A stretch of DNA of 64,000 nucleotides, taken from a candidate division FCPU426 bacterium. Its GTDB lineage: Bacteria > Oederibacteriota > Muellerivitia > Muellerivitales > Muellerivitaceae. The stretch is from the NCBI GenBank assembly GCA_963796105.1, contig CAWCKJ010000004.1:320001-384000 (forward strand), in the 5' to 3' direction. The notes under the pieces were generated by a model. The model did not search any database. It worked only from the letters and a program-made list of their open reading frames with translations, and was not told where the DNA came from. Below, one piece after another: positions 1 through 64,000 of the stretch. Both the position numbers and the translations under genes were made by a program. The stretch's first letter is position 1. Each line of letters starts with the position of its first letter.

Positions 1-678
1 CACCGTTATATCCAGTCGCTGGTTGATGGTCGCCAGGATTTTCAGGTCCATAAGCTCCTTGATGAGCACCCCGGCTTTGACATTTAGTTTTTGAGCAAGT
101 TCGGATACGGTAATCCCTTCAGTGATTTTGATTTTCGTGATAACTTTCGGTTCTACCGCCTCTCCGGTATCGGATGAACCTTCCGTTTTGGATTTCTCCT
201 CGGGAATTTCCTCCTTGGAAACGGCCGCCGAGATGCTTTTGGGCCTGCCCGCGGCAAGACCATGCCCCTTCGGAAGTGGTTTAGGACCAGAACTTTTTCT
301 CGAGGCGGGAGAAGGCTTATGGGCCCCCGCTTTGGCCTGGCCGGCTTTCAAGGTTGGATAGGTGGCCGTTGGGGACGTAAGGGTGGAACCGGTTTTCGTT
401 TGAGACTTGGAAAGTGTTCCCGCGCTTGTCGTGGGAGCCGCCGACGGTTGATTTTTTCCCAAAGTCGGCTTTGTCGAAGAGGACGTAGGTGGAGCTGGCG
501 GGTTTGAGGCGGTCCGTAAATCGGCCATACCCAAATCACGTCGAATTTCAGACTGGATTTTTTCATCCACCACAGTTAATTGGCTGGGAATTGAAAAACC
601 TGATTTCTTGCAGCGTTCCAGGACTTCCTTGCTGGAAAGGCCCAATTCCTTGGCAAATTCAAAAAGTCTTTTTCCCAT
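1..678 (-). CDS. infB: Translation initiation factor IF-2, N-terminal part (runs off the window edge)
   Basis: Own translation from ATG at 678: MGKRLFEFAKELGLSSKEVLERCKK...ITVSELAQKLNVKAGVLIKELMDLKILATINQRLD, two IF2_N-type motifs. Open to position 1, directly downstream of nusA. Confidence 0.93.
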   Translation of the reverse strand, partial: MGKRLFEFAKELGLSSKEVLERCKKSGFSIPSQLTVVDEKIQSEIRRDLGMADLRTASNPPAPPTSSSTKPTLGKNQPSAAPTTSAGTLSKSQTKTGSTLTSPTATYPTLKAGQAKAGAHKPSPASRKSSGPKPLPKGHGLAAGRPKSISAAVSKEEIPEEKSKTEGSSDTGEAVEPKVITKIKITEGITVSELAQKLNVKAGVLIKELMDLKILATINQRLDITV

Positions 679-690
679 AGGGGTTTATAC

Positions 691-2010
691 TCACTCCTGG
701 TCTGTATTAGGTTTGTGGTTCTCGGAAACATCTGGGGAAGGAGGTATCATTGGCAAACCATCCGGATCATGTGAAAGGGTTGGAATCAAGGGAGGCTCCT
801 CAGCCTTGACGGAACCCTCATCTATCTCATCCGGCGGGGCGTCTTTCTTTTCGTCTTCTGTCAATGCGGTCGCGGCCTCAGCTGAAGGAACATCCACTTT
901 GGCCACGGAAATGGCCTCAGCTGTTTCCCGGGACACTTCCTGAAAATGAGCATCCATCCGCGCCCTTTCCTCCTGGGCGTATTGTTCCTCGTTTTTAATG
1001 TCGATTTTGATGCCGGTCAGACGGGCCGCCAGCCTGGCATTCTGTCCCTTTTTGCCTATGGCCAGGGATAACTGATCGTTTGGAACGATGACTTCAGCGG
1101 AAGGTATTTCCGGGTGAAACACGATTCTGGCTATTTTCGCCGGGGACAAGGCGTTGGAAAGGTAAGCGTGCGGTTCAGCGTCCCAACGAACGATATCCAC
1201 TTTCTCCCCCCGGATCTCATCCACGATGTTTTGAACACGTATGCCTTTGACGCCGACGCAGGCGCCGACCGCGTCAATTCGGTCGTCATTCACCACCCGA
1301 ACCGAAATCTTGGTGCGGGCGCCGGCCTCGCGGGCCACGCTCTCAATCTTGACGGCGCCTTCATAAATCTCAGGAACCTCTAACTCGAATAATTTCCGGA
1401 CTAAATTGGGATGGGCCCTGCTGACGATAATGGAAGGCCCCTTCACCGTCTTTCGGACCTCCAGTACCAGGAACTTCATCCTTTCTCCCGTGGAATAACG
1501 CTCCCGGGGAACCTGTTCCTTGGCTGGGATCAAGGCCTCGGCGTCTCCGAAAGAAATAATGACGTTTCGGCCCTCATAACGCAAAACGCTCCCGGTGATC
1601 AGCTCTCCCTCTTTGTCCTTAAACTGATCGTAAACACTCTGGCGTTCCGCATCCTGAACCCGCTGAACAATGACTTGCTTGGCGGTTTGGGCCGCGATTC
1701 GGCCGAATTGATCCGACGGAATCCTGATCTTGACCACCTCGTCCAATTGGGCATCGCTTTTTATTTTTCGAGCCTCCTCCAGGGTAATCTGGATGCCCGG
1801 ATCCTCCACTTTTTGCACCACCTCCTTGAGGTAATAGGCGATAAACTCATAATTGGTTTCGTCGAACTCGACCTCAACTTCCTGGCCAATGCCGAATATC
1901 TTTTTCGCCGCGGAAGACAAAGCAGCCTGTATGGCTTCGACAAGTTTTTTTTTGTCAATGCGCTTGGTATGCTCTATCTGGCTCATCACCAAGGCCAATT
2001 CGTTGCTCAT
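691..2010 (-). CDS. nusA: Transcription termination/antitermination factor NusA
   Basis: FGRIAAQTAKQVIVQ, S1 and KH domains (AREAGARTKI, GACVGVKG, LAIGKKGQNARLAARLTG); acidic/Pro-rich C-terminal tail. Confidence 0.98.
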   Translation of the reverse strand: MSNELALVMSQIEHTKRIDKKKLVEAIQAALSSAAKKIFGIGQEVEVEFDETNYEFIAYYLKEVVQKVEDPGIQITLEEARKIKSDAQLDEVVKIRIPSDQFGRIAAQTAKQVIVQRVQDAERQSVYDQFKDKEGELITGSVLRYEGRNVIISFGDAEALIPAKEQVPRERYSTGERMKFLVLEVRKTVKGPSIIVSRAHPNLVRKLFELEVPEIYEGAVKIESVAREAGARTKISVRVVNDDRIDAVGACVGVKGIRVQNIVDEIRGEKVDIVRWDAEPHAYLSNALSPAKIARIVFHPEIPSAEVIVPNDQLSLAIGKKGQNARLAARLTGIKIDIKNEEQYAQEERARMDAHFQEVSRETAEAISVAKVDVPSAEAATALTEDEKKDAPPDEIDEGSVKAEEPPLIPTLSHDPDGLPMIPPSPDVSENHKPNTDQE

Positions 2011-2037
2011 GACGCCAATCCCTTCAATTCGTTCGAT

Positions 2038-2511
2038 TCAAAGCTCAACGACTAAATGGGCGGTTTTTACCGTTTCAAACGGCAGGCAAAGGGCCCTTTC
2101 CTTTCCTAATAAAAGGTCTACTTTCCCCTCCCGCGCCCCGTTCAACCGGCCTTGAAAAGCCACCAAACCTTCCCAGGGCTCCTTGAGAATAAACTGAGCC
2201 AACCGCCCCTTAAAACGCTCGCAATCGCTCAAATCCCGCAAGGGCCGGTCCATTCCAGGGGATGAGACCTCCAGAAGATATGGGGTCTGGATTAATTCCA
2301 TTTCATCCAGCCTTTTTTCCATCTCCCTGCTGACGATTTCGCAATCGCCCACTGAAATCTCGCCGGCTTTCTTGTCAATCGCCAAACTGAGGACCAACTT
2401 TGATCCTTGGGGACGGACTCGAAAATCAAAAAGTTTTAAAAAGTTCTCTTTAACAATCTCCTCGGCAATAGCCTTGAGTTGGGCCCGTCCAGTTTCATCC
2501 AAAAAACTCAT
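2038..2511 (-). CDS. rimP: Ribosome maturation factor RimP
   Basis: DCEIVSR, YLLEVSSPGMDRPL motifs; upstream of nusA. Confidence 0.96.
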   Translation of the reverse strand: MSFLDETGRAQLKAIAEEIVKENFLKLFDFRVRPQGSKLVLSLAIDKKAGEISVGDCEIVSREMEKRLDEMELIQTPYLLEVSSPGMDRPLRDLSDCERFKGRLAQFILKEPWEGLVAFQGRLNGAREGKVDLLLGKERALCLPFETVKTAHLVVEL

Positions 2512-2654
2512 GCCGTTTCCATCCCTATAAACGACAAACGGCCTTGCGGCCGTTCTGAAAGAATATCAAGATAATCAGAAAACCATTCCCAAACGAAGCA
2601 TTGCCCCGTAATGGAAATACCCCTGTCACATTCCTAACAAATACCCTTTTGGTG

Positions 2655-2689
2655 AAAAAAAAAGCGGGCCATGAAAGGGACCCACTTTT
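2655..2689 (-). terminator. Intrinsic terminator/attenuator in the rimP leader
   Basis: Minus strand AAAAGTGGGTC-cctttcat-GGCCCGCTTTTTTTTT, lying between a predicted promoter and rimP. Confidence 0.7.
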
Positions 2690-2714
2690 CGGGACAACCT
2701 TAATTTACTTATAT

Positions 2715-2743
2715 GTTTTAGCAAAAACATATGTCCCTGGCAA
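2715..2743 (-). promoter_or_regulatory. Sigma70-type promoter for rimP-nusA-infB
   Basis: TTGCCA-17 bp-TAAAAC with a TGn extension. Confidence 0.55.
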
Positions 2744-2970
2744 GGGGAAAGGCGAAAAGTAAGATATTTGCGGACTTCGCTCGCTCTAATTGCTGAGTTT
2801 CAACTCAACCCGCCTTGAATTTGCCATATTCTTAAGCGAATTTTTGAATTTTCCCAGCTTTCTTTTCGCGTTTAAACCTGAAAATTCCACCCAGCCTCAT
2901 TAACTGTTTAAAATGATCCTCGATAGATAAAAGTAAACCCCGCTCAGCCCCTCTCCCGCTTAAATTGAAT

Positions 2971-5700
2971 TCAAAAGAGCAGAACTTGCTTGGTATCTGG
3001 AACTCCTTTTAGGCATCCATGGGTCTTGAGGATTTCAACCACGTTTTTGTTGACCCCGCACTGTTGCTGAAGTTCTTCCACGGAGCTGAAAACACCTTTT
3101 TCCCTTTCCGCGACGATGGCTTCTGCGGCTGTCTCGCCCAAACCAGGCAGGCAGATCAAAGGGGGGCGCAACATTTTCACTCCAGCCCCCTCCTCAATTT
3201 GAAAGGTACGGCTTGTGGACTTGTAAAGATCCACTGGCAGGAAATGAAAGCCCCGGGCATAAGTTTCTTCCGCTACCTCCAGCACGGAGGCCTCGTCCAA
3301 TTCTTTAGCGGTTGGCTTTTCAATGGACTTGATATGCTTGATGCGGTCCTTAACCCGGCCGAGACCGTCACAGGCGACGGTGGCATCGAATCCGAAGCTT
3401 TTGTTGGTGAAATAGTCCGCGTAAAACGCCAATGGATGGTGTACCTTGAACCAGGCGATCTTGAAACTCATGATGCAATAAGCCACCGCATGGGCCTTGG
3501 GGAAGATATATTTAATCTTTCTGCAGCTTTCCACGTACCAGGATGGTGTTTTAGCATCCGCCATGGCTTTTTCGAAATCAGCCGTCAGGCCTTTCCCCTT
3601 CCTTACTGATTCCATAATCTTGAAGGCCAGGGCCTCGTTCATTTTGCGGGCTCTCAGATCGTTCATCATGTCGTCCCTGGTGGAAATTACCGTCGCAAGA
3701 ACTGCAGTGCCTTTCTTGATGAGGTCCTGGGCGTTTCCCAACCATACATTCGTGCCGTGAGCCAAGCCGGAAAGTCTCACCAAGTCCTCGAATTTGGTGG
3801 GCCGGGTATCCCGTAGCATGTCCATGGCGAAAGATGTCCCAAATTCAGGCACCCCCAAAGTGCCCAAGTCTTTTTCGATTTTTTCTTTGATCGCCAGCGC
3901 CTGAATTCCCGAAAAAAGGCTCATGGTCTTGGCGTCATTCAGCGGAATGCTCGTGGGGGAAACTCCCGTCATGTTCTCGAGCCGCCTAAGGCTGGTGGGA
4001 TTGTCATGGCCCAAGATATCAAGCTTGACGAGACAGTCGTGCATGCTGTCATAATCGAAATGCGTGGTGATGATCTCCCCGTCTTTGTTGTCCGCTGGAT
4101 ATTGGACAGGACAGACGTCTGAGATTTCCATCTCCTTGGGCAGGATGACGATGCCCCCAGGATGCTGACCCGTTGTTTTGGATACCCCGGAACACCCCTT
4201 GACGAGACGGTTGAGCTCGGCGTTTCGAGCCTGGCGGCCCAATTGCTCCATGTATTTTTTCACGAAACCGAAAGCGATCTTGTCCTTCACGGCCGAAATG
4301 GTTCCAGCTCGGAAACAATAAGCTTTTCCAAAAAGTTCCTCAACATATTTATGGGCCACATGCTGGTATTCACCGGAAAAATTGAGATCAATGTCCGGCA
4401 TTTTATCCCCATGGAAACCCATGAAAACCTCAAAGGCGATGGAAAAACCATCCCGCAACAGGGGTTTCGAGCAGGAAGGACAGTTTTTCCCGGGTAGATC
4501 CACCCCCGCGGAGGAGTTGGGTTTATCCGGGAATTCGTGAAAGTGCCCCGCCGCGCAACGCCAATGCGGAGGCAGCGGGTTCACCTCCGTGATACCGCTG
4601 AGGAAAGCCACGAGAGAGCTTCCCACCGATCCCCGGCTCCCCACCACATAACCGTCAGCAATGGATTTTTTTACGAGTTTCATGGCGATGATGTAAAGGG
4701 TCGAGAACTTATTGTCGATGATGGCATTGAGCTCTTTTTGGAGGCGCTTCTCAATAAATTCGGGAAGCGGATCGCCGTAAAGGCGATGAGCCTCATGCGT
4801 GGCCGTTTCCCTTAAGAGATCATCCGCTCCTTCCAAATGCGGGGAGAGTGTCTGGGTTGGAAGCGGTTCCACATCCTCCACCATCTCCGCCACTTTGCGG
4901 GGATTGGTAACCACTAATTCATGGGCTATGTCCTCCCCAAAATAGTTAAAATCCTGTTTAAGCTCCTGTGTCGTCTTGAAATAAAGGGGCGCCTGGCGCT
5001 CCACCCCGTAACCCATTCCCGCATGAAGGATTTTTCGATAGACATCATCGCGTGGATTGAGGAAATGGGAATCGCCGGTGGCCAAAACTAGCTTGTTAAG
5101 TTTCTTTCCAATCTCATAAAGAGCTCGGGTTAAATTCTGGAGTTCGTCCATGCTTTTGACCATTCCCTCTTGAATCATGAACTCATTATTGGCACAAGGC
5201 TGTATTTCGATATAGTCATAAAAGCCAGCCACCTGCTCCAGGGGCTTGTCCTTGCGCAGCAAATGCTGCCAAACCTCCCCCTGCTCGCAGGCCGAACCCA
5301 GGATCAGCCCCTCCCGGTGCTCCTCAAGGAGGGCCCGGGGAATCAGGGGCCTCTTATAAAAATATTTGAGATGGCTCTCCGTTACGAGTTGGTAGAGGTT
5401 TTTTAAGCCCTTTTTGTTTTTGACGAGCAAAATAATATGGTAGATAGGCAGATTCTTTTCCCTCTTGAACTCATCGACAAGGTATCCTTCCATCCCAAGA
5501 ATCAATTTTATCCCGTTTTTCTTCGCCACCGCCCGCGCCTCAGGGTAGGCTTGAACCACCCCATGATCCGTGAGAGCGATAGCGGGATGCCCCCACCGGG
5601 CGGCGGTTTCAATCAACCGGTCGATTTTGGAAAGTCCATCCATCCGGCTCATTTGGGTGTGGCAATGAAGTTCCACGCGCTTCTCGGGAGCCTCATCCAT
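2971..5700 (-). CDS. polC: DNA polymerase III PolC-type, PHP and polymerase part (no DEDDh exonuclease insert)
   Basis: KRVELHCHTQMS, ALTDHG, VGSRGSVGSS, MPDIDLNF, TTGQHPGG, KLDILGH, KIKYIFPKAHA are PolC motifs. Confidence 0.95.
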   Translation of the reverse strand: MDEAPEKRVELHCHTQMSRMDGLSKIDRLIETAARWGHPAIALTDHGVVQAYPEARAVAKKNGIKLILGMEGYLVDEFKREKNLPIYHIILLVKNKKGLKNLYQLVTESHLKYFYKRPLIPRALLEEHREGLILGSACEQGEVWQHLLRKDKPLEQVAGFYDYIEIQPCANNEFMIQEGMVKSMDELQNLTRALYEIGKKLNKLVLATGDSHFLNPRDDVYRKILHAGMGYGVERQAPLYFKTTQELKQDFNYFGEDIAHELVVTNPRKVAEMVEDVEPLPTQTLSPHLEGADDLLRETATHEAHRLYGDPLPEFIEKRLQKELNAIIDNKFSTLYIIAMKLVKKSIADGYVVGSRGSVGSSLVAFLSGITEVNPLPPHWRCAAGHFHEFPDKPNSSAGVDLPGKNCPSCSKPLLRDGFSIAFEVFMGFHGDKMPDIDLNFSGEYQHVAHKYVEELFGKAYCFRAGTISAVKDKIAFGFVKKYMEQLGRQARNAELNRLVKGCSGVSKTTGQHPGGIVILPKEMEISDVCPVQYPADNKDGEIITTHFDYDSMHDCLVKLDILGHDNPTSLRRLENMTGVSPTSIPLNDAKTMSLFSGIQALAIKEKIEKDLGTLGVPEFGTSFAMDMLRDTRPTKFEDLVRLSGLAHGTNVWLGNAQDLIKKGTAVLATVISTRDDMMNDLRARKMNEALAFKIMESVRKGKGLTADFEKAMADAKTPSWYVESCRKIKYIFPKAHAVAYCIMSFKIAWFKVHHPLAFYADYFTNKSFGFDATVACDGLGRVKDRIKHIKSIEKPTAKELDEASVLEVAEETYARGFHFLPVDLYKSTSRTFQIEEGAGVKMLRPPLICLPGLGETAAEAIVAEREKGVFSSVEELQQQCGVNKNVVEILKTHGCLKGVPDTKQVLLF

Positions 5701-6632
5701 GCGGGTCTCGGGGGGACGATTTTCATGATATCTCTCGCGTTGAGAACCATTTCATTGGGGTCCCGGCTGTCGAAGCGCAGGTCGCCGCGCACCTTGATCC
5801 AATCACCTTCCTTGATCCCGCCCTTGAATTTTCCGTCATTCTCAAAAAGGAATATTGCATCCAGGGAATCCGTGTAATCAGTAATGGTCATCTTGGCTAG
5901 TTGGCGTCCACTTTTTGTTTGAAAGACGTTGAATAGGATGACCTCCCCCTGTCCCACGAAACCCTTTTGCTCATCCGTCACTGTGAGGGATTGGGCCGCC
6001 TCCGAAATCTTTCTTCCGTAAAGGATGGTTTCAACTGGGGTTTTGGGAATGGAAATAACAGGGTGGGTCTCAACGGGCTGAGGTTTGTCCGGAATGATGG
6101 ATGGATTGACCTGAAGATTCACATTCAATTCGACCCCGCAGCGTTTTTTGAGGATTTCTCTCAAAACCCTGACGCATTCTTTTCTTTCCAATTGCTGGCG
6201 GGCAGCTTCATTGGGAACCTGGAATGAAAGATTCTTATCCCTCAACTCGACCCGGTAGTAAGAAAACCAGCTTTCGGAGATATCGGCCTCCTCGGAAAGG
6301 CAAAAGATTAAATCCTTTTCGTGGGCTGCCAGATAGTCCGCCGGAGCGATCACCGACTCGGCATAGTGGACATCCAAGACGATCCGGCCGACATTCGGAA
6401 GACACTCCCTCAGGAATCGGGAGACATTAGCGTAAGTTTCAACCGGTACCTGGGAGAGCATTTTCAACTTCATGACCACAAGCGTTCGCTCGGGATACAC
6501 CTGGACCCCTAACAGTTCCGATTGAAGGAACCTTTCCTTCTCGAAACATTGGAGGGGCATTTGCTGGACAAAGTCATAAAAAGGGTTAGAGGCGGGTTCT
6601 GGTGCCGCTGCCGGGGAACCTTCTAGCGTCAT
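5649..6632 (-). CDS. polC: PolC N-terminal domains and OB-fold; joins the downstream ORF by a frameshift at ~5710-5715
   Basis: ILYGRKI, ITDYTDSL, IKEGDWIKVRG match the PolC N-terminus/OB-fold. One extra C in the C6 run gives KIVPPETRMDEAPEKRVELH. Confidence 0.88.
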   Translation of the reverse strand: MTLEGSPAAAPEPASNPFYDFVQQMPLQCFEKERFLQSELLGVQVYPERTLVVMKLKMLSQVPVETYANVSRFLRECLPNVGRIVLDVHYAESVIAPADYLAAHEKDLIFCLSEEADISESWFSYYRVELRDKNLSFQVPNEAARQQLERKECVRVLREILKKRCGVELNVNLQVNPSIIPDKPQPVETHPVISIPKTPVETILYGRKISEAAQSLTVTDEQKGFVGQGEVILFNVFQTKSGRQLAKMTITDYTDSLDAIFLFENDGKFKGGIKEGDWIKVRGDLRFDSRDPNEMVLNARDIMKIVPPRPAWMRLPRSAWNFIATPK

Positions 6633-6689
6633 TCTGCCTCCAGCAACGGTTTATAGGGATTTGAAAGGGGTTGGGGACTGCTTTTTCGA

Positions 6690-6717
6690 ACTATACAACC
6701 ATTGGAATGTTTGTCAA
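6690..6717 (-). promoter_or_regulatory. Sigma70-type promoter for polC
   Basis: TTGACA-16 bp-TATAGT, ~60 bp upstream of the ORF. Confidence 0.65.
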
Positions 6718-6866
6718 GAATTTTTAAAATCCAAAATATGTCTGGATCCATCACCCGCGATTTTTCACAGGCTCGTCCATAACTAGAAATTGCGGAATCA
6801 TTCCACGTCGGCAATCCGAATTTTCAACGCCAAGTTTTTGAGCGTTTAAAATTTTGAAACACAAAA

Positions 6867-7736
6867 TCACGGATCGAAATAAACGAAAAATCCCCAATGG
6901 TTGTCGTTTTGTAGATAAAACTGTCCATATTCGGAATTGCCGTTGTAATAAAGAATCCCTGAACGGATCGCCGCGCGGGAATCCCTTTTCCACTTCCATT
7001 GAAAGCCAAGCTGAAACTCTTGGTTAACCACACCCCCGGCTTCTTGCTTAACTTTTACATCATAGGTGAAATAACCTCTTCCGGTTGTCGCCCAAACAAA
7101 GGTGGAAAACCCGGTGTAAATCTCCGTTCCTGCGTGAACGAACAACCTTTTGTCGTCGGGAGCCATGTGGGGATAATCTCCCAACCCCGCGTACAAGCGG
7201 AATTGATCCGAAGGTTGGTAAGAGGATGTGAAACGAAAACTCTCCCTTGTGTAGATGAACCGGGGGACATAATCGAATAGCTCGTCGCCCAGGTGAGAGC
7301 TGACATGAATGTATTCAAGCCTATTTGAGAAATTTCCGGACGACTCGCTGAAATACATCCCAAAATACCAATCGTTGACCATTTCCGGAAATTCGTCATA
7401 AACCAAGTTTCCATTAACGGTAACAGCGCGATTGGGATAATCGGAATAATTCACGGAATCCAAACCGACAAAACCCGATCCCATTATTCCCCAGCCCCAC
7501 CTTTCCACTTTATCCGGCCGCCACTGGAGAAACTCCAGCGTGGAACCGACGGCGCCCTCGAAATTGATCTTTCCTGTCCTGAGGTTGACTCCATTTGAGC
7601 CTTCCCGCGGATCGCCAAGCAAAGGTTCAAAGACAGGAACCGCCGGAAGAAACTCCCAAGTGTTTTCTTGGGCCCGAATGACCTCCGGAAACTTAGCCAA
7701 GAAAAAGATTAATAAAAGATAAGCAACTCTTTTCAT
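6867..7736 (-). CDS. Secreted/outer-membrane protein, DUF1207-like (paralogue 2)
   Basis: Likely start MKRVAYLL at 7736 (signal peptide). FEPLLGDPRE and HVSSHLGDE motifs; alternating beta-strand pattern; ends YFDP. Confidence 0.7.
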   Translation of the reverse strand: MKRVAYLLLIFFLAKFPEVIRAQENTWEFLPAVPVFEPLLGDPREGSNGVNLRTGKINFEGAVGSTLEFLQWRPDKVERWGWGIMGSGFVGLDSVNYSDYPNRAVTVNGNLVYDEFPEMVNDWYFGMYFSESSGNFSNRLEYIHVSSHLGDELFDYVPRFIYTRESFRFTSSYQPSDQFRLYAGLGDYPHMAPDDKRLFVHAGTEIYTGFSTFVWATTGRGYFTYDVKVKQEAGGVVNQEFQLGFQWKWKRDSRAAIRSGILYYNGNSEYGQFYLQNDNHWGFFVYFDP

Positions 7737-7743
7737 CAAGTCC

Positions 7744-8610
7744 TCATGGGTCAAAGTAAATTCCAATACCAAAATGCGTGTCGTGTTGAAGGTAATATTG
7801 TCCAAATTGGTAGTTTCCGTCGTAATAAACCAGAGCCAGTCGAAACGCTCGTGGTTCAGTCTTCTTCCATTTCCATTGGACTCCCCATTGAAATGACTCA
7901 TCCCAATGTCCGCCCGCCTGACCTTTCCATTCCAAATGACAAGCTCCATATCCCCTCATCGAAGTCCCGATAAAACCCCAAGGGGGAGAAAAAACTTCCA
8001 AACCCCAAGGGGAAAAAAAAGCGTTATCCGGCGGAAATAGGTTCTCCCAGACCCCAAAACCTCCATAAATCCTCAAGTTTTCCCATGGCTGGAAAGAACA
8101 GACGTAATTGAAGTTTTCTCCGTTGTAAATGATGGGTTCCTGGAGTCCTTCCAAGGAATCCCCAAGGTGGGAGCTCTGATGCATGAATTCCAAACGGTGG
8201 GAAAAAAGCCCGGATTGCTCGCTGAGATACAATCCCGCGAGCCAATCATTGGCCCTTTCGGGAAAAGTGGCGCCATTTTCATCCAATAAAATAAAACCTG
8301 ATCCTAGCAAGCCAGCAGCCCAATGCGTTCCATAAGGATTATCATACCGGATGATCTCCAATTGAGCGCCGACAGCCCCCTCAAACCGGTTTAGGCTGGT
8401 ATGGGCGATAATGGAGGTCTGTGGCTCCCTTGGGTCAGAGAGAAGAGGATTAAATTGTGGCGCCCCCGGAAAGAAAAACCATGGCCCTGGGGTCTCTTGA
8501 GCGTCAGCCGATAAAACAGTTAATAAACAAATTGCCAGCGCCATGGACCTAATGTTTAGCCCGAAAATCCTTGTCCGCTGGATCCATTCAGACTTGAGAT
8601 ATATTTTCAT
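7744..8610 (-). CDS. Secreted/outer-membrane protein, DUF1207-like (paralogue 1)
   Basis: FNPLLSDPREP and HQSSHLGD motifs, signal peptide, ends YFDP. True start may be the later Met (MALAICLL). Confidence 0.7.
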   Translation of the reverse strand: MKIYLKSEWIQRTRIFGLNIRSMALAICLLTVLSADAQETPGPWFFFPGAPQFNPLLSDPREPQTSIIAHTSLNRFEGAVGAQLEIIRYDNPYGTHWAAGLLGSGFILLDENGATFPERANDWLAGLYLSEQSGLFSHRLEFMHQSSHLGDSLEGLQEPIIYNGENFNYVCSFQPWENLRIYGGFGVWENLFPPDNAFFSPWGLEVFSPPWGFIGTSMRGYGACHLEWKGQAGGHWDESFQWGVQWKWKKTEPRAFRLALVYYDGNYQFGQYYLQHDTHFGIGIYFDP

Positions 8611-9741
8611 ATGCCTTGATCATTTTCTTGGCCATGGTGGTTGAAGACCATTTTTCCGCCTCGATGAGCGTCTCTCCCTTTTTCTGAGTATAAAACTCAG
8701 AGTCGGTCAACATTCGATGGACGGCTTCCGCGAAAACTTCCTCGTTGAGCGGGGTCAAGATCCCCCCTTGCCTGAAGCCATCACTTCCTTGACACCCATC
8801 TCTCCCACCGCCACAACCGGGACTCCGGCCGCCATAGCCTCGCTGACCACAAGCCCTTGGGTTTCGGTGACGGAAGCCAACACGAAAAGATCCGCCCCGG
8901 CGTAGCAATCCCGCCAATCCTCGCGGTCCAAATACCCCGCGAATAAAACAAGGTCCTCCAGCCCTAATTCAACGACCATTTTCTGAAGCCGTCTTTTGGC
9001 CGCCCCTTCCCCCGCGACCAGGAACTTCAGACGATCTATCCGATCCTTCAGCCGATAAACCACCTTCAGCAGAAAATCGACATTTTTTTCCTCCGCGACC
9101 CGCCCCATAAATAAAAGCAGTTTGTCCTCGGGCTTGTATCCCTTGAGCTGACGAAAGCGTTTCGGGTCCTTTCCGTAGAACTTTTCCAATCGAATTCCTG
9201 TAGGTACCACCTCGATGGTTTTTTTCACTCCGTAACTCAAGAGAACATCCCTCATTTGGGCGGTGGGGGTGATCACCAGGTCGCAGGAATTACAATAGCG
9301 GCGGCTGGCGGTCTTCGCGTACCAAACACTGAGTCTCTTTGGCAAAAACCAGAGGTAATGCTCCACATAGGCCGCGAAAAGAGTATGGTAAGTATGCACC
9401 AGTTTCGCGCCTGATCGACGGGCCCATTTCACCGCTGGCCCGCCGAGGGTAAAAGGAGTCTGGGTATGAACCACATCAAACTTCGCGTCTAGGAATTGAC
9501 GGATCAGTTTCTTGTCCCCAGGAGGATGGCCCAATCGGTCCTCGGGGTCAAAGAAAAGATACCAAGACGGGAAACGGTGGACCTGGATTCGGCCCGCCTC
9601 ATCGATATGGTTGGGAAAAGCCGGGGCATATATATGGACTTCATGACCAAGCTTGTCGAATTCCTCCGCGAAGATCCGGGTGGACGTGGAAACGCCGTTG
9701 ATCCTAGGAAAATAAGTGTCGGTAACCAGGGCGATTTTCAA
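8588..9741 (-). CDS. Glycosyltransferase family 4 (diacylglycerol glucosyltransferase-like), frameshifted near the C-terminus
   Basis: MKIALVTDTYFPRINGV, GRVAEEKN, ETQGLVVSEAMAAG. The frame stops at 8755; the GT4 tail (GILTPLNEEVFAEAV...MIKAYE) continues in another frame after a G6 run at 8762-8767. Confidence 0.85.
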
Positions 9742-9789
9742 ACAAGAATTCCTTAATCATAGGAAATTAGCCGTACGCATCGTCTTCGT

Positions 9790-11517
9790 TCAGGGGATGC
9801 AGATTTTCCATTCTTCATCCGCGAAATCCTTAACTTTTTCCAGCACTTTCGCCACCGGAACTTTGGAGACATCCTTCTCCCGTCGTCGTTTCACCTCGAT
9901 TAAACCCTCTTTCAAACCTCTCGCGCCCACCCTTACCGAAACAGGCAATCCCAACAGGTCGGCGTCCTTGAACTTAAACCCTGCGGTGGCATCCACGCGG
10001 TCATCGTATAGGACCTCGTAACCGGCTTTCATTAAATCCTCGTAACATTTATCGGCGATTTGGGCCACTTCAGGCTCCGCCGGATTTAGGCAAAGCAGGT
10101 GCACCTGGTATGGCGCGATAGAGATTGGCCACCGGATTCCATCCGAGTCGTTGTGCTGCTCGATAGCCGCCCCAACTGTACGGGTGACGCCGATGCCGTA
10201 ACAACCCATGACGGCTTCTTTCTCCTGCATCTTTTCGTCAAAGAAAATGCAATGCATGGCGGAAGAATACTTGAGCCCCAACTTGAATGTCTGGCCCACC
10301 TCGATTCCCCTCCCTGCCATTACGGGTTTACCGCACTTGGGGCAGCCCTCTCCCGAGACCACACTTCGAAAATCACCCCACTCGGGCTCTGGAAAATCCC
10401 TGCCAAACTCGACATTTTTCAGGTGAATATCCTTTTCCAGCCCGCCGGTCACATATTGATGTCCTCCCTGAAGGGCCTGATCCGAGATCACGCGGACCCC
10501 CTTCAAGCCAACAGGTCCCGCGAACCCCACAGGGGTTCCTGTTACCTCCACAACTTTTTCGGCGGAAGCCAGGGAAAGTTCGGCGGCCTGGAGATGGTTT
10601 TTGACCTTAATCTCATTTACCTCATGGTCTCCCCGGACCATGACCGCCACCGGTTTTCCATCCGCTATAAAAATAAGGGTCTTGATGAATTGTTGGGGCG
10701 GCAACTTCAAGAAATGGCCGACGTCCTCCACCGTGTGTTTACCGGGTGTTTCCACCCTGGAATAAGCCGGGCCAGCCTCTTTAGCGGGATGGGGTATTGA
10801 AACCGAGGTGGCTTTTTCCAGGTTGGCGGCATAACCGCAAGCCTCACACATGGCGATGGCGGCCTCGCCGGACTCTGCCAATACCATGAATTCGTGCGTA
10901 AAACTTCCTCCGATGAGGCCCGAGTCCGCCTCTACCGGTGAAAAAGCCAACCCGCACCGCTTGAATATCCGCTTATAGGCCTCCACCATGGCCCAATAGG
11001 TCTTGTCGCAGGCTTCGTCATCCACATCGAAGGAATAACCGTCCTTCATGAGGAATTCCCGACTCCGCATGACCCCAAACCTGGGGCGGACCTCGTCCCG
11101 GAATTTAGTGGCGATTTGAAAAAGATTTAACGGCAGTTGTTTATAACTTTTAAGCTCCCGCCGAACCAAGTCGGTGACAACCTCTTCATGGGTGGGCCCA
11201 AGGGCGTATTCCCTTTCGTGGCGGTCTTTCAAGCGCATGAGTTCCTTGCCATATTTCTGCCATCGACCCGTCTCCACCCACAGTTCGGCAGGTGTCATGA
11301 TGGGAAGAAGGACTTCCTGGGCCCCAGCGCGCGTCATTTCCTCCCTGATGATATTTGAAACTTTTAATATGGACCTTACGCCTAGTGGAAGATATTCGTA
11401 AATGCCCGAAGCCACCTTGCGCATCAAACCGGCCCTGAGCATCAGTTTATGGGACGGGATTTCCGCCTCGCCAGGTGTTTCCTTAACAGTGGGAATCAGG
11501 GCTTTGGAGACTCGCAT
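9790..11517 (-). CDS. proS: Proline--tRNA ligase (bacterial type with editing insert)
   Basis: SHKLMLRAG, LGPTHEE, FRDEVRPRFG, MGCYGIG; likely start MRVSKAL at 11517. Confidence 0.98.
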   Translation of the reverse strand: MRVSKALIPTVKETPGEAEIPSHKLMLRAGLMRKVASGIYEYLPLGVRSILKVSNIIREEMTRAGAQEVLLPIMTPAELWVETGRWQKYGKELMRLKDRHEREYALGPTHEEVVTDLVRRELKSYKQLPLNLFQIATKFRDEVRPRFGVMRSREFLMKDGYSFDVDDEACDKTYWAMVEAYKRIFKRCGLAFSPVEADSGLIGGSFTHEFMVLAESGEAAIAMCEACGYAANLEKATSVSIPHPAKEAGPAYSRVETPGKHTVEDVGHFLKLPPQQFIKTLIFIADGKPVAVMVRGDHEVNEIKVKNHLQAAELSLASAEKVVEVTGTPVGFAGPVGLKGVRVISDQALQGGHQYVTGGLEKDIHLKNVEFGRDFPEPEWGDFRSVVSGEGCPKCGKPVMAGRGIEVGQTFKLGLKYSSAMHCIFFDEKMQEKEAVMGCYGIGVTRTVGAAIEQHNDSDGIRWPISIAPYQVHLLCLNPAEPEVAQIADKCYEDLMKAGYEVLYDDRVDATAGFKFKDADLLGLPVSVRVGARGLKEGLIEVKRRREKDVSKVPVAKVLEKVKDFADEEWKICIP

Positions 11518-11678
11518 AAAATTCCTTTTTAATTGATTGGGCAATGGATAAAAGTTAGGAGTTCGGTGATCCTCACCCCTTTGAGCAACTATTTTCTTCA
11601 ATTGTTGGATTTCAGCAAGGATTTAAATCAGGAGATCCATCAGGGATAGAAAAAACTCAACCGTTCCAGAAACTGGAT

Positions 11679-12773
11679 TCAGCCTTTTCGGGACATTTCC
11701 TCGGCCCTTTTCTTAATCTCATCGATCAAATGAGGCACAAGTTCTTCTTCCTTCAAGCGGGTCTTAACCACGCCCTTCTCGAATATGACCCCATGGCCCT
11801 TTTCGGAGCAAAGTCCGATGTCCGCCTCAGCGCCCTCGCCCAGTCCGTTCACCACGCAGCCCATGACGGCCACCCTCATGGGGGCCTTCATGTTCAGGGT
11901 GGCTGTTTCCACGGCGTCCACCATTGATTCCAGGTCCACATGACAGCGCCCACAAGTGGGACAGGCCACGATATCGACCCCTTCCTTCTTGAAACCCATG
12001 GATCTCAGGAGATGGGTGGCCACCTTCACCTCTTCCACCGGATCAGCGGTAAGAGAAACCCGTATGGTATCCCCGATGCCATCCGCCAAAACCGCCCCGA
12101 TACCCGCCGCGCTCTTGGTGATACCCTGGGTCTTGGTGCCTGCCTCCGTGACTCCCACATGAAAGGGATAATCACATTTTTCAGCCAGAAAACGGTATGA
12201 GCGGATCATGGTGGGAACATGGGAGCTCTTAACCGAGATAATCATGTTTTGGTATCCGAGTGTCTCAATGAAGCGGACGTGCCTCAGGGCCGATTCCACA
12301 ATGGCTTCAGGGGTGGGATGTCCGTATTTCTCAAGCAGGTCCTTTTCCAAGGAACCGGAGTTCACGCCCACCCTCATGGCCACTTTATGCTTTTTGCACT
12401 TTTCGACGACTTGCGCCAAGCGGTCCATTCCGCCGATATTTCCCGGATTGATCCGGATTTTATCCGCCCCCTCATCCACGGCTCCCAGGGCAATCTGGTA
12501 GGCAAAATGAATATCCGCCACCAAGGGAACTTTCATTTTCGATTTGATCTTTCCCAGGGCCTTCAGGGATTTCTGGTTTTCCACAGTCACCCTGATAATC
12601 TCGCACCCTGCGTCTTCCAGTCGTTTGATCTGATCGATGGTTTCCTGGACGTCATGGGTGTGGGTATTGGTCATGGATTGGATGGAGATAGGAGCCCCTC
12701 CCCCTACTTGAACCTTTCCCACCATGACTGGACGGGTCGCGCGGCGCTTGATTTCGTAAAATTGCTCAGCCAT
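11679..12773 (-). CDS. ispG: 4-hydroxy-3-methylbut-2-enyl-diphosphate synthase
   Basis: IQSMTNT, ADIHF, RINPGN, CPTCGR, MGCVVNG; likely start MAEQFY at 12773. Confidence 0.98.
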   Translation of the reverse strand: MAEQFYEIKRRATRPVMVGKVQVGGGAPISIQSMTNTHTHDVQETIDQIKRLEDAGCEIIRVTVENQKSLKALGKIKSKMKVPLVADIHFAYQIALGAVDEGADKIRINPGNIGGMDRLAQVVEKCKKHKVAMRVGVNSGSLEKDLLEKYGHPTPEAIVESALRHVRFIETLGYQNMIISVKSSHVPTMIRSYRFLAEKCDYPFHVGVTEAGTKTQGITKSAAGIGAVLADGIGDTIRVSLTADPVEEVKVATHLLRSMGFKKEGVDIVACPTCGRCHVDLESMVDAVETATLNMKAPMRVAVMGCVVNGLGEGAEADIGLCSEKGHGVIFEKGVVKTRLKEEELVPHLIDEIKKRAEEMSRKG

Positions 12774-12942
12774 GTTTACCCCTAAAATTGCTTTTACAAA
12801 AGAGTCGATTTGCGCCTTATCCGCGAAATTTCTTGCTTGCATTAAGGACAAGACGACAAGTTTTTACTCTGAGGAAATACATTGTCATATTAGCTGACAT
12901 TTTAAGCGGGTTTCAAGCCGTGAAAAAAAACGCAGGGGATCA

Positions 12943-15426
12943 TTAACGGAAGATGAGCAATTTCATGACTTGGTTAGTTTCCTGACCACCGGAACTTCTT
13001 TCCAAAACCACATAATAAAGCCCATTTGCCAGGTTCAAGCCGGATTGGATCCAGTTCAATTGATAGGGGTGCATCCCGACGGTTGTGGGTAATCTATCCT
13101 GCTCGTAAATTTTACGGAATGCAGTGGTGAATACCTTCACCTTAACTTGATCCGCCGGAGCGCTCAAATTGTAATAAAAACTCAATGGAGTATTATCCTT
13201 TATTGGATTAGGAAATAGAACGTTGAAATTCGTAACAGTGGCCGTTGTGGTAGGTGAAATGGTGGGCGTCAGTGTGACCGTAGGCGTCAAAGTGATAGTG
13301 GGAGTACAGGTATGCCCAGATCCATCAGTACAGGGCGATGGTGATGGAGTAGCTGTAGGCGCTCCCGCGCGAACAAACTGTAGGACTGTGATGGAATAGG
13401 GTCCGAAAGTGGCTGGGAAGGATGAGGTCACACCTGTCAAAGTAATGGTAGTCGGAGCCGTATCCGGCGAGGCGTGATAAGGTGTATTCCCGGTAGTCAC
13501 CCATTGGTAATTGGTTGAGTTATAGGTCCACTCATTGGCGGTGCCGGCAGGGGTGAAGGGTATGCCCGTTACCCAGGTGTTGTAAGTGTTAGTTGGGTCT
13601 TTGTTGACCACGGCCAGGGAAAGGATGCCGTCAGGCCGGTAGTCCGCATAGGCCGCCAAGAGGGAGGCTGTGCAGTTGGACTTTACCATCTGGTGGGCAT
13701 TGGTGTCACCGGAAATGGCCCAGTTGTTGGTCATCATCTGCATGGCCCAATAGGTGGCGCGAGGCGCCAAGTTATAGTTCACATCCAAGTAACCCAAATC
13801 CCCCCCTGTCGTACTGTAATCCCCGCTTCCACCATTTAAGGTATCCCATAGATTACAATAACCCCGGCTCCCAAAATCAGCGATGAAATGACCCAATGCG
13901 TCAGCCAGCCAGAGCCCATTTCCCAGTTGTACTTGAAAATTCTCATCACCAGGGTCAACGTTGTATTCCGTCATCATCACTGGCACAGTGTTGGGGTTGG
14001 TGACACCGGCGTTCGAAAGCCATCCGTTCAATTGCCCCGGGTATGAATCCAAGGTGGAGGTGCTGGCCAAGGCACTCGCGGCGGAATAGCTCCCCCCTTC
14101 GGGGTACCAGTGGAAATCAATGGCGTTTAGGTGGTCGAGTTTCCCCTTGGCTTTTAAAATCCCGATGAAATCCTGCATCACACCATTTCCATCGTACATG
14201 TTGGAAGGGGTGTTGAACCCGCCCGCCACCGGGCCGGTGATGACAATCGAGGGATCCACAGCCTTCATGGCGTCGTAATACTCGATGTAGCGTCTGACAT
14301 AATCCTGGGTGGGGATGGGCCCCCCCGCTTCCCAAAAACCCTCGTCCTCGTTGCCGATCTGCCAGTAATGGCAACCAGCCCAGTTCGGGTATTGCGGATG
14401 CGCCACCTTATTGGAGTAATAAACCCACGAGGCCGCCTCGGACGGAGTACCGGTCCCGAAATTCACGGTGATGACCGGAACAGCCTGGGTGTTGGCACCA
14501 AAGGCGTTCATGAAAGTCATGTAGGAAGAAAAGTCAAAATCCGAATATTGATAATTGTCGCTGGAGGAAGGGTCCACGCTGGAAACCCAAGCGGAGTCTC
14601 CAGCGGAAACTAGGGTGGTCCCGTTGTAAAGGGAGACTTCTGCGATGGCGTAGGCTGGGCCCGAGACGATGGTCGTCCCCAGGTTGGCCGTCACAGACCC
14701 CGAGCAGGCGGTCATGAGGATTCGAAGATACTGGGGATTGATCGAACCGAAAGTGATCCCTTGGGTACCGCCGGTGCCCGTCACGGTCACCACGGAGGAC
14801 CAATTGCTTTCCATAACCCCGTTACTCCAGGGCCATCCGTTGTAGTACTGGACCTGGAAAGTGGTGGCGTAGGGATTGCCCCAGACGATGGTGACGGCGT
14901 TGATAGTACTGCCTCCCACCGAGATTTGGGCCCATTGGTGGTAGGGCAGGTCCGTGTCCACGTTGGATAGCCAAGTCGTGCCAGTGCTTCCATCTGTAAG
15001 GTTGGAATAATTACCCGCATTGGAAGCCGTGGTGCCCGCGTATGTCTGGTTACATTGGAAGCCGGAGGAATAACTGGTTCCGCTGGGGGCCCAATAACCG
15101 AATCCTTTACTGGCACCGCCAGCCCCGGACGCATCCGCTATCCAGGTACCGTTCCCGTTCCAATGGTAAATATCCGAGGTGGAACCACCGGGATAACGGA
15201 TAAAATAATTCCCAGCTGCTTGGATAAATGGCTGTGCAGCAAAGTAATTACCGTTTGAATTCCAGACAGCCGTGTTGTTCCCGAATATGCTGATTGGAAT
15301 AAATGAGGAAACCGTGGTTGCGGCATTGATCGTAATAGTGGCAGGTTGGGTTTGGGCGGCAAGATAAAACGGCCAAGCCATAATAAAAGACGCCGCGATG
15401 ATAGATTTAAATTTGATTAATTTCAT
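12943..15426 (-). CDS. Secreted clan-A glycoside hydrolase (GH44/GH51-like) with inserted F5/8 (CBM32-like) module, Thr/Pro linker and T9SS-like C-terminal domain
   Basis: Signal peptide; RYPGGS, WQIGNE (acid/base), MMTEYN (nucleophile); TDGSTGTTW...YLRILMT...IAEV discoidin pattern; TPT repeats; FPNP...LANGLYY...KLLIFR tail. Confidence 0.75.
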   Translation of the reverse strand: MKLIKFKSIIAASFIMAWPFYLAAQTQPATITINAATTVSSFIPISIFGNNTAVWNSNGNYFAAQPFIQAAGNYFIRYPGGSTSDIYHWNGNGTWIADASGAGGASKGFGYWAPSGTSYSSGFQCNQTYAGTTASNAGNYSNLTDGSTGTTWLSNVDTDLPYHQWAQISVGGSTINAVTIVWGNPYATTFQVQYYNGWPWSNGVMESNWSSVVTVTGTGGTQGITFGSINPQYLRILMTACSGSVTANLGTTIVSGPAYAIAEVSLYNGTTLVSAGDSAWVSSVDPSSSDNYQYSDFDFSSYMTFMNAFGANTQAVPVITVNFGTGTPSEAASWVYYSNKVAHPQYPNWAGCHYWQIGNEDEGFWEAGGPIPTQDYVRRYIEYYDAMKAVDPSIVITGPVAGGFNTPSNMYDGNGVMQDFIGILKAKGKLDHLNAIDFHWYPEGGSYSAASALASTSTLDSYPGQLNGWLSNAGVTNPNTVPVMMTEYNVDPGDENFQVQLGNGLWLADALGHFIADFGSRGYCNLWDTLNGGSGDYSTTGGDLGYLDVNYNLAPRATYWAMQMMTNNWAISGDTNAHQMVKSNCTASLLAAYADYRPDGILSLAVVNKDPTNTYNTWVTGIPFTPAGTANEWTYNSTNYQWVTTGNTPYHASPDTAPTTITLTGVTSSFPATFGPYSITVLQFVRAGAPTATPSPSPCTDGSGHTCTPTITLTPTVTLTPTISPTTTATVTNFNVLFPNPIKDNTPLSFYYNLSAPADQVKVKVFTTAFRKIYEQDRLPTTVGMHPYQLNWIQSGLNLANGLYYVVLERSSGGQETNQVMKLLIFR

Positions 15427-15597
15427 TTCTGGTTAAACCTCGTTATCCTATTGTGACATTAGACGCTTGCCCTTCGAATTCAGAGCAAGCATATGGATGA
15501 AAATTACTAAAAGAAACATCCGCGGGAAATTGGTTGCTATGAAACCACAAAAAAGCTTCCAAACCAACGTAAAATAAAGGTACGGAAAAGATTTACA

Positions 15598-15609
15598 GGA
15601 AGCGCTTTC
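15598..15609. promoter_or_regulatory. Possible LacI-family operator
   Basis: GGAAGCGCTTTC, a CG-centred near-palindrome upstream of the hydrolase gene. Confidence 0.35.
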
Positions 15610-15691
15610 GGTCTTGAACCGGTTTCTGTATTAAAATAAGTTCTCTTCAACAAGCCAGTTGGCAAAATGAAAATCATAAAAACGCTTTATA

Positions 15692-16585
15692 ATGGATTTT
15701 ATCTTGGAAAAACAAAAGATAATCGTGTTGGCCGCGGGAAGTTTGGGAGATTGTCTCCTCACTTTGCCGGCGCTTCAATACCTTCAATCTTCCACCCCGG
15801 TTTCGGTGGCAGGAACCGCTCCATACCGGGCCCTGGGTGCTGATTTATTAGGCGTCCAGGAAATCCTTCCCTTGGAGCAAATTCTCCAAAACCTGCTTGT
15901 TAATGATTTCGACGCCGTGTGGAATCAATACAGCGATGTCTATCTATTCTTCAAGGAATCCGATGACAAGATACTAAAAAAGTTCAAGGAATTCCCCAGG
16001 TTGAAAATCCATCAGCCTTCCAAATCTTTCGAGGCGTTTCTCCAGGAGGCGCGATGGGCGGCCGAATACTGGCTTGAGGCGGCTGCTGGTAAAGCTCTTC
16101 CGCCCGATTCTCCCTTTAGGTTATCAAAACTCAAGATTGACGATTCCATGCGTAAAAGGGGAGAATCCATCTTGATCTCTTTAGGAATGTCTTCGCCCTT
16201 GGTCATCCATCCGGGTAGCGGAAGCCCGGCCAAGAACGCCCCTCTTTCTTTTTTTCGAAACGCCGCAGAGAGAGCTGTTAAAGAATCCCAGAAGCAGGTA
16301 TTGGTGATCTGGGGAGAGGCGGAAGAAAAATATATCGACCAAATCCGAGAAACTTTCGCGGATTTAAAGGACGTGGTCGTCCTGAAAAGCCCCCTAGATC
16401 TCAGGGATTTAGCGGCCGTTTTATCCCAATCCGCGGTATTTCTCGGAAATGACAGCGGAGTGACTCAATTGGCCTCGGCTTGCGGGTTGAGGACTTTCGC
16501 GGTTTTCTCCTCAACAGATTCGCGGATTTGGGGCCCACAAGAAGCCGTCATTTTGGAAGCAATGAAAAATTTTTACAAAAACTAA
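15692..16585 (+). CDS. Glycosyltransferase family 9 (LPS heptosyltransferase-like)
   Basis: GSLGDCLLTLP, IHPGSG, FLGNDSG motifs. Confidence 0.9.
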   Translation: MDFILEKQKIIVLAAGSLGDCLLTLPALQYLQSSTPVSVAGTAPYRALGADLLGVQEILPLEQILQNLLVNDFDAVWNQYSDVYLFFKESDDKILKKFKEFPRLKIHQPSKSFEAFLQEARWAAEYWLEAAAGKALPPDSPFRLSKLKIDDSMRKRGESILISLGMSSPLVIHPGSGSPAKNAPLSFFRNAAERAVKESQKQVLVIWGEAEEKYIDQIRETFADLKDVVVLKSPLDLRDLAAVLSQSAVFLGNDSGVTQLASACGLRTFAVFSSTDSRIWGPQEAVILEAMKNFYKN

Positions 16586-16652
16586 TACTAACAAGTTCCG
16601 GTAAATAAATTAAATGTTCCAGGGCTCAATTTGCGCTGGAAAAAGTTATAAA

Positions 16653-17555
16653 TTATTTGCCTTTTTTTAACCTGGTTTTCTTGCCCTTGAGGGCTTCCAC
16701 CAAGGCGTTTCCAATCTCACCCGGACTTTGGGCCACCACGATACCGGCCGCCTCGAGAGCCTCGATCTTCTCCTTGGCTGTTCCATGACCGCCTGAGACA
16801 ACCGCCCCTGCGTGTCCCATGCGCTTGCCTGGCGGGGCCGTCATACCAGCGATGAAGGCCGCGACTGGTTTTTTCATTTCCTTTTTAACGTATTGGGCCG
16901 CCTCTTCCTCGGCGGTTCCACCGATCTCTCCGATCAGGATGACTGCCTGGGTTCCCTTGTCCCGGTTGAAGGCTTCCAAAGAGTCCCGGTGGGTGGTGCC
17001 GACAATGGGGTCTCCCCCAATGCCCAAGCATGTGGACTGGCCCAAACCTAACTGGGTGACCTGCCAAACCGCCTCATAGGTCAAGGTACCGGACCTGGAA
17101 ACAATACCGATCTTCCCGGGTTTATGGATATAACCCGGCATGATGCCGACCTTGGCCTCACCCGGCGTGATGATTCCAGGGCAATTTGGCCCGATCAAAC
17201 AGATTTGAGGATAATTTTCTAGTTGTTTAACAACCCGTGCCATGTCATTGGCGGGAATTCCTTCCGTAATGCAAACGATGAGTTTGATCCCGGCCGCTGC
17301 GGCCTCGAGAATGGCGTCCGCCGCGAACATGGCCGGCACGAATATCATGCTGGTGTCGGCTCCGGTCTTTCCAACCGCATCCGAAACAGTGTCAAACACC
17401 TTGAATCCCTCGACGTCCGTCCCGCCTTTACCCGGCGTGACGCCTCCTACCATCTTGGTTCCGTATTCACGGCATGCCTTTGAGTGAAATAAGCCGGCAG
17501 AACCGGTGATACCCTGGCAAATGACTTTCGCGTTCTTGCTCAATAATATGCTCAT
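16653..17555 (-). CDS. sucD: Succinyl-CoA synthetase alpha subunit
   Basis: [27 protein letters not shown]. Confidence 0.98.
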
Positions 17556-18724
17556 TGTCTCGGCCCTCCCGCCGCGGCTACCGCGGCTTTGGCGGCCTCG
17601 TCCATACTGGAAGCGAAACTATAGGCGAGGTCGGATTTGGCCAGTATTTGCTTTCCTTGCTCCACGTTGGTCCCCTCCAAACGGATGACCATGGGCAGTT
17701 TCATGCCCACCTCCCGCGCGGCGTCCAGGATGCCCTGGGCGATCACATCGCATTTCATGATGCCCCCGAAAATATTGACGAGGACAGCCTTGACGCGGTT
17801 ATCTGACAGGATGAGTTTGAACGCCTCGGTGACCGCCTTGGTGGTGGCCCCTCCACCGACATCCAGAAAATTAGCCGGCGATCCCCCGAAATGCTGGATA
17901 GCGTCGGCTGTGGCCATGGCCAATCCCGCCCCGTTCACCAGGCAGCCGATACTGCCGTCCAGGGAGATGTAGGATAGGCCAAATTCGGAAGCCTGGAGTT
18001 CCCTGGAATCCTCCTCGTCCGGATCACGCCAGGAAGCGTATTCCTTGTGTCTCGGCAAGCCGTTGTCATCAAAGGAAATTTTCGCGTCAAGGCAGTGAAG
18101 ATCCCCGTTCTTTAGAACCACCAGAGGATTGACTTCCGCCAACGTCAAATCCAAGTCCAGGAATATTCGGACAAGGTCCTGGAACAATTTGGCTCCCTGG
18201 TTGATCTTATCCTGGGCCAAGCCCAAGGACAAATGAAGTTGGCGGGCTTGGTAGGGCTGTAATCCTATTACCGGATCCAGGGGAATCTTTTGGATGGCCC
18301 CGGGTTTTGTGGCCGCCAGTTCCTCGATCTCGGTGCCCCCTTCGGAAGAGGCCAAAATCACTGGACTACGGCTCGCCCGGTCAAGAACCACACCGACATA
18401 AAGTTCACGGACGTACCCCAAAGCGGGCGTGATGAATATTTTTTTGACTAGGCGCCCTTGCGGACCGGTCTGAGGAGAGACAAGGGTCATCCCCAAAATA
18501 TCGCTGGCTTTCTGGCGGAGCTCTTCCTCCGTCTTGACCAGCTTCACGCCCCCGCCCTTTCCCCTGCCGCCCGCGTGGATCTGGGCCTTTACCACCCAGG
18601 GCCCCTCAGGAAAGCGCTTCAGGACGTCGTCCACTTCTTGAAGATGCTTGACCACCATGCCGGGCGCCACAGGCAGTCCGTACTTGGCGAAGATTTCCTT
18701 GGCTTGGTATTCATGTAGTTTCAA
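17552..18724 (-). CDS. sucC: Succinyl-CoA synthetase beta subunit
   Basis: [37 protein letters not shown]; likely TTG start at 18724. Confidence 0.98.
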
Positions 18725-18799
18725 AAAGCCCTCCCCTAAGGCTTTGGGATACGGCAGGGAGGCGGATTCATACCGCACCCAACCGAGAGTGAATACAAC

Positions 18800-20155
18800 T
18801 TAATGAAATTGGTTGTGGAATTTTTCCAGGTAGAGACTCCAAAAATCCATGACAACAGCTAAAACCATGAGCCCGATCACGAGGAACAACCCAACCTGTT
18901 GATAGACCATCTGCACCCTGACTGACACGGCTTTTCTCTTGATTCCCTCCACAAGACACAAAACTATCTGCCCCCCGTCCACCACAGGAATCGGAAGGAG
19001 GTTCATGATGCAAAGAACGAGGGAAATAAAAGCTATGATATTGAAGAACTCCTGCCAGCCTAACGACGCCTTTTGGTACATGACCCGCATAATGGTCACG
19101 GGACCGCCGATGTTATCTTTCAAGGAAATCTTACCTACCACCATTTCCCAGAGGGCATCCGCGTAAAGAAGCGTGGTCCCGGCGATTTTGGTTCCCGCCG
19201 CGCCGAAAGCTTCCATAGCGCCCATTTTACGGGAGTCGTATTCCATCGAATCCGAAGGGGAGATACCGATATGCTTATCCATCCCATCAAAAACTTTCTT
19301 TAACACCACTGGATAGGATTTTCCCTGTCTGGAAACCTGGAGATGAATCTCATCCGTTTTGGAATGATGAATGTTATAACTTATCTCTCCCCACTCAGAG
19401 ACATTCTGCCCGTCAACACTCACGATAACATCCCCTTCCATCAGGCCCGCTTTCCGAGCGGGGGAAGAAAAAGGCACCATCCCTATTACAGGAGGAAGCG
19501 ATTGAAATATTCCCAACTCAAAATCTTTCTTTTTAAGGTCGCCTGATAAAGTGCAATCGAAAGTTTTACCTTCCCGTTCCAGGGTAAGGGATACCCCGGC
19601 TTCGGGCTTTTTTTCTAACTTATCCAGTATATCTTCCACTGCCCGGTAAAGATTCTGGTAAGACTCTCCATTGACTTTCAGGAGGCGATCCCCTTTTTTC
19701 ATACCCGCAATCTCGGCCGCGCTGTGGGGAGGGATAAACCCCAATATTGGTTTTTCCATCGGGACCTTGTCCCCAATAACCCAAAAAAGGAGGAAATACA
19801 AGCAAAACGCTGAAACGAAATTCATGCCGGGACCGGCCAGGAAGATAAATATCCTCTTCCACCAGGCGGCGTTGAGAAAATCACCAGGTTCCGGGGGCTT
19901 CTCGTACATTTTCTCGGCGCTTTCTCCGCTCAGGTCCCCGCCTTGTGGTTTGCAGAATCCCCCCAGGGGAAATGCCCTGATGGAATAGAGCGTTTTCCCC
20001 CACTTCCGGCTTGTAAGGAGCGGCCCAAATCCCAATGCGAACTCCTCAACCTCGACTTTGAATAGCCGGCAAACGAGGAAGTGGCCCCCCTCGTGGATGA
20101 AAATCATGAATCCGAAAGCCACGATAACTTCTATCAGCCAACCAATTGAGTTCAT
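18800..20155 (-). CDS. rseP: RIP metalloprotease RseP (two PDZ domains)
   Basis: HEGGH zinc motif, NLLPIPVVDGG; follows dxr. Confidence 0.95.
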   Translation of the reverse strand: MNSIGWLIEVIVAFGFMIFIHEGGHFLVCRLFKVEVEEFALGFGPLLTSRKWGKTLYSIRAFPLGGFCKPQGGDLSGESAEKMYEKPPEPGDFLNAAWWKRIFIFLAGPGMNFVSAFCLYFLLFWVIGDKVPMEKPILGFIPPHSAAEIAGMKKGDRLLKVNGESYQNLYRAVEDILDKLEKKPEAGVSLTLEREGKTFDCTLSGDLKKKDFELGIFQSLPPVIGMVPFSSPARKAGLMEGDVIVSVDGQNVSEWGEISYNIHHSKTDEIHLQVSRQGKSYPVVLKKVFDGMDKHIGISPSDSMEYDSRKMGAMEAFGAAGTKIAGTTLLYADALWEMVVGKISLKDNIGGPVTIMRVMYQKASLGWQEFFNIIAFISLVLCIMNLLPIPVVDGGQIVLCLVEGIKRKAVSVRVQMVYQQVGLFLVIGLMVLAVVMDFWSLYLEKFHNQFH

Positions 20156-20164
20156 GAGATTTCC

Positions 20165-21322
20165 TTAAAGGATTTTGGCCGCTTGTGAACGGGCCCATCG
20201 ATCGGCCATCAATATACCATCGAGGGTCCCATTTGTCAGGGAACGGTATTTTGCCAGTGTTTTCTCGATGATTCTAGGGATATCGCTGAAACTGATTTCC
20301 TCCCTTAAAAACCGGCCCACTGCCACCTCATTGGCCGCGTTTAGGACCGCGGGAAAAGTGCCGCCCTTTTTCCCCGCCTCATATGCCAGGTCCACGCATG
20401 GAAACTTTTTCCGGTCAGGTTTCTCGAAGTGGAGTTTACCCGCTTTGGACAGGTCCAGCCTTTCAACAGGTGTTTTCTTTCGTTCGGGATAGGTCAGGGC
20501 GAATTGGATGGGAATCTGCATATCAGTGGTCCCCAGTTGGGCCAGAACCGACCCGTCAATAAATTCCACCATGGAATGCACGATAGATTCGGGATGGATC
20601 ACGATTTCGATTTTTTGGAAAGTCGTATTGAAAAGATAATGCGCCTCGATGACCTCCAGCCCCTTATTCATCAGGGTGGCCGAGTCGATAGTGATTTTCG
20701 GGCCCATGCGCCAGGTCGGGTGGTTCAGGGCTTCCTTCAAAGTGATTTTATGGAAGTGTTTCTGGTGTAGAAGGCGGAATGGGCCGCCGGAAGCCGTCAG
20801 AATGATCCGATGAATTTCAGTTTCAGGCTTGTGGCATCCCGCCAGACATTGGAATATCGCGCAATGTTCACTGTCAACTGGAAGAATTTTGGATCCCGAT
20901 TTCAAAGCCGCCTTTGTCACCACTTCCCCGGCCATGACCATGGTTTCCTTGTTTGCCAGGGCGATATCCTTTCCTCTTTGGATGGCGGTCAAGGTCGGCC
21001 TCAATCCCGCCGCTCCCACGATGGCGGAAAGCACCATATCGGCTCCCGATTCGGCCGCAACCGCCACCAGCCCTTCCTCCCCGCCCAGGATTCGGGTTGG
21101 AATCCCACTTGTGAGACTCTTAAGCGGTGAAACCAAGCTCTCGTCCATAACCGCGGCTAACTTAGGATGGAATGCCTTGATTTGTTTTGCCAATTCCCTG
21201 ATATTTCGATTGGCCGTCAAACCCGTTATCCGAAAACTCGGTTTGAGTTTTCGGACGACTTTGAGGGTGGATAAGCCTATGGAACCGGTGGAACCCAGAA
21301 TGGCTATGTTTTTAAATGGCAA
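20165..21322 (-). CDS. dxr: 1-deoxy-D-xylulose-5-phosphate reductoisomerase
   Basis: ILGSTGSIG, LANKE, PVDSEH, HPTWRMG, NKGLEVIEA. Confidence 0.98.
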   Translation of the reverse strand: MPFKNIAILGSTGSIGLSTLKVVRKLKPSFRITGLTANRNIRELAKQIKAFHPKLAAVMDESLVSPLKSLTSGIPTRILGGEEGLVAVAAESGADMVLSAIVGAAGLRPTLTAIQRGKDIALANKETMVMAGEVVTKAALKSGSKILPVDSEHCAIFQCLAGCHKPETEIHRIILTASGGPFRLLHQKHFHKITLKEALNHPTWRMGPKITIDSATLMNKGLEVIEAHYLFNTTFQKIEIVIHPESIVHSMVEFIDGSVLAQLGTTDMQIPIQFALTYPERKKTPVERLDLSKAGKLHFEKPDRKKFPCVDLAYEAGKKGGTFPAVLNAANEVAVGRFLREEISFSDIPRIIEKTLAKYRSLTNGTLDGILMADRWARSQAAKIL

Positions 21323-21408
21323 GTCATTAACCTCGGTAACGATACCCCCGTACGAGAGGGATTTAATAGGTGGATTATATCACTCGTAAATTTCCCAATA
21401 GGGCGTTA

Positions 21409-21436
21409 AACATGAAAGGCGGCCTTTCGGCCGCCT
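21409..21436 (-). terminator. Intrinsic terminator after dnaK
   Basis: AGGCGGCC-gaaa-GGCCGCCT hairpin followed by a T-rich tail. Confidence 0.7.
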
Positions 21437-21466
21437 CCAATAAAATGTTCGAGTTTTCACTAATAA

Positions 21467-23398
21467 TTATTTTTTGTCCTTATCCATGGGCTCGTATTCC
21501 GCGTCCACAGCCCCGTCATTCTTCTCCTTTTCCTCTGGTTTGGGGGTTTCCGCTGTTTGGGCACCAGACGCCGCCTGTTTCTCGGCGGTCGCTTTGTACA
21601 TGGCTTCCCCAAGCTTCATGGAGGCTTCGGTCAACTCCTCCGTGGCTTTTTTAATGGCCTCGGCATCCTCACCCGTGATGACTTTTTTCAAGGCCTCCAG
21701 CTTTTCCTCGATCTTCTTTTTGGTGTCGCCATCCACCTTATCCCCGTATTCCTTGAGGGCCTTCTCGGTGGAATAGAGCAGGGTATCCGCGTGGTTCCTC
21801 GCCTCGATTTTTTCCTTCTTTTTCTTGTCCTCGTCGGCGTGGGCTTCGGCGTCCTTTTGCATTTTCTTGATCTCGTCGTCTGACAACCCCGAGGAGGGAG
21901 TGATTCGGATAGACTGTTCCTTGCCAGTCCCCAGGTCCTTGGCCGCGACATGCAGGATTCCATTGGCGTCGATGTTAAAGGTGACCTCAATCTGAGGAAC
22001 ACCACGGGGAGCCGGCGGTATACCCACTAGGTCGAACCGTCCAAGGGTTCGGTTGTCGGAAGCCATCTCCCTTTCCCCTTGGAGGACATGGATAGAAACC
22101 GTGCTTTGTCCATCAGCGGCCGTGGAAAAAATCTGGCTCTTCTTGACCGGGATGGTTGTGTTGCGGTCGATGATCCGGGTCATGACCCCTCCCAGTGTTT
22201 CCACACCCAGGGAGAGGGGTGTGACGTCCAGCAAAAGCACGTCCTTAACCTCGCCTTTCAAGACCCCGGCCTGGATGGCCGCGCCGATCGCCACAACCTC
22301 GTCCGGATTTACGCCTTTATGAGGCTCCTTCTGGAAAAACTCCTTCACGGTTTTGATGACTAGCGGCATACGGGTCATGCCGCCCACCAGCACCACTTCA
22401 TTGATGTCATCCACGCCCAAACCCGCGTCCTTCAGGGCTTTCCGGCATGGCTCGATGGTCTTGTCCACGTAGTCCCCCACCAACTGCTCCAGCTTGGACC
22501 GAGTCAGTTTGACGTTCAAATGCTTGGGGCCAGAGGCGTCGGCCGTGATGAAGGGCAGGTTAATCTCGGTTTCCTGGGTGGTGGAAAGATCGATTTTCGC
22601 CTTCTCCGCTCCTTCTTTCAGCCGCTGTAAAGCCATCCGGTCGTTCTTCAAGTCGACTCCGTTGTCCTTTTTGAACTCCTCCACGAGCCACTGGATGATT
22701 TTCTGGTCAAAGTCATCGCCCCCAAGGTGGGTATCCCCATTGGTGGATTTTACCTCGAAAACGCCGTCCCCCAGCTCCAGGATGGAGATGTCGAAAGTTC
22801 CCCCGCCCAGGTCGTAAACCGCGATTTTCTCGTTCTTTTGCTTTTTGTCCAAGCCGTAGGCCAGCGCCGCCGCGGTCGGTTCGTTGATGATGCGAAGAAC
22901 TTCCAGGCCTGCGATTTTGCCAGCGTCCTTTGTGGCTTGGCGCTGCGCATCGTTGAAATAAGCCGGCACCGTGATGACTGCCTCTGTGATTGCCCCTCCT
23001 ACATAGGCTTCCGCGTCCGCCTTGAGTTTTTGCAGGATCATGGCCGAGATCTCGGGTGGTGAGTATTCCTTGTCGTCGATCTTCACGCGGACATCGCCAT
23101 TGGAGGCTTCTTTCATGACGTATGGCACCATTTTCCGGTCCATCTCAACTTCCGAGTCATGAAGCTTCCTGCCCATGAAGCGCTTGATGGAGTAAACCGT
23201 GTTAGTGGGGTTGGTGATGGCCTGGTTCTTGGCGACACGGCCGACCAGCCTTTCCCCTGTTTTAGAAAAACCCACCACGGAAGGCGTCGTTCGGGCGCCT
23301 TCCGAATTGGCGATGACTTTCGGTTCTCCGCCTTCCATGATAGCCATGCATGAATTGGTCGTTCCCAAATCGATTCCCAATACTTTGTTTGTTGCCAT
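21467..23398 (-). CDS. dnaK: Chaperone DnaK
   Basis: [29 protein letters not shown]. Confidence 0.99.
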
Positions 23399-23517
23399 TT
23401 TAAAACTCCTCTTTTTTTCTTCTCTTCCCGCCCTTACTCGGGCTAGGATTTAAAACCTCAATTTTTATAGATTCCTTGCCGCGAACGCTTCGGAGCGAGA
23501 TTTGCGCCGCTGGAGAC

Positions 23518-24114
23518 TCACCTGTGGTTTTTGGCCACCTTCACCATGGCGGGGCGTAAGACCCGATCCTGAAGCATATAGCCGCTTTGCAGCTCCTCCA
23601 ATACGGTTTGATCCGGATACTGGGTTGTTTCTTCCTGGAACATGACTTGATGGAACCGGGGATCAAACATCTCGCCCAGAACCTTCATTTTTGTTACCCC
23701 ATTTTTCTCCAAAAGGGAATGGAACTGGCGCAAAGTCAATTCCACGCCTTGTTTGAGACCCAGGAATCCCTGATCCAGATCGTCCTTCGGCATGGAAGTC
23801 ATGGCCCTTTCCAGGTTATCCACGACTATCAGCAATTCCTTCAGCAACGCGGTTTGGGAGAATTTAAGGAACTCCTCTTTTTCCTTCAAGACCCTTTTTT
23901 TATAGTTATCAAAGTCGGCCGCCATCCACACCAGCCTGTCTTTAACTTCGTCATATTTTTGTTTCCATTCCTCGATTTCAGCGCCGGAGGCAACGCTTTT
24001 ATTTGTTTTTTCGTTGGCGTTGAGGCCTTCTTCCTTCGGTTCGGGAGATCCGGAAAGAATTTCCACTTCGTTTTCTAGATTGCCAGAGTCCGCATTGAAA
24101 GGAATTTCCACCAT
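23518..24114 (-). CDS. grpE: Nucleotide exchange factor GrpE
   Basis: ADFDNYKKR, FDPRFHQ, GY...RVLRPAMVKVA. Confidence 0.97.
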   Translation of the reverse strand: MVEIPFNADSGNLENEVEILSGSPEPKEEGLNANEKTNKSVASGAEIEEWKQKYDEVKDRLVWMAADFDNYKKRVLKEKEEFLKFSQTALLKELLIVVDNLERAMTSMPKDDLDQGFLGLKQGVELTLRQFHSLLEKNGVTKMKVLGEMFDPRFHQVMFQEETTQYPDQTVLEELQSGYMLQDRVLRPAMVKVAKNHR

Positions 24115-24117
24115 GGC

Positions 24118-25155
24118 TCACCATTCCCTTCGGGAAAAAGTGTCTTCCAAAAATCTGGCTAAATGGTCGACAATCCCCGCAACTCGGTCATAAGGCATCC
24201 GGGTGGGCCCCAGAACACCCACTGCGCCCACCACTCTCCCCTTGAGTGTATAGGGGACATGAACAAAGGAAAAATCCCGCAAAGACTGCTCCGAAAACTC
24301 TCCCCCGATTTCAAAAGATAGCCCGGTCCGGTCCCAACTGCGGTTGAAGCATTGGGCAAGAGGTCGCTTTTCCTCCACCAACCTCAATACTTTTTCCATC
24401 ATTTCCGCGTTTTGAAACTCAGGCTGCTCCATTAAGCGGGAAGCGCCCTCCAAATGAATCTGATCATACTCGTATCGGAGCGCCCCATCGATCATCCTCA
24501 AGGTGGCTTCCAAAATATCAAGCTGGGCGTTCTTGACCGACTCCGCCTCCCTTAAGAGCGACTCGCGGATATCCACCAGACTCATGCCCTTGAACCTTGA
24601 ATTCAAGAGCTGGGTGATTCGCCCCACTTCCTTAAGTTTTACCGGGGCGTCCAAATGGACCAATTCTTCCTTGAGTAGTCCGTTTCCCAGGACCAACAAA
24701 ACCATTATTTTCTTCGCGTCGATGGCCACAAGGTTGACGTGATCAAGGGATATTTCCTGGGGCGTGTGATAAACCGCTAAGCCCGCCAGCCGGGTCATGG
24801 CGGCCAGGATCTTGGCGGTATGCCTCATTAGGTTTTTCACCTCATCCTTTGTTTCCTCGTACTGCTGTTCAATAATTTGTTTTTCTCTTTCGTTCAACCG
24901 ACGCGCCTGCATCAGGCGGTCCACGTAAAAACGGTAGGCCGAATCGAGCGGAATGCGTCCGGCCGAGGTATGGGGATGGGTGAGATAGCCCATGTTTTCC
25001 AATTCCAAAAGAACATTACGGACCGTGGCTGAGGAAATATCCATGCTTTCCGCGATAACTTGCGACCCCACCGGTTTAGCGGAATCCACATAGTGACGGA
25101 TAACAGAAGAAAGGATTTTTTCCTCTCGAGTTGTTAATGGTTGGCTGACAGCCAA
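24118..25155 (-). CDS. hrcA: Heat-inducible transcription repressor HrcA
   Basis: PVGS, SSATVRN, PHTSAGRIP, GPTRMPY. Confidence 0.97.
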   Translation of the reverse strand: MAVSQPLTTREEKILSSVIRHYVDSAKPVGSQVIAESMDISSATVRNVLLELENMGYLTHPHTSAGRIPLDSAYRFYVDRLMQARRLNEREKQIIEQQYEETKDEVKNLMRHTAKILAAMTRLAGLAVYHTPQEISLDHVNLVAIDAKKIMVLLVLGNGLLKEELVHLDAPVKLKEVGRITQLLNSRFKGMSLVDIRESLLREAESVKNAQLDILEATLRMIDGALRYEYDQIHLEGASRLMEQPEFQNAEMMEKVLRLVEEKRPLAQCFNRSWDRTGLSFEIGGEFSEQSLRDFSFVHVPYTLKGRVVGAVGVLGPTRMPYDRVAGIVDHLARFLEDTFSRREW

Positions 25156-25156
25156 T

Positions 25157-25183
25157 GGAGTTCTCCAAAAAAAGAAGTGTTAA
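25157..25183 (-). promoter_or_regulatory. Degenerate CIRCE element
   Basis: TTAACACTT-N9-GAGAACTCC versus consensus TTAGCACTC-N9-GAGTGCTAA (7/9 and 5/9, exact spacing), between the promoter and the hrcA start. Confidence 0.55.
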
Positions 25184-25192
25184 GGCCCTTTA

Positions 25193-25220
25193 ATAATAAG
25201 TTGAGATCAGGGAAAGTCAA
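25193..25220 (-). promoter_or_regulatory. Sigma70-type promoter for hrcA-grpE-dnaK
   Basis: TTGACT-16 bp-TATTAT. Confidence 0.6.
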
Positions 25221-25272
25221 CTTCCCATCCCAACACCTCCCGTCTCAAAAACCACTAAAACAAGGAAATTCC

Positions 25273-26379
25273 TCAAGCCATCAAAGTTTGCAAAATCGCA
25301 TTAAGCGTAAAGTACCCTTGGGAAGTGACCCGATAACGGCCTTGAGTAAAAGACAATTTGCCTAGTTTGAGGAAGAACGAAAATTTATTTTCATAAGATA
25401 TTCCCGCCATATCTGCGTAATGTTGTATTTCTTCTTTTAAAATGCCATCCCTCGTTCGCAAGCCCAGCATTATTTTCTCGAATTCGAGAATGGATTGCGC
25501 GAGTTTTTCAGTCCGCAACGCCGGCCCTTTCCCCTCATTTTCGATGTATTCCTTCAAATCATCCCTATGTGAATACCGGCAACCCTTCACTGTCCCCACT
25601 GCCGAGACCCCAAAACCCCAATAGTCTTCTCCCCGCCAAACATTCCAATTGTGGAGGCAATGTTTATCCGAACGGGCGTAATTGGACACTTCGTATTGCT
25701 CGAAACCCCGCTGAACGAGAAATTCCTGGGCAAAAGCGTACTGATCCGCAGATTCATCCTCGCTTGGCAAGACTAAACCTTGCTGGACCTGCTTTGATAA
25801 AGGAGTGCCCTCTTCCACTTGCAAAGCATAAAGGGATAAATGGTCCGGAGCTAAACTGACTGCTTGTTCCAGGGATTCTTTGAACTTTTCCAGGGTTTGT
25901 CCCGGGAGGCCAAACATGAGGTCTAAGTTGATATTCTCGAAACCCGCGTTCCTAGCGTCTTGGAAAGAAAGTTCGACTTGGCTCCAATCATGCCCCCGGC
26001 CTAATCTTTTTAAAATATCCTTTTGAAATGCCTGGGCTCCGAAACTCAACCGGTTGATCCCTAAAAACCGGTAGCCCGCCAACTTTGGCAAATCAACGGT
26101 TTCAGGATTCGCCTCCAGGGAAATCTCCGCGTGAGGTTCAAGCAAAACCTTGGCTTTCATTCGACTCAACAGTCTTTCCAGTTGTTGAACTGAGAGGGTC
26201 GAGGGGGTACCCCCTCCGAAATAGAGGGTTTTCAAGGGCCCCTCCAAGTCGGACGCGGTTACCTCCCGGCCAAGAGCCTCAACATAGGTGTCCATTTTTA
26301 ATTTTTGTCCGGCAAAGGACGTGAAATCGCAGTAGGAACAAATGGACGCGCAAAAAGGGATGTGAACGTAAACATTCAT
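25273..26379 (-). CDS. hemW: Radical SAM heme chaperone HemW (HemN-like)
   Basis: YVHIPFCASICSYCDF, GGGTPS, YEVSNYA, HNWNVW; lepA-hemW-hrcA synteny. Confidence 0.9.
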   Translation of the reverse strand: MNVYVHIPFCASICSYCDFTSFAGQKLKMDTYVEALGREVTASDLEGPLKTLYFGGGTPSTLSVQQLERLLSRMKAKVLLEPHAEISLEANPETVDLPKLAGYRFLGINRLSFGAQAFQKDILKRLGRGHDWSQVELSFQDARNAGFENINLDLMFGLPGQTLEKFKESLEQAVSLAPDHLSLYALQVEEGTPLSKQVQQGLVLPSEDESADQYAFAQEFLVQRGFEQYEVSNYARSDKHCLHNWNVWRGEDYWGFGVSAVGTVKGCRYSHRDDLKEYIENEGKGPALRTEKLAQSILEFEKIMLGLRTRDGILKEEIQHYADMAGISYENKFSFFLKLGKLSFTQGRYRVTSQGYFTLNAILQTLMA

Positions 26380-26428
26380 GGAATTAGGCTTGTGTCAGGT
26401 AACATTTGTTCTTTCAAATGATTTTTCT

Positions 26429-27163
26429 TCAATGGATAATTGAAAACATTCGATGAAAACAAAATTTGATGGAGTCCCAAAAAACTCCGAAATTAGAAAA
26501 ATGGAGGCTGTGCCAATAAATAGCCCAAGCCCTTCCTTTGATGAGTTTTACATCCAATTGTCCCCAATAACGGGAATCATAACTATTGTCCCGGTTGTCC
26601 CCCATCATGAAATAATGTCCAGGCTCCACCGTGACAGGGCCGAAATTATCCCTCATTCCGTTTAAATAATCCCCGGCTGATTCAATGTTGGGGTCGATAT
26701 GCTTGATATAAGGCTCAATTTGTTTGATGCCGTTAATATAAAGATCCTTTTTTTTGCATTCAATCACATCGCCTGGCGTCCCTATACATCGTTTGACAAA
26801 GTCCTTGGTATGATCCACGGGATAAACAAAAACCAGGATATCCCCATGACGGGGTTTCTTGAATTGCAAGAACCTGGGTGTGCTGTTCCAAATGGAGTAC
26901 CCATACTCATATTTTTTCACAAGGATGTAGTCACCGATTTGCAAAGTGTCCTCCATGCTTCCGGAAGGGATGGTGAATGGCTGAAGCAGAACCGCTTTCA
27001 AACTCAGGGCCAGTAATATGGCTACCCACAGGGAATCGACCGTTTCCACGATCCCCTTTAAACCCTCGTTTTTCCTGATGGAAGGTAATCCCCATTTCAT
27101 GACGATTTCTAATAGGGTCAATATTCCCGCCGCGGCGTATAGGTAATAATTCAGGTTTTCCAT
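26429..27163 (-). CDS. lepB: Signal peptidase I
   Basis: IPSGSME, FVKRCIG, MGDNRDNSYDSR. Confidence 0.97.
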   Translation of the reverse strand: MENLNYYLYAAAGILTLLEIVMKWGLPSIRKNEGLKGIVETVDSLWVAILLALSLKAVLLQPFTIPSGSMEDTLQIGDYILVKKYEYGYSIWNSTPRFLQFKKPRHGDILVFVYPVDHTKDFVKRCIGTPGDVIECKKKDLYINGIKQIEPYIKHIDPNIESAGDYLNGMRDNFGPVTVEPGHYFMMGDNRDNSYDSRYWGQLDVKLIKGRAWAIYWHSLHFSNFGVFWDSIKFCFHRMFSIIH

Positions 27164-27185
27164 TTTCCCTCTTTTCCTTTGGACG

Positions 27186-29006
27186 CTATTCTTCCACCTT
27201 CAAGACCGCCAGGAAAGCTTCCTGGGGTATTTCTACCTGTCCGATGGATTTCATCCGCTTCTTTCCTTCCTTCTGCTTTTCCAGTAGTTTCCGTTTTCTT
27301 GTGATGTCCCCACCGTAGCATTTGGCTAGGACGTCTTTTCGGCGGGCGCGAACCGTTTCCCGGGCGATAACCTTTCCACCGATAGCCGCCTGAATAGGCA
27401 CCTCGAAAAGTTGGCGGGGGATGATTTCTTTGAGTTTTTCAGCGATACTCCGGCCCCTGGCTTCCGATTTGTCAACATGGGTCATGAAGGACAATGCGTC
27501 CACCGGCTCCCCATTTAAAAGAATATCCACCTTGACCACATCTCCCGGTCGATGGCCGATGGGTTCATAGTCAAGGGAAGCGTATCCCTTGGTTCCGCTT
27601 TTCAAGCGGTCAAAAAAATCCATCACCACCTCGGCCAAGGGCAACTCGTAGGTAATCTGAGCACGGGTAGGGTCCAAGAAATGGGTATCCTTGTGGGTCC
27701 CCCGGCGGTCCTGGCAAAGGGTCATCACCGCTCCTATGTAATCGGAGGGGGTGATGATCCTGGCGTCAATATAGGGCTCGTCGATTTCTTCAATCATCGA
27801 AGGATTAGGAAGTTTTGCCGGATTGTCCACCATGATCACATCGCCGTTGGTCTTTTGGATCCTGTACACCACGCTGGGAGCGGTGGCGATGAGGTTCAAG
27901 CCGTATTCCCTTTCCAAACGCTCCTGGACTATTTCCATGTGCAGAAGCCCCAGGAACCCGCAGCGAAAACCAAAAGAAAGGGCCGCTGAGGTTTCAGGTT
28001 CGAAGGAAAGAGCCCCGTCGGAAAGTTTGAGCTTCGAGAGAGCCTCTTTCAAATCGTTGTAATCCTCCGAATTCACTGGATAAAGGCCGCAAAAAACCAT
28101 CGGAAGAACATCCTTGAAGCCCGGCAGAGGGTTGTCCGTGGGCTTGTTTTCTTCAGTGATCGTGTCCCCGACTTTGGCGTCTTTGGCTTCCTTGATGTTG
28201 GCGGCAACGTATCCCACTTCACCAGCCGAGAGTTTTTCTGATTTTTCCATTTTAGGCTTGAAGACGCCGACTTCCTCCACCTCGAAAACCTTGCCAGTAG
28301 CCATGAATTTCATTCGGGTGCCCCGTCCAATGGCTCCGTTGAACATTCGGATAAAAACAATCACTCCCCGGTAAGGATCGAACATGGAATCGAAGATCAA
28401 GCCCTTCAAGGGCTCCTGCGTCTCGCCTGTTGGATGGGGAACCCTTTTGACAATCGCCTCAAGGATTTCCTGGATTCCTGTTCCTTCCTTTGCCGAAGCC
28501 TGAATGGCTTCGGAACTGTCCAGGGCGAGGGACTCCTCCATTTGGGCCTTGCATCGGTTGACGTCGGCGGCGGGCAAGTCGATCTTATTAATAACGGGAA
28601 TGATGGCCAATTTCTGGTCCATGGCGAGGAACGCATTGGCGAGAGTCTGGGCTTCCACACCCTGGGAAGCGTCGATCAAAAGAAGGGCTCCCTCGCAAGC
28701 CTTGAGGCTTCGGGAAACCTCGTAATTGAAATCCACATGCCCAGGGGTGTCAATCAGGTTCATCTCGTAGGTCTTGCCGTCCAGCGCCTTATAAAAAAAC
28801 CGGACAGCCTTGGCCTTGATGGTGATTCCCCTCTCCCGCTCCAAATCCATCTGGTCCATGAGCTGGGCCCTCATCTCCCTGGGGGGGATGGCTCCCGTAA
28901 ACTCCAGTAAACGGTCCGCCAAGGTGCTTTTGCCATGGTCAATATGGGCGATAATGCAGAAATTTCGGATGTGCTCAAGCGCCAAGGGACTACCTCTTCC
29001 GGTCAT
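27186..29006 (-). CDS. lepA: Elongation factor 4
   Basis: [34 protein letters not shown]. Confidence 0.99.
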
Positions 29007-29102
29007 TTTTTAAAGGGGCCTAGTATAAGACAGTGAATTTCTAAAAAGAAGGAAGTAAAATTTTACTCTTCGAGCTATACGTTATTTTAAAGGGCCTAAA
29101 AT

Positions 29103-29132
29103 AAAAAAAGGCGGCCCCAAAAAGGGCCGCCT
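29103..29132 (-). terminator. Intrinsic terminator closing the porin/lipoprotein operon
   Basis: AGGCGGCCC-6 nt-GGGCCGCCT followed by a T run on the minus strand. Confidence 0.85.
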
Positions 29133-29147
29133 AACCATAAAAATTAA

Positions 29148-30071
29148 TCAATAAAAGGAAACGTTGTCCACCCAAAAATCCGTATAGTCGTTTCCACATC
29201 CACCGTTATCGCCAAATTTCCACATTAAAAATAAGGCTTCAGTCTCGAAGGTTCCACTGCCCGGGCAGGGAAGTGGAGGACCGGTGGTATAGGTGATATT
29301 ACCGTTACAAGGAGTCGTTAATGAACTAATGCTCAGGGCACCCCATCCAGCGGTTTGCAACTGTGAAAATAGGAAGGTCACTGGTTGCCACCCCGCGCCA
29401 ACAAGCGAACTGGGCAAAGCTGTTCCATTGCCCCAAAAGTAGTCGTAACAATTACCGCCACCTCCGCCAAAAGGAGGGGGGCAGATACCACCGGGATCGT
29501 TGGTGGGAGGAGTCTGCTGGGCGACCCCGATTGCAAACATCCTTTGGTAATTGGGGTCTTGAGTGGAAGTGCCGAGAATGACTCCATCATCAGGTAGAAC
29601 GTTGATGTTGAAACTGACCCCTTGAAAGGGCGTCAGGTCGTATTTGTAATGTTTCACTGGATTGTTGCTCAAGAAAGCGTAAAGAAAGAAGGCGGGATAA
29701 GTAGATGAACCTGCGCCTGTCGCACAATAGTCGTATTGCGCCCCAGAAAGATGAACCGCGTATGCACTCCCGTCCCCAGGGTTCGTTTCCAAGATTTTGG
29801 GCGTTAAACTGCCGTTGATCATATTGGTGAGTCCAGGCGCTCCCCCGTAAGTGATCTGCTGGAAATAACCGTTATCAAAACCCTTCAGCGAAGGGTTCAT
29901 AACCAAAGAACCGTTTGTAAAATTGCTGATCACGTTATTGGGCTGGGGTGTGGCTACCGCTGCGGCCAAGGGAGGAATTTTATAATTACACCCCTGTGAA
30001 AGCCACAATATCCCCGCGGTAAAAACCGCGAAGAACAAAACCAACAAGGTTCTAAACCAAATACCTTTCAT
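29148..30071 (-). CDS. Lipoprotein with CBM11/CIA30-like galactose-binding-fold domain
   Basis: Lipobox-like LSQGC; ISNF...YDLTPFQGVSF...GGIC..CYDYF...FWVDNVSFY. Confidence 0.65.
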   Translation of the reverse strand: MKGIWFRTLLVLFFAVFTAGILWLSQGCNYKIPPLAAAVATPQPNNVISNFTNGSLVMNPSLKGFDNGYFQQITYGGAPGLTNMINGSLTPKILETNPGDGSAYAVHLSGAQYDYCATGAGSSTYPAFFLYAFLSNNPVKHYKYDLTPFQGVSFNINVLPDDGVILGTSTQDPNYQRMFAIGVAQQTPPTNDPGGICPPPFGGGGGNCYDYFWGNGTALPSSLVGAGWQPVTFLFSQLQTAGWGALSISSLTTPCNGNITYTTGPPLPCPGSGTFETEALFLMWKFGDNGGCGNDYTDFWVDNVSFY

Positions 30072-30110
30072 GCCTACCTCCCGGAGCCAAGCCTTATGAC
30101 GGGCTTTCCG

Positions 30111-31025
30111 TTACTTGAAGAACTCGATATCATCCACCCAAAAATCAAAATAGGATATTCCGGGTTGATTATTCCGGCCCTCATCCCATTCCAGGAAAAA
30201 TATCTGCTGAAGATTGACCCCGCTCAAAGTGGGCGGGTTCGTGATGACGCCAGGCTGCAATTGGTGAAGATCCGTGAATTTATAGCTGAATTGTTTCCAC
30301 TGTCCGCCAGTACCACTGCTGAAATCCGCCGCGAACGAATCGTCACAAAGCCTCGGCCCGCCCATGCACCCACCTCCCCCAACCGGGCTTGTGGTCTGGT
30401 AAACCGGGACGCTGAAAAAACGGTAAAGAGTGGTGTCGTCGCTTCCCACCTTTAAGTGGTATTTGACCCCATTAAAAAAGCTGGCGTCATAAAACCCACC
30501 GCCTTCCATCTGGGCTTGTAGCTTCACCGAGTCGAAAGAGGAATAATCGCCCGGGTCCAGGAGAGCTCCTGTGACGTGGAAGGCATAATCGCTGGACGAA
30601 CCGCTCGGTCCTGGAGTGTCCAACCAAGGTGCCATGGGGATCGTCAGAATGGATGATCCGCCGAGGGTAACGGTGGTATTTTGCACAGTCGGCGGGTTTG
30701 AGGAGATAGCAATATAAGCCGACCAATCGTTTACCGCTGTAACAGAGCCGCCGGCCGTTTTCAACTTGTAGGTGGGAGGATTACTTGCCTCAAAAAGATC
30801 CGGGTTGACGGTAACCGCATCGGAATTGAAATTTGCCACCGTGCTCCAATCTAAAACTGATTGAGGTGTCGGATATGTTCCGTAAGATGGTACGCTGTTT
30901 TTACAACCCAAAAACCCAGCGATTAATGGAATCAAAACAAATGCCAACCCGACTGCCATCCGGCAGGATAGAACTTTCCGAAGTGGGTTTCGGATTTCCC
31001 CCGTCAGCTTAAAATTGGATTTCAT
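30111..31025 (-). CDS. Lipoprotein with CBM11/CIA30-like domain
   Basis: Lipobox FLGC; VANF...YDASFFNGVKY...GGGC..CDDSF...FWVDDIEFF. Confidence 0.65.
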   Translation of the reverse strand: MKSNFKLTGEIRNPLRKVLSCRMAVGLAFVLIPLIAGFLGCKNSVPSYGTYPTPQSVLDWSTVANFNSDAVTVNPDLFEASNPPTYKLKTAGGSVTAVNDWSAYIAISSNPPTVQNTTVTLGGSSILTIPMAPWLDTPGPSGSSSDYAFHVTGALLDPGDYSSFDSVKLQAQMEGGGFYDASFFNGVKYHLKVGSDDTTLYRFFSVPVYQTTSPVGGGGCMGGPRLCDDSFAADFSSGTGGQWKQFSYKFTDLHQLQPGVITNPPTLSGVNLQQIFFLEWDEGRNNQPGISYFDFWVDDIEFFK

Positions 31026-33408
31026 AAGTCAACTCCAAAAACTCGTTATGCAAGGTTCCCGTGTTAGGGGTTCCAACGTAGGGTACAACGTTACCGCTGG
31101 TAAAACCATAATCCGCGAAAAACCTCGTATTCCGGCTTGTCCGGATCTCGCTAGAAAGCTGGACGCTCTGGTTGGACCCATTGACACTGAATGGTTGGTA
31201 ATTTCCCAAATCGGAATTGTCGAAGAGAAAAGGATAACGGGCCAAAAAGGTTTGGTGGGAAACCCCCGAGGAATCAGTGTAAGCATAACCAGCTTCTGTT
31301 CCATTGACCGCTTGATTCCCGTAGGAGGCGGAAACATCCCACCCATTCAAAATCCCTATTTTCACCCCACCCAAAATCCAAGTATTGGTTAAGGTTCCGA
31401 TCGAACTAGTTGTTTTTTCGTATCGAACGTTGGTCCCCAGAACTAAATCCCGATCAAATCCGATGACGGGACCTAAGTTTAAAGAAGGCCCGAAATTAAC
31501 GTAAGTAAAATTCCGGACCGGAACGGGGTCAAACGCTGCGGCGTCTACCGGCACATAACCCGTACCCGCGCTGTCAACAACAAGGTTACCACTGATTTCC
31601 TGGACAAAATAGACCGAGCCCAAAATATTCAAAGCGTCTTTTTCCAGGGCCTTCAAGTCCATTTCCATTCCGCCTCCCTGCCTGTTGGGAGTGGACAATC
31701 CATAGGGAAAGGTATTGTCCTGTGTCCGATCGTAAAAACTGTAGATTTCATCTGGCCGGGGCACATCGTTGAGGAAAAACCGGCTTCGCAAGGCGGGTGT
31801 AAAGAGCTCCGGGGTCGGCAAGAAACCGGATGCTATAGGCGCAGCTGCCGAGGGAACTGAAATGTTATCCTGCCGAGTTTGTGCCATAGGTGAGTAAAAA
31901 TAAGGGCCGACATTCAGGTAGTTGAACGATACTTTTGAGCGCCCCATCCGTAAATAGGGCCCGCCCAATACAGCGTAATCTTGCGTATTCTTTGATGAAT
32001 CCATTTTATCATCCACATAGGTGACGGAAGCCCACTCCCAGACAATCCCGATGGATGTATCTCCCCCGATCCCGGCGTCAAGGGCGGGCTTGAAGCTTGA
32101 AATCCTGTACTGGTGGCCCCAGGTATCGGAGTTATAGGGGGAATAGGGTGCGCCCGGTTTGTTAGTGTTCAAGGGATCGTCCAGTAAGAGTCCATATGCG
32201 TCCAATGTTAACTGGAGGGAAGTTCCGCCACCTAGGTAACACCGTTTCAACTTGATTTCGCCGTTGGTTCCTACAACCCAACCTGTGTAATTGTCGAACC
32301 CGTAGAAAACCCCTGTCTTATTATTATCGTCAAACCCGTTCCGAATCATGTCCGCCATTAAGGAAACCTTGAACTGGTCCATAAGTTCCGAATCGGGCCA
32401 CAACAGGGCGGTGCCAATGCGAGCGCCCCGGAAAGGCCAGTCCGGCTCTTGGTTGAGGTAATTTTCATATTTATAAGTATCGTCGGCGCGCTTGTACATC
32501 TCGGGCATGTAACGAAGATCAAGGTTGTTCCTGTTCCAAAGGGTCAAAGGTGTATAGGATTCCTCAAAATCCCCCACGGTCGCGGAAAACCACGAAGGGT
32601 TGAATTCCATGGTTGCTCTGCGGAACATCAACCAATCAATGCCAGGATAGTTGTTCGACTCAAAGGCAGTTTGATACCTTAAAACCGCGTCCCAACGCAC
32701 CTGTTTGGAAACCACCCCTATGGGTTGAAAATCGAGGTAACCGAAACCTTCCCGCTCGGCCGAGCCTAAGGAAGAATAAGCCGGATCACCCCAGTATTGC
32801 CTTGAAATTCCAAAAGCTCTTCCCAACCCATGCCAAGTAATGGTGGGGTATTCTGTGATTCCCTGGAGACGCTTCCACAGGGCATATTGCGAGTTCTCCA
32901 CGGCGGCTTCGTGGTCTTCCACCGTTTTTACTTCTCCTTTTACTCGAGTAAGTTCGTATTGGTATGCCTCCTGCAAGCTATGAAGGCTTTTCAACGCCTG
33001 GGCCAACACCACCGCCTCATCCGGCGTGGGCAAAGGTGTGGGAGCTGCGGTTTTGGCGGGAACAGCCGCAACGGGGGTAGCAACGGATGGAGCAGTGGCA
33101 GGGGCGGGTGTTGTAACAATCGTATCCAAGGGAGCTGGCAAGTCCAAATCAGAATCAGCCACAACGATCTCGTTGTATTTATCCTGGGCTCTCAAAATAA
33201 GATTGACAACTTCAAAGCGCGTCAAAGGGGCAATGGCAGAACCTGACGCCAGCAAACCGGCTTGTTCCAATTGCTGGAGGCGCATATAGGTCGAGTCATT
33301 GGCCGGGACAACCGTGAATAGGCTGTCGCCTGCCAAGGCAGTACTTTTCACCTGCGCCAAGATAAAGCCCAGGAATGAAAAGAGAATGATTTTAGAAATG
33401 AGCTTCAT
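31009..33408 (-). CDS. Outer-membrane protein: SLH-like domain, Pro/Ala linker, coiled coil, beta-barrel (OmpM-like)
   Basis: Likely start MKLISKII at 33408; FTVVP...L..AGLL...LTRFEV SLH pattern; LQEAYQYELTRVKGEVKTVE coil; ends LTYEIQF. Confidence 0.7.
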   Translation of the reverse strand: MKLISKIILFSFLGFILAQVKSTALAGDSLFTVVPANDSTYMRLQQLEQAGLLASGSAIAPLTRFEVVNLILRAQDKYNEIVVADSDLDLPAPLDTIVTTPAPATAPSVATPVAAVPAKTAAPTPLPTPDEAVVLAQALKSLHSLQEAYQYELTRVKGEVKTVEDHEAAVENSQYALWKRLQGITEYPTITWHGLGRAFGISRQYWGDPAYSSLGSAEREGFGYLDFQPIGVVSKQVRWDAVLRYQTAFESNNYPGIDWLMFRRATMEFNPSWFSATVGDFEESYTPLTLWNRNNLDLRYMPEMYKRADDTYKYENYLNQEPDWPFRGARIGTALLWPDSELMDQFKVSLMADMIRNGFDDNNKTGVFYGFDNYTGWVVGTNGEIKLKRCYLGGGTSLQLTLDAYGLLLDDPLNTNKPGAPYSPYNSDTWGHQYRISSFKPALDAGIGGDTSIGIVWEWASVTYVDDKMDSSKNTQDYAVLGGPYLRMGRSKVSFNYLNVGPYFYSPMAQTRQDNISVPSAAAPIASGFLPTPELFTPALRSRFFLNDVPRPDEIYSFYDRTQDNTFPYGLSTPNRQGGGMEMDLKALEKDALNILGSVYFVQEISGNLVVDSAGTGYVPVDAAAFDPVPVRNFTYVNFGPSLNLGPVIGFDRDLVLGTNVRYEKTTSSIGTLTNTWILGGVKIGILNGWDVSASYGNQAVNGTEAGYAYTDSSGVSHQTFLARYPFLFDNSDLGNYQPFSVNGSNQSVQLSSEIRTSRNTRFFADYGFTSGNVVPYVGTPNTGTLHNEFLELTYEIQF

Positions 33409-35665
33409 ACGTAAGTCTCCAAATTTGATCCCTGCGGTCAAAAGCAGGGTTGTCGGTCCACTTGTAATTTACGAAAAACCAATCGCACCGGAGGCCGATC
33501 TTGTCGCTGATCGGATAGAGACCACCCAGCGCAATAGTGTCGCGGGTGATGTTCATGGCCTGTAAGGAGTACTGCCCCGAAGGATCCAGGTAGAAGGCGT
33601 AGGACGCCAAGGTAGGGGGGCTTCCTCCTCCCAGGACAAATTCGCTCCCGGTGGACTGGGCCTGCTCGAATGCCACAGACCAAACCATGCGGGAAATAAA
33701 ATGGACGGGAATGTTGAAATCCACGGCTCCAATCATGGTATTCACTGTGAAGGGGCTCCCCCCCATTCCAAGATCCGTGGTTTGGTGTTTGTAATCTAGC
33801 TGCAGGTCGTAGGTCTTCCCTTTCATGTCAATGGCCTTCGCGATGTCCAGAGTAAGGGCTCCCTCATAGCCTCCGAAAACACGGGCGTTTGTCATTCCGT
33901 CTACCGCTGTAACGCCGGTTCCAGCCGGGTTTAACACGTAATTGGGTTGTATTTCCTGGGCATTCAGCAAGTAGGAAGCTTGTGGTTTCAGCCATTTTTT
34001 CTCGCCGAATTCGCCCCAAAAACCGAGCACAATTCCCTTGCGGTTCGGGGACGCATCTCCATATGGAAGGAAATTCTCGGATAGACGGTCATAAGGGGCG
34101 TAATAGGGCCGGTTAACCCCTTGGAACAGGAACCCATTCAGGTAACCCGGCAAGGCGTCATCAACACCGTTCATGGTAGTGCTCCAATAACCTTGCGAAC
34201 CCGCAGCAGGGGTATAGCGGTTGGTCTGGGCCCCGGGAGAATAAAAATTCGGTCCATTGTTGATGTACTTGCCGGTGAAATGGGCCCCTTGGATATCCAA
34301 GGAAGCGTTTCCTAATATGGCCCAATCCTGAAATTCCCTCGCCGTATCATATAAGTCATCGTAATAACGGCTGACAGCTCCTTCGGCGTTTCCAATCAAA
34401 TCAGCCTTGTCGCTGAAGACAAATGAAACTGTGCCGCTAAGACTTCCGATTTGGTATTCCTTCGGAAAGGTGTCTGGGTAATACTGGTTGGGATCGGTGT
34501 TGGAGCCCAGGTAAGGGGTATTGGCTGTATTGACATCGTCAGTAAGGATCAGGCCCGTCCCCTTTACCGTCAAGAAATCATTGAATAAGCCCAAAAAACC
34601 CTGGGCGCCGCCGTAATAACTGCTGAAATTGAAACCGCCGCCATTCATCTGGGTTCCCACCATGGCCTGCAGCCCGGCGCCACTCAGGAACATCTCCTTA
34701 GGGTTGTCAAATGAGGCGGAAGCCTGGAATCCCCTCATATGCCAATCGGGCCCATGGTCGACATAAGCCAATTCTTCCGTATCCTTGCGGGTGCGGTAAA
34801 AGGAAGTGGGGTCGATAAAGGTATAAACAGGAATATTATAGTTCCATAGCGTGAGGGGGGTATAACTCTTGAAAAAGTCACCGGCTGTGAAATTCGCGAA
34901 ATCGTTGTAATCGGTCAGGGAAATCCACCTGAGTTGGTAGGCAGGCTCGAATGGATCCTGGTAATACATACCCATGGAACGCCACAGCCTCATGCGAGCG
35001 TCAAATAATACGGTGGGAATGGGGATACTTTTCAAATCCCACTCCATGAACATGGCGGCGTTATATTCCATGGCCGGATAAATCGCGTTGGTGCCGAAAC
35101 CCCGGTAATCATAGACAAAACCCCTGGAAAATCCGCCCAAATCCGTTCCCGTGCGTTTCAGATATTCTTTTTGGAGAGCGGCAAAAACCTCGTTGCGGAC
35201 CTTGGAATCCACAATTCGTTGCTCCAGCTTGTCCACGTCTACTCCCATAGCGGTTAATTCCTTCCGGAATTCCGACACCAAGTCCGTCATGCTTTTGCTA
35301 GGAAGGGTTGATTGCGGGGTAGCTGTGGAATCCATTCCCGTTAAAGGCGGAGGCGCAGCCAGGGCAGAGGGAAGTTCCGGCGGCAAGGCTGGCTCAGATG
35401 CGGAAGGAGGGGAGGGAAGATCGAGATCAGCTTGAGCCAAATACTTTTGGGAGGCTTGGGCCGTCAATTGAGCGACCTCTAGGTTTGTCAATTGGTCGAT
35501 AGGTTTGCCCGGAGTCGGGGCCAAGCCGGATGACACCAAATCATCCACGCCCAGGTTGATCCAGGAATCCCGGATGTTCGTGGCCAAACGTCCATGATCG
35601 GCCCTTGCCGGAAATGCCGGGCTCAAGAGAATTACCCCTATAAGAATTTGAAGGCTTTTTTTCAT
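33392..35665 (-). CDS. Outer-membrane protein: SLH-like domain, Pro linker, coiled coil, beta-barrel (OmpM-like)
   Basis: Likely start MKKSLQIL at 35665; W...VDDLVSSGL...LTNLEVA; LVSEFRKELTAMGVDVDKLEQRI stalk; ends LTYEAHF. Confidence 0.72.
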   Translation of the reverse strand: MKKSLQILIGVILLSPAFPARADHGRLATNIRDSWINLGVDDLVSSGLAPTPGKPIDQLTNLEVAQLTAQASQKYLAQADLDLPSPPSASEPALPPELPSALAAPPPLTGMDSTATPQSTLPSKSMTDLVSEFRKELTAMGVDVDKLEQRIVDSKVRNEVFAALQKEYLKRTGTDLGGFSRGFVYDYRGFGTNAIYPAMEYNAAMFMEWDLKSIPIPTVLFDARMRLWRSMGMYYQDPFEPAYQLRWISLTDYNDFANFTAGDFFKSYTPLTLWNYNIPVYTFIDPTSFYRTRKDTEELAYVDHGPDWHMRGFQASASFDNPKEMFLSGAGLQAMVGTQMNGGGFNFSSYYGGAQGFLGLFNDFLTVKGTGLILTDDVNTANTPYLGSNTDPNQYYPDTFPKEYQIGSLSGTVSFVFSDKADLIGNAEGAVSRYYDDLYDTAREFQDWAILGNASLDIQGAHFTGKYINNGPNFYSPGAQTNRYTPAAGSQGYWSTTMNGVDDALPGYLNGFLFQGVNRPYYAPYDRLSENFLPYGDASPNRKGIVLGFWGEFGEKKWLKPQASYLLNAQEIQPNYVLNPAGTGVTAVDGMTNARVFGGYEGALTLDIAKAIDMKGKTYDLQLDYKHQTTDLGMGGSPFTVNTMIGAVDFNIPVHFISRMVWSVAFEQAQSTGSEFVLGGGSPPTLASYAFYLDPSGQYSLQAMNITRDTIALGGLYPISDKIGLRCDWFFVNYKWTDNPAFDRRDQIWRLTYEAHF

Positions 35666-35697
35666 TTCTAGTTTATCCAAAAATCCTTTTCCGAAGA

Positions 35698-38600
35698 TTA
35701 GAACAAAAACTTAACTTTGCAAAAATACTGGTTTCCGGAATAATTGTTCGCTGGAATGTAATTGTCATGGAATTCAAGGTACTTATAACGGAATTCCAAC
35801 TTGGCCCCACCCCAAGGGATGTCATAGGCAAGCCCTAATCCATAATCGTTGGTTCGATAATCCACCTGGGGGTAGGTATATTGTGATTTCCAGGTTTCAA
35901 CTCCGATGTCACCCATCAAATCCACGTTCTTGACCACGTTAATCATGATGGAACCATCGTAGACCAACTGTTCAAAGAGGTTGGAAAAACTGGTGGAAAG
36001 GGTGTAAGGAGCCAAATTGTTGGACAAGGGCGAGTTGTTGTTAACGGGGAGATTTGTAACGGAACTGGAAGCGACACCTGAAACCTGATTATCGGTGATG
36101 AAAAAGAACCCATCCACGGGAGAGGTCAAACCAAGCCATTTATCGATTTTGAGTTTGGCGGTCAAGGTAATGTAGTTGTAGGTTTTGAGGTCGTCAATAT
36201 TGGCATACATATTGTTTCCATTTGCATATTTTGCGGGATCTTGACCCGAGGTGGCAGGAGACAAACTGTATGTTCCGCCGTTGTTATAAATGGGCAAAAT
36301 GAGCGGAATCCTCTCACTGGTCATTCTAAATTGGTAGCGTACATCATCGTTGACAATGTCCGCATCGTTTCTCATGGCTTCGATGTTGTTGATGTAGGTC
36401 TGACGCAGGGGATTCACGTTGGGCGCATAGTTTCCCCAAAGGTCCAACCCCCATAAGCCCTCGTCGTCCGGGTAGTAAAAACTAAGCAATTGGGTGGGTT
36501 CGACCTCGTAATAACCTTCCTGGCCCTGTTCGGCCACATATTCCTTCTTTTGGGACACGTCAAAGTTGATGATAAAGGTATCCAGGAAACTAGGCCAACT
36601 CTTCATCCAGGTCTGTTCCCTGCCGTCCCATCCCAAGTTGACCCGCCAACCGTATCGGTCGGTCTGAAGGTTGTCCACCTCCCCGATGGCCCCATAAACG
36701 TCCTGGAAATCGCTGGGATTGAAATAAAGGCCGTGGTGGAAGAAATTAAATCCGCTCATGGTAGCCTTGCTCATGAAGTCGGCGTAATTCTCACTGAGGC
36801 CGAAGTAATAAAGGGTCAGGGGATAAAAAGCCATGGAGGCCTGACCCGCGGGCGCCTCAACTGCGTTGGAATCATTTTGGAGTTGGCCTGATTGTACATA
36901 GGCGGGGCCGGGATAGACGCTTCCCGTATAAAAATGCGAGAACCCGCCCTCGAAATCAAACAAAACCGGGGCAAGGTTCAAATGGATGTCGGCTGAGTAA
37001 TCTTTCATGTCCAGCTGGGGCATATTGGGCAGGTTGCTGACCCCAAAATTGTCATTTACCCATTCCGCGGAAATCGAGGCCCTTAAAAGACTGCCGAACA
37101 AAGGTTGGTCAATCTTGGCCCCTTCCTCCCAACGAAGGCTTTGGCTGGTTGTTTCGCCCATACGTCCCACCAGGAACCACATCCGACCGCCCGGAGCCAG
37201 CCATGGGACAGTTCTCCCTACCGCGTAAATCCCGTCAAAAACCCGGTCGCTGGTGGATTGAACATTGCCTGCCGTGGGGGAATAACTGGGCACGTAGCTG
37301 ATGTTGCTCATGAAGTCATCCCAGTTCTTCGCGTTTTTATCATCATTGAAGCTCTTGATGTTCCAGGGGTTCTCGAACCGCTTGAGGGAATTGTTGGCAT
37401 AGCCGCGACTAAAATCGCCGTAGGTGGTGTCCGGTTGGTAGGCTTCCACAGCGAAGGTGGTGTCCCATTTACCTAAGTCCCCGTAAAGATCCAAAGTACA
37501 GCTGGGATTACCGATATAAAGGGAAACAGGTCCTGTGCCGTAGACACCCCATAAGTCATAGTTGGCGGATGCGTTGTCATAGGGCAAGATTCCGCCTACT
37601 CCGAGGGAAAGGGCTCCCTTCCCCCCCAGGTCCGAGTACATCCCGCACCAGATTTCCTCCAAAGCCTTTGAGACGCTCTCGGTGGCGATACCAGAAACGT
37701 TTAAGTTTTCAAACCGAGTGTTGATATTCGTGTTGAAATTCGGGATGCCCGCCGACCTATCCGCCTTTTTCCAAATAGCGTCCACTTCGTCCTGAACCGT
37801 TTTGAGGTTATCTAACTCGTCTTCCTGGGCTTTAATCCGGGGATCATCCAAGCTTAGCCGCGAGCGAAGAAAAACAGTTTCCAAATGAAGTTGTTTCAAA
37901 AGGTCCTCTATTTCCTTCCTTAAGGCGCCAGTAGCTTCCGGGAGGTTTACTGCGGGTGTGGGATTCGGGGTGACTATAGGCGAGGCGACAGGAGTAATGA
38001 CCGGAGAAGGAGCCGATGGGGTCGCGAGAGTTGGCGCAGGGGTGTTCGCGGGCAAAGGCAAAGAAGGTTCTGGTAAAGGCGGAGCGGTCAGGGGCGTATT
38101 TTCAGGCAAAGGAAGCGCTGGCGCAGGAAGTTCCGGAGCCGGCTGAACTGGAGCAGGGGTGTTCGCAGGCAACGGCAAAGAAGATTCTGGTAAAGGTGGG
38201 GCGGCAAGCGGTGCCTCCGGCATTGGCAAAGAAGGCTCAGGTAAAGGCGGGGCTGCCAATGGCGTGTTTTCCGGAAGTGGAAGCGCGGACGGGGGAAGTT
38301 CCGGAACCGATTGAACAGGCGCGGGCGTAACCGCAGGCAACGGCAGGGAAGACTCCGGTAAAGCCGGCGCGGCCAGAGGAGCATTTTCCGGCAAAGGCGG
38401 AGCGGCCAGGGGCGTATTCACCGATAGAGGAAGAGCCGGCGCTGGTTGTGTTGAAGCAGGCAATTCCGGAGCGGAATTGAGGGGCGGCAATTGGACAGGA
38501 GTTTCCAAAGGGGATGGCACGGGAGTTAACGGGGTCGGACTCGGCAACGCTAATTCAGGAGCTTCAATCTTAGCGGCGGCCTTCTCAGTGTAAAAAGCCA

Positions 38601-38814
38601 ACTCCAACCGGGTGACTATTTTCCCCTGATCCAAAACCGCTTGATCAGCGGGATCTAAAAGGCCTAAATCCGCGAGCTTCTTCACCCTTTGGTAAAGGAG
38701 TTGGTCGGGGCCGACATTTTCCATAGGATCAGCGTTAAGCAGGCTGACTCCGCCGTTCCAAGGAAAAAAGGTTAGTAAGGAAACAATAAAATATAATTTG
38801 AGGCGAAATTTCAA
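35698..38814 (-). CDS. Outer-membrane protein: SLH-like domain, long Pro-rich repeat, coiled coil, beta-barrel
   Basis: YQRVKKLADLGLL...VTRLELA; ~200-aa Pro-rich region; LRKEIEDLLKQL coil; ends KVKFLF. Confidence 0.68.
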   Translation of the reverse strand: MKFRLKLYFIVSLLTFFPWNGGVSLLNADPMENVGPDQLLYQRVKKLADLGLLDPADQAVLDQGKIVTRLELAFYTEKAAAKIEAPELALPSPTPLTPVPSPLETPVQLPPLNSAPELPASTQPAPALPLSVNTPLAAPPLPENAPLAAPALPESSLPLPAVTPAPVQSVPELPPSALPLPENTPLAAPPLPEPSLPMPEAPLAAPPLPESSLPLPANTPAPVQPAPELPAPALPLPENTPLTAPPLPEPSLPLPANTPAPTLATPSAPSPVITPVASPIVTPNPTPAVNLPEATGALRKEIEDLLKQLHLETVFLRSRLSLDDPRIKAQEDELDNLKTVQDEVDAIWKKADRSAGIPNFNTNINTRFENLNVSGIATESVSKALEEIWCGMYSDLGGKGALSLGVGGILPYDNASANYDLWGVYGTGPVSLYIGNPSCTLDLYGDLGKWDTTFAVEAYQPDTTYGDFSRGYANNSLKRFENPWNIKSFNDDKNAKNWDDFMSNISYVPSYSPTAGNVQSTSDRVFDGIYAVGRTVPWLAPGGRMWFLVGRMGETTSQSLRWEEGAKIDQPLFGSLLRASISAEWVNDNFGVSNLPNMPQLDMKDYSADIHLNLAPVLFDFEGGFSHFYTGSVYPGPAYVQSGQLQNDSNAVEAPAGQASMAFYPLTLYYFGLSENYADFMSKATMSGFNFFHHGLYFNPSDFQDVYGAIGEVDNLQTDRYGWRVNLGWDGREQTWMKSWPSFLDTFIINFDVSQKKEYVAEQGQEGYYEVEPTQLLSFYYPDDEGLWGLDLWGNYAPNVNPLRQTYINNIEAMRNDADIVNDDVRYQFRMTSERIPLILPIYNNGGTYSLSPATSGQDPAKYANGNNMYANIDDLKTYNYITLTAKLKIDKWLGLTSPVDGFFFITDNQVSGVASSSVTNLPVNNNSPLSNNLAPYTLSTSFSNLFEQLVYDGSIMINVVKNVDLMGDIGVETWKSQYTYPQVDYRTNDYGLGLAYDIPWGGAKLEFRYKYLEFHDNYIPANNYSGNQYFCKVKFLF
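37940..38550 (-). repeat. Intragenic Pro-rich repeats
   Basis: Recurrent PLAAPPLPE(S/P)SLPLP and PAPVQxxPELP units in the translation. Confidence 0.85.
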
Positions 38815-38822
38815 AAATCGGC

Positions 38823-38882
38823 TCCTGAAATCATTCTAACTTTTAAAACCTTTCCTGAAATCATTCTAACTTTTAAAACCTT
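38823..38882. repeat. Perfect 30-bp tandem duplication
   Basis: TCCTGAAATCATTCTAACTTTTAAAACCTT twice. Confidence 0.95.
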
Positions 38883-38895
38883 ATAGAAGGCTCTA

Positions 38896-39669
38896 TCAAA
38901 AAAACTCAACTTCATCGATCCAATAATCGATGGCATAGGTCCCTGCGGCATTATCAGCGGAATGAGCCCACTTCAAGTAAATAAATTCTTTTAAATGCTC
39001 AGTTAATTCGGGCGGAGTAACAGGCGAACCCCAACCCTGAAGCCGAGTCAAATCGGAGAAATTCAAGACATACAAGGTCCAATCGGCGATAGGTTTTAAA
39101 TTAGCGCCGTAATGGTTGTAACACGCATTTACGCAAATGCCGCCATCAGAGGAAGGAAGTGTGGGAGCCGTGGCGATATTAAACCGGCGTTTAAGAGCTT
39201 GGTCGGCTGTCGGACATTTGTAATAAAACTGGATTCCAGAGAAATTACTGGCATCGTACAGGTCTTTCCCTTTGAAATTAAATTGCAGATCAAATTCGGG
39301 ATAAGATGCGTCCCCCTTGTCCGTAAGGCTTCCATATACATGGGCCGCCATCTTGGTGCCGTTAGCGCCTCCCTTAACCACGAAATCACTATTGACCGCG
39401 TTTCCGGCCCAGGTCAAGGTGGACCATTCACCCGCTCCATCAAGATACAGTTTGGGGTTCCCGCTCTTGGATCCATTATCAAAATTGGAAATAACGGAAG
39501 CTTCCTTTGGAACGTTCACCTTAACACTGTTTTTTTCAGGGTTCGCCAAGCCGCGGGCCAAACTAGCGTTCTTTGAGCCTTCATTCACGAATACAGCCCC
39601 ACATCCAGCCAAAAGAAAAAGCCCCAGAACCCCAAATAAAGACAAAAGCTTGGACGAGGCCATAAACAT
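38896..39669 (-). CDS. Lipoprotein with CBM11/CIA30-like domain
   Basis: Lipobox LAGC; ISNFD...YDASNFSGIQF...GGIC..CYNHY...YWIDEVEFF. Confidence 0.68.
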   Translation of the reverse strand: MFMASSKLLSLFGVLGLFLLAGCGAVFVNEGSKNASLARGLANPEKNSVKVNVPKEASVISNFDNGSKSGNPKLYLDGAGEWSTLTWAGNAVNSDFVVKGGANGTKMAAHVYGSLTDKGDASYPEFDLQFNFKGKDLYDASNFSGIQFYYKCPTADQALKRRFNIATAPTLPSSDGGICVNACYNHYGANLKPIADWTLYVLNFSDLTRLQGWGSPVTPPELTEHLKEFIYLKWAHSADNAAGTYAIDYWIDEVEFF

Positions 39670-40034
39670 CCTTCACGAAAAGATGGGTAAGGAAAACGCC
39701 GGTATTTTACTAAAAAGCCCTGAAAAGCTGGAATCTTTTTTTAATAAAATTTAAAAATCAGGTGTTTTGGGAATTTATTGTTTAAAACCCTTTTCATTGG
39801 GTTTATTACCATTAAACAAGCCCAGGGTTGAATTTTACTTTTTTATTTATATTTAACGACGGGAAACAAAGCTTCAAACTCGCAAATATAGCTTCAATTC
39901 AACCAAAGTAGCGGTTCTTTAAACTCCAAATTTGAAATAAGAATGGGAGGGCATACCCTGTCCATAATTCATGAACTCTTTCAGAGTTATAAGATCTAGA
40001 GCCATGATCACTTGAATTTTCCAGTTCATTCCTT

Positions 40035-43000
40035 TTATGGCGTATCCAATTTCTTCACGGCGGTCCCTAATGGCAACCCCTTGACGTAAACAAAATCAAA
40101 AACCCGCAGGGGATCTCCCTGCTTTTCGACCATGACCGCGGCCATGTAGCGGTTGTCCCTCTCCGGATGGGGCTCGCGCGGCATATTCAAGAAAAGGCTT
40201 TTCACTTTTACCATATTCCCCGCGGGAAGCTCAAACGGCCCCAGGGTCGCCAGCTCATCCAGGTAATTTTTCGAGGTGTCTATCTGGTGGAGAACCACCC
40301 CTTTCAAGTCCTCGGGCGAATGGTTGCGGATTTCCACGCTTAACGGAACCGGCACCCCAACGGAAGCTTCCTTGGGGGCGGTGACAGTCACGTCAATGGG
40401 TAATAGCCCTTCGGCTTGTTGTAACGTCGTAAAGGCTTTTCCTCCCGCAATGGTCCATTCCATGGTGGTGTAAGGACCCCGGATTCCCCAAACCAACCGG
40501 TAAAGGTCGTGCCAAAACATTCCTAGATTGGCGTTCTCCGGAAACCAGTTCTGGAAAGTCTCGTTTTCGCGGTTATAAAGTTCCAGCGGGCCGGGAGGTT
40601 CAAGGGTTTTCTGGACCCAATTGAAGTCCACCATCTCTCCCATGGCGTACATGCCGTTTTCCCTGGATAAATAAACAGGCCAATGCCGTTTCATGGCCTC
40701 AATATGTTCTCTCGTCCCCTCGTAGAGCATGATATGGTTAAAGGCCACCCCAGCGTCAATGAACATGGCTGGATCTTGGCCGTGTTGATGTCCCATTTCC
40801 CATCCCAAGGTGAACGTGAACACCGGCTTGGTAACCTTTGCCTCATCCAAGATGCTTTTCAGGGCCAGCGACACCTTGTGGGCCCTCCACCACTCGAACA
40901 AAGCCACCACCTGGGGATTTTCCTTTAATTCCACGGTCCTGGCCAGCCAGTGAATCCGATCTTGCTTTGACATAGACCAAAAATCCATGGGGCCAGGGAC
41001 GTTCAAATCCCTGACGAACTCATCCACCATCTCATACCCGGCAAAACCTGTCCTGACATAATCCAAACCTATGATATCAACCAGGGGTTCCTGATCCATT
41101 TTCCTTAGGAAATCGATGATATCCTTGCGGCGTTTTTTATCATCCAGGGAGATGAACCTAGTCTGGATGACCTCGTCGCTGTCCGGATCGTATCCCAGCG
41201 AGAAGTCGTAAGGCGCTTGCTTCCAAGCGTCGCCTTCCACTTTAAAGGTGGTCATGTACCCAGCGAACTGCAGGCCTTTCGCGTGGGCGGCCCTCGCGTA
41301 ACGGCGGCCCGTTTCCATTTCGAGGCGGTTGTAAGGAAAATCCGCCTGCACGAAATGATCCCAAATGGAGGTTTGTCCCATCAAGTCGCAGTATAAATTT
41401 GCCCCCATGAATTTCGCCCAATCAATGGCGTTGGAGGTGCTGGAGGATCCGTTTCCATCCAAAGGCGGCACGGCGCCGTTTACCAATTGCTTCCCCCCCT
41501 CCATCGTAAGCGCGGCATAGCCGGGATAAAGCCCGTGGGGTTTCAAGTGCGCGATGGTAAACGCGGATTCAAAAGTCCGGGGAACCTTCCATTGCGGGGA
41601 AGTAATGATCACCTCGGCGATGTAAGTTCCCGCCTTGGGGTTGTAGGGAATCGGCCAATTGCCGAGAAGCTTCTTCCCCTCCTGATCCTTCCTTAAATAC
41701 AACTTGGACCTGCCATCCACCATGTTAACCGGCTCCCCGTCGCGGAACACCTCCACGGATGCGTGGATATCGGAGAAATAAGTCGAATCCTTTGGATTAA
41801 CCCTCACCTCAAAAGGCACCATTTCGTAGCGAAAAAAAGTGCGAGTGGGCATAACGGCGATGGCGTCTGGAATCATCTGGGAAACAGAGGGTGCTTGGAG
41901 GACGTTCTTGGCCCTGGAGGGGGAAAGGGTGGCCTTGGCCCAGTAGGCGCCAACACTTAATAAAAGAACAATTAAAACAGCCCAGCCGATCAGGGATCGC
42001 TCAACAAAAGCCTGGTAAATCCCTTTCCAGGATTCCCAACGCGGTGCCGGCCGCAGCAAGGGCAAAAACTCGGGGGAAGGCCATTCCAAATTCGGCTTCT
42101 GGGTGTTTTCAGGAACATCAACAATATCTTTCTCATGGCTCTCCTCATGGCCGATCCCAGCCCTGGAAAGTGGCGTTGAAACCCTCCCCGAAGCCAATGG
42201 GCTGGGGATCTCATCGGCCATTTCCGGATTGAGTTGAATGGCATTTTCCTCCTCCCATTCTTCCTGGAATGGGGTTTCAACCCATTCCGTTAGGACCCGT
42301 TTCGTTTCTGAATAGGCTTCTTCCAAATCCTTTGTTTTTTTCTCTGCCGGGAAAGAATGGGCCTTATCTATTGCTGGAGACTTCCTTGAAAAATAACTCT
42401 TGCGCCACTGGTTCATATTCCAAATCAAACCAACGATCGATCGAAACAGGAACGGGAATGATGAGAAAAACCATCGAACTGCTATCAGGGAATAACGGAA
42501 GAGGAAACTAAGACCCGTCAGGATTTTTTTAACCGCCCAGGGAATAAACGAAAAAAACGGCCAAATCCAATCCTTCCCTTTTCCCGAAAGCTTTTCCAGG
42601 ATCAAACCCACACGCGGCAAATATTTTCCAGCCTCCTTAATCACACTTTTAATATTGAGAACGGTGGGCTCGGTCTTTGGCAAGCGGAAAGGCTCCAGGT
42701 TTTTCGGGGATAAAGTGCTGATATCCCCAAGCGGGACTGATTTTTCCCGGGTGAGCCTCACCACCGTTTCCACGTGGTAGGTCTGGGGGAACATGTCCAG
42801 CGGCTGCGCCCAGTCCGCCCTGTAGCCGTGTTTGGTCAAAAGGGAAAGGTCCCGGGCCAGGGTGGAAGGGTCGCAGGAAACATAGACCAATCTTTCGGGA
42901 TGGAAAGCCGTCAAATGCGCCAGAAACTCCGGCAGGACTCCCTTGCGGGGAGGATCCATGATCACAGCGTCCAGTTGCGTCATTCCCTTATCCCGCAAGC

Positions 43001-44177
43001 CCGTCAGGACCCGGCCGACGTCGCCTTCCAGGAAATCCAGGTTGTCCCGCTGATTCAATTGCGCGTTGAATTTCGCGTCCTCGACCGCGGGAGCTGATTC
43101 TTCGATGCCGACCACGTAGTCCGCTTTGTTGGATACAGCCAGGGCTAGGGTCCCAATCCCGCAATAGAGGTCCAGGAGCATCTCCCATTTCTTCTTATGC
43201 TCCGGGTCGCCGAGCGCCTCCCTGACCACGGTATGGAGGATATCCGCCTGGGGTGTGTTCACCTGGAGGAAGGACATCAGGGACACCCTCAGTCTGAGAT
43301 CGTCGATCACCTCGAAACAGTGGTCCCTTCCGGCCAAGAGGCGCGTCGTGGTCCCGAAAACGGAATTGGTCCGGGAGGGATTGATGTTTTGAAGCACGCC
43401 CACCAATCCCGGGACTTCCTCCAAAAGCTCCGCCGAGATCCTGGGGAGGATTCGGTCCAAGGTTTCTAAGATCAGGGCCGGCTTTTGAAGGCGCTCCTCG
43501 GGGGTTTCCGAGCGGGTGATGAAGGACAACAGCATTTCCCCTGTTTTTACCCCGTGCCGGACGGCCAAGTGCCTCAGGAAACCCGTGTGTTTCTTCTCCT
43601 GGTACGGCGTCAAACCTGAGCGGTCGATTTTCCTTAGGACTTTTTGGATCAAGTCGTTGACGGGATCCCCCTGGATGGGGCAGGTCTGGTAAGGAACGAG
43701 GTGATGGGAACGGGGTTCGTAAATTCCCGAGACAAAATGTCCTTCCCGCATCGAGAGAACCGGAAGGGCCTTGTTGCGGTAAGCGTAGGGGCTGGGCGAG
43801 GGTAGGCAGGGCTGAACCAGGACGTTTGAAAGGTGGCCGATTCTTTGGAAGGCGTCCACAACAAATTGGCGCTTGGCTTGGAGCTGACGGGAATATTGCA
43901 GGTGCTGCCATTGGCATCCCCCGCACTCCTCGAATACGGAACAGGCTGGAACCACGCGGTCCGGTGATCTTTTCAGGAAGTTAAGAATCTCCCCCGTGGC
44001 GTAATGATCCTTTACTTGGTTGATCTTTACGGCCACCCTCTCGCCGGGAAGGCCGCCCGGGACAAATACGGCAAAATCACGGTAACGCCCTACTGAATCC
44101 CCCCCGAAGGCGAGGGAGTGGATGTCGATCTCGATGATGTCGCCGTGGTGTACGGGTTTGACGAATTTGGTTTCCAT
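40035..44177 (-). CDS. rlmD: 23S rRNA m5U methyltransferase (RlmD/TrmA family) fused through a TM helix to an extracytoplasmic GH-like domain
   Basis: TRAM domain, C-x5-CGGC 4Fe-4S motif, LDLYCGIG, DPPRKG, YVSCDPSTLARD, DMFPQTYHVE. Then ~900 extra aa including a TM helix (LIGWAVLIVLLLSVGAYW) and IIGLDYVR. Confidence 0.85.
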   Translation of the reverse strand: METKFVKPVHHGDIIEIDIHSLAFGGDSVGRYRDFAVFVPGGLPGERVAVKINQVKDHYATGEILNFLKRSPDRVVPACSVFEECGGCQWQHLQYSRQLQAKRQFVVDAFQRIGHLSNVLVQPCLPSPSPYAYRNKALPVLSMREGHFVSGIYEPRSHHLVPYQTCPIQGDPVNDLIQKVLRKIDRSGLTPYQEKKHTGFLRHLAVRHGVKTGEMLLSFITRSETPEERLQKPALILETLDRILPRISAELLEEVPGLVGVLQNINPSRTNSVFGTTTRLLAGRDHCFEVIDDLRLRVSLMSFLQVNTPQADILHTVVREALGDPEHKKKWEMLLDLYCGIGTLALAVSNKADYVVGIEESAPAVEDAKFNAQLNQRDNLDFLEGDVGRVLTGLRDKGMTQLDAVIMDPPRKGVLPEFLAHLTAFHPERLVYVSCDPSTLARDLSLLTKHGYRADWAQPLDMFPQTYHVETVVRLTREKSVPLGDISTLSPKNLEPFRLPKTEPTVLNIKSVIKEAGKYLPRVGLILEKLSGKGKDWIWPFFSFIPWAVKKILTGLSFLFRYSLIAVRWFFSSFPFLFRSIVGLIWNMNQWRKSYFSRKSPAIDKAHSFPAEKKTKDLEEAYSETKRVLTEWVETPFQEEWEEENAIQLNPEMADEIPSPLASGRVSTPLSRAGIGHEESHEKDIVDVPENTQKPNLEWPSPEFLPLLRPAPRWESWKGIYQAFVERSLIGWAVLIVLLLSVGAYWAKATLSPSRAKNVLQAPSVSQMIPDAIAVMPTRTFFRYEMVPFEVRVNPKDSTYFSDIHASVEVFRDGEPVNMVDGRSKLYLRKDQEGKKLLGNWPIPYNPKAGTYIAEVIITSPQWKVPRTFESAFTIAHLKPHGLYPGYAALTMEGGKQLVNGAVPPLDGNGSSSTSNAIDWAKFMGANLYCDLMGQTSIWDHFVQADFPYNRLEMETGRRYARAAHAKGLQFAGYMTTFKVEGDAWKQAPYDFSLGYDPDSDEVIQTRFISLDDKKRRKDIIDFLRKMDQEPLVDIIGLDYVRTGFAGYEMVDEFVRDLNVPGPMDFWSMSKQDRIHWLARTVELKENPQVVALFEWWRAHKVSLALKSILDEAKVTKPVFTFTLGWEMGHQHGQDPAMFIDAGVAFNHIMLYEGTREHIEAMKRHWPVYLSRENGMYAMGEMVDFNWVQKTLEPPGPLELYNRENETFQNWFPENANLGMFWHDLYRLVWGIRGPYTTMEWTIAGGKAFTTLQQAEGLLPIDVTVTAPKEASVGVPVPLSVEIRNHSPEDLKGVVLHQIDTSKNYLDELATLGPFELPAGNMVKVKSLFLNMPREPHPERDNRYMAAVMVEKQGDPLRVFDFVYVKGLPLGTAVKKLDTP

Positions 44178-44573
44178 TCAGTTATTTAGGTTACCCTTTC
44201 AAGTTCCAGGATCAATCCATTCATTCGATAATTAAACGTCAAATCAATTTGGGCTGTTTTACTGATGCGCAACTAAGCTAACTGCCTTATCGAATAAATT
44301 ATTTTAACTGTTATTTCAACCAGGGCAACCTGGGTTTTGGGGTTAAAGCTCTTCCCCATTGGTATCAAAACTCATCCTCAAGCTACAAACTGCATACTTT
44401 AAGGCCTTATATACAACTTCTTGTGGCGGCAAACCTTGCGGTAGGAAAACCGAGCAAAAGAAGGGGCTGGTATCTTACCGATTTCCATAAAAGTGTTTGG
44501 CTTTGGGAAAAAGACAAGATGAAATTTTGGATACCGTGGTAAAGGATGAAACTCGCTGAACGCGGGTTTCAGG

Positions 44574-45266
44574 TCAATGCTTGACGGCGGGGGCGGCCTT
44601 GGGCGCGGTGGCGTCGCCCTCCAACCGCAAATAGTCGAGATAAACCACGACGGGCTCCGTGGCTCCCGTAAGATCCACCCAGAACTTGATAGACCGGATG
44701 TTGCTTAAATCCAGGCGGGCTTGGATCATCTTGTCCAAGGGAACATCAATGTTGGTGACTTTCTTGGGCGTCAAGGGCCCAGTGATATCGGAAAAAACAA
44801 ACCCGTGGGAATCAGCTACTTCCATATGATAAATCACAGGATGATCCTGGGGATTGAAGACATCCAGTTTCAAATCGGCGTATTCCTGCCACTCATAAAC
44901 CTTCAATTGGGTAACGGAATTGGTGTCGAGGGACATTTGGGGGCGCCATTCAACGCCGGGAGTGGGGGTGGGGAAAAACTGGCTTTGCAGGAGAAAGGTG
45001 GCTTTCGCGCAAAGCTTGCCGTGGGTCTGGTTTTCCTTGGCGGGTTCTATTTTGACGTAGCCCCCGGTCATCCAATCGAAATCGTCATTGGGATACTCGA
45101 AATCCGTGATCACCATGCTTTTGGTCAGGTTTTTGTGATGTTTGAAAATACCCCCCAAACCCAAGCCGGTCACAAGGGCATATCCCAAAGCCAGTAAAAA
45201 AACGATTCCCAGAATCCAAAGAAATGCGCGCATTTGCTTTCCTATTTTTCCAAGAAATTCAATCAA
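44574..45266 (-). CDS. Membrane-anchored protein with putative carbohydrate-binding (galactose-binding-like) domain
   Basis: N-terminal TM; ITDFE...WQEYADLKLDVFNP...LDLSNIRSIKF...YLDYLRL pattern. Confidence 0.55.
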   Translation of the reverse strand: MIEFLGKIGKQMRAFLWILGIVFLLALGYALVTGLGLGGIFKHHKNLTKSMVITDFEYPNDDFDWMTGGYVKIEPAKENQTHGKLCAKATFLLQSQFFPTPTPGVEWRPQMSLDTNSVTQLKVYEWQEYADLKLDVFNPQDHPVIYHMEVADSHGFVFSDITGPLTPKKVTNIDVPLDKMIQARLDLSNIRSIKFWVDLTGATEPVVVYLDYLRLEGDATAPKAAPAVKH

Positions 45267-45463
45267 CCAAGTGAGGCGGAGGCATTGTATCAGCCCTTTG
45301 GGTGTCCTGCAACTTTCCTGGTTATACTTTTCCTTATATATAGCCGATTAGAATTGAACGGAATTTGGGCCGAGGGTTTGTCGTTTGGCTTTTTAAGCAT
45401 TCCTAAGCCAGGCGCCTCCAGGATTTTATCATCCTTGGATTCCACCCTGATCATGGCCTCCTG

Positions 45464-46492
45464 CTATTTCTTGGATTTGGATGACTTCCGGACAACCAAT
45501 TGGCCGGGAACCAATATTTGCCGGGGCTTCCATTGCTCCGGCTCCTTGACCTTCTCCAGCAGGATTCGAGTGGCTTCCACGCTGATGGTCCTGTAATCCT
45601 GCCGGATGGTCGTCAGGGAATAAGGAGCTTTCGAGACCTCCGGAATGTCGTCGAAACCAACCAAGTCGATATCCTTTCCCACTTTCAATTTGGCTTTTTC
45701 CAGGGCCTTGATCGCTCCCATCGCCATGAGGTCATTGGAGGCGAAAACCGCCGTAGGTTTGTCCCGAAGCGCCAGGAGTTTTTTCATGGCTTCCTCTCCG
45801 GATTCCTCGAGGAAATTTCCGCCCACGATATATTCCGGGGGGATTTTGAGCCCATGTTTTTCCATAGCGGACTGGAAGCCTGCCAGCCGGTCGGCGGCGT
45901 TGCGCGAATTGTCCACCTGCCCGGTGATAATGGCGATCTTCCTGTGTTTTAATCCCGCAAAGTGGTCCACCACCTGGCCCACCGCTTGGATGTTATCGGT
46001 ATCCACGAAATCCAAACTTGGGTCCGAGGTCCTGTAGCCCACCAGCACGATCGGCACCCGGTTGTTCAAGATCAGGCCCAGGTCCTTTTCCTCCAGGTAC
46101 GGCGAAACCATGAGGATGCCGTCCACGACGTTGTTGAAAACCCGCTTGTAAACTTCCTGCGGGTCGAAAACCCCCGCGATGGTATTGATCAATAGGCCGA
46201 ATTGGTTTTCCTGGACAACCTGGTTGACGCCGTTCAAAAGTTCCAAGTACCAGGCGCTTTCCATGTTGAACTGGTAACCCGGCCAGGAGAAAAAAACCTC
46301 GATCAGGTTGGTCTGTTTGATCACCAGTCCGCGCGCGATGGGGTTCGGCTTGAAATGTAGCTCCTCGATGGCTTGAAGGACTTTTTTCCGCGTCTCTTCC
46401 AGGACATTCGGGTTCTTGTTCAGGACCCGCGAAACAGTCGAGATGGAAACTCCCGCCTTTTGGGCGACATCATAAATGGTGTTGACAGCCAT
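45464..46492 (-). CDS. LacI-family transcriptional regulator
   Basis: TIYDVAQKAGVSISTVSRVLN HTH; VFASNDLMA, VGFDD, LTTIRQ. Confidence 0.97.
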   Translation of the reverse strand: MAVNTIYDVAQKAGVSISTVSRVLNKNPNVLEETRKKVLQAIEELHFKPNPIARGLVIKQTNLIEVFFSWPGYQFNMESAWYLELLNGVNQVVQENQFGLLINTIAGVFDPQEVYKRVFNNVVDGILMVSPYLEEKDLGLILNNRVPIVLVGYRTSDPSLDFVDTDNIQAVGQVVDHFAGLKHRKIAIITGQVDNSRNAADRLAGFQSAMEKHGLKIPPEYIVGGNFLEESGEEAMKKLLALRDKPTAVFASNDLMAMGAIKALEKAKLKVGKDIDLVGFDDIPEVSKAPYSLTTIRQDYRTISVEATRILLEKVKEPEQWKPRQILVPGQLVVRKSSKSKK

Positions 46493-46527
46493 AGGTCTCC
46501 TTGTTTCTTAAGGGAAAATATTTCCGC

Positions 46528-46540
46528 GAAAACGGTTTTC
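46528..46540. promoter_or_regulatory. Probable LacI-family operator (autoregulation)
   Basis: Palindrome GAAAAC-G-GTTTTC ~36 bp upstream of the lacI-family start, downstream of a minus-strand TATAAT at ~46652-46657. Confidence 0.55.
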
Positions 46541-46982
46541 TTCCCCGTTTCATGCTTTCATGCGCTTTCATCAGCTTACCCAATGATCTCCTGGAGTTTT
46601 TTAAAGATGGATAAAAAAAGGATTATCTCGGGCCTGATCAAAGACAACCTCATTATACCCCCGCTCGAATGGAATTTCATTTTCCTTTTGAGTCAACCAG
46701 ATCAAAAAGCCAGAACGGCGGGAAATCTTGTCAAGGGACGGTCATTCGCACCCCATACCAGCCTTCTATTCACCTGATAGCGAGGCTGGCATAGTACCGA
46801 TTTCTATATCTGTCTTATTGCAAATCGGTACAGCGTAGTGCAGGGCTTGGGGTCACTTTTGATGGCCCGAATATCATTTCAGGCCCAAGCCCGGAATTTC
46901 ATTTGCCGGTTAAACGAAGTGCAATTGGAATCGATGTAAGCAGCGAAAGGAATGTAAGCCGGACTCTTTGTTTCCAATCCGT

Positions 46983-49553
46983 TTAACGAACGACGAGCAC
47001 TTTGAATTTCGTGTTCTTGGTCGATTGGTCGGCGTAGTGGACTTTGATTCGAACAATATAAAGCCCGGACGCGGCGTGGGAAGGCATCCAGGCGTGACGG
47101 TTTGTGTTGGCGAACTCAAGATGGGCCGTTAATTCCCCCGCGACCGTGTAAATCCACCATTCACTGCTGAGGGGCTGTTTGTCGAAAAACAGCTGGATAG
47201 CCTGTCCATTCGCGGAAACGGTCGGGCCCAGAAGCAATCCATGGCTCGATGGGTTGTATAAAGGCGTGGGAGTAATCGTGGGGGTGTTCGTGATCGTGGG
47301 GGGGAGAGTAATGGTTGGAGTGAGTGTGATAGTCGGCGTGTTCGTGATCGTAAAGGTCGGGGTGGGCGATCCCCGGTAATTCATGACCAATCCCCAATCC
47401 CAAGCGGTGGAAGGCACGGTGACGTTCATGGCACCGCCCGAGGCGGTCGCGGTGCCGGTTGAGGAAAGGGCGCCGGTTTGGGTGTTGTACCAATGGGTGT
47501 TCCAGGTGCCGTTCGTGCCGACTCCGATAAATTGAACCGTTCCAGTGAGGGCCGGGGGGGCGCCGTTGGCAAGGACATACGCGTAATTGTAGTTGCGGTT
47601 GGTCACCCAGGCCGCGATGGTTTGGGCCGACTGGAGGGCGTAGGTTTTCAACCCAGCCACACAGCCCCCAAAGACATAAGTGGTGTCCATCCAATCCGTC
47701 CCCGTGTCGCTCACGAAAAGGGTCGCTGGCCCGGCTGGCACCGGCACCGAATAGGTGGTGTTGGAGACGGCCTGGCTGTTCAAGACCTGGGTCCCATTGA
47801 GGGTGATGTTGAGAATCGGCACCCCGGGCGTGGGGCAGATGTTGCCCACCTGCACCCGGAAATTACCCGCCGCCGGGTAATTACAGATGAAAGTCGGGGG
47901 GTTGACCAAGGTGGGGTGGTAGGAGCCGTAAAGCTCGGAGGACAGACTCCCCACGCCGGGGGACAAGGTGCCGTTGGAATTTACGGTGAAGCGGTTGGCG
48001 GCGGCGACGGTTCCCCACCCCAGGGACCCCGTGACGGTGAGGTCGGCGTAGGAAGAAGCCGTGACCAGGGGTTGGTTGAAGGTGAACCCCGAATGGACGA
48101 AATCCAGCAAGGAAGCGAAGGTGGAAAGCCCCTTGTAGTTGTAATAAAGGTTTTGCGGGTCGATGTAGTCGTCCCACCACCACATGGCCCCGCTCCCGTC
48201 AGACTCGCCTAGCAGGTCTCCCCACATGACGTTATGAAACTCGATTCCGCCGGGGTCCATGGACACAGGGGCGGAGGAGGAACTGACCCCGAACTCCCCC
48301 ACGTGCACGGGTTTGGAGGGGTAACTGCCCCGGTAGTTCTCGACGGTCCCGTGGATGCCGTCTTCCATGGCGGGGGAGGAATTATAAAAGTGTATCTGGG
48401 TGTAATCGATCAAGGAGGAGTTCCAAACATTCGGGTCGAACTGGCTTTCGGCGAAACTGGTGGTGACCAGGTGCAGGCTGTCGAGCGACTTGACGTAAGA
48501 GGCCATGTTTTCAAGCCAGGCGGCCACATCGGCTTGCACCGTGACGCTGGAGGTGTAATTGTCAGTCCACTCGATCTCATTGGCCAATTCCCAACACAGG
48601 GAAGGGTCATAGCCCCAGCGGGCCACGCAATAGCGCAGGTGCTGTTTCCAATAACTGATGGCGGTGGGGTTCGTGAAAAAATCCGTGGTGGTGGAACAGG
48701 GCCCCCCGTTGGTGCTGTTGTAGGGGCTTTGGGCCCAATTGGGATTGACGGTGGAGGAGACTGACCCGTGGTTCAAGAGGCACAGTTCCACCACGATGCC
48801 GTTGGTCCGGGCCTTTTCCAGGTCATAATCCAGCCGCCAGGCGTCGTACTGATAATAGGAGTAATTCCCCAGGCCCGGGGTGGAGTTTGGGTTCGTCCAC
48901 TCGATCTCGTGGTACCAGGGGCACATCCAATAACGGGCGAAATTTGCCCCCTGGGAGGACATCTTGGGAATCCACTGGTCGTAATCGAAGGTTCCCCCTC
49001 CGTAGTTGTCTTCATAGTCCCCCCAGCCCACGTCCTCCCCGATGGGAATGAATTGGGTGTTGTCGTCGTATTGGAAATAGCGTGGATCGGATGAAATCTT
49101 CGGAAAACCCTTGAGCGTGGAAGCGTTGCAATTGAAAGTTTGAGGGCCGTAGGTCCCGGTTCCCGACCCCGAATCCACCGCAGTCAGGTTATAGGTCCAG
49201 GTGCCGGTAGCGTTGGGGGAAAACCGTATCTTCCAGACGGGCGAACCGCTGGAGGTTAAAACCTCGGGCGGCCCCGAGCGGGTATAGGCCTGGTAATAAA
49301 ACCCATAGGCGGTGATGGCCTGAGAACCATTGGTGAAGACACCGTAAACGTTGATCTGGGAGGGGTTGTAAGGGTTGCCGTAGGTTGTCCCGGAAAGGGT
49401 AAAGGTCAGCTCAAATTTATCCAGGCGTTGGATGCTAGTGGAACTGGGGGTGACGCCGGTGAATACAGGCGAGGCCAGCGCTGGGTAAGTGAGGAAAGCC
49501 AGGTATGCAGTTAAGAGAGTCCGCGAAACAGAACGCACTAAAATCAAATTCAA
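46983..49553 (-). CDS. Secreted glycoside hydrolase (DUF5060-like N-terminus, GH5-like catalytic domain), Thr/Pro linker, T9SS-like C-terminal domain
   Basis: Signal peptide; FELTF...NPYNP...WKIRFSP; ARWGY, WELANE, VGEFG, WWWD; TPTIT repeats; IYTVAGE...ASGLYIVRI...KVLVVR. Confidence 0.75.
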   Translation of the reverse strand: MNLILVRSVSRTLLTAYLAFLTYPALASPVFTGVTPSSTSIQRLDKFELTFTLSGTTYGNPYNPSQINVYGVFTNGSQAITAYGFYYQAYTRSGPPEVLTSSGSPVWKIRFSPNATGTWTYNLTAVDSGSGTGTYGPQTFNCNASTLKGFPKISSDPRYFQYDDNTQFIPIGEDVGWGDYEDNYGGGTFDYDQWIPKMSSQGANFARYWMCPWYHEIEWTNPNSTPGLGNYSYYQYDAWRLDYDLEKARTNGIVVELCLLNHGSVSSTVNPNWAQSPYNSTNGGPCSTTTDFFTNPTAISYWKQHLRYCVARWGYDPSLCWELANEIEWTDNYTSSVTVQADVAAWLENMASYVKSLDSLHLVTTSFAESQFDPNVWNSSLIDYTQIHFYNSSPAMEDGIHGTVENYRGSYPSKPVHVGEFGVSSSSAPVSMDPGGIEFHNVMWGDLLGESDGSGAMWWWDDYIDPQNLYYNYKGLSTFASLLDFVHSGFTFNQPLVTASSYADLTVTGSLGWGTVAAANRFTVNSNGTLSPGVGSLSSELYGSYHPTLVNPPTFICNYPAAGNFRVQVGNICPTPGVPILNITLNGTQVLNSQAVSNTTYSVPVPAGPATLFVSDTGTDWMDTTYVFGGCVAGLKTYALQSAQTIAAWVTNRNYNYAYVLANGAPPALTGTVQFIGVGTNGTWNTHWYNTQTGALSSTGTATASGGAMNVTVPSTAWDWGLVMNYRGSPTPTFTITNTPTITLTPTITLPPTITNTPTITPTPLYNPSSHGLLLGPTVSANGQAIQLFFDKQPLSSEWWIYTVAGELTAHLEFANTNRHAWMPSHAASGLYIVRIKVHYADQSTKNTKFKVLVVR

Positions 49554-49740
49554 ATCCTTTTAAACCAAGGTTTCCCAGCCAACCGCATCCTATTATGCAC
49601 TAATCATTTCAATGTGGGGCTGGCGTTAATGGGGTTTTGTTCTTCTATGGGGGATAAAAGATGAAAGCGATATTATTTGTCGGATATTCGCATGAAGCGT
49701 CTTGATGGAACTTCGAGGAAGAGATGAGGAGAAACCTGGA

Positions 49741-50253
49741 TTAGTTGAACCTTTGGATGTAACCCAGTTGGAAAACGGGGACCACTTGGTTCGTCAGCAA
49801 GACGGCGTCAAGTTCCGCCGCGAGGCCTCCCCAATTGACGTCCATGCCGGCGCCCCCATAATAAAAACCCAGGCCTTTGATCACCGAACCGAGGGAAATA
49901 ATCGTGCTGATAGCCCCTCCCAAATTCAGGTAGCCACCCACCAGGGATAGATTGGCGGAAAAACTTTTCGTGTCAGTTAATTTTTTTGACAGGTCGAGTT
50001 GTACGCTTTCCATCCCCGCCGACGAAAACCCGTTCAGCTTGAAACCATAATCCTTCAAATAATATCCCCCCACCAGGTTGAAGAATGGCGGGATATCCCC
50101 GACCGTCAGTCCCAAAACGGGGTATTCCCCTGAATAAGCTGATGGGTTCGAATCAGCGGCTCCGGCCGCAAGGGGAAAAAGGAGTGTCAAACAAAAGCCC
50201 ATCGAAAACACCAAAGCCTGGCAAAACCGATAGATCATCTTAAATTTCCTCAT
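49741..50253 (-). CDS. Hypothetical secreted protein, possibly a small beta-barrel
   Basis: Signal peptide (AAGA-AD), GGAGG RBS, amphipathic strands, ends QLGYIQRFN. Confidence 0.55.
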   Translation of the reverse strand: MRKFKMIYRFCQALVFSMGFCLTLLFPLAAGAADSNPSAYSGEYPVLGLTVGDIPPFFNLVGGYYLKDYGFKLNGFSSAGMESVQLDLSKKLTDTKSFSANLSLVGGYLNLGGAISTIISLGSVIKGLGFYYGGAGMDVNWGGLAAELDAVLLTNQVVPVFQLGYIQRFN

Positions 50254-50498
50254 ATCCCAACCTCCACTCGCATAGGTACAGCGATTTATATTTCAGCCGA
50301 TCTGGAAAAAGTGTCCACCCATCCCGGACTATCCCACAACCCGGTTATTTTATCTTTAAGGGTTGTTCGGCCATTCCTGTTTCGGGGGTCTTTTTGGTCG
50401 GCCGTTTTCCCGCAGGGGTGAAAGTGTTTGAGGAAATTAAGAAAAACTTGAACCTGAAGCTGGCCCATTTCGACCGCCATTCCAACAGGAACCCCAGA

Positions 50499-50737
50499 AT
50501 CTACTACTAGGTTCCCCGGACTTGCTACTAGGAACCGTCAAAACTACTACTAGGAATCCGGAACCTGCTACTAGCTACCGCCGGATCTGCTACTAGGAAC
50601 GCCGAAACCTGCTACTAGGTACCCCGGAACCTGCGGGCAGGGCTCCCGACACCTGCGGGCAGGGTTCTCGGCACCTGCAGGCAGGGCTCATGGACCTGCG
50701 GGCAGGGTTACCGGCACCTGCGGGCAGGACTCCCGGA
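50499..50737. repeat. Array A: eleven 21-22-bp units with a CCT-N6-AGG-type core
   Basis: Six units with an ACCTGCTACTAGG-like core, then five with ACCTGCGGGCAGG, each followed by 8-9 variable nt. A 19-bp duplication follows at 50739-50776. Confidence 0.9.
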
Positions 50738-50837
50738 AAGTTCTCGGGTTCCCGGCTAGTTCTCGGGTTCCTGGCCAGTTTTCTTGGTAAACCATTGGCT
50801 TCTGTTCTTCATCTATATCAAATGCTCCAAGCTCAAA

Positions 50838-50855
50838 CGCCGCTGTTCAGCGGCG
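50838..50855 (-). terminator. Hairpin/terminator after usp
   Basis: CGCCGCTG-aa-CAGCGGCG followed by TTT. Confidence 0.55.
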
Positions 50856-50859
50856 GTGA

Positions 50860-51288
50860 TTATTTCCCCTTCACGCGGACCACCAGGACTGGGATGGAGG
50901 TTTTGTGCCGAACTTCCGCGATGGTGCTCCCGTGGAACAGGTCGCCGAGGAAACGGTGCCCGTGTCCCGCCATGGCGATGAGGTCGAACTTCCCGCCCTC
51001 GGCCGTCTTGAGGATTTCCTGCGGGGGATTGCCCAGCGCCAGCTCCACCGTCACGAAGAGTCCCTGTGCCCTCAAGTCCCCGGCTTTTTTCTCCAGGTAT
51101 TCCCTGTCCACGACCATTTCCTCCGATTCGGCGAGCTTGAGGGTGTCGAAATTGCGCGCGACCCAGCCGTCGGCCACGTGCAGGAGGCGCAGTTCCGAGC
51201 CGTATTTTTTAGCCAATTCAACGGCGTGCGGAAGGATAGTCTCGTCCGCCGGGCCGTTCTCCAGCGCCACCAGGATTTTTTTGTACAT
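50860..51288 (-). CDS. Universal stress protein
   Basis: MYKKILVAL, LLHVA, GNPPQEI, DLIAMAGHGH, GST...PVLVV. Confidence 0.93.
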   Translation of the reverse strand: MYKKILVALENGPADETILPHAVELAKKYGSELRLLHVADGWVARNFDTLKLAESEEMVVDREYLEKKAGDLRAQGLFVTVELALGNPPQEILKTAEGGKFDLIAMAGHGHRFLGDLFHGSTIAEVRHKTSIPVLVVRVKGK

Positions 51289-51423
51289 CGAAAACCTCCG
51301 TTCTCTTATGGGGCCAGGAAACCCAGGCCGATAGCGTCATCAAGGGCGACCCGAAGGGTCGCCACTTGGCCGGTGCATAAACCCCGGCCAAGTACACGGC
51401 TTGTCCCAGCTTAAGCCGGGACC

Positions 51424-52788
51424 TTAAAACAGCCGGTAAATCCCCGACAAGAAGGATGCGGGCAGGACCATATCCAAAACCAGTTTCGCGTTGAGCAGGA
51501 TAATCACCGCCGTCACCGTCCAGCCGAGGATTTTAACCCAGACCGGGTTGACGAATTCCCCCATCTTTGACTTGTCGCCGGTGAAGCGCATCAGGGGCCA
51601 GACCGCGAAGCCCAATTGCACGGAAAGCACGACCTGGCTTGCGATAAGCAGGTCCGTGGTCTTGGACTCGCCGAAATAGCCGATCACGCAAACGGCCGGT
51701 ACGATGGCCAAGCCCCGCGTGATCAACCGGCGAAGCCAGGGCCTCAGGCGGATGTTCAGGAAACCCTCCATGACGACCTGCCCCGCGAGGGTTCCGGTCA
51801 AGGTGGAATTTTGGCCCGAGGCCAGCAGGGCGACCGCGAATAGGACGCCAGCCACCGACACACCCAAGAGGGGGCTTAACAACTTATAAGCATCCTGTAT
51901 TTCCCCCACCTCCTGGTGTCCCGACCGGTAAAAGACAGCCGCCAGAACGAGGATCGCGCAGTTGACGAACAAGGCGCAAGTGAGCGCGGTGGTGGAATCA
52001 ATCGTCGCGAACTTGACGGCCTCGCGCTTCCCGCCGGGGCTGTTTTCGTATTTCCTCGTCTGCACGATGGAGGAGTGCAGGTACAGGTTGTGCGGCATGA
52101 CGGTAGCGCCGAGGATGCCGATGCTCACGTAAAGCATGCCCGGATTCCTGAGGATTTCCGGGCTGGGGAGGAACCCCAGCATCACCCCCGTGAGATCGGG
52201 CCTTGACCAGAAAATCTCGGCCCCGAAACAGAGGCTGACTGTGGCGATCAGCGTGACCACCAGCGCCTCGACGTAGCGGAAGCCCTTGTTCTGGAGGTAA
52301 AGCACCGCCATCACGTCCGCCGCTGAGATGGCGCATCCCCAGACCAGCGGTATGCCGAAGAGCAGCTGGAGCGCGATGGCGGAACCCACCACTTCCGCCA
52401 GGTCGCAGGCGGCGATCTGGATCTCGCAGAGCGCCCAAAGGAACCAGACCATCGGCCTCGGGTAATGGTCCCGGCAGGCCTGCGCCAGGTCCCGGCCGGT
52501 TGCGATGCCAAGCTTCACGCACAAGTGCTGGAGCAGGACCGCCATCAGGTTGGAGACGAATATAACACTTAGCAGGGTATAGCCGTATTTCGCGCCCCCG
52601 GCCAGGTCCGTCGCCCAATTTCCCGGGTCCATGTAGCCCACGGCCACCAAAAACCCCGGACCCGCGAAAGCGAGCATCTTGCGCCAGAAAGAGGCGGTTA
52701 CCGGCACGAGGACGCTTCGGTTCACTTCCGGCAGGGAGGATTCTCCCGCCTCCTTGCGCCAGGGGGTTTTGGGTTGGGATGAAAGCAT
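51424..52788 (-). CDS. mntH: Nramp-family Mn2+ transporter
   Basis: GYMDPGNWATD, GATVMPHNLYLHS, GTLAGQVVMEGF. Confidence 0.96.
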   Translation of the reverse strand: MLSSQPKTPWRKEAGESSLPEVNRSVLVPVTASFWRKMLAFAGPGFLVAVGYMDPGNWATDLAGGAKYGYTLLSVIFVSNLMAVLLQHLCVKLGIATGRDLAQACRDHYPRPMVWFLWALCEIQIAACDLAEVVGSAIALQLLFGIPLVWGCAISAADVMAVLYLQNKGFRYVEALVVTLIATVSLCFGAEIFWSRPDLTGVMLGFLPSPEILRNPGMLYVSIGILGATVMPHNLYLHSSIVQTRKYENSPGGKREAVKFATIDSTTALTCALFVNCAILVLAAVFYRSGHQEVGEIQDAYKLLSPLLGVSVAGVLFAVALLASGQNSTLTGTLAGQVVMEGFLNIRLRPWLRRLITRGLAIVPAVCVIGYFGESKTTDLLIASQVVLSVQLGFAVWPLMRFTGDKSKMGEFVNPVWVKILGWTVTAVIILLNAKLVLDMVLPASFLSGIYRLF

Positions 52789-52909
52789 AAATCACCAAGA
52801 GCGGAATTTAAAATGGGCGGATTCGGCTTCCCTTGGAAGCTCACCGCAAGGCAATGAACCCGTTCGATAGTGCTTCGCACTCCTCAGGGCTGGGGGGATG
52901 GGTGAAGGC

Positions 52910-53413
52910 TTACTTGCTTCCGCGCTGGACCATCAGGTCGAGGTCCTCCCTCAGGCTTTGCAGGTCCTCCTCATGCTCGACTTCCTGCTCCAGGATCGTG
53001 AGGGCCATGTTGTAGGTCACCATGTCCTTGCCCTGGGTTGCGTCCATGAGGCCCTTGTAGGTCGTGATGGCGCACTGCTCCCCCTCGATGTTCTGGTCCA
53101 GGAGGACGGCGACATAGGGATCAGCTGGCTCGTCGTATTTGCAGGGACTCAGTTCATACCAGGCCTTCGGAGAAAGCGCCGGCACCCCGCCAAGCTGGAT
53201 GATGCGGCCCGACACGAGGGCCGCATGGTTAAGCTCCTCAGTTGCGTGGAGGGTGAGCTCGGCGGCCACGGCATCCTTCATGGGTCCCTTGATGAGCTTG
53301 GCCCCGAGCCAGTATTGGTAATAGGCGAACCACTCGCTTGCGTAAGCTTGATTGAGCAGTTTGAGAAGGTGATTGACGTCAAGTCCAATGATTTCCCGGC
53401 CCCTGGTTCCCAT
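52910..53413 (-). CDS. Ferritin-like DPSL (thioferritin-type) protein
   Basis: EWFAYYQYW, EELNHA, RIIQLGG, Cys pair (SPCKY...EQCAI), EVEHEED di-iron ligands. Confidence 0.85.
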   Translation of the reverse strand: MGTRGREIIGLDVNHLLKLLNQAYASEWFAYYQYWLGAKLIKGPMKDAVAAELTLHATEELNHAALVSGRIIQLGGVPALSPKAWYELSPCKYDEPADPYVAVLLDQNIEGEQCAITTYKGLMDATQGKDMVTYNMALTILEQEVEHEEDLQSLREDLDLMVQRGSK

Positions 53414-53711
53414 AGTTCGTTCCTTTCAAGTGAGGTTAACCGAAGACGCCCATTTTAAGCCAATTAAGGACAACCGGCATTAAATCCATCGAAAACCCAT
53501 CGAACTTGCGCAGGGCAGGCCCGAAACCGGCTGAATACCTGGCTAAAAGACAACTTAAAGCTATTCGCACCGCGTACCAGCCTTCGTTTTTTCCGATTAG
53601 TTTACCCATATTGAGTCCAAAAGTTACGTGACGTAACTCCTTTCAGCGTTATTTGGGGAAACTACCCTGGAAATACCCCCGGAGATTGCATAGCGGAATG
53701 GATTTGATTCT

Positions 53712-56700
53712 CTAAAACCCAAAGTCCACCCCGCCCGTCAGGTTCTGCCCGGAATAATTCGTCATTCCCGCCTTGCCCTGGTAGGAGACATAGGCCTTGA
53801 AGTCCCTGCCGAACTTGGCGTCCAACCCGGCGGCCAGGACCAAGGCGTCGGTTCCCAGGGCCGGTCCTTCCACGGTAAAATTTCCCCCGCCTTCCATCGC
53901 CGCGCTCAAGCTGTCCAAGTTTCCCTGGTAAACATGCTCCCAGGCCGCGCTCAAGCTTGGCGCCAACACCACGCCTCCCGCGGCCCAGTCCCGGCTGACC
54001 CTCATCCCCAAGTCGCTTAGGAGACAGCCCGCCCCTTGCGACGGGTAGCTTAACGGCGTCTGGGATCCCGTCTCATTGAAGCCGTTGATATCCACCCTGG
54101 TGTACTGGGCCGACAGGAAAGGACCCACCTTGGCTTTCCCCAGGGTCCAATCCCACCCCGCTCCGGCTTGGCCCGAGTATTGATAACCCTGGGCTCTTCC
54201 CGACGCCGTCCCCCCGAAGGAATCGCGCTGGGTGGCGTAACTGTTGATGCCGCCAAAGGCCAGCGCCTCGGCGTGGAGCGCTCCCCCTTTCCAACCGCCA
54301 TAGAGGCCAAATTGTCCGCCCGTCACATTCACCATTCCTGTGGACTGGCTGGTTCCCGACTGAGTGTAGCCCAGCATCAACCCGACCGCCCATTCTTTCG
54401 AGAAGTGGTAGTCCAACCCCGCCACCATCCCGCCGGTGGAATACTGGTATCCCTGAGCGTTTGAGTCGCCCGTGACAGTCCCGAAGTCGCCCATCCCGTC
54501 CATGAAAACACCCAAGCGCTGGGGCTGGAGGTCCTCGGCGATTGCCTCTTCCCTCGCGGCCGAGTGCCTGCCGGCGAAAAGGGGCCCTTCCCCGTTCCAG
54601 GAGATGTTTTTGGATTCTCCCCCGGCGCCCCCGAACAACTGGTCCAGCCTTTGATCCACCATTTCCGCCTCGACCTGGGAAGAGCTGAAACTGATCCGGT
54701 ACATCGGCGTCAAGACCGCCGGTGAGATCTGGGCGTAAACCCCCAGCAAATCGGAATCGGAGAGGGTGTTCAAGTACTGGATCATGGCGGGATCGGAAAA
54801 TTTTTCGTTCAAGACATCCAACGCTCCGCCGATGGCGGCCTGGTTGGGCGTCACCCCCAGGGACCGGAAGGTCGGACCAGTCACTTGCAGGAGGATGTCC
54901 GTCGGCTGGTAAATGAGCGTCACCGAATCGGCCGTGACCATGTTCGTAATCGTGTTGAAAGTCCCTTCCACGCTTCCAGCCGTAAGGATCTCGAAATCCT
55001 CGGTCCCGTGGATATGGAGATGGTACCCGTTTTCCGATACCAGGCTCAGGGTCCCTGCCAGGCTGGCCGCGCCCGAGACCTCCAGCACGTCCCAGGCTCC
55101 CGCGTCGATTCCGCCCATCCCCATTTGCAGTGTCCCCGGCGCGGACTGGGTATAATCGCCACCGATATTGAGCGTCATGGGGCCGTTGAGGCTCAGGGTC
55201 CCGCCGTTCACCACCACGGAGCCGGTACCAAGAGCATGGCTGTTAGCCGCCACTAAGGTTCCCCCGATCAGGTCGGTTCCGCCCGTGTATGTATTTACTT
55301 CTGTCAGCGTCACCGCCCCGTTTCCCGCGATATCCAAGCCGCCGAAACCTTCGAGGATGCCCGCCAGGGACGAGCCGTTGCCATTCGTATCGAAAGTATC
55401 GGACCCGTTGAGGAACACTGTGTTCGTGACAGGCAGGCTGCTCGCCCCGGACCGCAGGGTCGTGCCGTCTTCCAAGACCAGGCTCCCCGTTCCCAAGGCG
55501 CTGTTGTTCCCCAGGCTCAAGGTCCCAGCCACCAAAGTCGTCCCGCCGCTGTAGCTGTTGGCGCCCGCGAGGGTCAAGATGCCCGCGCTGATCTTCGTCA
55601 AGGAACCAGTGCCGCTCAAGACCCCGGATAGGGACAAGCCATCGCCGTTCGTATCGAAAGTATCGGACCCATTGAGGGAGACCGCGTTCGTAACCGCCAA
55701 GCCGTCGGTCCCGGCCTGCAGGGTCGTTGCGCTATGAAGGACCAGGTTCCCCGTGCCCAGGGCGCTGTTGTTTCCCAGGTTCAAAGTCCCAGCCTCCAAG
55801 GTCGTCCCGCCGCTGTAAGTGTTGGTGCCAGACAGGGTCAGGGGCCCTCCTCCCGCGACGTCCAGGCCTTCATTGCCAGCGATCACGCCGCTGAATGAAC
55901 CTTGTTGGACCCTCAGACTCGCGGCCAAGCCTCCCATGGTGATAAAACCAGCCCCCTCCAAGTCCCCGACCACCGCGTCGGCGCTCCCAGTCAATCCGTT
56001 GCTGACAGCCCCGGTTCCCCCGGTGCCCGCTACCATGCTGAGGGCGCTTCCCGCCCCCAGGGTCAAACCCGACGCAGTCAGGGAAACAATTCCCCCATTG
56101 CCGCCATTATAGGTATCACTGTTTCCGCCAATTCCGCCCGCCAGAACCAAGCTGGAGGAGTCCCCCAAGGTCAAGACGGTTCCGATTGACACACCAGCGC
56201 TGCCCCCGTTACCGCCGTTTCCAATGCTCCCGCCTCCCGCGCTGCTGCCATTGCCGCCTGTGCCTCCTATCACGCTGACGGCGCTGGAATCCACAGACAC
56301 CGACCCATTCACTGCCAGGAAAGCCGACCCCCCAGCGCCGCCTGTTCCAGCGGCATACCAGCCATAGCTGTTTCCGCCGTTTCCGCCCGCTACAATCAGA
56401 CCGGAGGAACTTTTATCCGCCGTCACCACCAATCCAGTTCCTATAGAAGCTAAGGCGTTGCCCCCGTTCCCGGCGTTGTTCCCGTAGCTATCGGCTCCCG
56501 TTCCGCCAGCCACGTTGAGGAGGCTGGAATCTAGCGATACCGCGCCGTCCACGGCCAGGGATGCCCAGCCGCCCGACCCTCCTGTTCCCTTGGACCCGCT
56601 GTTGACCCATGGATAATCGGTCTGAGCGCTTCCGCCTGCGACGATGATGTTGGAGCCGTCAAGGACCGACAAATCCGACCCGGTGGTAACCCAAGCGTTG

Positions 56701-58424
56701 CCCCCGTTGTCGCCGTCACCCTGGGCGGAAAACTTGCCAAGGCCTCCCCCCACGCTCACCAGGCTGGAATCAACCGAAACCGCTCCCGAGACCCACAAGT
56801 CCGCGTCGCCGCCCGCCCCGCTGTTACCCTGGAAGTTTCCCCCGCTCTTCCCGCCCGCCACGGTGAATGCAGCCGCGTAATTATTCCCTGTCACATTCAA
56901 ATCCGACCCAATGGAAACCAACGCGTCACCGCCGTTACCGCCATTCGCGTAATAGCTGTAACCGCCGGCCCCACCGGACACGTTTACAGCCTCGGAGTCA
57001 TCCGACACCGCGCCGGTGACCGAAAGATCGGCGGTACCCCCGTTCCCACCGCCCCCCTGGTAATAATCGGTTCCGCCGCCCCCCCCCGCCACGCTCACTT
57101 GGGCAGCTTCAGCGCTGGATGCCGCGGACAGGCTGCCCAAGAAAACCGAGGCACCGCCGCCGTTCCCCCCAGCGGCGCCCTCCAAGGCGTAACCGTAGCC
57201 GGCGTCTCCCCCCGTAACGGCCAGGAAGCTTGTGTCCATCGACACCGCACCGGAGACGGACAAAACCGCGGAACCCGCCGCTCCCCCCGCGCCATGGCCG
57301 TTTAGCCAAATGTTGCTTCCCGAATTCCCCCCGGCCACGTAAAGCCCCGAGAAAGTGTAGCTGTCCACAAGGATCAAACCGGAACCCAGGGAAACCGACG
57401 CGTTCCCCCCGTTCCCTCCGTCTCCCCCGTGGCTGGAGCCTCCCGTTCCCCCTCCAACGCTTACCAGGCCTGAGTCAACCGTTAACGGGCCTCCAGTCAT
57501 CAGGGCCGCCGAACCGCCGCTCCCTCCGACGCCTCCCGCGCTGTCCCCGCCGGTCCCTCCCGTAAGGTTCAAACCGGTGTAATAGACCGACACGGGACCC
57601 GAGGAAGTGAAAATCGCATCGCCACCCGCCCCGCCGTTGCCGGAGGTTCCAGAAGCCGTTCCGCCGTTGCCGCCCGCGACTTGGTATGTTGAGAGACCCC
57701 CTGTATCCCCCGCAAGAATTAAGGATCCGACGTTTACGGTGGCCGCGCCGCCCGCGCCGTCATCTCCCCCGCTGTTGTCGGCCCCGGTTCCCCCCGCGAC
57801 GGTCAGGGTGCTGGGGTCCGCCGACATGGAACCTGTGACGCTCAAGTCCGCCGAGCCGCCCGCCCCTCCATTGGGGGCCCCGGACCCGCCCTCAAGCGCC
57901 AGGGTCGAGTTGGAAAGACTCAGGCTGTTGGAGGACAAGGAAACCGGATTGCCTGAGGCCGCGGAACCGTTGAATTGAACCGTGCCGACCGGGGACGAAA
58001 CATCGCCGGTACCGGTTAAATTTCCGTCAACCACCTGGACCCCGCTAATGGCCAGGGAAACACCCGCACTGTTGAAAACCTGGTATGAGTTTCCGCCATT
58101 GATCACGACACTCGCTCCGGAGTTGGTAAAGGTCACACTTTGGGTCAATGTCGGAAGGTCCGAGGACAGGATGATGGTTTGACCGGAAAGGCTTGAAAGA
58201 TCAATGGTGCCGCCGCAGGGGGCGTTGGCGTTGATTTGGTTGATGGCGTCGCCCAGTGAACCGGGACTATTGTCGCCTTCGTTGGAAGTGACGGTCACGT
58301 TTAATGGGACGCAAGGGGTGGCCCAGGTCGGCATGGTCGAGGTGAACAGGCAAAGACCCCAAAAGAAGAGGACCAATCCGGTAAAAAAAAGCCGTGCGCC
58401 GTTGGTGTGGAACCGGTATTTCAT
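53712..58424 (-). CDS. Autotransporter with Gly-rich passenger and PATR repeats
   Basis: Likely start MKYRFHT at 58424 (GGAGG RBS); many GGxGG repeats; LTLSGTNTYSGGTT repeats; C-terminal barrel ending GVDFGF. Confidence 0.9.
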   Translation of the reverse strand: MKYRFHTNGARLFFTGLVLFFWGLCLFTSTMPTWATPCVPLNVTVTSNEGDNSPGSLGDAINQINANAPCGGTIDLSSLSGQTIILSSDLPTLTQSVTFTNSGASVVINGGNSYQVFNSAGVSLAISGVQVVDGNLTGTGDVSSPVGTVQFNGSAASGNPVSLSSNSLSLSNSTLALEGGSGAPNGGAGGSADLSVTGSMSADPSTLTVAGGTGADNSGGDDGAGGAATVNVGSLILAGDTGGLSTYQVAGGNGGTASGTSGNGGAGGDAIFTSSGPVSVYYTGLNLTGGTGGDSAGGVGGSGGSAALMTGGPLTVDSGLVSVGGGTGGSSHGGDGGNGGNASVSLGSGLILVDSYTFSGLYVAGGNSGSNIWLNGHGAGGAAGSAVLSVSGAVSMDTSFLAVTGGDAGYGYALEGAAGGNGGGASVFLGSLSAASSAEAAQVSVAGGGGGTDYYQGGGGNGGTADLSVTGAVSDDSEAVNVSGGAGGYSYYANGGNGGDALVSIGSDLNVTGNNYAAAFTVAGGKSGGNFQGNSGAGGDADLWVSGAVSVDSSLVSVGGGLGKFSAQGDGDNGGNAWVTTGSDLSVLDGSNIIVAGGSAQTDYPWVNSGSKGTGGSGGWASLAVDGAVSLDSSLLNVAGGTGADSYGNNAGNGGNALASIGTGLVVTADKSSSGLIVAGGNGGNSYGWYAAGTGGAGGSAFLAVNGSVSVDSSAVSVIGGTGGNGSSAGGGSIGNGGNGGSAGVSIGTVLTLGDSSSLVLAGGIGGNSDTYNGGNGGIVSLTASGLTLGAGSALSMVAGTGGTGAVSNGLTGSADAVVGDLEGAGFITMGGLAASLRVQQGSFSGVIAGNEGLDVAGGGPLTLSGTNTYSGGTTLEAGTLNLGNNSALGTGNLVLHSATTLQAGTDGLAVTNAVSLNGSDTFDTNGDGLSLSGVLSGTGSLTKISAGILTLAGANSYSGGTTLVAGTLSLGNNSALGTGSLVLEDGTTLRSGASSLPVTNTVFLNGSDTFDTNGNGSSLAGILEGFGGLDIAGNGAVTLTEVNTYTGGTDLIGGTLVAANSHALGTGSVVVNGGTLSLNGPMTLNIGGDYTQSAPGTLQMGMGGIDAGAWDVLEVSGAASLAGTLSLVSENGYHLHIHGTEDFEILTAGSVEGTFNTITNMVTADSVTLIYQPTDILLQVTGPTFRSLGVTPNQAAIGGALDVLNEKFSDPAMIQYLNTLSDSDLLGVYAQISPAVLTPMYRISFSSSQVEAEMVDQRLDQLFGGAGGESKNISWNGEGPLFAGRHSAAREEAIAEDLQPQRLGVFMDGMGDFGTVTGDSNAQGYQYSTGGMVAGLDYHFSKEWAVGLMLGYTQSGTSQSTGMVNVTGGQFGLYGGWKGGALHAEALAFGGINSYATQRDSFGGTASGRAQGYQYSGQAGAGWDWTLGKAKVGPFLSAQYTRVDINGFNETGSQTPLSYPSQGAGCLLSDLGMRVSRDWAAGGVVLAPSLSAAWEHVYQGNLDSLSAAMEGGGNFTVEGPALGTDALVLAAGLDAKFGRDFKAYVSYQGKAGMTNYSGQNLTGGVDFGF

Positions 58425-58663
58425 GGAACAGCCTCCATTTTGGGGCGGGAAATAAAGCACGATAGGGACCTGCGACTTAAAACTTACCACTTTTTAAGCA
58501 AAAATGATAAATAACAAATATAGTTCTTGTCCGAATTTGCGGATGATTGTTCTTGAGGCCGGTACGTCCAGATCTTCTAAAAAATTATTATCCGACCAAA
58601 TGGAAAAGCAAATGATAAAAGCGGTATGGAATGGCTAAAGGACATAAAGTGATGAATTATCAC

Positions 58664-59462
58664 TACAGCAACTAGGTACCCCCAAACCTGCAACCAGGCA
58701 CCCTGGTTCTGCTACTAGGTACCGCCAATTCTTCTACTAGGTTCGCTTATGCCCACTGGGCCCACCGGCGTCCGCGGGCAGGGCCTACCGGACCTGCGGG
58801 CAGGGCTACCGACACCTGCGGGCAGGATTGCCGAAAATGTGGGCGTGTTATCCTCCCATGACGGTAGGTGACCACGTCCAGGCCGACGGTGGCTCCCGAC
58901 CTCATGAATACAGGGCCCCCAAACCGTGCCTACAGGGCTTCCGGCCCAGCTATACGGAACTGGGTCATCGGCTTACCGAATACTGGGTTGTACTGGGTTG
59001 GGGCTTCCAATACTGGGTTACGGGTTTTCCAAATACTGGGTTGTACTGGGTTGGGGCCTCCAATACTGGGTTGCGGGTTTTCCGAATACTGGGTTGTACT
59101 GGGTTGGGGCCTCCAATACTGGGTTGCGGGTTTTCCAAATACTGGGTTGTACTGGGTTGGGGCTTCCAATACTGGGTTGCGGGTTTTCCGAATACTGGGT
59201 TGTACTGGGTTGGGGCCTCCAATACTGGGTTGCGGGTTTTCCGAATACTGGGTTGTACTGGGTTGGGGCCTCCAATACTGGGTTGCGTGTTTCCAAATAC
59301 TAGGTTGTACTGGGTTGGGACCTCCAATACTGGGTACGGCGGAAAACCCGTCCACGTACGGCGGGAACCCGACCCCAGATGGCGGGAAACCCCGTCCCCT
59401 GCGGGCATGACCACCAGCGTCTGTGGGCAGGGCCACCAGTACCTGCGGGCAGGACTTTCGGC
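58664..59462. repeat. Array B: composite ~22-bp-period repeat region related to array A
   Basis: CTACTAGG-type units at 58664-58742; CCTGCGGGCAGG-type units at 58770-58826 and 59397-59462; further 22-bp units (GTACGGCGG...) at 59334-59396. Confidence 0.85.
58976..59335. repeat. 53-bp tandem repeat, ~6.8 copies
   Basis: Consensus CC(G/A)AATACTGGGTTGTACTGGGTTGGGGC(C/T)TCCAATACTGGGTTGCGGGTTTT; unit starts 58976, 59029, 59082, 59135, 59188, 59241, 59293. Confidence 0.97.
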
Positions 59463-59522
59463 CCATGGCCAATGAGCCTGGTTTTCGGCCATTTTCAAGG
59501 CCTCAATTTGCGGCCTGGAAAT

Positions 59523-59555
59523 AAAAAAGCCCGGGAGGAAATCCCCCGGGCTTTT
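59523..59555. terminator. Intrinsic (bidirectional-looking) terminator
   Basis: AAAAAAGCCCGGG-loop-CCCGGGCTTTT downstream of the Sel1-OmpA gene. Confidence 0.85.
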
Positions 59556-59582
59556 GAAAAACAAAAAACCTTGATTTTAAGC

Positions 59583-60887
59583 TTATAGGCCCTCGACCGT
59601 GATCTCGACCCTGCGGTTCTGAGCCATGTTTTTCTCGTTGTCGTTCGGGGCCACCGGGGACTTGCGGCCATGACCCTGGATATCAAAGAGCGAGTTTTTC
59701 GCCCCATGGTAAAGCAGGAATTCCTGGACCGTCGCGGCCCGGCGCTCGGATAGGGCCTTGTTGAAATCATCCGTCCCCCGGATGTCGCAATAACCGTCGA
59801 TCTTTACCTTGATATTCTTGTTCCAGGTCAGGAACTCCCCAAGGGTCCTGAGGTATTGCAGGTCGGAGGGGCTTAAATCCGATTTCCGGTAGTCAAAATG
59901 GATGATTCCCTTTTTCTTGACCACCACTTTCGGGTCCAGGCCGTTCTCCAGGTTGATGCGGCCCATGCTGTCCCTGGAATCGGTGTTCCCGCAGTTGGCT
60001 CCCTGCAGGTACCACTTAAGGGCCTGCTTCTCGTCCTTGTCGGTCCCCTCGCCCGTGTGGTACATGAACCCCAGGTTGTTGGCGGCGTTGGCGTTACCCT
60101 CCACCGCGGCCTTCTCGTAGCACTCCCGGGCTTTTTGGTCGTTCTTCACCACTCCCAAGCCGTGCTGGTAGAGCCAGCCCATGTCGTTTTGCGCGTCCGC
60201 CTCCCCCAATTCCAGAGCCCTTTTGTAATGACTCAAGGATGTCGCGTAGTTCTTCGTGACGCCCCAGCCCTCCTGGTAGGCCTTCCCCAGGGCCTCTTCC
60301 GCCGCCGCGTCGTTTTTCGGAGCCGCTTGCTTGAACCATTTCACGGCCTCATTGTAATTATGGGGAACGCCATATCCCATCTCGTAAACCATGCCGATAT
60401 TGCGAAGGGCCGTAATGAAACCATTGTCCGCCGATTTGTGGTACCAGCTTAAGGCTTGGGCGTAATCGGTTTTCATCCCCCAGCCGTGCGCGTTCAGCTC
60501 CCCCAGGACGTTTTGGGCCTCGGCATCATTGCCATCAGCGGCCTTTTTCAATTGCTCGATGAAATCCGCCTGGTCCGCCAGGACGATCAAGTGGCTCCAG
60601 CCCCGGTTGTTCCCCTTATCGGCGGCCCGGCTGAAATACTTGCTTCCCAGCAGGGTGTTTTTATCCACGCCCAGGCCCTTCGACAGGACCCATCCCGAAT
60701 AATCCAGAAGTTTCGGGTCGCCCGTCTTGAGCGCCCTGGCAATCAAGGCCTTCGCCTGAGGCTTGGTGATATGGTTGAATGCTTCCAACCCGTCCCCCGA
60801 TTCCTGGATGGAGCCGGACGCGAAGCCCGCCGCTGCCGCGAGGATAAGCCCGGCCCAAAGGGCCGGGTTGATGTTTTTCTTTTTCAT
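59583..60887 (-). CDS. Secreted Sel1-repeat protein with C-terminal OmpA-like peptidoglycan-binding domain
   Basis: Signal peptide; AQNVLG..A.GWG..DY.QA..WY.KSA-type repeats; IHFDY...DGYCD.RG...N.ALSERRA...NRRVE. Confidence 0.92.
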   Translation of the reverse strand: MKKKNINPALWAGLILAAAAGFASGSIQESGDGLEAFNHITKPQAKALIARALKTGDPKLLDYSGWVLSKGLGVDKNTLLGSKYFSRAADKGNNRGWSHLIVLADQADFIEQLKKAADGNDAEAQNVLGELNAHGWGMKTDYAQALSWYHKSADNGFITALRNIGMVYEMGYGVPHNYNEAVKWFKQAAPKNDAAAEEALGKAYQEGWGVTKNYATSLSHYKRALELGEADAQNDMGWLYQHGLGVVKNDQKARECYEKAAVEGNANAANNLGFMYHTGEGTDKDEKQALKWYLQGANCGNTDSRDSMGRINLENGLDPKVVVKKKGIIHFDYRKSDLSPSDLQYLRTLGEFLTWNKNIKVKIDGYCDIRGTDDFNKALSERRAATVQEFLLYHGAKNSLFDIQGHGRKSPVAPNDNEKNMAQNRRVEITVEGL

Positions 60888-60900
60888 GAAACTCTCCGTT

Positions 60901-63900
60901 TTATAGATTGAAGTGAATTTCCCCGCCGAAGGCCTGGGAATCGAAGTTGGTGCGGCCGAAGTCTCCCTGATAACGGATGGTGAAATTCAACCCGTTCTTC
61001 CACTGGAGGCCCAATCCGCCGCCCACCTGGAACCCGCTCTGGCCGATCTTGGAACCTAGCACCGTGAAGGGGCTCCCCCCGATGTTGGAAGTCACCTCTC
61101 CGCCCTGGTAGTCGAACTCATTCAACCAGGTCGCGGTCACCACCGGCAGGAAGTTGACATCCCGGCTGAGGGGAATATCGCCCGCAGCGCGGCCGCCCAA
61201 GTTGCTGGCAAAGGAATTATCACCCTGGTTCCCGTAACTCAAGTTGGAAGAGGACCCCGTTTCCTGGAACGCGTTCACATCCACATGCGTGTGCTGGATG
61301 GAACCCACGGGACCCAAGGTCCAATTTCCGGTTTGGGTCTGGTATCCCACGCCCAACTCGCCGGAATACATGCCCCCATTGGTGTTGCCCGCCGCTGTTC
61401 CGCCGAAGGCGATCCTCTGGCTGTCATAGGCGTCATAGCCCACCTCGCCTAAAAACTGGGCGAAGAAGCCTTCGGACTTGATCAAGCCGTAGAGGCCCAA
61501 TTGGCCTCCGTTGATGGCCAAGTGGCTTCCGCCGGTGGCGGTGATATTCGCGCTCTGGTTGCCCGCCAGAAGGCCGACCGCCAGGTCCCTGCTGAACTGG
61601 TAATCCACGCCGGCCGCGGTCAAGCCGCCGTAGGTGGCCTTGTAGCCCTCGCCGTTCCCGTCGCCGGTCACGTTCAGGTTTCCACCGTCGCCGCTGATGA
61701 ATCCGCCCCAGCGCTCCTCATCCTTGATTCGCGAGCTGTGGCGCGCCATTTCCAATTCGACTTCAGCAGGCAAGGTGCCGGCGAACATCTTGGAACTATC
61801 GATGCCCGCCAAATTGTTTCCACCGCCGAACCCGCCCTGGCCCGCCAGGAAGCTCGACAACCTGCTTCCCAAGGCCCCGGCCTGGAGTTCCGCCAAGCGG
61901 AAGTTCACCGTGTAAAGGGCCGCCATATTGGAGGGTGAGATCAGATCGTAAGCGTGCGGATATTGTCCCGCCGTCAAGGTCCCTAATTCCGCCATGAGCC
62001 CAGTCACCGCCTGGCTTCCGTAGAGGCCGTCCAACTCATCCGCCACGGAAATCTGGTTGTGCGTCTTGGAAAGGTCCGTAAAGGAAGCCGGCATGGCCTC
62101 CAGCACTACCTCGTGGGCCAAGTAAACCGGATATAACCTTAATCCCGTGAAGGACTCATCGATGGTTGAGAACTGGCCCGTCAACACTCCGCCCGTTCCC
62201 GCTACCGTGAAGCCCTCGCCGATGGTGGGCGTAAACCCGTCATAAGAGGTGACTTGGAGCGTTCCCGCCATGGCCGCGGTCCCTCCGATGACCAGATGGT
62301 CGTATTGCGTCAGGAGAGTTCCGCCCAACCCGAGGCTTAACGCCGCGGTGGCTGACTGGCTGTAATTCTTGCCCACCAGGATCAAGTGGTTGATCCCGTC
62401 TGTGGAAAGAGTACCGCCGTTCAGGGCCAAGCTTCCTGTACCCAGCGCGGAGCTGGAAGCGATCACCAAATTCCCGTCTTCCATGTCCGTCCCGCCGCTG
62501 TAGTTGTCCGAGCCGGAAAGAGTCAAGGTGCCCGTGCCCAGCTTGGTCAGGGAGCCTCCCATTCCGCCGGAGAGTCCTCCGTCCAGGATACTTCCGGAAA
62601 GGGCCATATCGGTGTTATTGATGCCCAATCCCAGGTTTTCCGCGCCCAGGTAGATGTTTCCGGCCCCGTTGATGGAGCCCACCGTGACGCCTGTTGAGGA
62701 GCCGCTGATGTCAAACACGCTGCTGACAGCCTGGTTGAACACCGCGTTGCCGCCCAAGGCCGTTCCGGAGAAGGCCACCAGGGAGCCGCTATTGCCGGTG
62801 ATTGTGGCAGAGGCCGCCGTCGAATCTTTCTCGAAGAGAAGGTCCCCGCTGTTGTTGATATTGGCGTACGCCGCGGAGGCGATTGCCGTTGACGTCGCGG
62901 TTTTGGCCTCGACGATTTGGTTTCCAAACTGGACCAACCCGCCGTCCGCGTTCGAGATGGCCGCTTGATCAGCGCTGGAGGCGTTGAAGAAGTAAAGCGA
63001 GGCGCCTCCCTCGTTGGTGATCGAGGCGCTGCCCGCGTCGGAATTGCCGTTGAACACCACCACCCCGTTGTTATCGTTCACGATGGTGGCGCTTCCCGCG
63101 TTGGCGTTGTTATTGAAGCCGACGGAGCCCTGGTTTTGGATGTCGGATTTGCCCGCAGTGGAGTCGTCGTTGAACTCCAGGGTGCCGCCCGACAAGCCGT
63201 TGGAATCGTTGTTAATGGTCGCGCTTCCCGCCGTTGCGTTGCCGGAGAACTGGATGTAACCGTTCCCGTCGGCAAGGTTGTTGATCACGGAATTTTGCGC
63301 CGAGGCACTCCCGTAGAAATAGAGCCGCCCGCCGTTGTTGTTGATCGTGGCGGTGCCCGCCTGGGCGCTGTCCTTGAAATCAACTTCCCCGTTCATGGTG
63401 TTGTCGAGCAGGGCGTTCCCGGCCGTCGAGTTGTCCTGGAACAAGGTGTATCCGTTGTTCTCGATGGTCAACCCGCCCGCGTTCTTGAAGTCGAAGAAAT
63501 CCAGCGACCCCAAACTGCCAACCGTCACCCAGTTGGAGGTCCCGAGGGTCCCGTTGGTGTCGACATCCAGCCAGCCGCTGGTGACAGTCGTTCCTCCGGT
63601 GTAATTGTTCGTCCCCCGCAAGATGAGGCCTGATTCCGTATCACCGACCTTCTCCAAACCGGAGGTGCCGTTGATGGAACCGCTGAAATCACCCATCTGC
63701 ACTTGCAGGGTGGATGGGCCGCCGAACAGCGTGACCGAACCCAGGCCGTACAAGCCGCCCAAGTAAACCGAGGTGCTGCCGGTCACGGAATCCGAACCGT
63801 CCATGCCAGCCTGCACATTGAAGTAGGAATTCGAGTCAATCAGGTCTAAGGACCCCATGGATACGGACGCGTTTCCGGCCGTCCCGTCAGTACCCCAAAC

Positions 63901-64000
63901 CGATCCTCCGCCGCCGCTGCCGCCATTGCCAGCCAGTACGTTGATAGAGGAAGAGTTGTTCAAGGAAACCGATCCAGTCATCAAGGAGGCGTTCCCGCCG
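60901..64000 (-). CDS. Autotransporter (5' end beyond the window)
   Basis: Frame open to the window edge; AGxATIxN beta-helix repeats, PATR motifs (NNYTGGTTV, LTKLGTGTLTLSG), C-terminal barrel ending GEIHFNL. Confidence 0.9.
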   Translation of the reverse strand, partial: GGNASLMTGSVSLNNSSSINVLAGNGGSGGGGSVWGTDGTAGNASVSMGSLDLIDSNSYFNVQAGMDGSDSVTGSTSVYLGGLYGLGSVTLFGGPSTLQVQMGDFSGSINGTSGLEKVGDTESGLILRGTNNYTGGTTVTSGWLDVDTNGTLGTSNWVTVGSLGSLDFFDFKNAGGLTIENNGYTLFQDNSTAGNALLDNTMNGEVDFKDSAQAGTATINNNGGRLYFYGSASAQNSVINNLADGNGYIQFSGNATAGSATINNDSNGLSGGTLEFNDDSTAGKSDIQNQGSVGFNNNANAGSATIVNDNNGVVVFNGNSDAGSASITNEGGASLYFFNASSADQAAISNADGGLVQFGNQIVEAKTATSTAIASAAYANINNSGDLLFEKDSTAASATITGNSGSLVAFSGTALGGNAVFNQAVSSVFDISGSSTGVTVGSINGAGNIYLGAENLGLGINNTDMALSGSILDGGLSGGMGGSLTKLGTGTLTLSGSDNYSGGTDMEDGNLVIASSSALGTGSLALNGGTLSTDGINHLILVGKNYSQSATAALSLGLGGTLLTQYDHLVIGGTAAMAGTLQVTSYDGFTPTIGEGFTVAGTGGVLTGQFSTIDESFTGLRLYPVYLAHEVVLEAMPASFTDLSKTHNQISVADELDGLYGSQAVTGLMAELGTLTAGQYPHAYDLISPSNMAALYTVNFRLAELQAGALGSRLSSFLAGQGGFGGGNNLAGIDSSKMFAGTLPAEVELEMARHSSRIKDEERWGGFISGDGGNLNVTGDGNGEGYKATYGGLTAAGVDYQFSRDLAVGLLAGNQSANITATGGSHLAINGGQLGLYGLIKSEGFFAQFLGEVGYDAYDSQRIAFGGTAAGNTNGGMYSGELGVGYQTQTGNWTLGPVGSIQHTHVDVNAFQETGSSSNLSYGNQGDNSFASNLGGRAAGDIPLSRDVNFLPVVTATWLNEFDYQGGEVTSNIGGSPFTVLGSKIGQSGFQVGGGLGLQWKNGLNFTIRYQGDFGRTNFDSQAFGGEIHFNL

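Follow-up and report, generated by a model that had tools for sequence, protein, structure and literature searches.

The window, the whole 64,000-nucleotide stretch of DNA that we analysed, carries an operon that, judged by sequence comparison, is a variant, with three barrels on SLH-like stalks, of a known SusC/SusD-free uptake system. Its six ORFs, all on the minus strand, run in the order LpA-BarA-BarB-BarC-LpB-LpC (ORF list of the window), flanked by a putative promoter region and a terminator-like hairpin:

39670..40034, minus strand: AT-rich intergenic stretch 5' of LpA, putative promoter region
39669-38896, minus strand: LpA, 257 aa, lipoprotein with lipid Cys23
38814-35698, minus strand: BarA, 1038 aa, A-type barrel of the CHU_1276-position family
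35680-33392, minus strand: BarB, 762 aa, B-type barrel of the CHU_1277-position family
33441-31009, minus strand: BarC, 810 aa, full-length BarB paralogue, B-type
31025-30111, minus strand: LpB, 304 aa, lipoprotein, LpA paralogue
30071-29148, minus strand: LpC, 307 aa, Cys-rich lipoprotein, divergent LpA paralogue
29132-29109, minus strand: intrinsic-terminator-like hairpin that ends the operon ahead of lepA (terminator scan and fold energy)

In transcription order the open-frame gaps are 85, 21, -46, -13 and 43 nt, with ATG 35665 and ATG 33408 as the likely starts of BarB and BarC. These short gaps and overlaps agree with a preliminary description of six closely packed genes closed by a single terminator, as does the hairpin, which has ten pairs (eight of them G-C) followed by a U-run. 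It was the top hit of a terminator scan that overall found 17 sites vs. 26 in shuffles, and its folding energy is -22.9 kcal/mol (z -2.5, with 5/200 shuffles equally good). The AT-rich stretch upstream of LpA is likely the promoter region of the operon; a sigma-70 scan there gave no enrichment over shuffles. The cassette sits between rlmD and lepA with no adjoining glycoside hydrolase gene, and no adjoining endoglucanase was found among the window ORFs by Pfam. None of the six proteins matched Pfam at E 0.1 or was assigned an NCBIfam family.

BarA consists of a signal peptide, an SLH-like head (residues ~29-85), a Pro-rich linker (~86-292), a long helix (296-354) and the barrel, while BarB has an SLH-like head, a short Pro linker, a coil and a barrel of ~22 strands. 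These two barrels were modelled with AlphaFold2; BarC is known from sequence alignment, matching BarB over 723 columns (hhalign 100%), and a FastTree phylogeny places it as the sister group of BarB with an SH-like support of 98. The predicted model of BarA residues 289-1038 (pLDDT 85, pTM 0.83) forms ~22 barrel strands and carries a large insertion at the surface, and that of BarB (pLDDT 90, pTM 0.80) has one long conserved loop after strand 5 and another after strand 13. In both models helices, and no TonB-type plug, precede the barrel. The models thus bear out, for BarA and BarB, the expectation that the C-terminal regions are barrels. A fold search returned best Z-scores of 13-15 at rmsd 4-8 Å, tied among unrelated barrels, and no close solved structure; such generic matches do not show a new fold.

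As previously noted, all three barrels end in Phe (3/3), and the internal motifs said to be common to two of them (GDFxxSYTPLTLWN, GPxFYSPxAQT and PYGxxxPNRxG) were found by motif search in BarB and BarC only. Two other features that had been assigned to every barrel held in part. The TRLE/TNLE/TRFE coil motifs occur in all three and LVSEFRKELTAMGVDVDKLEQRI in BarB alone, and only BarA has a long Pro-rich spacer (34% Pro across residues 85-290).

The N-terminal SLH region of OmpM1 was matched by the profiles of BarA (E 1e-5), BarB (E 9e-5) and BarC (E 8e-4), and together with the AlphaFold2 models of BarA and BarB this sustains the proposed layout of SLH-like head, coil and barrel. The BarB head forms two helices in the model. 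Since Pfam SLH had zero matches across the genome, the SLH of these barrels is divergent; profiles built from it match 12 barrels and no other protein of the genome. By analogy, the SLH stalks of the three barrels likely bind the cell wall; a search of the genome for csaB did not find it. None of the Bacteroidota homologues has an SLH head (0/42 and 0/61), so the stalk is not needed for the Bacteroidota system.

LpA has a conserved lipid-proximal peptide (consensus CGAVFxNxGSK) and is likely one CBM11/CIA30-like domain with a conserved Cys pair. Its profile matches proteins with weak CBM_11/CIA30 matches, its match to PDB CBM11 is weak (E 0.25), its Atlas neighbours include CBM30 at 0.91, and a secreted GH8 enzyme contains copies of the domain as modules; no Pfam CBM match was found among 45 LpA family members. 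LpB (phmmer E 2e-19 to LpA) is likely CBM-like as well, and LpC is more distant (E 4e-5); the three are not mutually equivalent. Their sequences suggest that all three likely bind sugars. The motifs they were said to share held for GGxC and W[VI]D (3/3), while YD[AL]xxFxG[VI]xF is exact in LpA and LpC and only a variant in LpB.

The known system is the Cytophaga hutchinsonii cellulose locus chu_1276-chu_1280, described as an 'atypical PUL' (PMC12016534). Mutants in chu_1276, chu_1277 and chu_1279 fail on cellulose, those in chu_1276 and chu_1279 grow poorly on low glucose, and the C-domain of CHU_1279 has been described as CBM11-like (PMC12016534); a complex of these proteins is speculation only in the literature. 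We assigned the CHU_1276 and CHU_1277 families by position in orthologous loci with the CHU_1279 residue fingerprint, not from the type sequences. BarB and BarC both match the Bacteroidota CHU_1277-position family at hhalign 100% (E 7e-42 and 9e-39, respectively), and BarA matches the CHU_1276-position family at 96% (E 3e-9, 399 columns), a link that reaches 98.9% and 99.9% via the A proteins of phylum-mates. All 21 reversed-profile controls were ≤14%, and under 1% for the A-type comparison. In the Bacteroidota loci the B-type gene is preceded by its partner barrel in 57/58 cases and followed by a lipoprotein-type gene in 65/65. Four of these loci encode a protein of 374-376 aa that has Q48, E204 and each of the six aromatic positions published for CHU_1279; two of the four were scanned further, and in both the next gene encodes GH9. 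A comparison of LpA with the CHU_1279 family detected no homology (hhalign 1%), and the cassette is therefore classed as a variant rather than a member of the chu_1276-1280 locus proper.

The conserved core order is lipoprotein-A-B-C, with A before B in 54/55 cassettes, C after B in 54/54, and an LpA-profile gene before the BarA-type gene in 47/49. Together with the presence of BarB in 30/30 other genomes of the family, this supports the co-occurrence of barrels and lipoproteins in other genomes of the family. The genome itself holds four cassette copies; a contig search with BarB returned two loci. By profile count, three barrels accompany three lipoproteins in 18/23 primary vs. 2/19 accessory cassettes, so the 3:3 match is typical of primary cassettes and is ruled out as a general rule. 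Phylum-mates have an A+B pair, many with SLH-like heads.

Accessory copies adjoin GH44, GH2, GH29, GH31, sugar-binding proteins and AraC/LacI regulators, GH44 lies beside two of the genome's own four copies, and the two-barrel loci of phylum-mates adjoin GH9, GH8 and GH44. A LacI regulator and a secreted hydrolase had been noted near the window's copy, and a link to them is unsupported. The LacI gene is 5.8 kb upstream, past an RlmD-fusion gene and a 230-aa gene, and these two intervening genes speak against a link of the operon to either. Within the flanks compared (~10 kb, beyond which others may be hidden), no counterpart of the hydrolase was found near any other cassette, and six other loci, five of them accessory, have a LacI homologue. 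The TonB plug PF07715 has 12 matches in the genome, which means that energised uptake exists in the cell, and none in the four cassettes; SusD (PF07980) has 0 matches in the 96.8% complete genome. SusC/SusD membership was therefore rejected, and the earlier proposal of a glycan system of non-SusC/D type is supported by the missing plug, the missing SusD and the Cytophaga-type barrel homology.

We consider it probable (about 0.6) that the three plug-less barrels, each on a likely wall-binding SLH stalk, form an A-B-C heterotrimer for TonB-free diffusion of cellulose/xyloglucan fragments into the periplasm, likely aided by their lipoproteins. More tentatively, at somewhat worse than even odds, this would be a hetero-oligomeric, wall-anchored, TonB-independent glycan importer in which three 22-strand barrels share one three-chain SLH stalk and are capped by lipoproteins. 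In OmpM, SLH repeats from three chains form a trimer (bioRxiv 2023.08.14.552755), and each chain here would likewise contribute a single SLH repeat and a single helix to a stalk of three chains. Three co-inherited paralogues would fit one trimer, with two-gene loci forming A-B2. In B and C, the pair of long conserved loops would form a selective constriction inside the lumen. The lipoproteins would keep glycan close to the pore and lend the complex stability, a role already proposed for CHU_1279. The window's rlmD-lepA copy would be constitutive and also tether the outer membrane, and accessory copies would serve xyloglucan-type loci.

The fixed rlmD-lepA position of the primary cassettes (29/58), the lack of an adjacent hydrolase in the window and the ubiquity of BarB in the family would also suit a copy that serves chiefly as a general porin and an envelope tether of OmpM type, leaving glycan uptake to accessory copies; so would the restriction of SLH profile matches to the barrels, as OmpM is both envelope tether and general channel (bioRxiv 2023.08.14.552755). 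We regard this as unlikely, since the B-type loop motifs of the primary copy also occur in SLH-less Bacteroidota barrels, it retains its three lipoproteins, with a domain that is also found in glycan enzymes, and five OmpA/Pal-like domains in the genome are alternative tether candidates. A little less likely again, A, B and C could be separate homotrimeric (or monomeric) substrate-specific channels, co-expressed without forming one complex. All SLH-coil-barrel proteins characterised in the literature consulted are homotrimers, and the two-barrel loci, with the A gene upstream of the B gene for 19/19 aligned A genes, misfit a 1:1:1 trimer. However, A, B and C were duplicated as a unit in all four copies, B is followed by C in 54/54 cassettes, and the three stalks have each diverged to a conserved consensus of their own; another family combines A with two B-type genes that appear to fall outside the B/C group, though on long branches of the FastTree phylogeny.

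It is improbable, and the least favoured of these alternatives, that the barrels act as a platform at the surface, or as an export channel, to display or organise glycan-degrading enzymes, or that they are energised importers, rather than diffusion channels. TonB-dependent barrels of 22 strands align with them over the greatest length (5t3r_D: 413 residues at rmsd 4.8 Å, Z 12.9), and BarA has its large surface insertion. Against this, neither the BarA and BarB models nor Pfam reveal a plug, the low-glucose growth defects of the Cytophaga mutants point to uptake, and some cassettes adjoin inner-membrane sugar-binding proteins and an SSF symporter.

We class the cassette as a variant of an already described system and not as a new kind; homology and gene context are the basis of its proposed function. 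At the level of listings, we found no description of an SLH three-barrel cassette in the open-access literature. It places the same barrel pair as in Cytophaga far outside the Bacteroidota, with a B-type match in 68/99 genomes of the phylum. As such stalks normally force trimers, they suggest for the system as a whole an architecture that can be tested, either A-B2 or A-B-C. If true, the hetero-oligomeric importer would fix this architecture for a widespread SusC/SusD alternative that includes the Cytophaga cellulose-uptake proteins, and a single complex would both tether the outer membrane and feed on polysaccharide. The cassette would also be a rare heteromeric OmpM-like tether and would serve as a marker for glycan loci missed by SusC/D-based screens.

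How does the cassette compare with known systems? The layout of SLH, coiled coil and barrel is that of Veillonella parvula OmpM (OmpM1, PDB 8bys/8bym/8bz2) and Deinococcus SlpA, and also of cyanobacterial SomA/SomB (iron uptake porin, NF033921). That likeness, drawn earlier for OmpM and SomA/SomB, stands for the layout; the barrels have a predicted ~22 strands and no sequence match to either outside the N-terminal stalk. SomA/SomB membership was rejected, as BarC gave only a 52-residue coil match (NF033921, 16.9 bits vs. a cut-off of 100), and the match to OmpM does not extend beyond the N-terminal SLH/stalk. The OmpM1 barrel has 16 strands. Compared with the barrel models, 8bym gave Z 12-13 at rmsd 6.6-7.0 Å over ~258 aligned residues, tied with unrelated porins, and SlpA has 28-30 strands (PMC9388160). 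OmpM and SlpA are homotrimers, whereas here three non-equivalent paralogues are co-inherited with lipoproteins. The Cytophaga locus has homologous barrels of both types, A upstream of B as here, then lipoproteins that carry CBM-like domains, and no SusD; related cassettes adjoin GH9 enzymes. The window's cassette differs in the SLH head and coil on each barrel, in a third barrel, C, in a lipoprotein upstream of A, in single-domain lipoproteins not detectably homologous to CHU_1279, and in having no hydrolase. With the SusC/SusD utilisome of Bacteroidota PULs it shares a barrel of similar size and surface lipoproteins and, in accessory copies, co-located glycan enzymes and regulators; the utilisome has a plug and SusD, whereas this cassette has a periplasmic SLH stalk.

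The operon (29148-39669, minus strand) comprises six genes in the order LpA-BarA-BarB-BarC-LpB-LpC, where LpA, LpB and LpC are lipoproteins and BarA, BarB and BarC are predicted barrels, each on a stalk of SLH-like head and coil. A hairpin at 29132-29109 closes this unit, which lies between an RlmD-fusion gene on its upstream side and lepA on its downstream side. None of the six proteins matched a Pfam family at E 0.1, and an NCBIfam search returned a sub-threshold coil match and nothing else. The sequence motifs noted in the preliminary description were found again in the barrels and lipoproteins, with the qualification that not every motif occurs in every protein. The LpA-BarA gap contains an exact 30-bp tandem duplication (38823-38882), and the LpB ATG lies within the conserved Tyr-Glu codons of BarC's C-terminal signal (31009-31025). 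The surrounding features are:

40035-44177, minus strand: fusion of an RlmD-type tRNA/rRNA methyltransferase with a likely membrane segment and a ~650-aa domain without Pfam match
44574-45266, minus strand: membrane-anchored protein of 230 aa without Pfam match, with homologues in six further cassette regions
46983-49553 and 12943-15426, minus strand: secreted proteins of several domains whose C-terminal tails weakly match T9SS or FlgD types
53712-58490, 59583-63984 and 58828-59564: higher-GC stretch encoding two PATR-repeat autotransporters and a Sel1-OmpA protein; a tandem-repeat region lies between the autotransporters

The C-terminal part of the RlmD-fusion protein was found in 26 searched cassette regions, upstream of primary cassettes (those at the rlmD-lepA position, like the window's). 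The T9SS/FlgD-like tails suggest that a phylum outside Bacteroidota has a C-terminal sorting domain.

As a single-protein query, BarB matched 42 of 99 phylum genomes, among them all 30 other genomes of the family; as a profile, it matched 68 of 99. The source genome (96.8% complete) carries four cassettes, each with LpA-A-B-C in order. Regions fetched around the strong BarB matches listed gave 58 cassettes of this order, in counts that ignore kinship, 29 of them at the rlmD-lepA position. Relatives conserve the gene order of the LpA-A-B-C core: A lay before B in 54/55 cassettes with the upstream gene in view, C came after B in 54/54, and 47/49 had an LpA-profile gene ahead of A. The proposed 3:3 match of barrels and lipoproteins is usual in the primary copy but not a general rule, since one upstream and two downstream LpA-profile lipoproteins were present in 18/23 primary vs. 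2/19 accessory cassettes with both ends in view, a count that misses unrelated small lipoproteins present in many accessory cassettes. With the next gene's ATG inside the barrel's Tyr-Glu codons, most cassettes have an identical -13 overlap at the B-C and C-lipoprotein junctions, either translational coupling or a start-calling artefact. At L082, L090 and L081, barrel frames are split by frameshifts or stops, reflecting either decay or assembly error.

Using AlphaFold2 with input alignments of 103 and 149 sequences, we obtained models of BarA residues 289-1038 (pLDDT 85) and mature BarB (pLDDT 90). By a count of DSSP elements, each predicted model has 22 long strands after a helical stretch of 45-60 residues, and the BarB model also shows the pair of SLH helices, with the Pro linker disordered. 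Neither model has a plug before the barrel. The motifs common to BarB and BarC lie where the loop after strand 5 begins and at the two ends of a 70-residue loop that follows strand 13; closure of the barrels and the placing of their loops are inferred. Loops of this kind constrict OprD-type channels. Fold searches returned generic barrels only, with best Z of 13.3 and 14.6 at rmsd 7-8; alignments were longest to TonB-type barrels such as 5t3r_D (413 aligned, rmsd 4.8). In profile searches, the N-termini of all three barrels matched V. parvula OmpM1. The source genome yielded no match to Pfam SLH, no csaB and no SusD; it has 12 TonB plug domains, all outside the cassettes, and five OmpA/Pal-like domains, none above the Pal cut-off. 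BarB and BarC are homologous over their full length and form sister groups (SH-like 98, FastTree, 47 rows, midpoint root only), while BarA matched them directly in the stalk only. Among accessory BarA paralogues, two (L033:16185-18986 and L035:11654-14485) have TPR repeats in place of the window BarA's Pro-rich linker; in the L031 copy the linker is almost absent.

When 1.84 billion representatives were searched with a profile, 452 proteins scored E 0.001 or better, many of them SLH-less and ~570 aa long. A follow-up search listed 108 proteins, of which the 9 with taxon names were all Bacteroidota, and an Atlas search agreed with this placement of the SLH-less family. Among the best 80 of 92 metagenome loci of this family, a second barrel-like gene lay upstream in 57/58 and a lipoprotein-type gene downstream in 65/65 with the position in view. 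At four loci (L114, L120, L124, L127) the second downstream gene encodes 374-376 aa, with W89, F92, F180, Y253, F256 and F343 at the exact published positions of the 375-aa CHU_1279 of Cytophaga hutchinsonii; Q48 and E204 also matched, E212 and Q375 did not. The other proteins of the 11 tested gave 6/6 at offset -1 (one), 5 (one) and 2 (five). The gene after the CHU_1279-like protein was a GH9 in both loci scanned. These residue positions and the GH9 neighbour therefore identify the loci as orthologues of chu_1276-1280, and by position their two barrels correspond to CHU_1276 and CHU_1277, the families being identified via orthologous loci rather than type sequences.

In profile-profile comparison, BarB (100%, E 7e-42) and BarC (100%, E 9e-39) matched the 1277 family and BarA the 1276 family (96%, E 3e-9), the last bridged by A proteins of phylum-mates (98.9% to BarA, 99.9% to the 1276 family); reversed-profile controls reached at most 13.7% (n=21). 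Counting against a clean A/B split, BarA, over its last 138 columns, also matched the 1277 family (90.7%) and BarB the 1276 family (94.3%), as expected for one superfamily; the 1276 and 1277 families matched each other at 99.1%. LpA did not match the CHU_1279 family profile. We put the probability that the cassette barrels are homologous to the Cytophaga pair at about 0.93.

Other families of the phylum have A and B only, followed by lipoproteins. SLH-profile matches occurred there in 10/19 A and 8/21 B proteins, and in 0/42 A-type and 0/61 B-type Bacteroidota proteins. In L198 (genome G074, another family), A is accompanied by two B-type genes, which FastTree puts outside the B/C group, though on long branches; three barrels may have arisen there independently. 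Four B-type homologues from other lineages (P0289, P0314, P0325, P0328; 600-710 aa) lack an SLH and start with a short helix.

No hydrolase adjoins the window's own cassette. Of the source genome's four copies, two adjoin GH44 and GH2, and GH29 and AraC lie next to one of these two as well. From 117 long neighbours, 56 were hand-picked and scanned. The 36 taken from the 64 at accessory loci gave GH44 (seven), GH31 (two), GH29, GH5, GH2 and four sugar-binding proteins; the 20 taken from the 53 at two-barrel loci gave GH9 (six), GH8, GH2, GH31, GH116 and four BNR/sortilin proteins, which we take to be GH74-like. Bacteroidota-type barrel-pair loci (L099, L105, L107, L112, L132; L149-L169) adjoin GH18, or GH2-like, GH3 and GH16 genes, suggesting that the module handles several glycans. 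A role of the cassette in glycan uptake is quite likely. Three copies of the LpA domain occur in a secreted GH8 enzyme, and the domain is also present in several large proteins of the source genome, which supports a binding-module role; 45 LpA-family members had no Pfam CBM match. In the first lipoprotein at L086:13558-14271, nothing of LpA but its N-terminal peptide is retained, joined to a different domain, which hints at docking through this peptide. One phylum-mate protein carries the NCBI label Ca. Goldbacteria, and PMC7031533 describes a Goldbacteria member as a cellulose degrader and places FCPU426 sequences in that phylum.

In OmpM, the SLH trimer is supplied by three chains, according to bioRxiv 2023.08.14.552755 and PMC9388160. 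As three always co-inherited paralogues would likewise each give one distinct SLH repeat and one helix, a single A-B-C heterotrimer is the simplest reading, one we marginally favour by this analogy; it may derive from A-B2 through B duplication. Given the lack of a plug and the conserved inward-type loops, oligosaccharides would most likely pass the barrels by facilitated diffusion, helped by lipoprotein binding modules. Transport is probably TonB-independent; direct capping of the barrels by lipoproteins stands at even odds.

PMC12016534 reports that cellulose use requires chu_1276, chu_1277 and chu_1279, that CHU_1279, which attaches to cellulose via a CBM11-like domain, contributes more through its presence than through this binding, and that two close relatives were known to have orthologues. 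CHU_1277 is cited for cello-oligosaccharide assimilation in PMC5553014; the available text of PMC6247017, PMC9581022 and PMC13543919 contributed nothing further on CHU_1276/1277-type barrels. The literature searched gave no description of the SLH-stalked three-barrel form. The barrel pair is already known from Cytophaga, and the cassette is real, an SLH-stalked three-barrel variant of that pair.

Follow-up and report, generated by a model that had tools for sequence, protein, structure and literature searches.

Enzymes that methylate rRNA are taken to be free in the cytoplasm. In bacteria an internal signal sequence can let a single gene yield two proteins, as happens with the Bradyrhizobium FbcH cytochrome b-c1 precursor. 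RlmD/RumA of E. coli (PDB 1UWV/2BH2) and RlmCD (S. pneumoniae, PDB 5XJ1; YefA in B. subtilis) have in common a TRAM domain, a central domain and a SAM-methyltransferase domain; they are soluble, measure 433-454 aa and stand alone. For S. pneumoniae RlmCD (spRlmCD), PMC6235398 describes the roles of the catalytic Cys, the general-base Glu and the uracil-binding Phe, Gln and Asp, and according to PMC3241648 loss of RlmD-type enzymes barely affects growth of E. coli and B. subtilis. The anti-sigma factors RsiV (PMC6066255) and RsiP (PMC8844934) join a cytoplasmic head, a membrane segment and an outer domain, and carry an internal signal-peptidase site.

The DNA analysed here (the window) is a stretch of 64,000 nucleotides from a candidate division FCPU426 bacterium of the order Muellerivitales. 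In this window RlmD bears a 900-aa tail, and the protein of 1380 aa with its membrane segment departs from the stand-alone, soluble RlmD of about 430-470 aa. Its features, with two genes as context, are as follows.

40035..44177, minus strand: whole fusion ORF (P0001), 1380 aa, open reading frame
42747..44177, minus strand: RlmD, aa 1-477, with TRAM, Fe-S cysteines and active-site residues
43983..44150, minus strand: TRAM RNA-binding domain, aa 10-65 (PF01938, E 1.2e-11)
42393..42653, minus strand: basic amphipathic linker part, aa ~509-595 (hydrophobic moment 0.55; best 19-residue hydropathy 1.42)
42063..42392, minus strand: acidic, Pro-rich, fast-evolving linker part, aa ~596-705 (35% identity to a same-genus relative, dN/dS about 0.4)
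41931..41999, minus strand: signal-peptide-like segment, aa 727-749, with basic n-region, hydrophobic core and A747-K-A749 (alignment with anchor controls)
41553..41864, minus strand: first beta-sandwich (Ig-like) domain, aa 772-875 (structure model)
40413..41516, minus strand: TIM barrel, GH153/GHL10-like, aa 888-1255 (structure model and alignment)
41061..41063, minus strand: D1039, aspartate predicted to be catalytic, where barrel strand 4 ends (strand position, cf. Cwp19 D196 and PgaB D474)
40074..40397, minus strand: second beta-sandwich (Ig-like) domain, aa 1261-1368 (structure model)
27186-29006, minus strand: lepA (context)
26429-27163, minus strand: signal peptidase I gene lepB (context)

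RlmD at the head of a 1380-residue protein

The 1380-aa ORF is genuine and no assembly accident. The initial annotation described one uninterrupted frame, which we confirm, and proposed a search for full-length homologues with the same fusion. RlmD and the C-terminal module share one frame in 30 of the 31 Muellerivitales genomes with a match; none of the 31 has split genes, and one is uninformative. All 30 informative genomes, spanning at least 16 genera, are fused and none stops after ETVVRLTR, the point at which a separate downstream gene had been envisaged; the fusion claim thus survives. Likewise, among 60 database homologues with lengths of 759-1509 aa, 56 have RlmD Pfam domains, and of the remaining four, three start within the RlmD end or the linker. 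Misassembly, or a stop codon lost in one strain only, is already refuted by these relatives and its probability is negligible. Long open frames near rlmD in other families proved to be the upstream frame or low-complexity tails, different from the RlmD-tail fusion. We found no description of this fusion in the openly accessible articles searched, and the term RlmD occurs 0 times in PMC7031533. Promoter and terminator scans gave a signal no higher than shuffled sequence, and window positions 38000-47000 hold no Rfam family.

The first ~475 aa had been called an intact RlmD, and this is borne out. Residues ~10-477 score 401 bits with TIGR00479 (curated cut-off 183.55), the best match among solved structures, within the RlmD/RumA/RlmCD group, has E 1.7e-66, and the TRAM domain is joined by Cys79/85/88/166 of the Fe-S site, the SAM motif DLYCGIG, DPPR and YVSC. 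Active-site residues F303, Q305, D408, R411, C435 and E470 align with F281, Q283, D381, R384, C408 and E443 of spRlmCD. Every catalytic residue, including C435, E470, F303, Q305 and D408, is retained in 53/53 full-length fused sequences, as are TRAM and the four Fe-S cysteines. The fused gene is the sole RlmD-type gene of the genome. The residues of spRlmCD for dual specificity (U747/U1939), F145, Q162 and N249, align with I152, Q169 and N271, two of the three being kept, and an insert of ~15 aa near aa 228-243 is limited to Muellerivitales.

The predicted exported tail and its stand-alone relatives

The structure model of the tail (pLDDT 95), which begins at aa 760, reveals a TIM barrel between two Ig-like domains, the order the initial annotation had proposed. 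Its call of a GHL10-like barrel also holds: IIGLDYVR lies at aa 1035-1042, and the fold matches the GH153 domain at the C terminus of PgaB (best match, Z 23.4, rmsd 3.9, 310 aligned) and Cwp19 (GHL10, PF02638; Z 21.4, rmsd 4.3, 304 aligned), both TIM barrels like the tail and exported, as is predicted for it. GH14, GH29, GH35 and GH42 barrels score little below these (Z 18-20), which weakens any assignment of substrate. Judged by strand position, the tail follows the GHL10 layout of Asp-Tyr past strand 4, Tyr past strand 6, Gly past strand 7 and an aromatic past strand 8 (here W1222-H1223). Residues E893, D1039, Y1040, R1042, W1126, H1132, M1150, Y1152, G1180, D1224 and R1227 of the barrel are invariant, D1039-Y1040, Y1152 and G1180 across 134 rows. 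D1039 is likely, by its position in the model, the equivalent of catalytic D474 of PgaB.

In contrast to PgaB and Cwp19, with which it shares 8-12% identity, the tail has two flanking beta-sandwiches and no counterpart of the PgaB deacetylase domain or of cell-wall-binding domains. GHL10 proteins also have a PXXP motif and a conserved Arg (R132 in Cwp19); these are not evident in the tail consensus, where equivalent positions are not fixed. P0001 has no Pfam hit in the tail, and one of eight homologues reaches 17.6 bits (E 0.002) with PF02638, whose gathering threshold is 27.9; the tail profile finds, by sequence, a GH29 fragment as its best solved structure (E 0.033). The tail is a separate new glycoside-hydrolase-like family without a name, annotated as hypothetical or, misleadingly, as RlmD. 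Of 99 genomes of the phylum, 77 carry this family, and so do records from Elusimicrobiota, Zixiibacteriota, Coatesbacteria, Edwardsbacteria and Spirochaetes. It stands alone in 44 genomes of the phylum that lack the fusion, mostly with an N-terminal export signal and just before lepA (directly so at 19/24 loci). We find an N-terminal hydrophobic segment in 110 of 119 stand-alone homologues, and by a crude rule 64 of these segments score as A-x-A, 37 as small-x-small, 7 as lipobox-like and 2 as neither. About one third of stand-alone homologues (Elusimicrobiota and Spirochaete rows) resemble uncleaved N-terminal anchors.

The membrane segment and the fate of the protein

The TM helix announced at ~41935-42000 is correctly placed, as a hydrophobic segment covers aa ~732-746 (window ~41940-41990), but its conserved A-x-A end and signal-peptide-like behaviour speak against a plain TM helix. 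The segment begins at aa 727, far from an N-terminal position, and has the features of a signal peptidase I substrate as judged with anchor controls: basic n-region, hydrophobic core and small residues at -3 and -1. From the alignment, a cut by signal peptidase I is predicted after A749. The -1 column holds Ala in 57/58 fused sequences, and A-x-A is present in 88%, whereas the uncleaved anchors MreC (n=27) and PBP2 (n=24) of the same family show at most 25% Ala at -1 and at most 4% A-x-A in any column scanned. Of three positive controls, N-terminal signals of neighbouring barrel-like genes, two show 100% Ala and the third only 40%. The -2 residue is variable (Lys in 35/59). Because the sequences are kin and the adjacent T750, L751 and P753 are conserved too (about 50/59), the A-x-A could be a mere inherited remnant.

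Between RlmD and this segment lies a linker of about 50-370 aa among relatives. In a same-genus pair of genomes linker identity is 30-48%, that of the domains 88%, and dN/dS is about 0.4 for the linker versus 0.03-0.06 for the domains. Its basic amphipathic part, missing from basal short-linker relatives, is predicted to rest against the membrane face. In many relatives the linker also contains a second hydrophobic stretch (19-residue hydropathy up to 2.6).

In a probable sister family (f9), two genomes carry the fused RlmD as a conserved pseudoenzyme. The catalytic Cys, Glu, Asp and Gln are replaced in both proteins and the SAM-binding loop is lost, yet TRAM, the four Fe-S cysteines and the fold are retained under purifying selection. 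This RlmD has gained an N-terminal amphipathic helix and adjoins the membrane segment without a linker, and Met-Met-Lys-Arg stands right ahead of the hydrophobic core in both genes. Beyond the same two, no such pseudo-RlmD was found among 7981 candidates, and two metagenome scans gave 0.

A question follows, what becomes of the 1380-aa chain? With a little better than even confidence we favour a polyprotein: one precursor made of an intact RlmD, a variable linker, an internal signal peptide and the tail, from which LepB would free the glycosidase while RlmD stays on the membrane. RlmD would fold in the cytoplasm and, its activity being predicted, methylate U1939 of 23S rRNA; the segment would enter Sec as a type II signal, and LepB would cut after Ala749 to give a periplasmic enzyme of 631 residues, a size like that of stand-alone homologues. 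RlmD would remain at the inner membrane face, and the freed enzyme may use D1039 to act on an envelope polymer that contains GlcNAc, either peptidoglycan or an exopolysaccharide, both halves then working independently and with no signalling. The FbcH products are subunits of one complex, whereas those of the RlmD-tail precursor would be unrelated enzymes for two compartments, a rare case in bacteria, and across the whole order the only RlmD would be made at the front of a precursor for an exported protein. Against this stand the anchor-like third of the stand-alone homologues, the positive control with only 40% Ala, the less canonical cleavage-site region of f9 (A-F-G-G), and the second hydrophobic stretch of the linker, which could span the membrane and alter topology.

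That RlmD is merely anchored, as the initial annotation had suggested, is compatible with the data. In an uncleaved type II anchor, RlmD would lie inside and the glycosidase-like module outside, joined by one helix and not signalling. The single clear hydrophobic segment with basic residues facing RlmD, the anchored or lipoprotein-type look of some stand-alone homologues, and the missing linker and weaker site of f9 agree with it; we nonetheless hold it unlikely, given an A-x-A conservation far above that of same-family anchors, a short hydrophobic core interrupted by Gly-Gly, and Lys at -2. Translation could instead start twice, an internal start before the segment giving a separate exported enzyme and the upstream start the long form. 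Met-Met-Lys-Arg in both f9 genes is in its favour, as is the database protein P0036, which is encoded on a 9-kb contig and begins shortly ahead of the segment. Shine-Dalgarno sequences precede 642/1197 first ATGs in this genome versus 495/3479 internal ones; the f9 Met codons lack them, no start so backed recurs ahead of the segment in the 27 genes read, none recurs in Muellerivitales, and the 75 codons scanned in the window hold no ATG, making two products highly improbable.

The initial annotation also offered a coupling of glycan sensing to RNA methylation, which finds no support. In such a sensor RlmD would be controlled by a ligand of the outer module, with the signal crossing the membrane or, by analogy with RsiV, acting through gated signal-peptidase and then site-2 cleavage. 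PMC6066255 presents signal peptidase as the regulated site-1 protease of RsiV, and the fusion shares with RsiV/RsiP its plan of head, membrane segment, outer domain and internal site; it persists throughout the order and, with RlmD as a pseudoenzyme, in f9, and LacI-type and barrel-like genes flank it in Muellerivitales. Against this, a linker so variable in length and so little conserved cannot carry a conformational signal, the segment has a predicted signal-peptidase site, and none of the stand-alone tail homologues examined has the barrel-gene cluster next to it. The head is RlmD and not a short anti-sigma domain. In RsiV, amphipathic helices past the membrane segment mask the site as long as ligand is unbound, while in the fusion the site has the usual position and nothing that would mask it is seen, the model showing coil at aa 760-771 (low confidence, pLDDT about 57). 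Moreover, the barrel retains the full conserved pocket common to the 44 unfused genomes. We consider a sensor quite improbable. Finally, the f9 pseudoenzyme hints at a non-catalytic role of RlmD. The fusion may be kept for a second membrane job of the fold, as an RNA-binding tether that would hold 23S rRNA or pre-50S at the inner membrane, 1:1 with an envelope glycosidase, which would link ribosome assembly to envelope growth. In f9 this job could appear stripped bare, because the catalytic residues are lost but TRAM, Fe-S cysteines and fold are kept, though deletion of RlmD would leave a ready signal peptide at Met-Met-Lys-Arg. We regard the tether as rather unlikely; the f9 protein is a natural test of a non-catalytic role for this fold.

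Gene neighbourhood and origin of the fusion

Stand-alone rlmD lies near gatB at 15 of 20 loci, whereas none of five fused-lineage relatives has rlmD within 1.5 kb behind gatB, and there is none elsewhere in this genome (G000). Simple read-through of adjacent genes was rejected, since in no unfused locus examined do rlmD and the tail gene lie side by side. We infer that rlmD may have moved from behind gatB to an in-frame position before the signal peptide of an exported gene. The fusion probably arose once, before the order and f9 split, though a single origin is weakly indicated: a quick RpoC tree has SH-aLRT 94 with long branches, and the tail tree does not fix the placement of f9 (AU p 0.38).

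The gene had been placed directly upstream of a porin operon. Three barrel-like ORFs do follow downstream, but a lipoprotein-like ORF of 257 aa, 365 bp from the fusion gene, intervenes, and the porin label comes from a weak NF033921 match (E 0.002) and language-model look-alikes. The 257-aa ORF and its paralogues have no Pfam or PDB match; our guess is that it binds carbohydrate.

The RlmD fusion and its inheritance

The fusion of RlmD with a large C-terminal module (the tail, aa ~760-1380) is real and ancient. As the initial annotation described, one uninterrupted frame begins with RlmD; its GC content (0.48-0.60 along the length) contains no compositional step hinting at a chimera, and neither Pfam nor NCBIfam has a match for aa 480-1380. 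The frame is judged from relatives, since two public sequencing runs cover the region only in small pieces.

40035..44177, minus strand: fusion ORF, 1380 aa, single uninterrupted frame
aa 10-477 of this ORF: RlmD (TIGR00479: 401 bits, cut-off 184)
aa 10-65: TRAM domain, N-terminal part of RlmD
aa 772-875: first beta-sandwich (AlphaFold2 model)
aa 888-1255: TIM barrel (AlphaFold2 model)
aa 1261-1368: second beta-sandwich (AlphaFold2 model)

A search with aa 760-1380 finds the tail in 77 of 99 genomes of the phylum, 31 of them in the window's order (30 from family f1, the window's own genome among them, and one from f2). RlmD and tail matches lie within one open frame in 28 of these 31; in two others (G005, G012) contig ends truncate the gene, yet RlmD and tail sequence share a frame, and G071, with two contig-end fragments only, was left out of the judgement. 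None of the 31 carries a split arrangement. Relatives with the same fusion are thus found throughout the order, no stop between the halves appeared, and the fusion is inherited rather than accidental; the chance that it reflects an assembly error or a strain-specific accident is negligible, given the shared frame in all informative genomes of the order. G018 (80% complete) yielded neither the RlmD half nor the tail. In 44 genomes from other families the tail forms a frame of its own (594-754 aa); it is fused again in two genomes of the probable sister family f9, and was not found with this query in any of 18 genomes of families f4, f5, f6, f11 and f12. Present in 33 of the 77 tail-bearing genomes, the fusion therefore does not span the whole phylum as sampled here. 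A protein search returned 60 homologues (759-1509 aa), whose names indicate the Firestonebacteria/FCPU426/Goldbacteria group; 56 have RlmD Pfam domains, three of the remaining four start within the linker or the end of RlmD, and the fourth, P0036, starts just ahead of the membrane segment. No description of an RlmD-tail fusion was found in the literature searched. An apparent frameshift, either assembly error or pseudogene, interrupts the tail in P0059 and at G067:C214:12372-13883.

The fused RlmD is the sole RlmD-type gene of the window's genome. Among solved structures the best match is S. pneumoniae RlmCD (E 1.7e-66), whose key residues F281, Q283, D381, R384, C408 and E443, as listed in PMC6235398, align with F303, Q305, D408, R411, C435 and E470 of the fusion. 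These six and the four Fe-S cysteines are kept in 53/53 full-length fused sequences (seven partial rows of the 60 omitted), in keeping with the proposal that the RlmD part is intact. Comparing the window's genome with a same-genus relative gives a dN/dS of 0.06 in RlmD and 0.03-0.04 in the three tail domains; the linker reaches about 0.4. The RlmD half is probably an active enzyme. An RlmD insert of ~15 aa (aa ~222-248; window 43434-43514, minus strand) is conserved in all aligned fused proteins of the order; unfused and f9 proteins lack it. Unfused RlmDs of family f11 (L077:4969-6912, plus strand; L078:4579-6498, minus strand) have a basic low-complexity C-terminal tail of ~200 aa.

A predicted glycosidase-like tail

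The AlphaFold2 model of the tail (134-row alignment; pLDDT 95, pTM 0.93) bears out the Ig-like, TIM barrel, Ig-like order read from the sequence. VIA-align ranks the PgaB C-terminal domain best for the barrel (Z 23.4, rmsd 3.9, 310 aligned) and Cwp19 second (Z 21.4, rmsd 4.3, 304 aligned), with GH35, GH14, GH29 and GH42 barrels at Z 18-20. Foldseek of the whole model places GH66 dextranases on top (TM about 0.3), and an Atlas search lists two clusters without a name ahead of GHL10 (0.87), which is no more than a lead. Of the suggested GHL10 kinship, the likeness in fold stands through Cwp19, whereas Pfam membership does not, the family falling below the GHL10 threshold.

Twenty-three tail residues are invariant, many at strand ends or just past them (E893, D1039-Y1040-x-R1042, W1126, H1132-G-Q, M1150-x-Y1152, G1180, D1224, R1227). 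Published work places D196-Y197 of Cwp19 past strand 4, Y297 past strand 6, G328 past strand 7 and F367 past strand 8 (PMC5765458), and names D474 the probable catalytic acid of PgaB (PMC5933820). By analogy with Cwp19 D196-Y197 and PgaB D474, D1039 is read, by position only, as the putative catalytic residue. Given that PgaB and Cwp19 both cut GlcNAc-containing envelope polymers, and that the stand-alone tail gene immediately precedes lepA in 19 of 24 loci, the predicted role is more in line with housekeeping in the envelope than with scavenging for food. At relatives' loci L063-L070, L072, L074 and L075, stand-alone tail homologues open with a lipoprotein-like signal (Ser/Gly-Cys) and gene order differs; Zixiibacteriota- and Coatesbacteria-titled records are among them.

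The membrane segment and its predicted processing

Across 59 sequences the segment consists of basic residues, 11-14 hydrophobic residues, Gly-Gly and then A747-x-A749, with A747 kept in 52, A749 in 58, and a variable middle residue, often Lys. Scored with a single script, 57 of 58 fused sequences have Ala at -1 and 88% have A-x-A, against at most 25% and 4% in MreC (27 rows) and PBP2 (24 rows) of the same family, although the fused sequences are kin and residues adjoining A-x-A are conserved as well. MreC and PBP2 are uncleaved membrane anchors. For the N-terminal signals of the three barrel-like genes nearby, Ala at -1 reaches 100%, 100% and 40%, and 110 of 119 stand-alone tail homologues have an N-terminal hydrophobic segment. 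Given the A-x-A excess over MreC/PBP2 and this segment in unfused homologues, the stretch first annotated as a clear TM helix is indeed hydrophobic but is most plausibly the former signal peptide of an exported gene, apparently still under selection. Many f1 linkers contain another stretch, hydrophobic and amphipathic, with a hydropathy of up to 2.6; it is absent in short-linker relatives P0052-P0058.

We somewhat favor a precursor model in which signal peptidase I would cut the fusion after A749 and free 631 residues. The Bradyrhizobium cytochrome b-c1 precursor FbcH is a precedent for one bacterial precursor with an internal signal sequence. That the segment instead stays uncleaved, holding RlmD and tail together at the membrane, is rather unlikely; some unfused tail homologues do look anchored, yet the A-x-A frequency sets the fusions apart from the MreC and PBP2 anchors. 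A sensor in which the outer module controls RlmD, akin to the glycan sensing initially envisaged, is improbable. Still more so is an internal start yielding the exported enzyme separately: Met-Met-Lys-Arg precedes the membrane segment in the f9 fusions, but in the window's order such a start seems unlikely, as 27 genes contain no recurring Shine-Dalgarno-backed start and the window's genome does use these signals (first ATGs 642/1197, internal ATGs 495/3479).

Gene neighbourhood and origin of the fusion

Order-wide, a LacI-type gene lies upstream, and a lipoprotein-like ORF, three barrel-like ORFs and lepA-lepB follow downstream. The supposed porin operon is therefore downstream but not directly so, the lipoprotein-like ORF intervening, and co-transcription appears doubtful because 365 bp separate the fusion gene from the next, a gap that holds an opposite-strand LacI gene in G025.

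31009-38814, minus strand: three tandem exported ORFs, 760-1040 aa, no Pfam hits, syntenic across the order
29148-31025, 38896-39669, 44574-45266, minus strand: four exported or anchored ORFs with a D-x-W/L-x-D-x-x-x-F-like C-terminal motif
46983-49553, minus strand: 856-aa exported protein, DUF5060 and Thr-Pro linker
53712-58490, minus strand: 1592-aa Gly-rich autotransporter-like ORF

Language-model features, taken from one of the three tandem ORFs, liken it to SLH-porins or other outer-membrane barrels, and the first ORF has a Pro-rich repeat. Three of the four motif-bearing ORFs resemble one another; none of the four has a Pfam or PDB match, and carbohydrate-binding modules would be a guess.

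Where rlmD is unfused, gatB is close by in 15 of 20 loci; rlmD behind gatB is absent from 5/5 fused-lineage relatives (f9 included) and from the window's genome. In a quick RpoC tree f9 joins the window's order (SH-aLRT 94, long branches); the tail tree does not place f9, and a single clade of fusions is not rejected (AU p 0.38). A single relocation of rlmD is the simpler account, but separate origins in the window's order and in f9 are conceivable, because f9 has neither the linker nor the ~15-aa insert.

L032:1885-5370, plus strand: f9 fusion, catalytically dead, conserved RlmD
L036:120-3527, minus strand: f9 fusion, catalytically dead, conserved RlmD

No further fused pseudo-RlmD proteins of this type were found among 7981 candidates or in two metagenome scans, nor was a second RlmD in the two genomes, G038 and G032 (83% and 89% complete), whose fusions measure about 1149 and 1135 aa. 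Their RlmD, 24-25% identical to that of the window, retains TRAM and the full set of four Fe-S cysteines and has lost the SAM-binding loop and the residues corresponding to Q305, D408, C435 and E470. It is nevertheless modelled with an RlmD fold (pLDDT 81.5, TM 0.83 to RlmCD), though an input alignment of mostly active RlmDs biases the model. Identity between the two genera is 64-74%, similar to the tail beta-sandwiches, with synonymous sites near saturation, so this RlmD is under purifying selection. In both proteins RlmD abuts the membrane segment directly, and an amphipathic helix opens the chain (moments 0.48 and 0.61).

Follow-up and report, generated by a model that had tools for sequence, protein, structure and literature searches.

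A gene-less mosaic repeat array probably related to the arrays upstream of a predicted membrane-anchored, ParB-derived protein family in a candidate division FCPU426 bacterium

The window analysed here, a stretch of 64,000 nucleotides from the genome of a candidate division FCPU426 bacterium (hereafter G000), contains a phased array of short repeats with mntH and usp on one side and a gene for a 170-aa protein on the other. The usp gene (PF00582; 50860..51288, minus strand) is the last gene of the mntH-usp pair, and the 170-aa gene (49741..50253, minus strand), whose product has a hydrophobic N-terminus and no Pfam match, starts 246 bp from the array. A GC-rich hairpin (50838..50858) lies directly after the usp stop codon. 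The original prediction, made from the nucleotide letters alone, had placed the array beside a usp terminator; the hairpin is there, but it scores as terminator-like on the plus strand only, whereas usp is on the minus strand. Nearby (46983-49553) the window encodes an 856-aa protein of secreted type in which DUF5060 and a Pro/Thr-rich linker are joined to a C-terminal domain; domains of this type are found again beside 12 array loci in G000 and in the genome of a sister species of the same genus (hereafter G001).

The array consists of eleven units of 21-22 bp over 239 bp (50499-50737), exactly as predicted, with heads at 50499, 50520, 50542, 50563, 50585, 50607, 50629, 50651, 50673, 50694 and 50716 and hence steps of 21, 22, 21, 22, 22, 22, 22, 22, 21 and 22 bp (mean 21.7). 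Its identity at lag 21/22 is 0.59, the top value among 1276 windows of 239 bp (mean 0.28, sd 0.04), its chain score is 6, whereas none of 300 shuffles scored above 3, and it is noncoding, with stops in all six frames. The predicted interval ran on to 50776; only the part up to 50737 belongs to the array, the last 40 bp or so being a different, 19-bp repeat module (50731..50780; 2.6 copies) that recurs in other mosaic loci of G000. The first six heads (class A; 50499..50628, minus strand) have 0-2 mismatches to one core and the last five (class B; 50629..50737, minus strand) have 0-1 mismatches to a second, in agreement with the predicted division. Nine of 13 positions are the same in both cores, which differ at the other four (TACT versus GGGC) and are therefore alleles of one frame; the switch amounts to a 4-nt change within a constant 10-bp head, and the B block stays in register with the A block. 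Palindromic sites had been proposed; the switch of core is real, but the inverted repeat is found in class B only and the heads are otherwise direct repeats of about 10 bp. Likewise, the variable tails are 8-9 nt long, as proposed, but the conserved part of the unit covers positions 4-13 and not the full 13-bp core. The idea that the sites face one side of the helix holds exactly at 10.85 bp per turn, whereas at 10.5 bp per turn they drift by 240 degrees over the array.

A second array, absent from the original prediction, shows the same switch from A to B; it lies at 58664-58835 (minus strand), 240 bp from the ATG of an autotransporter gene. It has four more degenerate A heads, a 41-bp step and three B heads, and is part of a mosaic locus (58664-59455) between a Sel1/OmpA gene and the gene for the 1592-aa autotransporter; the same locus holds, on the minus strand (58979..59455), a 53-bp array of 6.8 copies (58979-59335) and further units of 21-22 bp.

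A search of G000 for the heads at 21- to 22-bp spacing, which had been suggested as a check, was productive. Three related head classes gave 12 chains, in which 76 steps measure 22 bp and 18 measure 21 bp; four of the 12 change class, always in register. With sixteen head patterns, 57 clusters were obtained, or 47 loci once those split by insertion sequences (IS) were merged, and a pattern-free count gave 49 loci, or 9.8 per Mb. The periods fall at 19-23, 42-44 and 52-53 bp, and the arrays include several families of equal length but different sequence with short conserved motifs. For G001, at least 25 loci were listed on the basis of three head patterns. Chains of class B are present at many loci of both genomes, and head B is exact in 54 of 75 units in G000 and in 61 of 81 in G001. 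The original prediction had staked itself on a period and core conserved in relatives, and the sister species keeps both the period and the heads; among the 31 genomes of the taxonomic family, the B doublet is found in two (G000 and G001), both of one genus. Scans of genome, metagenome and viral collections for the heads returned 10, 18 and 0 loci, respectively, which on inspection were unrelated repeats, close records having possibly been excluded. Of the other repeats in these genomes, a tandem family of 75-77 bp, distinct from the phased arrays, is present in G000 (C2:112809-113346, C2:120575-121189 and C3:732524-732760) and in G001, and two CRISPR-like arrays with different repeats lie at G000:C2:364559-366962 and C16:43514-45739 (periods of 71 and 61 bp).

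Within the units, positions 4-13 are nearly invariant, with departures from the majority base of 0.030 (G000) and 0.019 (G001) per site, whereas under the same filter positions 1-3 depart at 0.23 and 0.21 and the tails at 0.30 and 0.21 per site. This contrast between head and flank, 7- to 11-fold, is seen in arrays that are mostly without a gene of their own. The tails form a related repertoire, with identities of 0.49-0.71 (0.53 between the species) against 0.29 for random sequence. Array sites are common to both species at 6 of 19 mappable G001 sites, compared with 2 of 77 control gaps (p 0.0006), and the shared sites mostly carry a different head in G000 and in G001. Arrays lie at synteny breakpoints in 8 of 13 cases against 20 of 57, which is no significant excess (p 0.12).

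Clustering of 309 array neighbours brought out one recurring protein family, with a helix-turn-helix-like N-terminus. In G000, where gene calls are crude (2899 genes, 72% coding), an array is found 31-234 bp from each of the five intact genes of this family and from three fragments. We fetched 32 close genes of the family, all lacking the CTPase domain, from the loci that the searches gave; they are a part of the matches listed and were not picked for arrays. A private phased array (at least five copies, no more than 650 bp upstream) precedes 30 of the 32, each array-bearing gene having its own head, and 19 of the 20 genes fetched from five other genera have such an array upstream, compared with 7 of 732 control genes in G000 and 0 of 56 control windows in relatives. 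As for the two misses, an IS110-type insertion separates gene and array in one, and in the other a 53-bp array is left uncounted by the chain score. Among distant homologs, most of which keep the ParB N-domain, an upstream array is found in only 1 of 14. The family is small (57 clusters at E ≤1e-30 among 1.84 billion); it is multi-copy in 9 of the 31 genomes of the taxonomic family, with 6-7 paralogs per genome in this genus, and its profile reaches 16 of 99 genomes of the phylum. Across 29 loci of family genes there is no other conserved neighbour beyond generic families, and no ParA partner.

Proteins that are more alike at profile positions 103-117 have more similar heads (rho 0.26-0.27, corrected p 0.004-0.009, for 27 pairs, with kin not independent). 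The same holds marginally for positions 70-78 (p 0.066, with the same dependence among kin), but not for the helix-turn-helix itself; over the whole domain the covariation is weak (rho 0.12; two versions gave p 0.027 and p 0.064, kin again not independent), and a cruder earlier version gave the same positional pattern. In ParB, two helices beyond the recognition helix touch DNA, and four residues suffice to redirect specificity (PMC7383237), which makes the divergence of heads among paralogs plausible.

The ancestry of the family was approached through its distant homologs and through its predicted fold. Of 12 distant homologs scanned, 11 match Pfam ParB_N (nine above the cut-off) and six also match HTH_ParB; in the array-linked members the protein starts a few residues ahead of the DNA-binding domain, and they have no ParB_N match. 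For the predicted fold of a family member (pLDDT 83.5), Noc, Spo0J, ParB and SopB take the top ranks in Foldseek (probability 0.9-1.0, E ≥0.08, TM 0.45-0.5), and the top ranks of VIA-align are ParB-parS (Z 7.6, rmsd 11.8), Spo0J (Z 6.8, rmsd 3.3 over 94 residues) and KorB (Z 6.6). When PDB sequences were searched with a profile of the family, nothing was found, and the leads in the ESM Atlas are all below 0.9, including ParB HTH clusters at 0.78. Together, homology and the modelled fold identify the N-terminal domain of the family as ParB-derived, with structural matches that are weak one by one. A hydrophobic 19-mer is present in 29 of the 32 members, one of these 29 being a broken fragment; the predicted transmembrane helix is often followed by a conserved C-terminal domain of about 250 residues, with weak PDZ matches in 4 of 17 members, and several members have only a short tail. 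Two G000 genes (C3:513318-516080, or L176, and C3:264435-265805, or L175) keep the ParB N-domain and have no array. In L176 the N-domain is combined with a hydrophobic helix and with the C-terminal domain that it shares with other members, an arrangement that looks ancestral. The product of G000:C4:1322950-1323702 (L178) has a degenerate N-domain with no Pfam match, and its gene has an upstream array; it is possibly an intermediate in the loss of the CTPase domain. In a further subgroup the DNA-binding domain is interrupted midway by an insertion of 20-90 low-complexity residues (G023:C31 172098-172586, G023:C50, G022:C12 and G042:C6).

The orientation of the arrays was also considered. At 25 of 30 G000 loci the array strand, as written in the original prediction, is opposite to the regional majority gene strand, the heads having been grouped into one polarity class by eye before the strand test; among 14 co-oriented sites of G001, 13 have the array on the strand opposite to that of the flanking genes. 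This polarity, which arrays without a gene keep, is explained by the orientation of the cassettes formed by array and gene, and polarity relative to replication and to local transcription is inseparable here. A KOPS- or Chi-like motif was rejected, as heads outside arrays occur at chance (12 versus 9.6 expected for B, 1 versus 0.5 for A) and GC skew and KOPS counts give no clear replichores; a Rho-loading site was also rejected, the excess of C over G being negligible (0.019; 27 of 45 loci). Contigs C3, C4 and C12 of G000 show a strong regional bias in gene strand (up to 95-100%) with a weak GC skew, and a DnaA-like gene is found at C4:858872-860320.

What ties the window array to the family is its heads. 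Head A is the head found upstream of a family gene of the sister species, G001:C45:76490: within 160 bp upstream of that gene, the A 10-mer (at most one mismatch) occurs in five copies on the gene strand and in none on the other, and read on the minus strand the class A heads of the window have the orientation seen upstream of family genes. An ortholog of G001:C45:76490 was not found in G000 (96.8% complete), the best matches reaching 35% over the full length and 52% over the DNA-binding domain; the latter belongs to C4:1196545. The array of this same gene carries the cassette head nearest to B, with 2 mismatches in 10 and little strand preference (15 versus 10), and no private B array precedes a family gene in either G000 or G001. 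That head B is conserved in both species although neither has a private B gene suggests a living reader; the best local candidate is the 219-aa paralog at G000:C4:1196536. The flanks add a further link: in G001 a complete cassette of array and gene, with a head that agrees with A at 7 of 10 positions, precedes the ortholog of the 170-aa gene by 1.5 kb, and the usp ortholog stands at another place, with no array behind it. The window itself holds no remnant of a family gene, which bears out the earlier statement that no cognate gene is visible there; the reader is likely to be encoded outside.

Orphan arrays are the rule in G000, with no family gene within 1 kb at 39 of the 47 loci. One of these orphans shares 87.5% identity with a G001 cassette array, and at one syntenic site (G000:C4:723706-725063 and G001:C33; L236) the two species have different array-plus-gene cassettes, which together indicate that cassettes are exchanged and genes lost while the arrays stay. 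Elsewhere, orphans are rare: none was found in the 400 kb sampled of G022 or in the 400 kb sampled of G002; one G022 head has no orphan loci, one G019 head has two and a G016 head has one. Since G022 has seven family genes and no other array in those 400 kb, orphan arrays are evidently not necessary to the system.

That the window array descends from the cassette system is, on this evidence, very probable. Because it is akin to the rows that front the genes of these predicted membrane-bound ParB offshoots, it is likely to be a landing strip for such proteins, and our preferred reading, to which we assign a probability of about 0.55, is that it is a gene-less mosaic relative of the family-gene arrays, still bound in trans and pinning the DNA to the inner membrane. 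Each protein would read one asymmetric 10-bp half-site, as a monomer or as a membrane-held oligomer. ParB and Noc load once and slide by means of a CTP clamp; with this clamp lost, a row of sites two helical turns apart would be needed and would take the place of CTP-driven spreading. Binding would hold the DNA at the membrane, and a row upstream of the protein's own gene would in addition repress that gene. The window locus may be a former cassette site from which the gene was lost, or a copy moved by recombination between arrays, and the A/B switch would mark the point where two site classes were joined by recombination or conversion with the 22-bp register kept. The original prediction of a centromere-like, protein-binding array is thus upheld in spirit, now with a ParB-derived family tightly linked to such arrays. 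Against a tether stands the argument, made for Noc, that permanent attachment to the membrane may hinder segregation (10.1101/2021.02.11.430593).

The array may instead have come from a cassette and be bound by nothing now, a satellite that recombination spread and made uniform in a genome rich in IS, with polarity and head conservation simply inherited. We consider this rather unlikely, but several observations point to it: the A-cognate gene was not found in G000, most loci are orphans, their density in G000 contrasts with their absence from the 400 kb samples of G022 and G002, the A heads of the second window array are degenerate, a G000 orphan is close to a G001 cassette array, and copies of IS21, IS3 and a TIRtron-like element lie in or beside arrays. 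It accounts poorly for the strong contrast between head and flank kept in mostly orphan arrays, for the conservation of head B in both species without a private gene, and for the excess of shared array sites, most of which have a different head.

Membrane-bound regulators of the ToxR/CadC type have an N-terminal DNA-binding domain, a transmembrane helix and a periplasmic domain, and bind direct-repeat operators. The family described here resembles them in having a DNA-binding domain, a predicted transmembrane helix and an extracytoplasmic domain, but its DNA-binding domain is ParB-derived, its arrays comprise 5-22 sites and no clear regulon signal was found. An operator at which such a regulator controls the 170-aa gene and, at the second array, the autotransporter gene would fit the position of both window arrays, which end 240-246 bp before a gene of export type in the orientation of a cassette, as well as the extracytoplasmic domain of many family members, whose weak PDZ matches might suit a sensor. 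However, at 14 loci with a homolog of the 170-aa gene, among them that of G001, the 1.1 kb upstream contain no array, and hydrophobic N-termini are not enriched behind orphan arrays (8 of 20 versus 337 of 941, p 0.81, in a small sample with crude gene calls). We consider an operator function improbable.

Iterons share with the window array both the period and the anatomy of head plus tail, and the original prediction had named them. Much the same anatomy is seen at sopC of the F plasmid, with its twelve 16-bp sites separated by 27-bp spacers (10.1101/2021.01.24.427996). This tandem of about 12 sites is read by the ParB-type HTH protein SopB and has a period of 43 bp, and 43-bp periods are common among the arrays studied here; SopB, however, is a CTPase that is soluble and dimeric, has ParA as its partner and reads one array on each replicon (10.1101/2021.01.24.427996), whereas the present sites are half-site-like, spaced by 21-22 bp, chromosomal and numerous. 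The array could then serve an integrated mobile element or a secondary origin as its centromere or iterons, and that cassettes are exchangeable between sites would agree with this. It is nonetheless very improbable: genes for Rep, ParA, an integrase or transfer do not recur among the 309 array neighbours or at the 29 loci of family genes, the viral contigs gave no match, and the 47 loci are distributed around the chromosome. The iteron reading in particular finds no support, as no Rep gene recurs next to the arrays.

Mobile elements were considered as makers of the arrays. Two IS21 families, IS3 and a TIRtron-like HUH element (TIRYT) often lie in or beside G000 arrays, whereas two IS1595 families do not (1 of 30 and 0 of 24), nor does a 476-aa DDE family (0 of 21); the TIRtron-like elements adjoin arrays on one side only. 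A REP/BIME- or MITE-like repeat made or moved by the HUH transposase would find some agreement in the TIRYT-like G000 loci, of which 6 or 7 of 17 have an array at one end by inspection (3 of 7 in a distance test), and an orientation bias is expected of single-strand transposition. However, TIRYT is found in 19 of the 31 genomes of the taxonomic family, and none of 28 such loci fetched from outside G000 has an array within 1.5 kb; TIRYT is therefore not the maker of the arrays and was rejected as such, the mobile elements being visitors. Moreover, the flanks of the window array have no shared leader, tail or terminal inverted repeat, and polarity is better explained by the link to the family genes, so that little credence can be given to a transposase-made repeat. 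TIRtrons (PMC3733652) have their counterpart here in the TIRtron-like elements beside some arrays, and the BrickBuilt MITE (PMC4596501) is a dispersed intergenic 23-nt minisatellite; the window array differs from TIRtrons, REPs and MITEs in lacking a leader, a tail, terminal inverted repeats and a stable hairpin unit, and the TIRYT loci of relatives have no arrays.

Finally, a transcribed guide RNA array with short repeats and short spacers, CRISPR- or TIGR-like, was the other option of the original prediction, and it is scarcely credible: the constant part followed by a variable part of 8-9 nt and a possible read-through from usp would suit it, but the tails are a related repertoire (0.53 versus 0.29) unlike acquired spacers, the array has no Rfam match, its folding is no stronger than that of shuffles (z -1.20 and -1.26), G000 has no Nop domain and no Cas or Tas effector lies beside the array.

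The preferred reading, a row of sites bound in trans by membrane-anchored proteins, has its closest parallels in Noc and its NBS sites in Bacillus subtilis and in ParB/parS, which share the ParB-type DNA-binding domain (PMC7383237; 10.1101/2021.02.11.430593). In that group, specificity changes with few residues and Noc recruits DNA to the membrane (PMC7383237; 10.1101/2021.02.11.430593). The array-linked proteins differ from ParB and Noc in several respects: they have no CTPase N-domain; a predicted transmembrane helix and an extracytoplasmic domain stand where Noc has an amphipathic helix; rows of asymmetric 10-bp direct repeats replace single palindromic 16-bp sites to which a dimer binds; and, compared with ParB/parS, there is no ParA neighbour and each of the 6-7 paralogs per genome in the genus has its own head. 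In a full-text literature search that covered few subscription papers, no account was found of a ParB that is transmembrane, lacks the CTPase and has private arrays, and the word transmembrane is absent from the main text, as far as accessible, of a 2025 survey of ParB fusions (10.1101/2025.10.10.680097).

A second body of work concerns the arrays themselves. Subirana and Messeguer described constant-length, noncoding bacterial repeats of 20-23 and 52 nt (PMC8161180; PMC6749651; PMC8625621), a published puzzle for which the accessible text gives no binding partner (PMC8161180); they proposed a protein that polymerises on the repeats and, in that text, named none (PMC8161180). The present arrays are like those repeats (PMC8161180) in having at least four noncoding repeats of about 20-23 or 52 nt, in forming families of equal length with short conserved motifs, and in being lineage-specific with sites partly shared by relatives, here 2 of 31 genomes and 6 of 19 sites. 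The 52-nt repeats are, in the accessible text, confined to Firmicutes (PMC8161180), whereas in the uncultured lineage studied here a single protein family is linked to arrays of 21-22, 43 and 52-53 bp.

The window array itself may be only a relic. The arrays as a class, including that of 52-53 bp, are nevertheless tied gene by gene to a ParB-derived family, which provides about 30 natural candidate pairs of protein and site. More broadly, ParB might be recast as a set of diversified transmembrane DNA anchors with orthogonal 10-bp codes, in which rows of sites would replace the sliding CTP clamp and gene-less arrays of mixed code would pin the chromosome at defined, oriented positions; this wider picture is tentative, and we regard it as possible rather than probable. 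If true, it would mean that a ParB can work without a CTP switch, the repertoire of ParB, Noc and KorB would gain a stable tether between DNA and membrane or a membrane-bound repressor, and the paralogs would offer orthogonal DNA-binding pairs for the labelling of loci. Should the anchor reading be correct, the family would be the first named reader for the constant-length bacterial satellites of 21-22, 43 and 52 bp.

Follow-up and report, generated by a model that had tools for sequence, protein, structure and literature searches.

The window analyzed here, a 64,000-nucleotide stretch of DNA from a candidate division FCPU426 bacterium, contains two arrays (A and B) of a genome-wide family of phased direct repeats, and what is new about this family is the polarity of its arrays and its partner gene, here called X. 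With moderate confidence, and judging from sequence comparison and structure models, we regard the arrays as likely multi-site binding arrays for X, a predicted membrane-anchored protein that would tether the DNA and control the adjacent promoter. The arrays are taken as likely X binding sites because an array lies directly upstream of X in six genera of one family. No description of the X–array pair was found in the openly accessible full-text literature.

Array A, with 12 units, and the initial 280 bp of array B, with 13, follow one 21/22-bp frame in which the central triplet changes, with slips of 19 and 24 in the unit-by-unit parse of the two arrays (Table 1). The same two cores recur in the same order and orientation, as the original prediction had stated: CTACTAGG is located at 50504-50612 in array A and at 58712/58734 in array B, and GCGGGCAGG at 50633-50720 in array A and at 58774-58818 and 59445 in array B. 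The lag-22 autocorrelation compared with 500 shuffles yields z of 10.4 for array A (50495-50790) and 9.1 for the whole array B. The claim that the ~22-bp period is kept through array B holds for three segments outside the long block (z of 6.8, 4.2 and 7.0, 500 shuffles), but the TACTGGGTT block itself follows a 53-bp period. In the middle of array B (58838-58978), 104-108 bp show 93-94% identity with arrays on contigs C6 and C3. The head strand of array A is the plus strand, which is the lagging strand there according to the replichore assignment.

Table 1. Arrays A and B of the window and the features next to them.
Feature	Position	Strand	Description
Array A	50480..50740	+	12 units at 21/22 bp: 1 CAA, 6 TAC, 5 GGG/AGG heads
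19-bp repeat tail, GTTCTCGGGTT type	50731..50780	+	beside other arrays too
Array B block 1	58667..58772	+	AAC/TAC heads and one CAC-TGGG unit
Array B block 2	58773..58837	+	3 GGG-CAGG units
Array B mixed single units	58838..58978	+	GGG-CGTG, CGG-TAGG, CGA-CGGT, ATA-CAGG, CTA-CAGG, AAC-TGGG
Array B TACTGGGTT block	58979..59335	+	53-bp higher-order repeat (10+20+23), 6.8 copies, 96% matches
Array B end	59334..59462	+	GTACGGCGG/GATGGCGGG units, then 3 GGG-CA(G/T)G units; lag-22 z 7.0
170-aa protein gene	49741..50253	-	signal-like N-terminus; starts ~230-250 bp from array A 5' end
Universal stress protein gene (uspA)	50860..51288	-	ends 3' of array A
Autotransporter gene	53712..58424	-	Pfam PF03797/PF12951; starts 240 bp from array B 5' end
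Intrinsic-terminator-like hairpin	59525..59555	-	after Sel1/OmpA gene
Sel1-repeat/OmpA gene	59583..60887	-	ends 3' of array B

Both arrays were predicted to end about 240 bp upstream of a gene for a surface or secreted protein, and both indeed end at about that distance upstream of a gene on the minus strand whose N-terminus is signal-like. The autotransporter gene at array B, and the exported-looking 170-aa protein at array A (no match in Pfam or NCBIfam), occupy the same position relative to the array as X does at its own loci. Genome-wide, a specific link between arrays and genes for surface or secreted proteins was not borne out, as signal-like N-termini, scored by a crude N-terminus test, were found in 12/33 array neighbours vs. 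358/1601 (22%) genes (p=0.058). The homologue of the autotransporter gene in the congener genome G001 has no array, but its other neighbours differ too, hence this is no true empty site. Of the terminators proposed upstream of both arrays, the one at array B corresponds to a terminator-like hairpin, while the hairpin at array A (50838-50858) has a T run solely on the plus strand, whereas the uspA gene upstream runs in the opposite direction. None of the four flanks has another copy in the genome except for the 19-bp repeat tail, and shared terminal modules or inverted ends of the MITE type are absent, so that a non-autonomous element with defined ends is not supported. Rfam gives no matches in the window.

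Neither X nor an X remnant is found within 2.5 kb of either array; A and B are solo copies. Still, several heads of the window (TGCTACTAG, GAACTGGGT, GCCGACGG and TGTGGGC) are also found in X-proximal arrays. In particular, TGCTACTAG from block 1 of array B is the head of an array directly upstream of an X gene in G001 (locus L189), this being the only genome of the two where it is X-proximal, as no TGCTACTAG array lies beside X in G000, the genome of the window. The TGCGGGCAG and TGCCTACAG heads occur in none of the X-proximal arrays examined. Elsewhere in the window, a minus-strand ORF of 1380 aa (40035-44177) combines an N-terminal RNA methyltransferase of the RlmD/TrmA type with a long membrane and periplasmic region without Pfam matches, and TRF reports a perfect 30-bp duplication (38823-38882) and a 168-bp repeat in 1.8 copies (38057-38363).

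Array B had been described as the second copy of its family; it is in fact one of about 50. In the 4.98-Mb genome G000, an unbiased scan at lags 21/22 identified 59 stretches, mostly intergenic arrays; searching for head patterns yielded 42 loci after merging, and the count rose to 50 when a profile was scanned against a shuffled null. Sixteen head families align as the 11-bp xTGY-NNN-YRGG, behind which comes a degenerate ~10-bp tail; units alternate between 21 and 22 bp, with mean periods of 20.6-22.0. The triplets defining the blocks are GGG, TAC, TCC, CGG, CAG, CGA, CAC, CAA, AAC and others. Within every head family the heads are conserved and the tails vary, all tails being degenerate versions of a single consensus. 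Two species with a median protein identity of about 84% share the same heads. What looked like motif drift is, as read from the sequence, a mosaic of head blocks.

The proposal that the period is conserved more than the sequence is supported by the census, since all 16 head families share one frame and other genera use new triplets in it; at 3/4 inspected orthologous sites in the congener the heads differ and the polarity is kept. Growth by local duplication also agrees with the higher-order repeats of 43, 53 and 65 bp. The specific G000 motifs are genus-restricted (2/31 genomes), but the generalised head pattern reaches other genera (4/99 genomes), with new-triplet arrays in two of them. Arrays are present in genome G011, where X has no match. 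No array was found in two metagenome scans, and arrays are not significantly associated with synteny breakpoints (12/19 vs. 17/40, p 0.17).

Several candidates were rejected in the course of the census. Guide arrays of the CRISPR or TIGR type and Rfam RNAs do not agree with tails that are degenerate variants of one consensus and with zero Rfam matches. A three-unit GGG pattern matched 17 loci in wider genome contigs, the eight inspected being unrelated near-perfect short repeats, and the 18 loci from a viral scan are palindromic origin-like or simple repeats outside the family. A KOPS-like role is disfavoured, since GGGCAGGG is unskewed outside arrays (157 vs. 151). The PINSR of Prevotella (PMC4755523) is a different, 188-bp repeat. 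A separate group of GGAACC/GGAACT-rich arrays has a 65-bp higher-order period (3 x 21.7; G000 C4:150988-151861, C2:368300-369086 and C12:331464-331838); two X copies carrying the helix KKGRLSYL have such arrays upstream, and the family as a whole is unpolarised (5/14).

The X family was flagged by clustering of genes adjacent to arrays. In G000, all six X copies are directly preceded by a repeat array, two of these being of the GGAACC-rich 65-bp type; three copies are short and one is broken. Both arrays of genome G031 also lie directly upstream of X-family genes. A profile built from nine N-domains matched 19/99 genomes of the phylum, with up to 15 places per genome, and 41 places under E 1e-20 were regarded as strong homologues, of which 35, from nine genomes and six genera, were scored. 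Every one of the 35 has a phased array within 700 bp upstream with the head strand antisense to the gene, and the same is true for 29/29 after removal of the seed proteins, compared with 2/29 distant homologues and 24/600 random G000 genes. Among the six unscored places, five have an array directly upstream and one has it 1.5 kb away. This linkage backs the suggestion that the arrays form a dispersed structural or regulatory family.

The strong and distant homologues also differ in the CTPase domain: ParB_N was matched (E<=0.01) in none of the 35 strong X proteins, most of which begin at the DNA-binding domain, and in 24 of the 28 distant ones scanned, one of the 29 having been dropped beforehand. 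An exception that contradicts this split is a ParB_N-like gene with a weak X-domain match in G000 (C4:1322953-1323705), which has an AAC-TGGG array 229 bp upstream and is a possible intermediate between the CTPase-bearing and CTPase-less forms. At E<=1e-10 the family is small, with 78 clusters in a set of 1.84 billion representatives; the sources annotate its members as hypothetical. No conserved neighbour cluster was seen among 144 ORFs near 38 X loci (flanks of 1.5-3 kb, compared without a Pfam scan). Many orphan ParB_N-HTH proteins of the phylum, several per genome, have predicted transmembrane helices and some have TPR (L198-L255). Genes that we take to be ORF6N-like end beside arrays or X genes (G000 C12:11738-12277, C12:176529-177134 and C4:428700; L220, L229). 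A promoter-like motif TGACxxAAATCATA recurs in X leaders (L195, L209, L213, L214 and G000 C2:127539), and in some of them the nearest head overlaps the -35 hexamer.

The X N-domain is predicted to have the DNA-binding fold of the ParB/Noc type, with moderate scores (Z under 8). Its AlphaFold model (pLDDT 85.7) consists of helices only and includes an HTH; Foldseek ranks Spo0J, ParB and Noc first (probability >=0.98, E 0.1-0.25), and the top VIA rows are the ParB DNA-binding domain 6s6h (Z 7.5, rmsd 3.9, 102 residues), KorB (6.8) and Spo0J (6.7). Moreover, hhalign gives 94.5% to the segment behind ParB_N in protein P0004. By sequence, X matches nothing in PDB under E 0.68, and the best ESM Atlas value, 0.89, is a lead only. 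A hydrophobic helix was found by hydropathy in 28/35 strong X proteins. The full-length model (pLDDT 68.7) contains a linker modelled as disordered, a long helix coinciding with the hydrophobic stretch, and a C-terminal half that is folded and for which Foldseek lists HtrA-type PDZ and PH domains along with weak Pfam rows. Thus, as modelled, X is predicted to have one transmembrane helix with PH-like and PDZ domains outside. ToxR and CadC have a cytoplasmic DNA-binding domain, one transmembrane helix and a periplasmic sensor, and ToxR binds tandem direct repeats; the modelled X has the same architecture. Their domains are, however, OmpR-type winged HTH domains with short operators, whereas X has a predicted ParB fold and 4-40 sites spread across about 50 loci.

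Each X copy has its own array head, and the correspondence between helix and head is suggestive. Across 37 pairs, similarity in helix residues 40-47 follows that of head bases one to three once the rest of the domain is removed (partial Mantel r 0.19, p 0.001; this being one of four subsets examined). The remaining domain shows no such tracking (r 0.07, p 0.11), and the first anchoring of this test gave r 0.10, p 0.017. The central triplet, that is, the drifting part, shows no tracking (r 0.04, p 0.21). For all nine head bases the helix and the rest of the domain are equally good predictors (0.10 and 0.11, respectively), and the recognition helix does not stand out in a sliding window. All seven TGC heads are associated with S[QH][IL]/GRI and all three TTC heads with SQV, a post hoc observation with four anchors corrected by hand; when the tree is built from the remaining domain, the TGC rows do not form a single clade. 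The identical helix LKLSDSQITDLL is paired with the same TGTGGGC head in both species. As gene and array are linked, such matches are inflated by co-descent.

The arrays are oriented relative to replication, with replichores set by dnaA at C4:859 kb and by switches of gene strand and skew there and on C3. The head strand is the lagging strand at 36/42 G000 loci (p 3e-6), at 43/50 with the added loci, including one re-oriented from the profile scan, and at 29/31 after merging within 60 kb. In the congener G001, where the leading strand was voted from orthologues, the figure is 26/30 (33 stretches minus one without an array and two without a vote). No polarity is seen in IS families or other small repeats (26/50, 13/30, 20/32, 5/14 and 23/60), in contrast to the TIRYT element (11/12). 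Selection acting generally on the orientation of repeats (PMC9297083) is disfavoured, since long IS repeats are unpolarised. Heads outside arrays have no strand skew.

Gene orientation follows a similar pattern. Where a gene lies within 700 bp of the array's 5' end (34 arrays), it points away in 29 cases, as X does, and the replichore rule fits this set equally well (29/34), with three discordant cases each way. At all distances the replichore rule fits 44/51 arrays and the gene rule 39/51. The excess of polarity over the 73.5% leading-strand gene bias is modest (p 0.005-0.05), and promoter geometry may contribute to the polarity alongside the fork.

If X binds the arrays, each paralogue would read its own 11-bp head with its helix-turn-helix. 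Since X without a CTP clamp would be unable to spread, many sites two turns apart would substitute for spreading, lining up many copies on one face of the DNA, the face able to meet the membrane. Bound X would hold the locus at the inner membrane and repress or activate the adjacent promoter. The arrays would grow by slippage and swap blocks by ectopic copying, producing the apparent drift. As there are about 50 arrays and six X genes in G000, solo arrays such as A and B would be served by X in trans. More speculatively, we suggest as a tentative extension, clearly less probable than binding itself, a new chromosome–membrane tethering system, in which a ParB would have given up its CTP clamp and acquired a membrane anchor together with a periplasmic PDZ sensor, spreading would have been replaced by two-turn-phased, replication-polar arrays, and paralogues with a diversified helix–head code would pin the chromosome or chosen promoters upon envelope signals via some 50 mosaic arrays.

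Binding of X to the arrays would make them a natural experiment within the ParB family, with loss of the CTPase alongside gain of phased tandem sites, so that the role of CTP-driven spreading would become directly testable. It would also provide a way for an integral membrane protein to attach bacterial chromosomes to the envelope, an idea long discussed with few molecules known, and about 40 natural helix–site pairs for reading the specificity of the ParB fold.

By analogy, X would work most like Noc and StbA/stbS. Noc of Bacillus subtilis (PMC8429893) undergoes CTPase-dependent spreading from single 16-bp NBS sites and has an amphipathic helix. It resembles X in the ParB-type DNA-binding domain (predicted for X), the dispersed chromosomal sites and the bridging of DNA to the membrane, which for X is conjectural. 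In contrast to Noc, X shows no match to ParB_N; it is predicted to have an integral helix with PH-like and PDZ domains, and it has many paralogues with differing heads in tandem direct repeats two turns apart. Thus X shares with ParABS/Noc the HTH domain of the ParB type, as modelled, but lacks the CTPase (0/35), and its linked sites are 11-bp direct tandem heads rather than 16-bp palindromic parS/NBS sites; on these two features it falls outside the ParB/Noc class. StbA of plasmid R388 (bioRxiv 10.1101/2022.04.29.490116) is a soluble PadR-like protein recognizing 9-bp repeats at 11 bp (stbS/stbDR), found also in promoters of other genes. StbA has no NTPase partner, and for X none was seen as a conserved neighbour in flanks of 1.5-3 kb. 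Both are HTH proteins, as predicted for X, and have helically phased direct repeats in their own promoters, in the case of X at 35/35 loci, as well as ahead of other genes, although X is ParB-like, predicted to be membrane-bound, chromosomal rather than plasmid-borne, and multi-copy, with 11-bp heads at 21/22 bp.

The arrays themselves are neither REP/BIME nor MITE. Tandem REP arrays and BIMEs with RAYT (PMC3116915, PMC3333891) and TIRtrons (PMC3733652) are, like the arrays studied here, dispersed intergenic mosaics and IS targets, with replichore-opposed orientation reported for SBW25. In contrast to REP, BIME and REPIN, the X-linked units are direct repeats without stem-loops or inverted doublets, and their partner is a predicted DNA-binding membrane protein rather than a nuclease. 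BrickBuilt, a minisatellite-MITE of Porphyromonas gingivalis (PMC4596501), has an intergenic tandem unit of similar size (23 nt, ~19 loci), but with one unit sequence and a shared leader, tail and inverted ends, compared to at least 16 heads and no shared ends here.

The best surviving alternative, to which we assign a real if minor likelihood, is that the arrays began as operators of X cassettes and that the solo ones are left-over neutral minisatellites, which after loss or replacement of X have been expanding, exchanging blocks and collecting IS. It would explain why about 50 arrays coexist with six X genes, several of them truncated, and why only 4 of about 30 G001 loci are at a site shared with G000. 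The polarity could also be obtained in this way from the 29/34 neighbouring genes pointing away combined with the 73.5% leading-strand bias. Moreover, IS21 (13/28), IS3 (6/11) and TIRYT-type Y1 (8/13) genes are enriched within 1.2 kb of arrays, compared with 5% of all genes. The IS21 and IS3 copies inside arrays carry target duplications of 5-7 and 3 bp, respectively, in no fixed phase, so the arrays are older than these copies and single arrays tolerate disruption. Neutral decay, however, would not give conserved heads with variable tails and the same heads in two species, and the solo arrays have no X remnants; both observations argue against this alternative.

It is improbable that the arrays are selfish fork-coupled repeats spread on lagging-strand ssDNA by an HUH transposase of the TIRYT/RAYT type, similarly to tandem REP/BIME, with X as a mere neighbour. 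The array polarity (43/50 and 26/30), the contrast between unpolarised IS or other repeats and the polarised TIRYT element, and five TIR ends abutting arrays are consistent with it, as are the replichore-opposed tandem REP arrays in P. fluorescens SBW25 reported in PMC3116915. Yet no REP-like stem was seen and no ssDNA or RNA folding signal was detected on the ten strands tested (fold z from -2.1 to +0.5, all above -2.2). Y1 genes are present in 22/31 genomes of the family, but 379 kb around 20 Y1 sites in other genera contained one weak array, and G001 has many arrays but three Y1 genes. This explanation also leaves aside the 35/35 linkage to X and the helix–head match. Genes for reverse transcriptases and Y2 transposases gave no match in G000, the control for the latter likewise having none.

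A role in replication, with iteron-like or priming arrays acting as secondary origins or primase starts on the lagging template, is highly improbable, despite the iteron-resembling architecture and the polarity. YAG, present in many heads, is the complement of CTG/CTA, the start triplets of DnaG; the heads, however, show no strand skew outside arrays, no initiator, integrase or ParA was found among the X neighbours in the 1.5-3 kb flanks examined, and dnaA is located at one place. Finally, low-complexity coding sequence or an assembly artefact is hardly credible, although open frames of 125-215 aa span array B on both strands: the 21/22-bp alternation of units breaks reading frames, there is no Pfam match, and the same array family is found in the independent genome G001 and in other genera.

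G000 has 14 matches to TIRYT-type Y1 genes of about 310-320 aa (e.g. C3:193553-194567 and C11:133279-134318), many of them between GGGGTCAGG inverted ends; the one scanned has an NF047646 match and a DnaA_C-like tail. Among these elements, 11 of the 12 counted loci are on the leading strand, and five ends abut arrays, on one side only. A 280-bp segment of mixed AT/GC content (90-98% identical) follows three arrays and is partly found at other sites (G000 C3:734531, C3:745050, C4:1265874 and C12:177270). At L085:9250-9400 and G000 C4:260490, arrays begin immediately after a sequence resembling a tRNA end, which comes after a gene of serine-recombinase type, as judged by similarity, and the heads differ between the two species.
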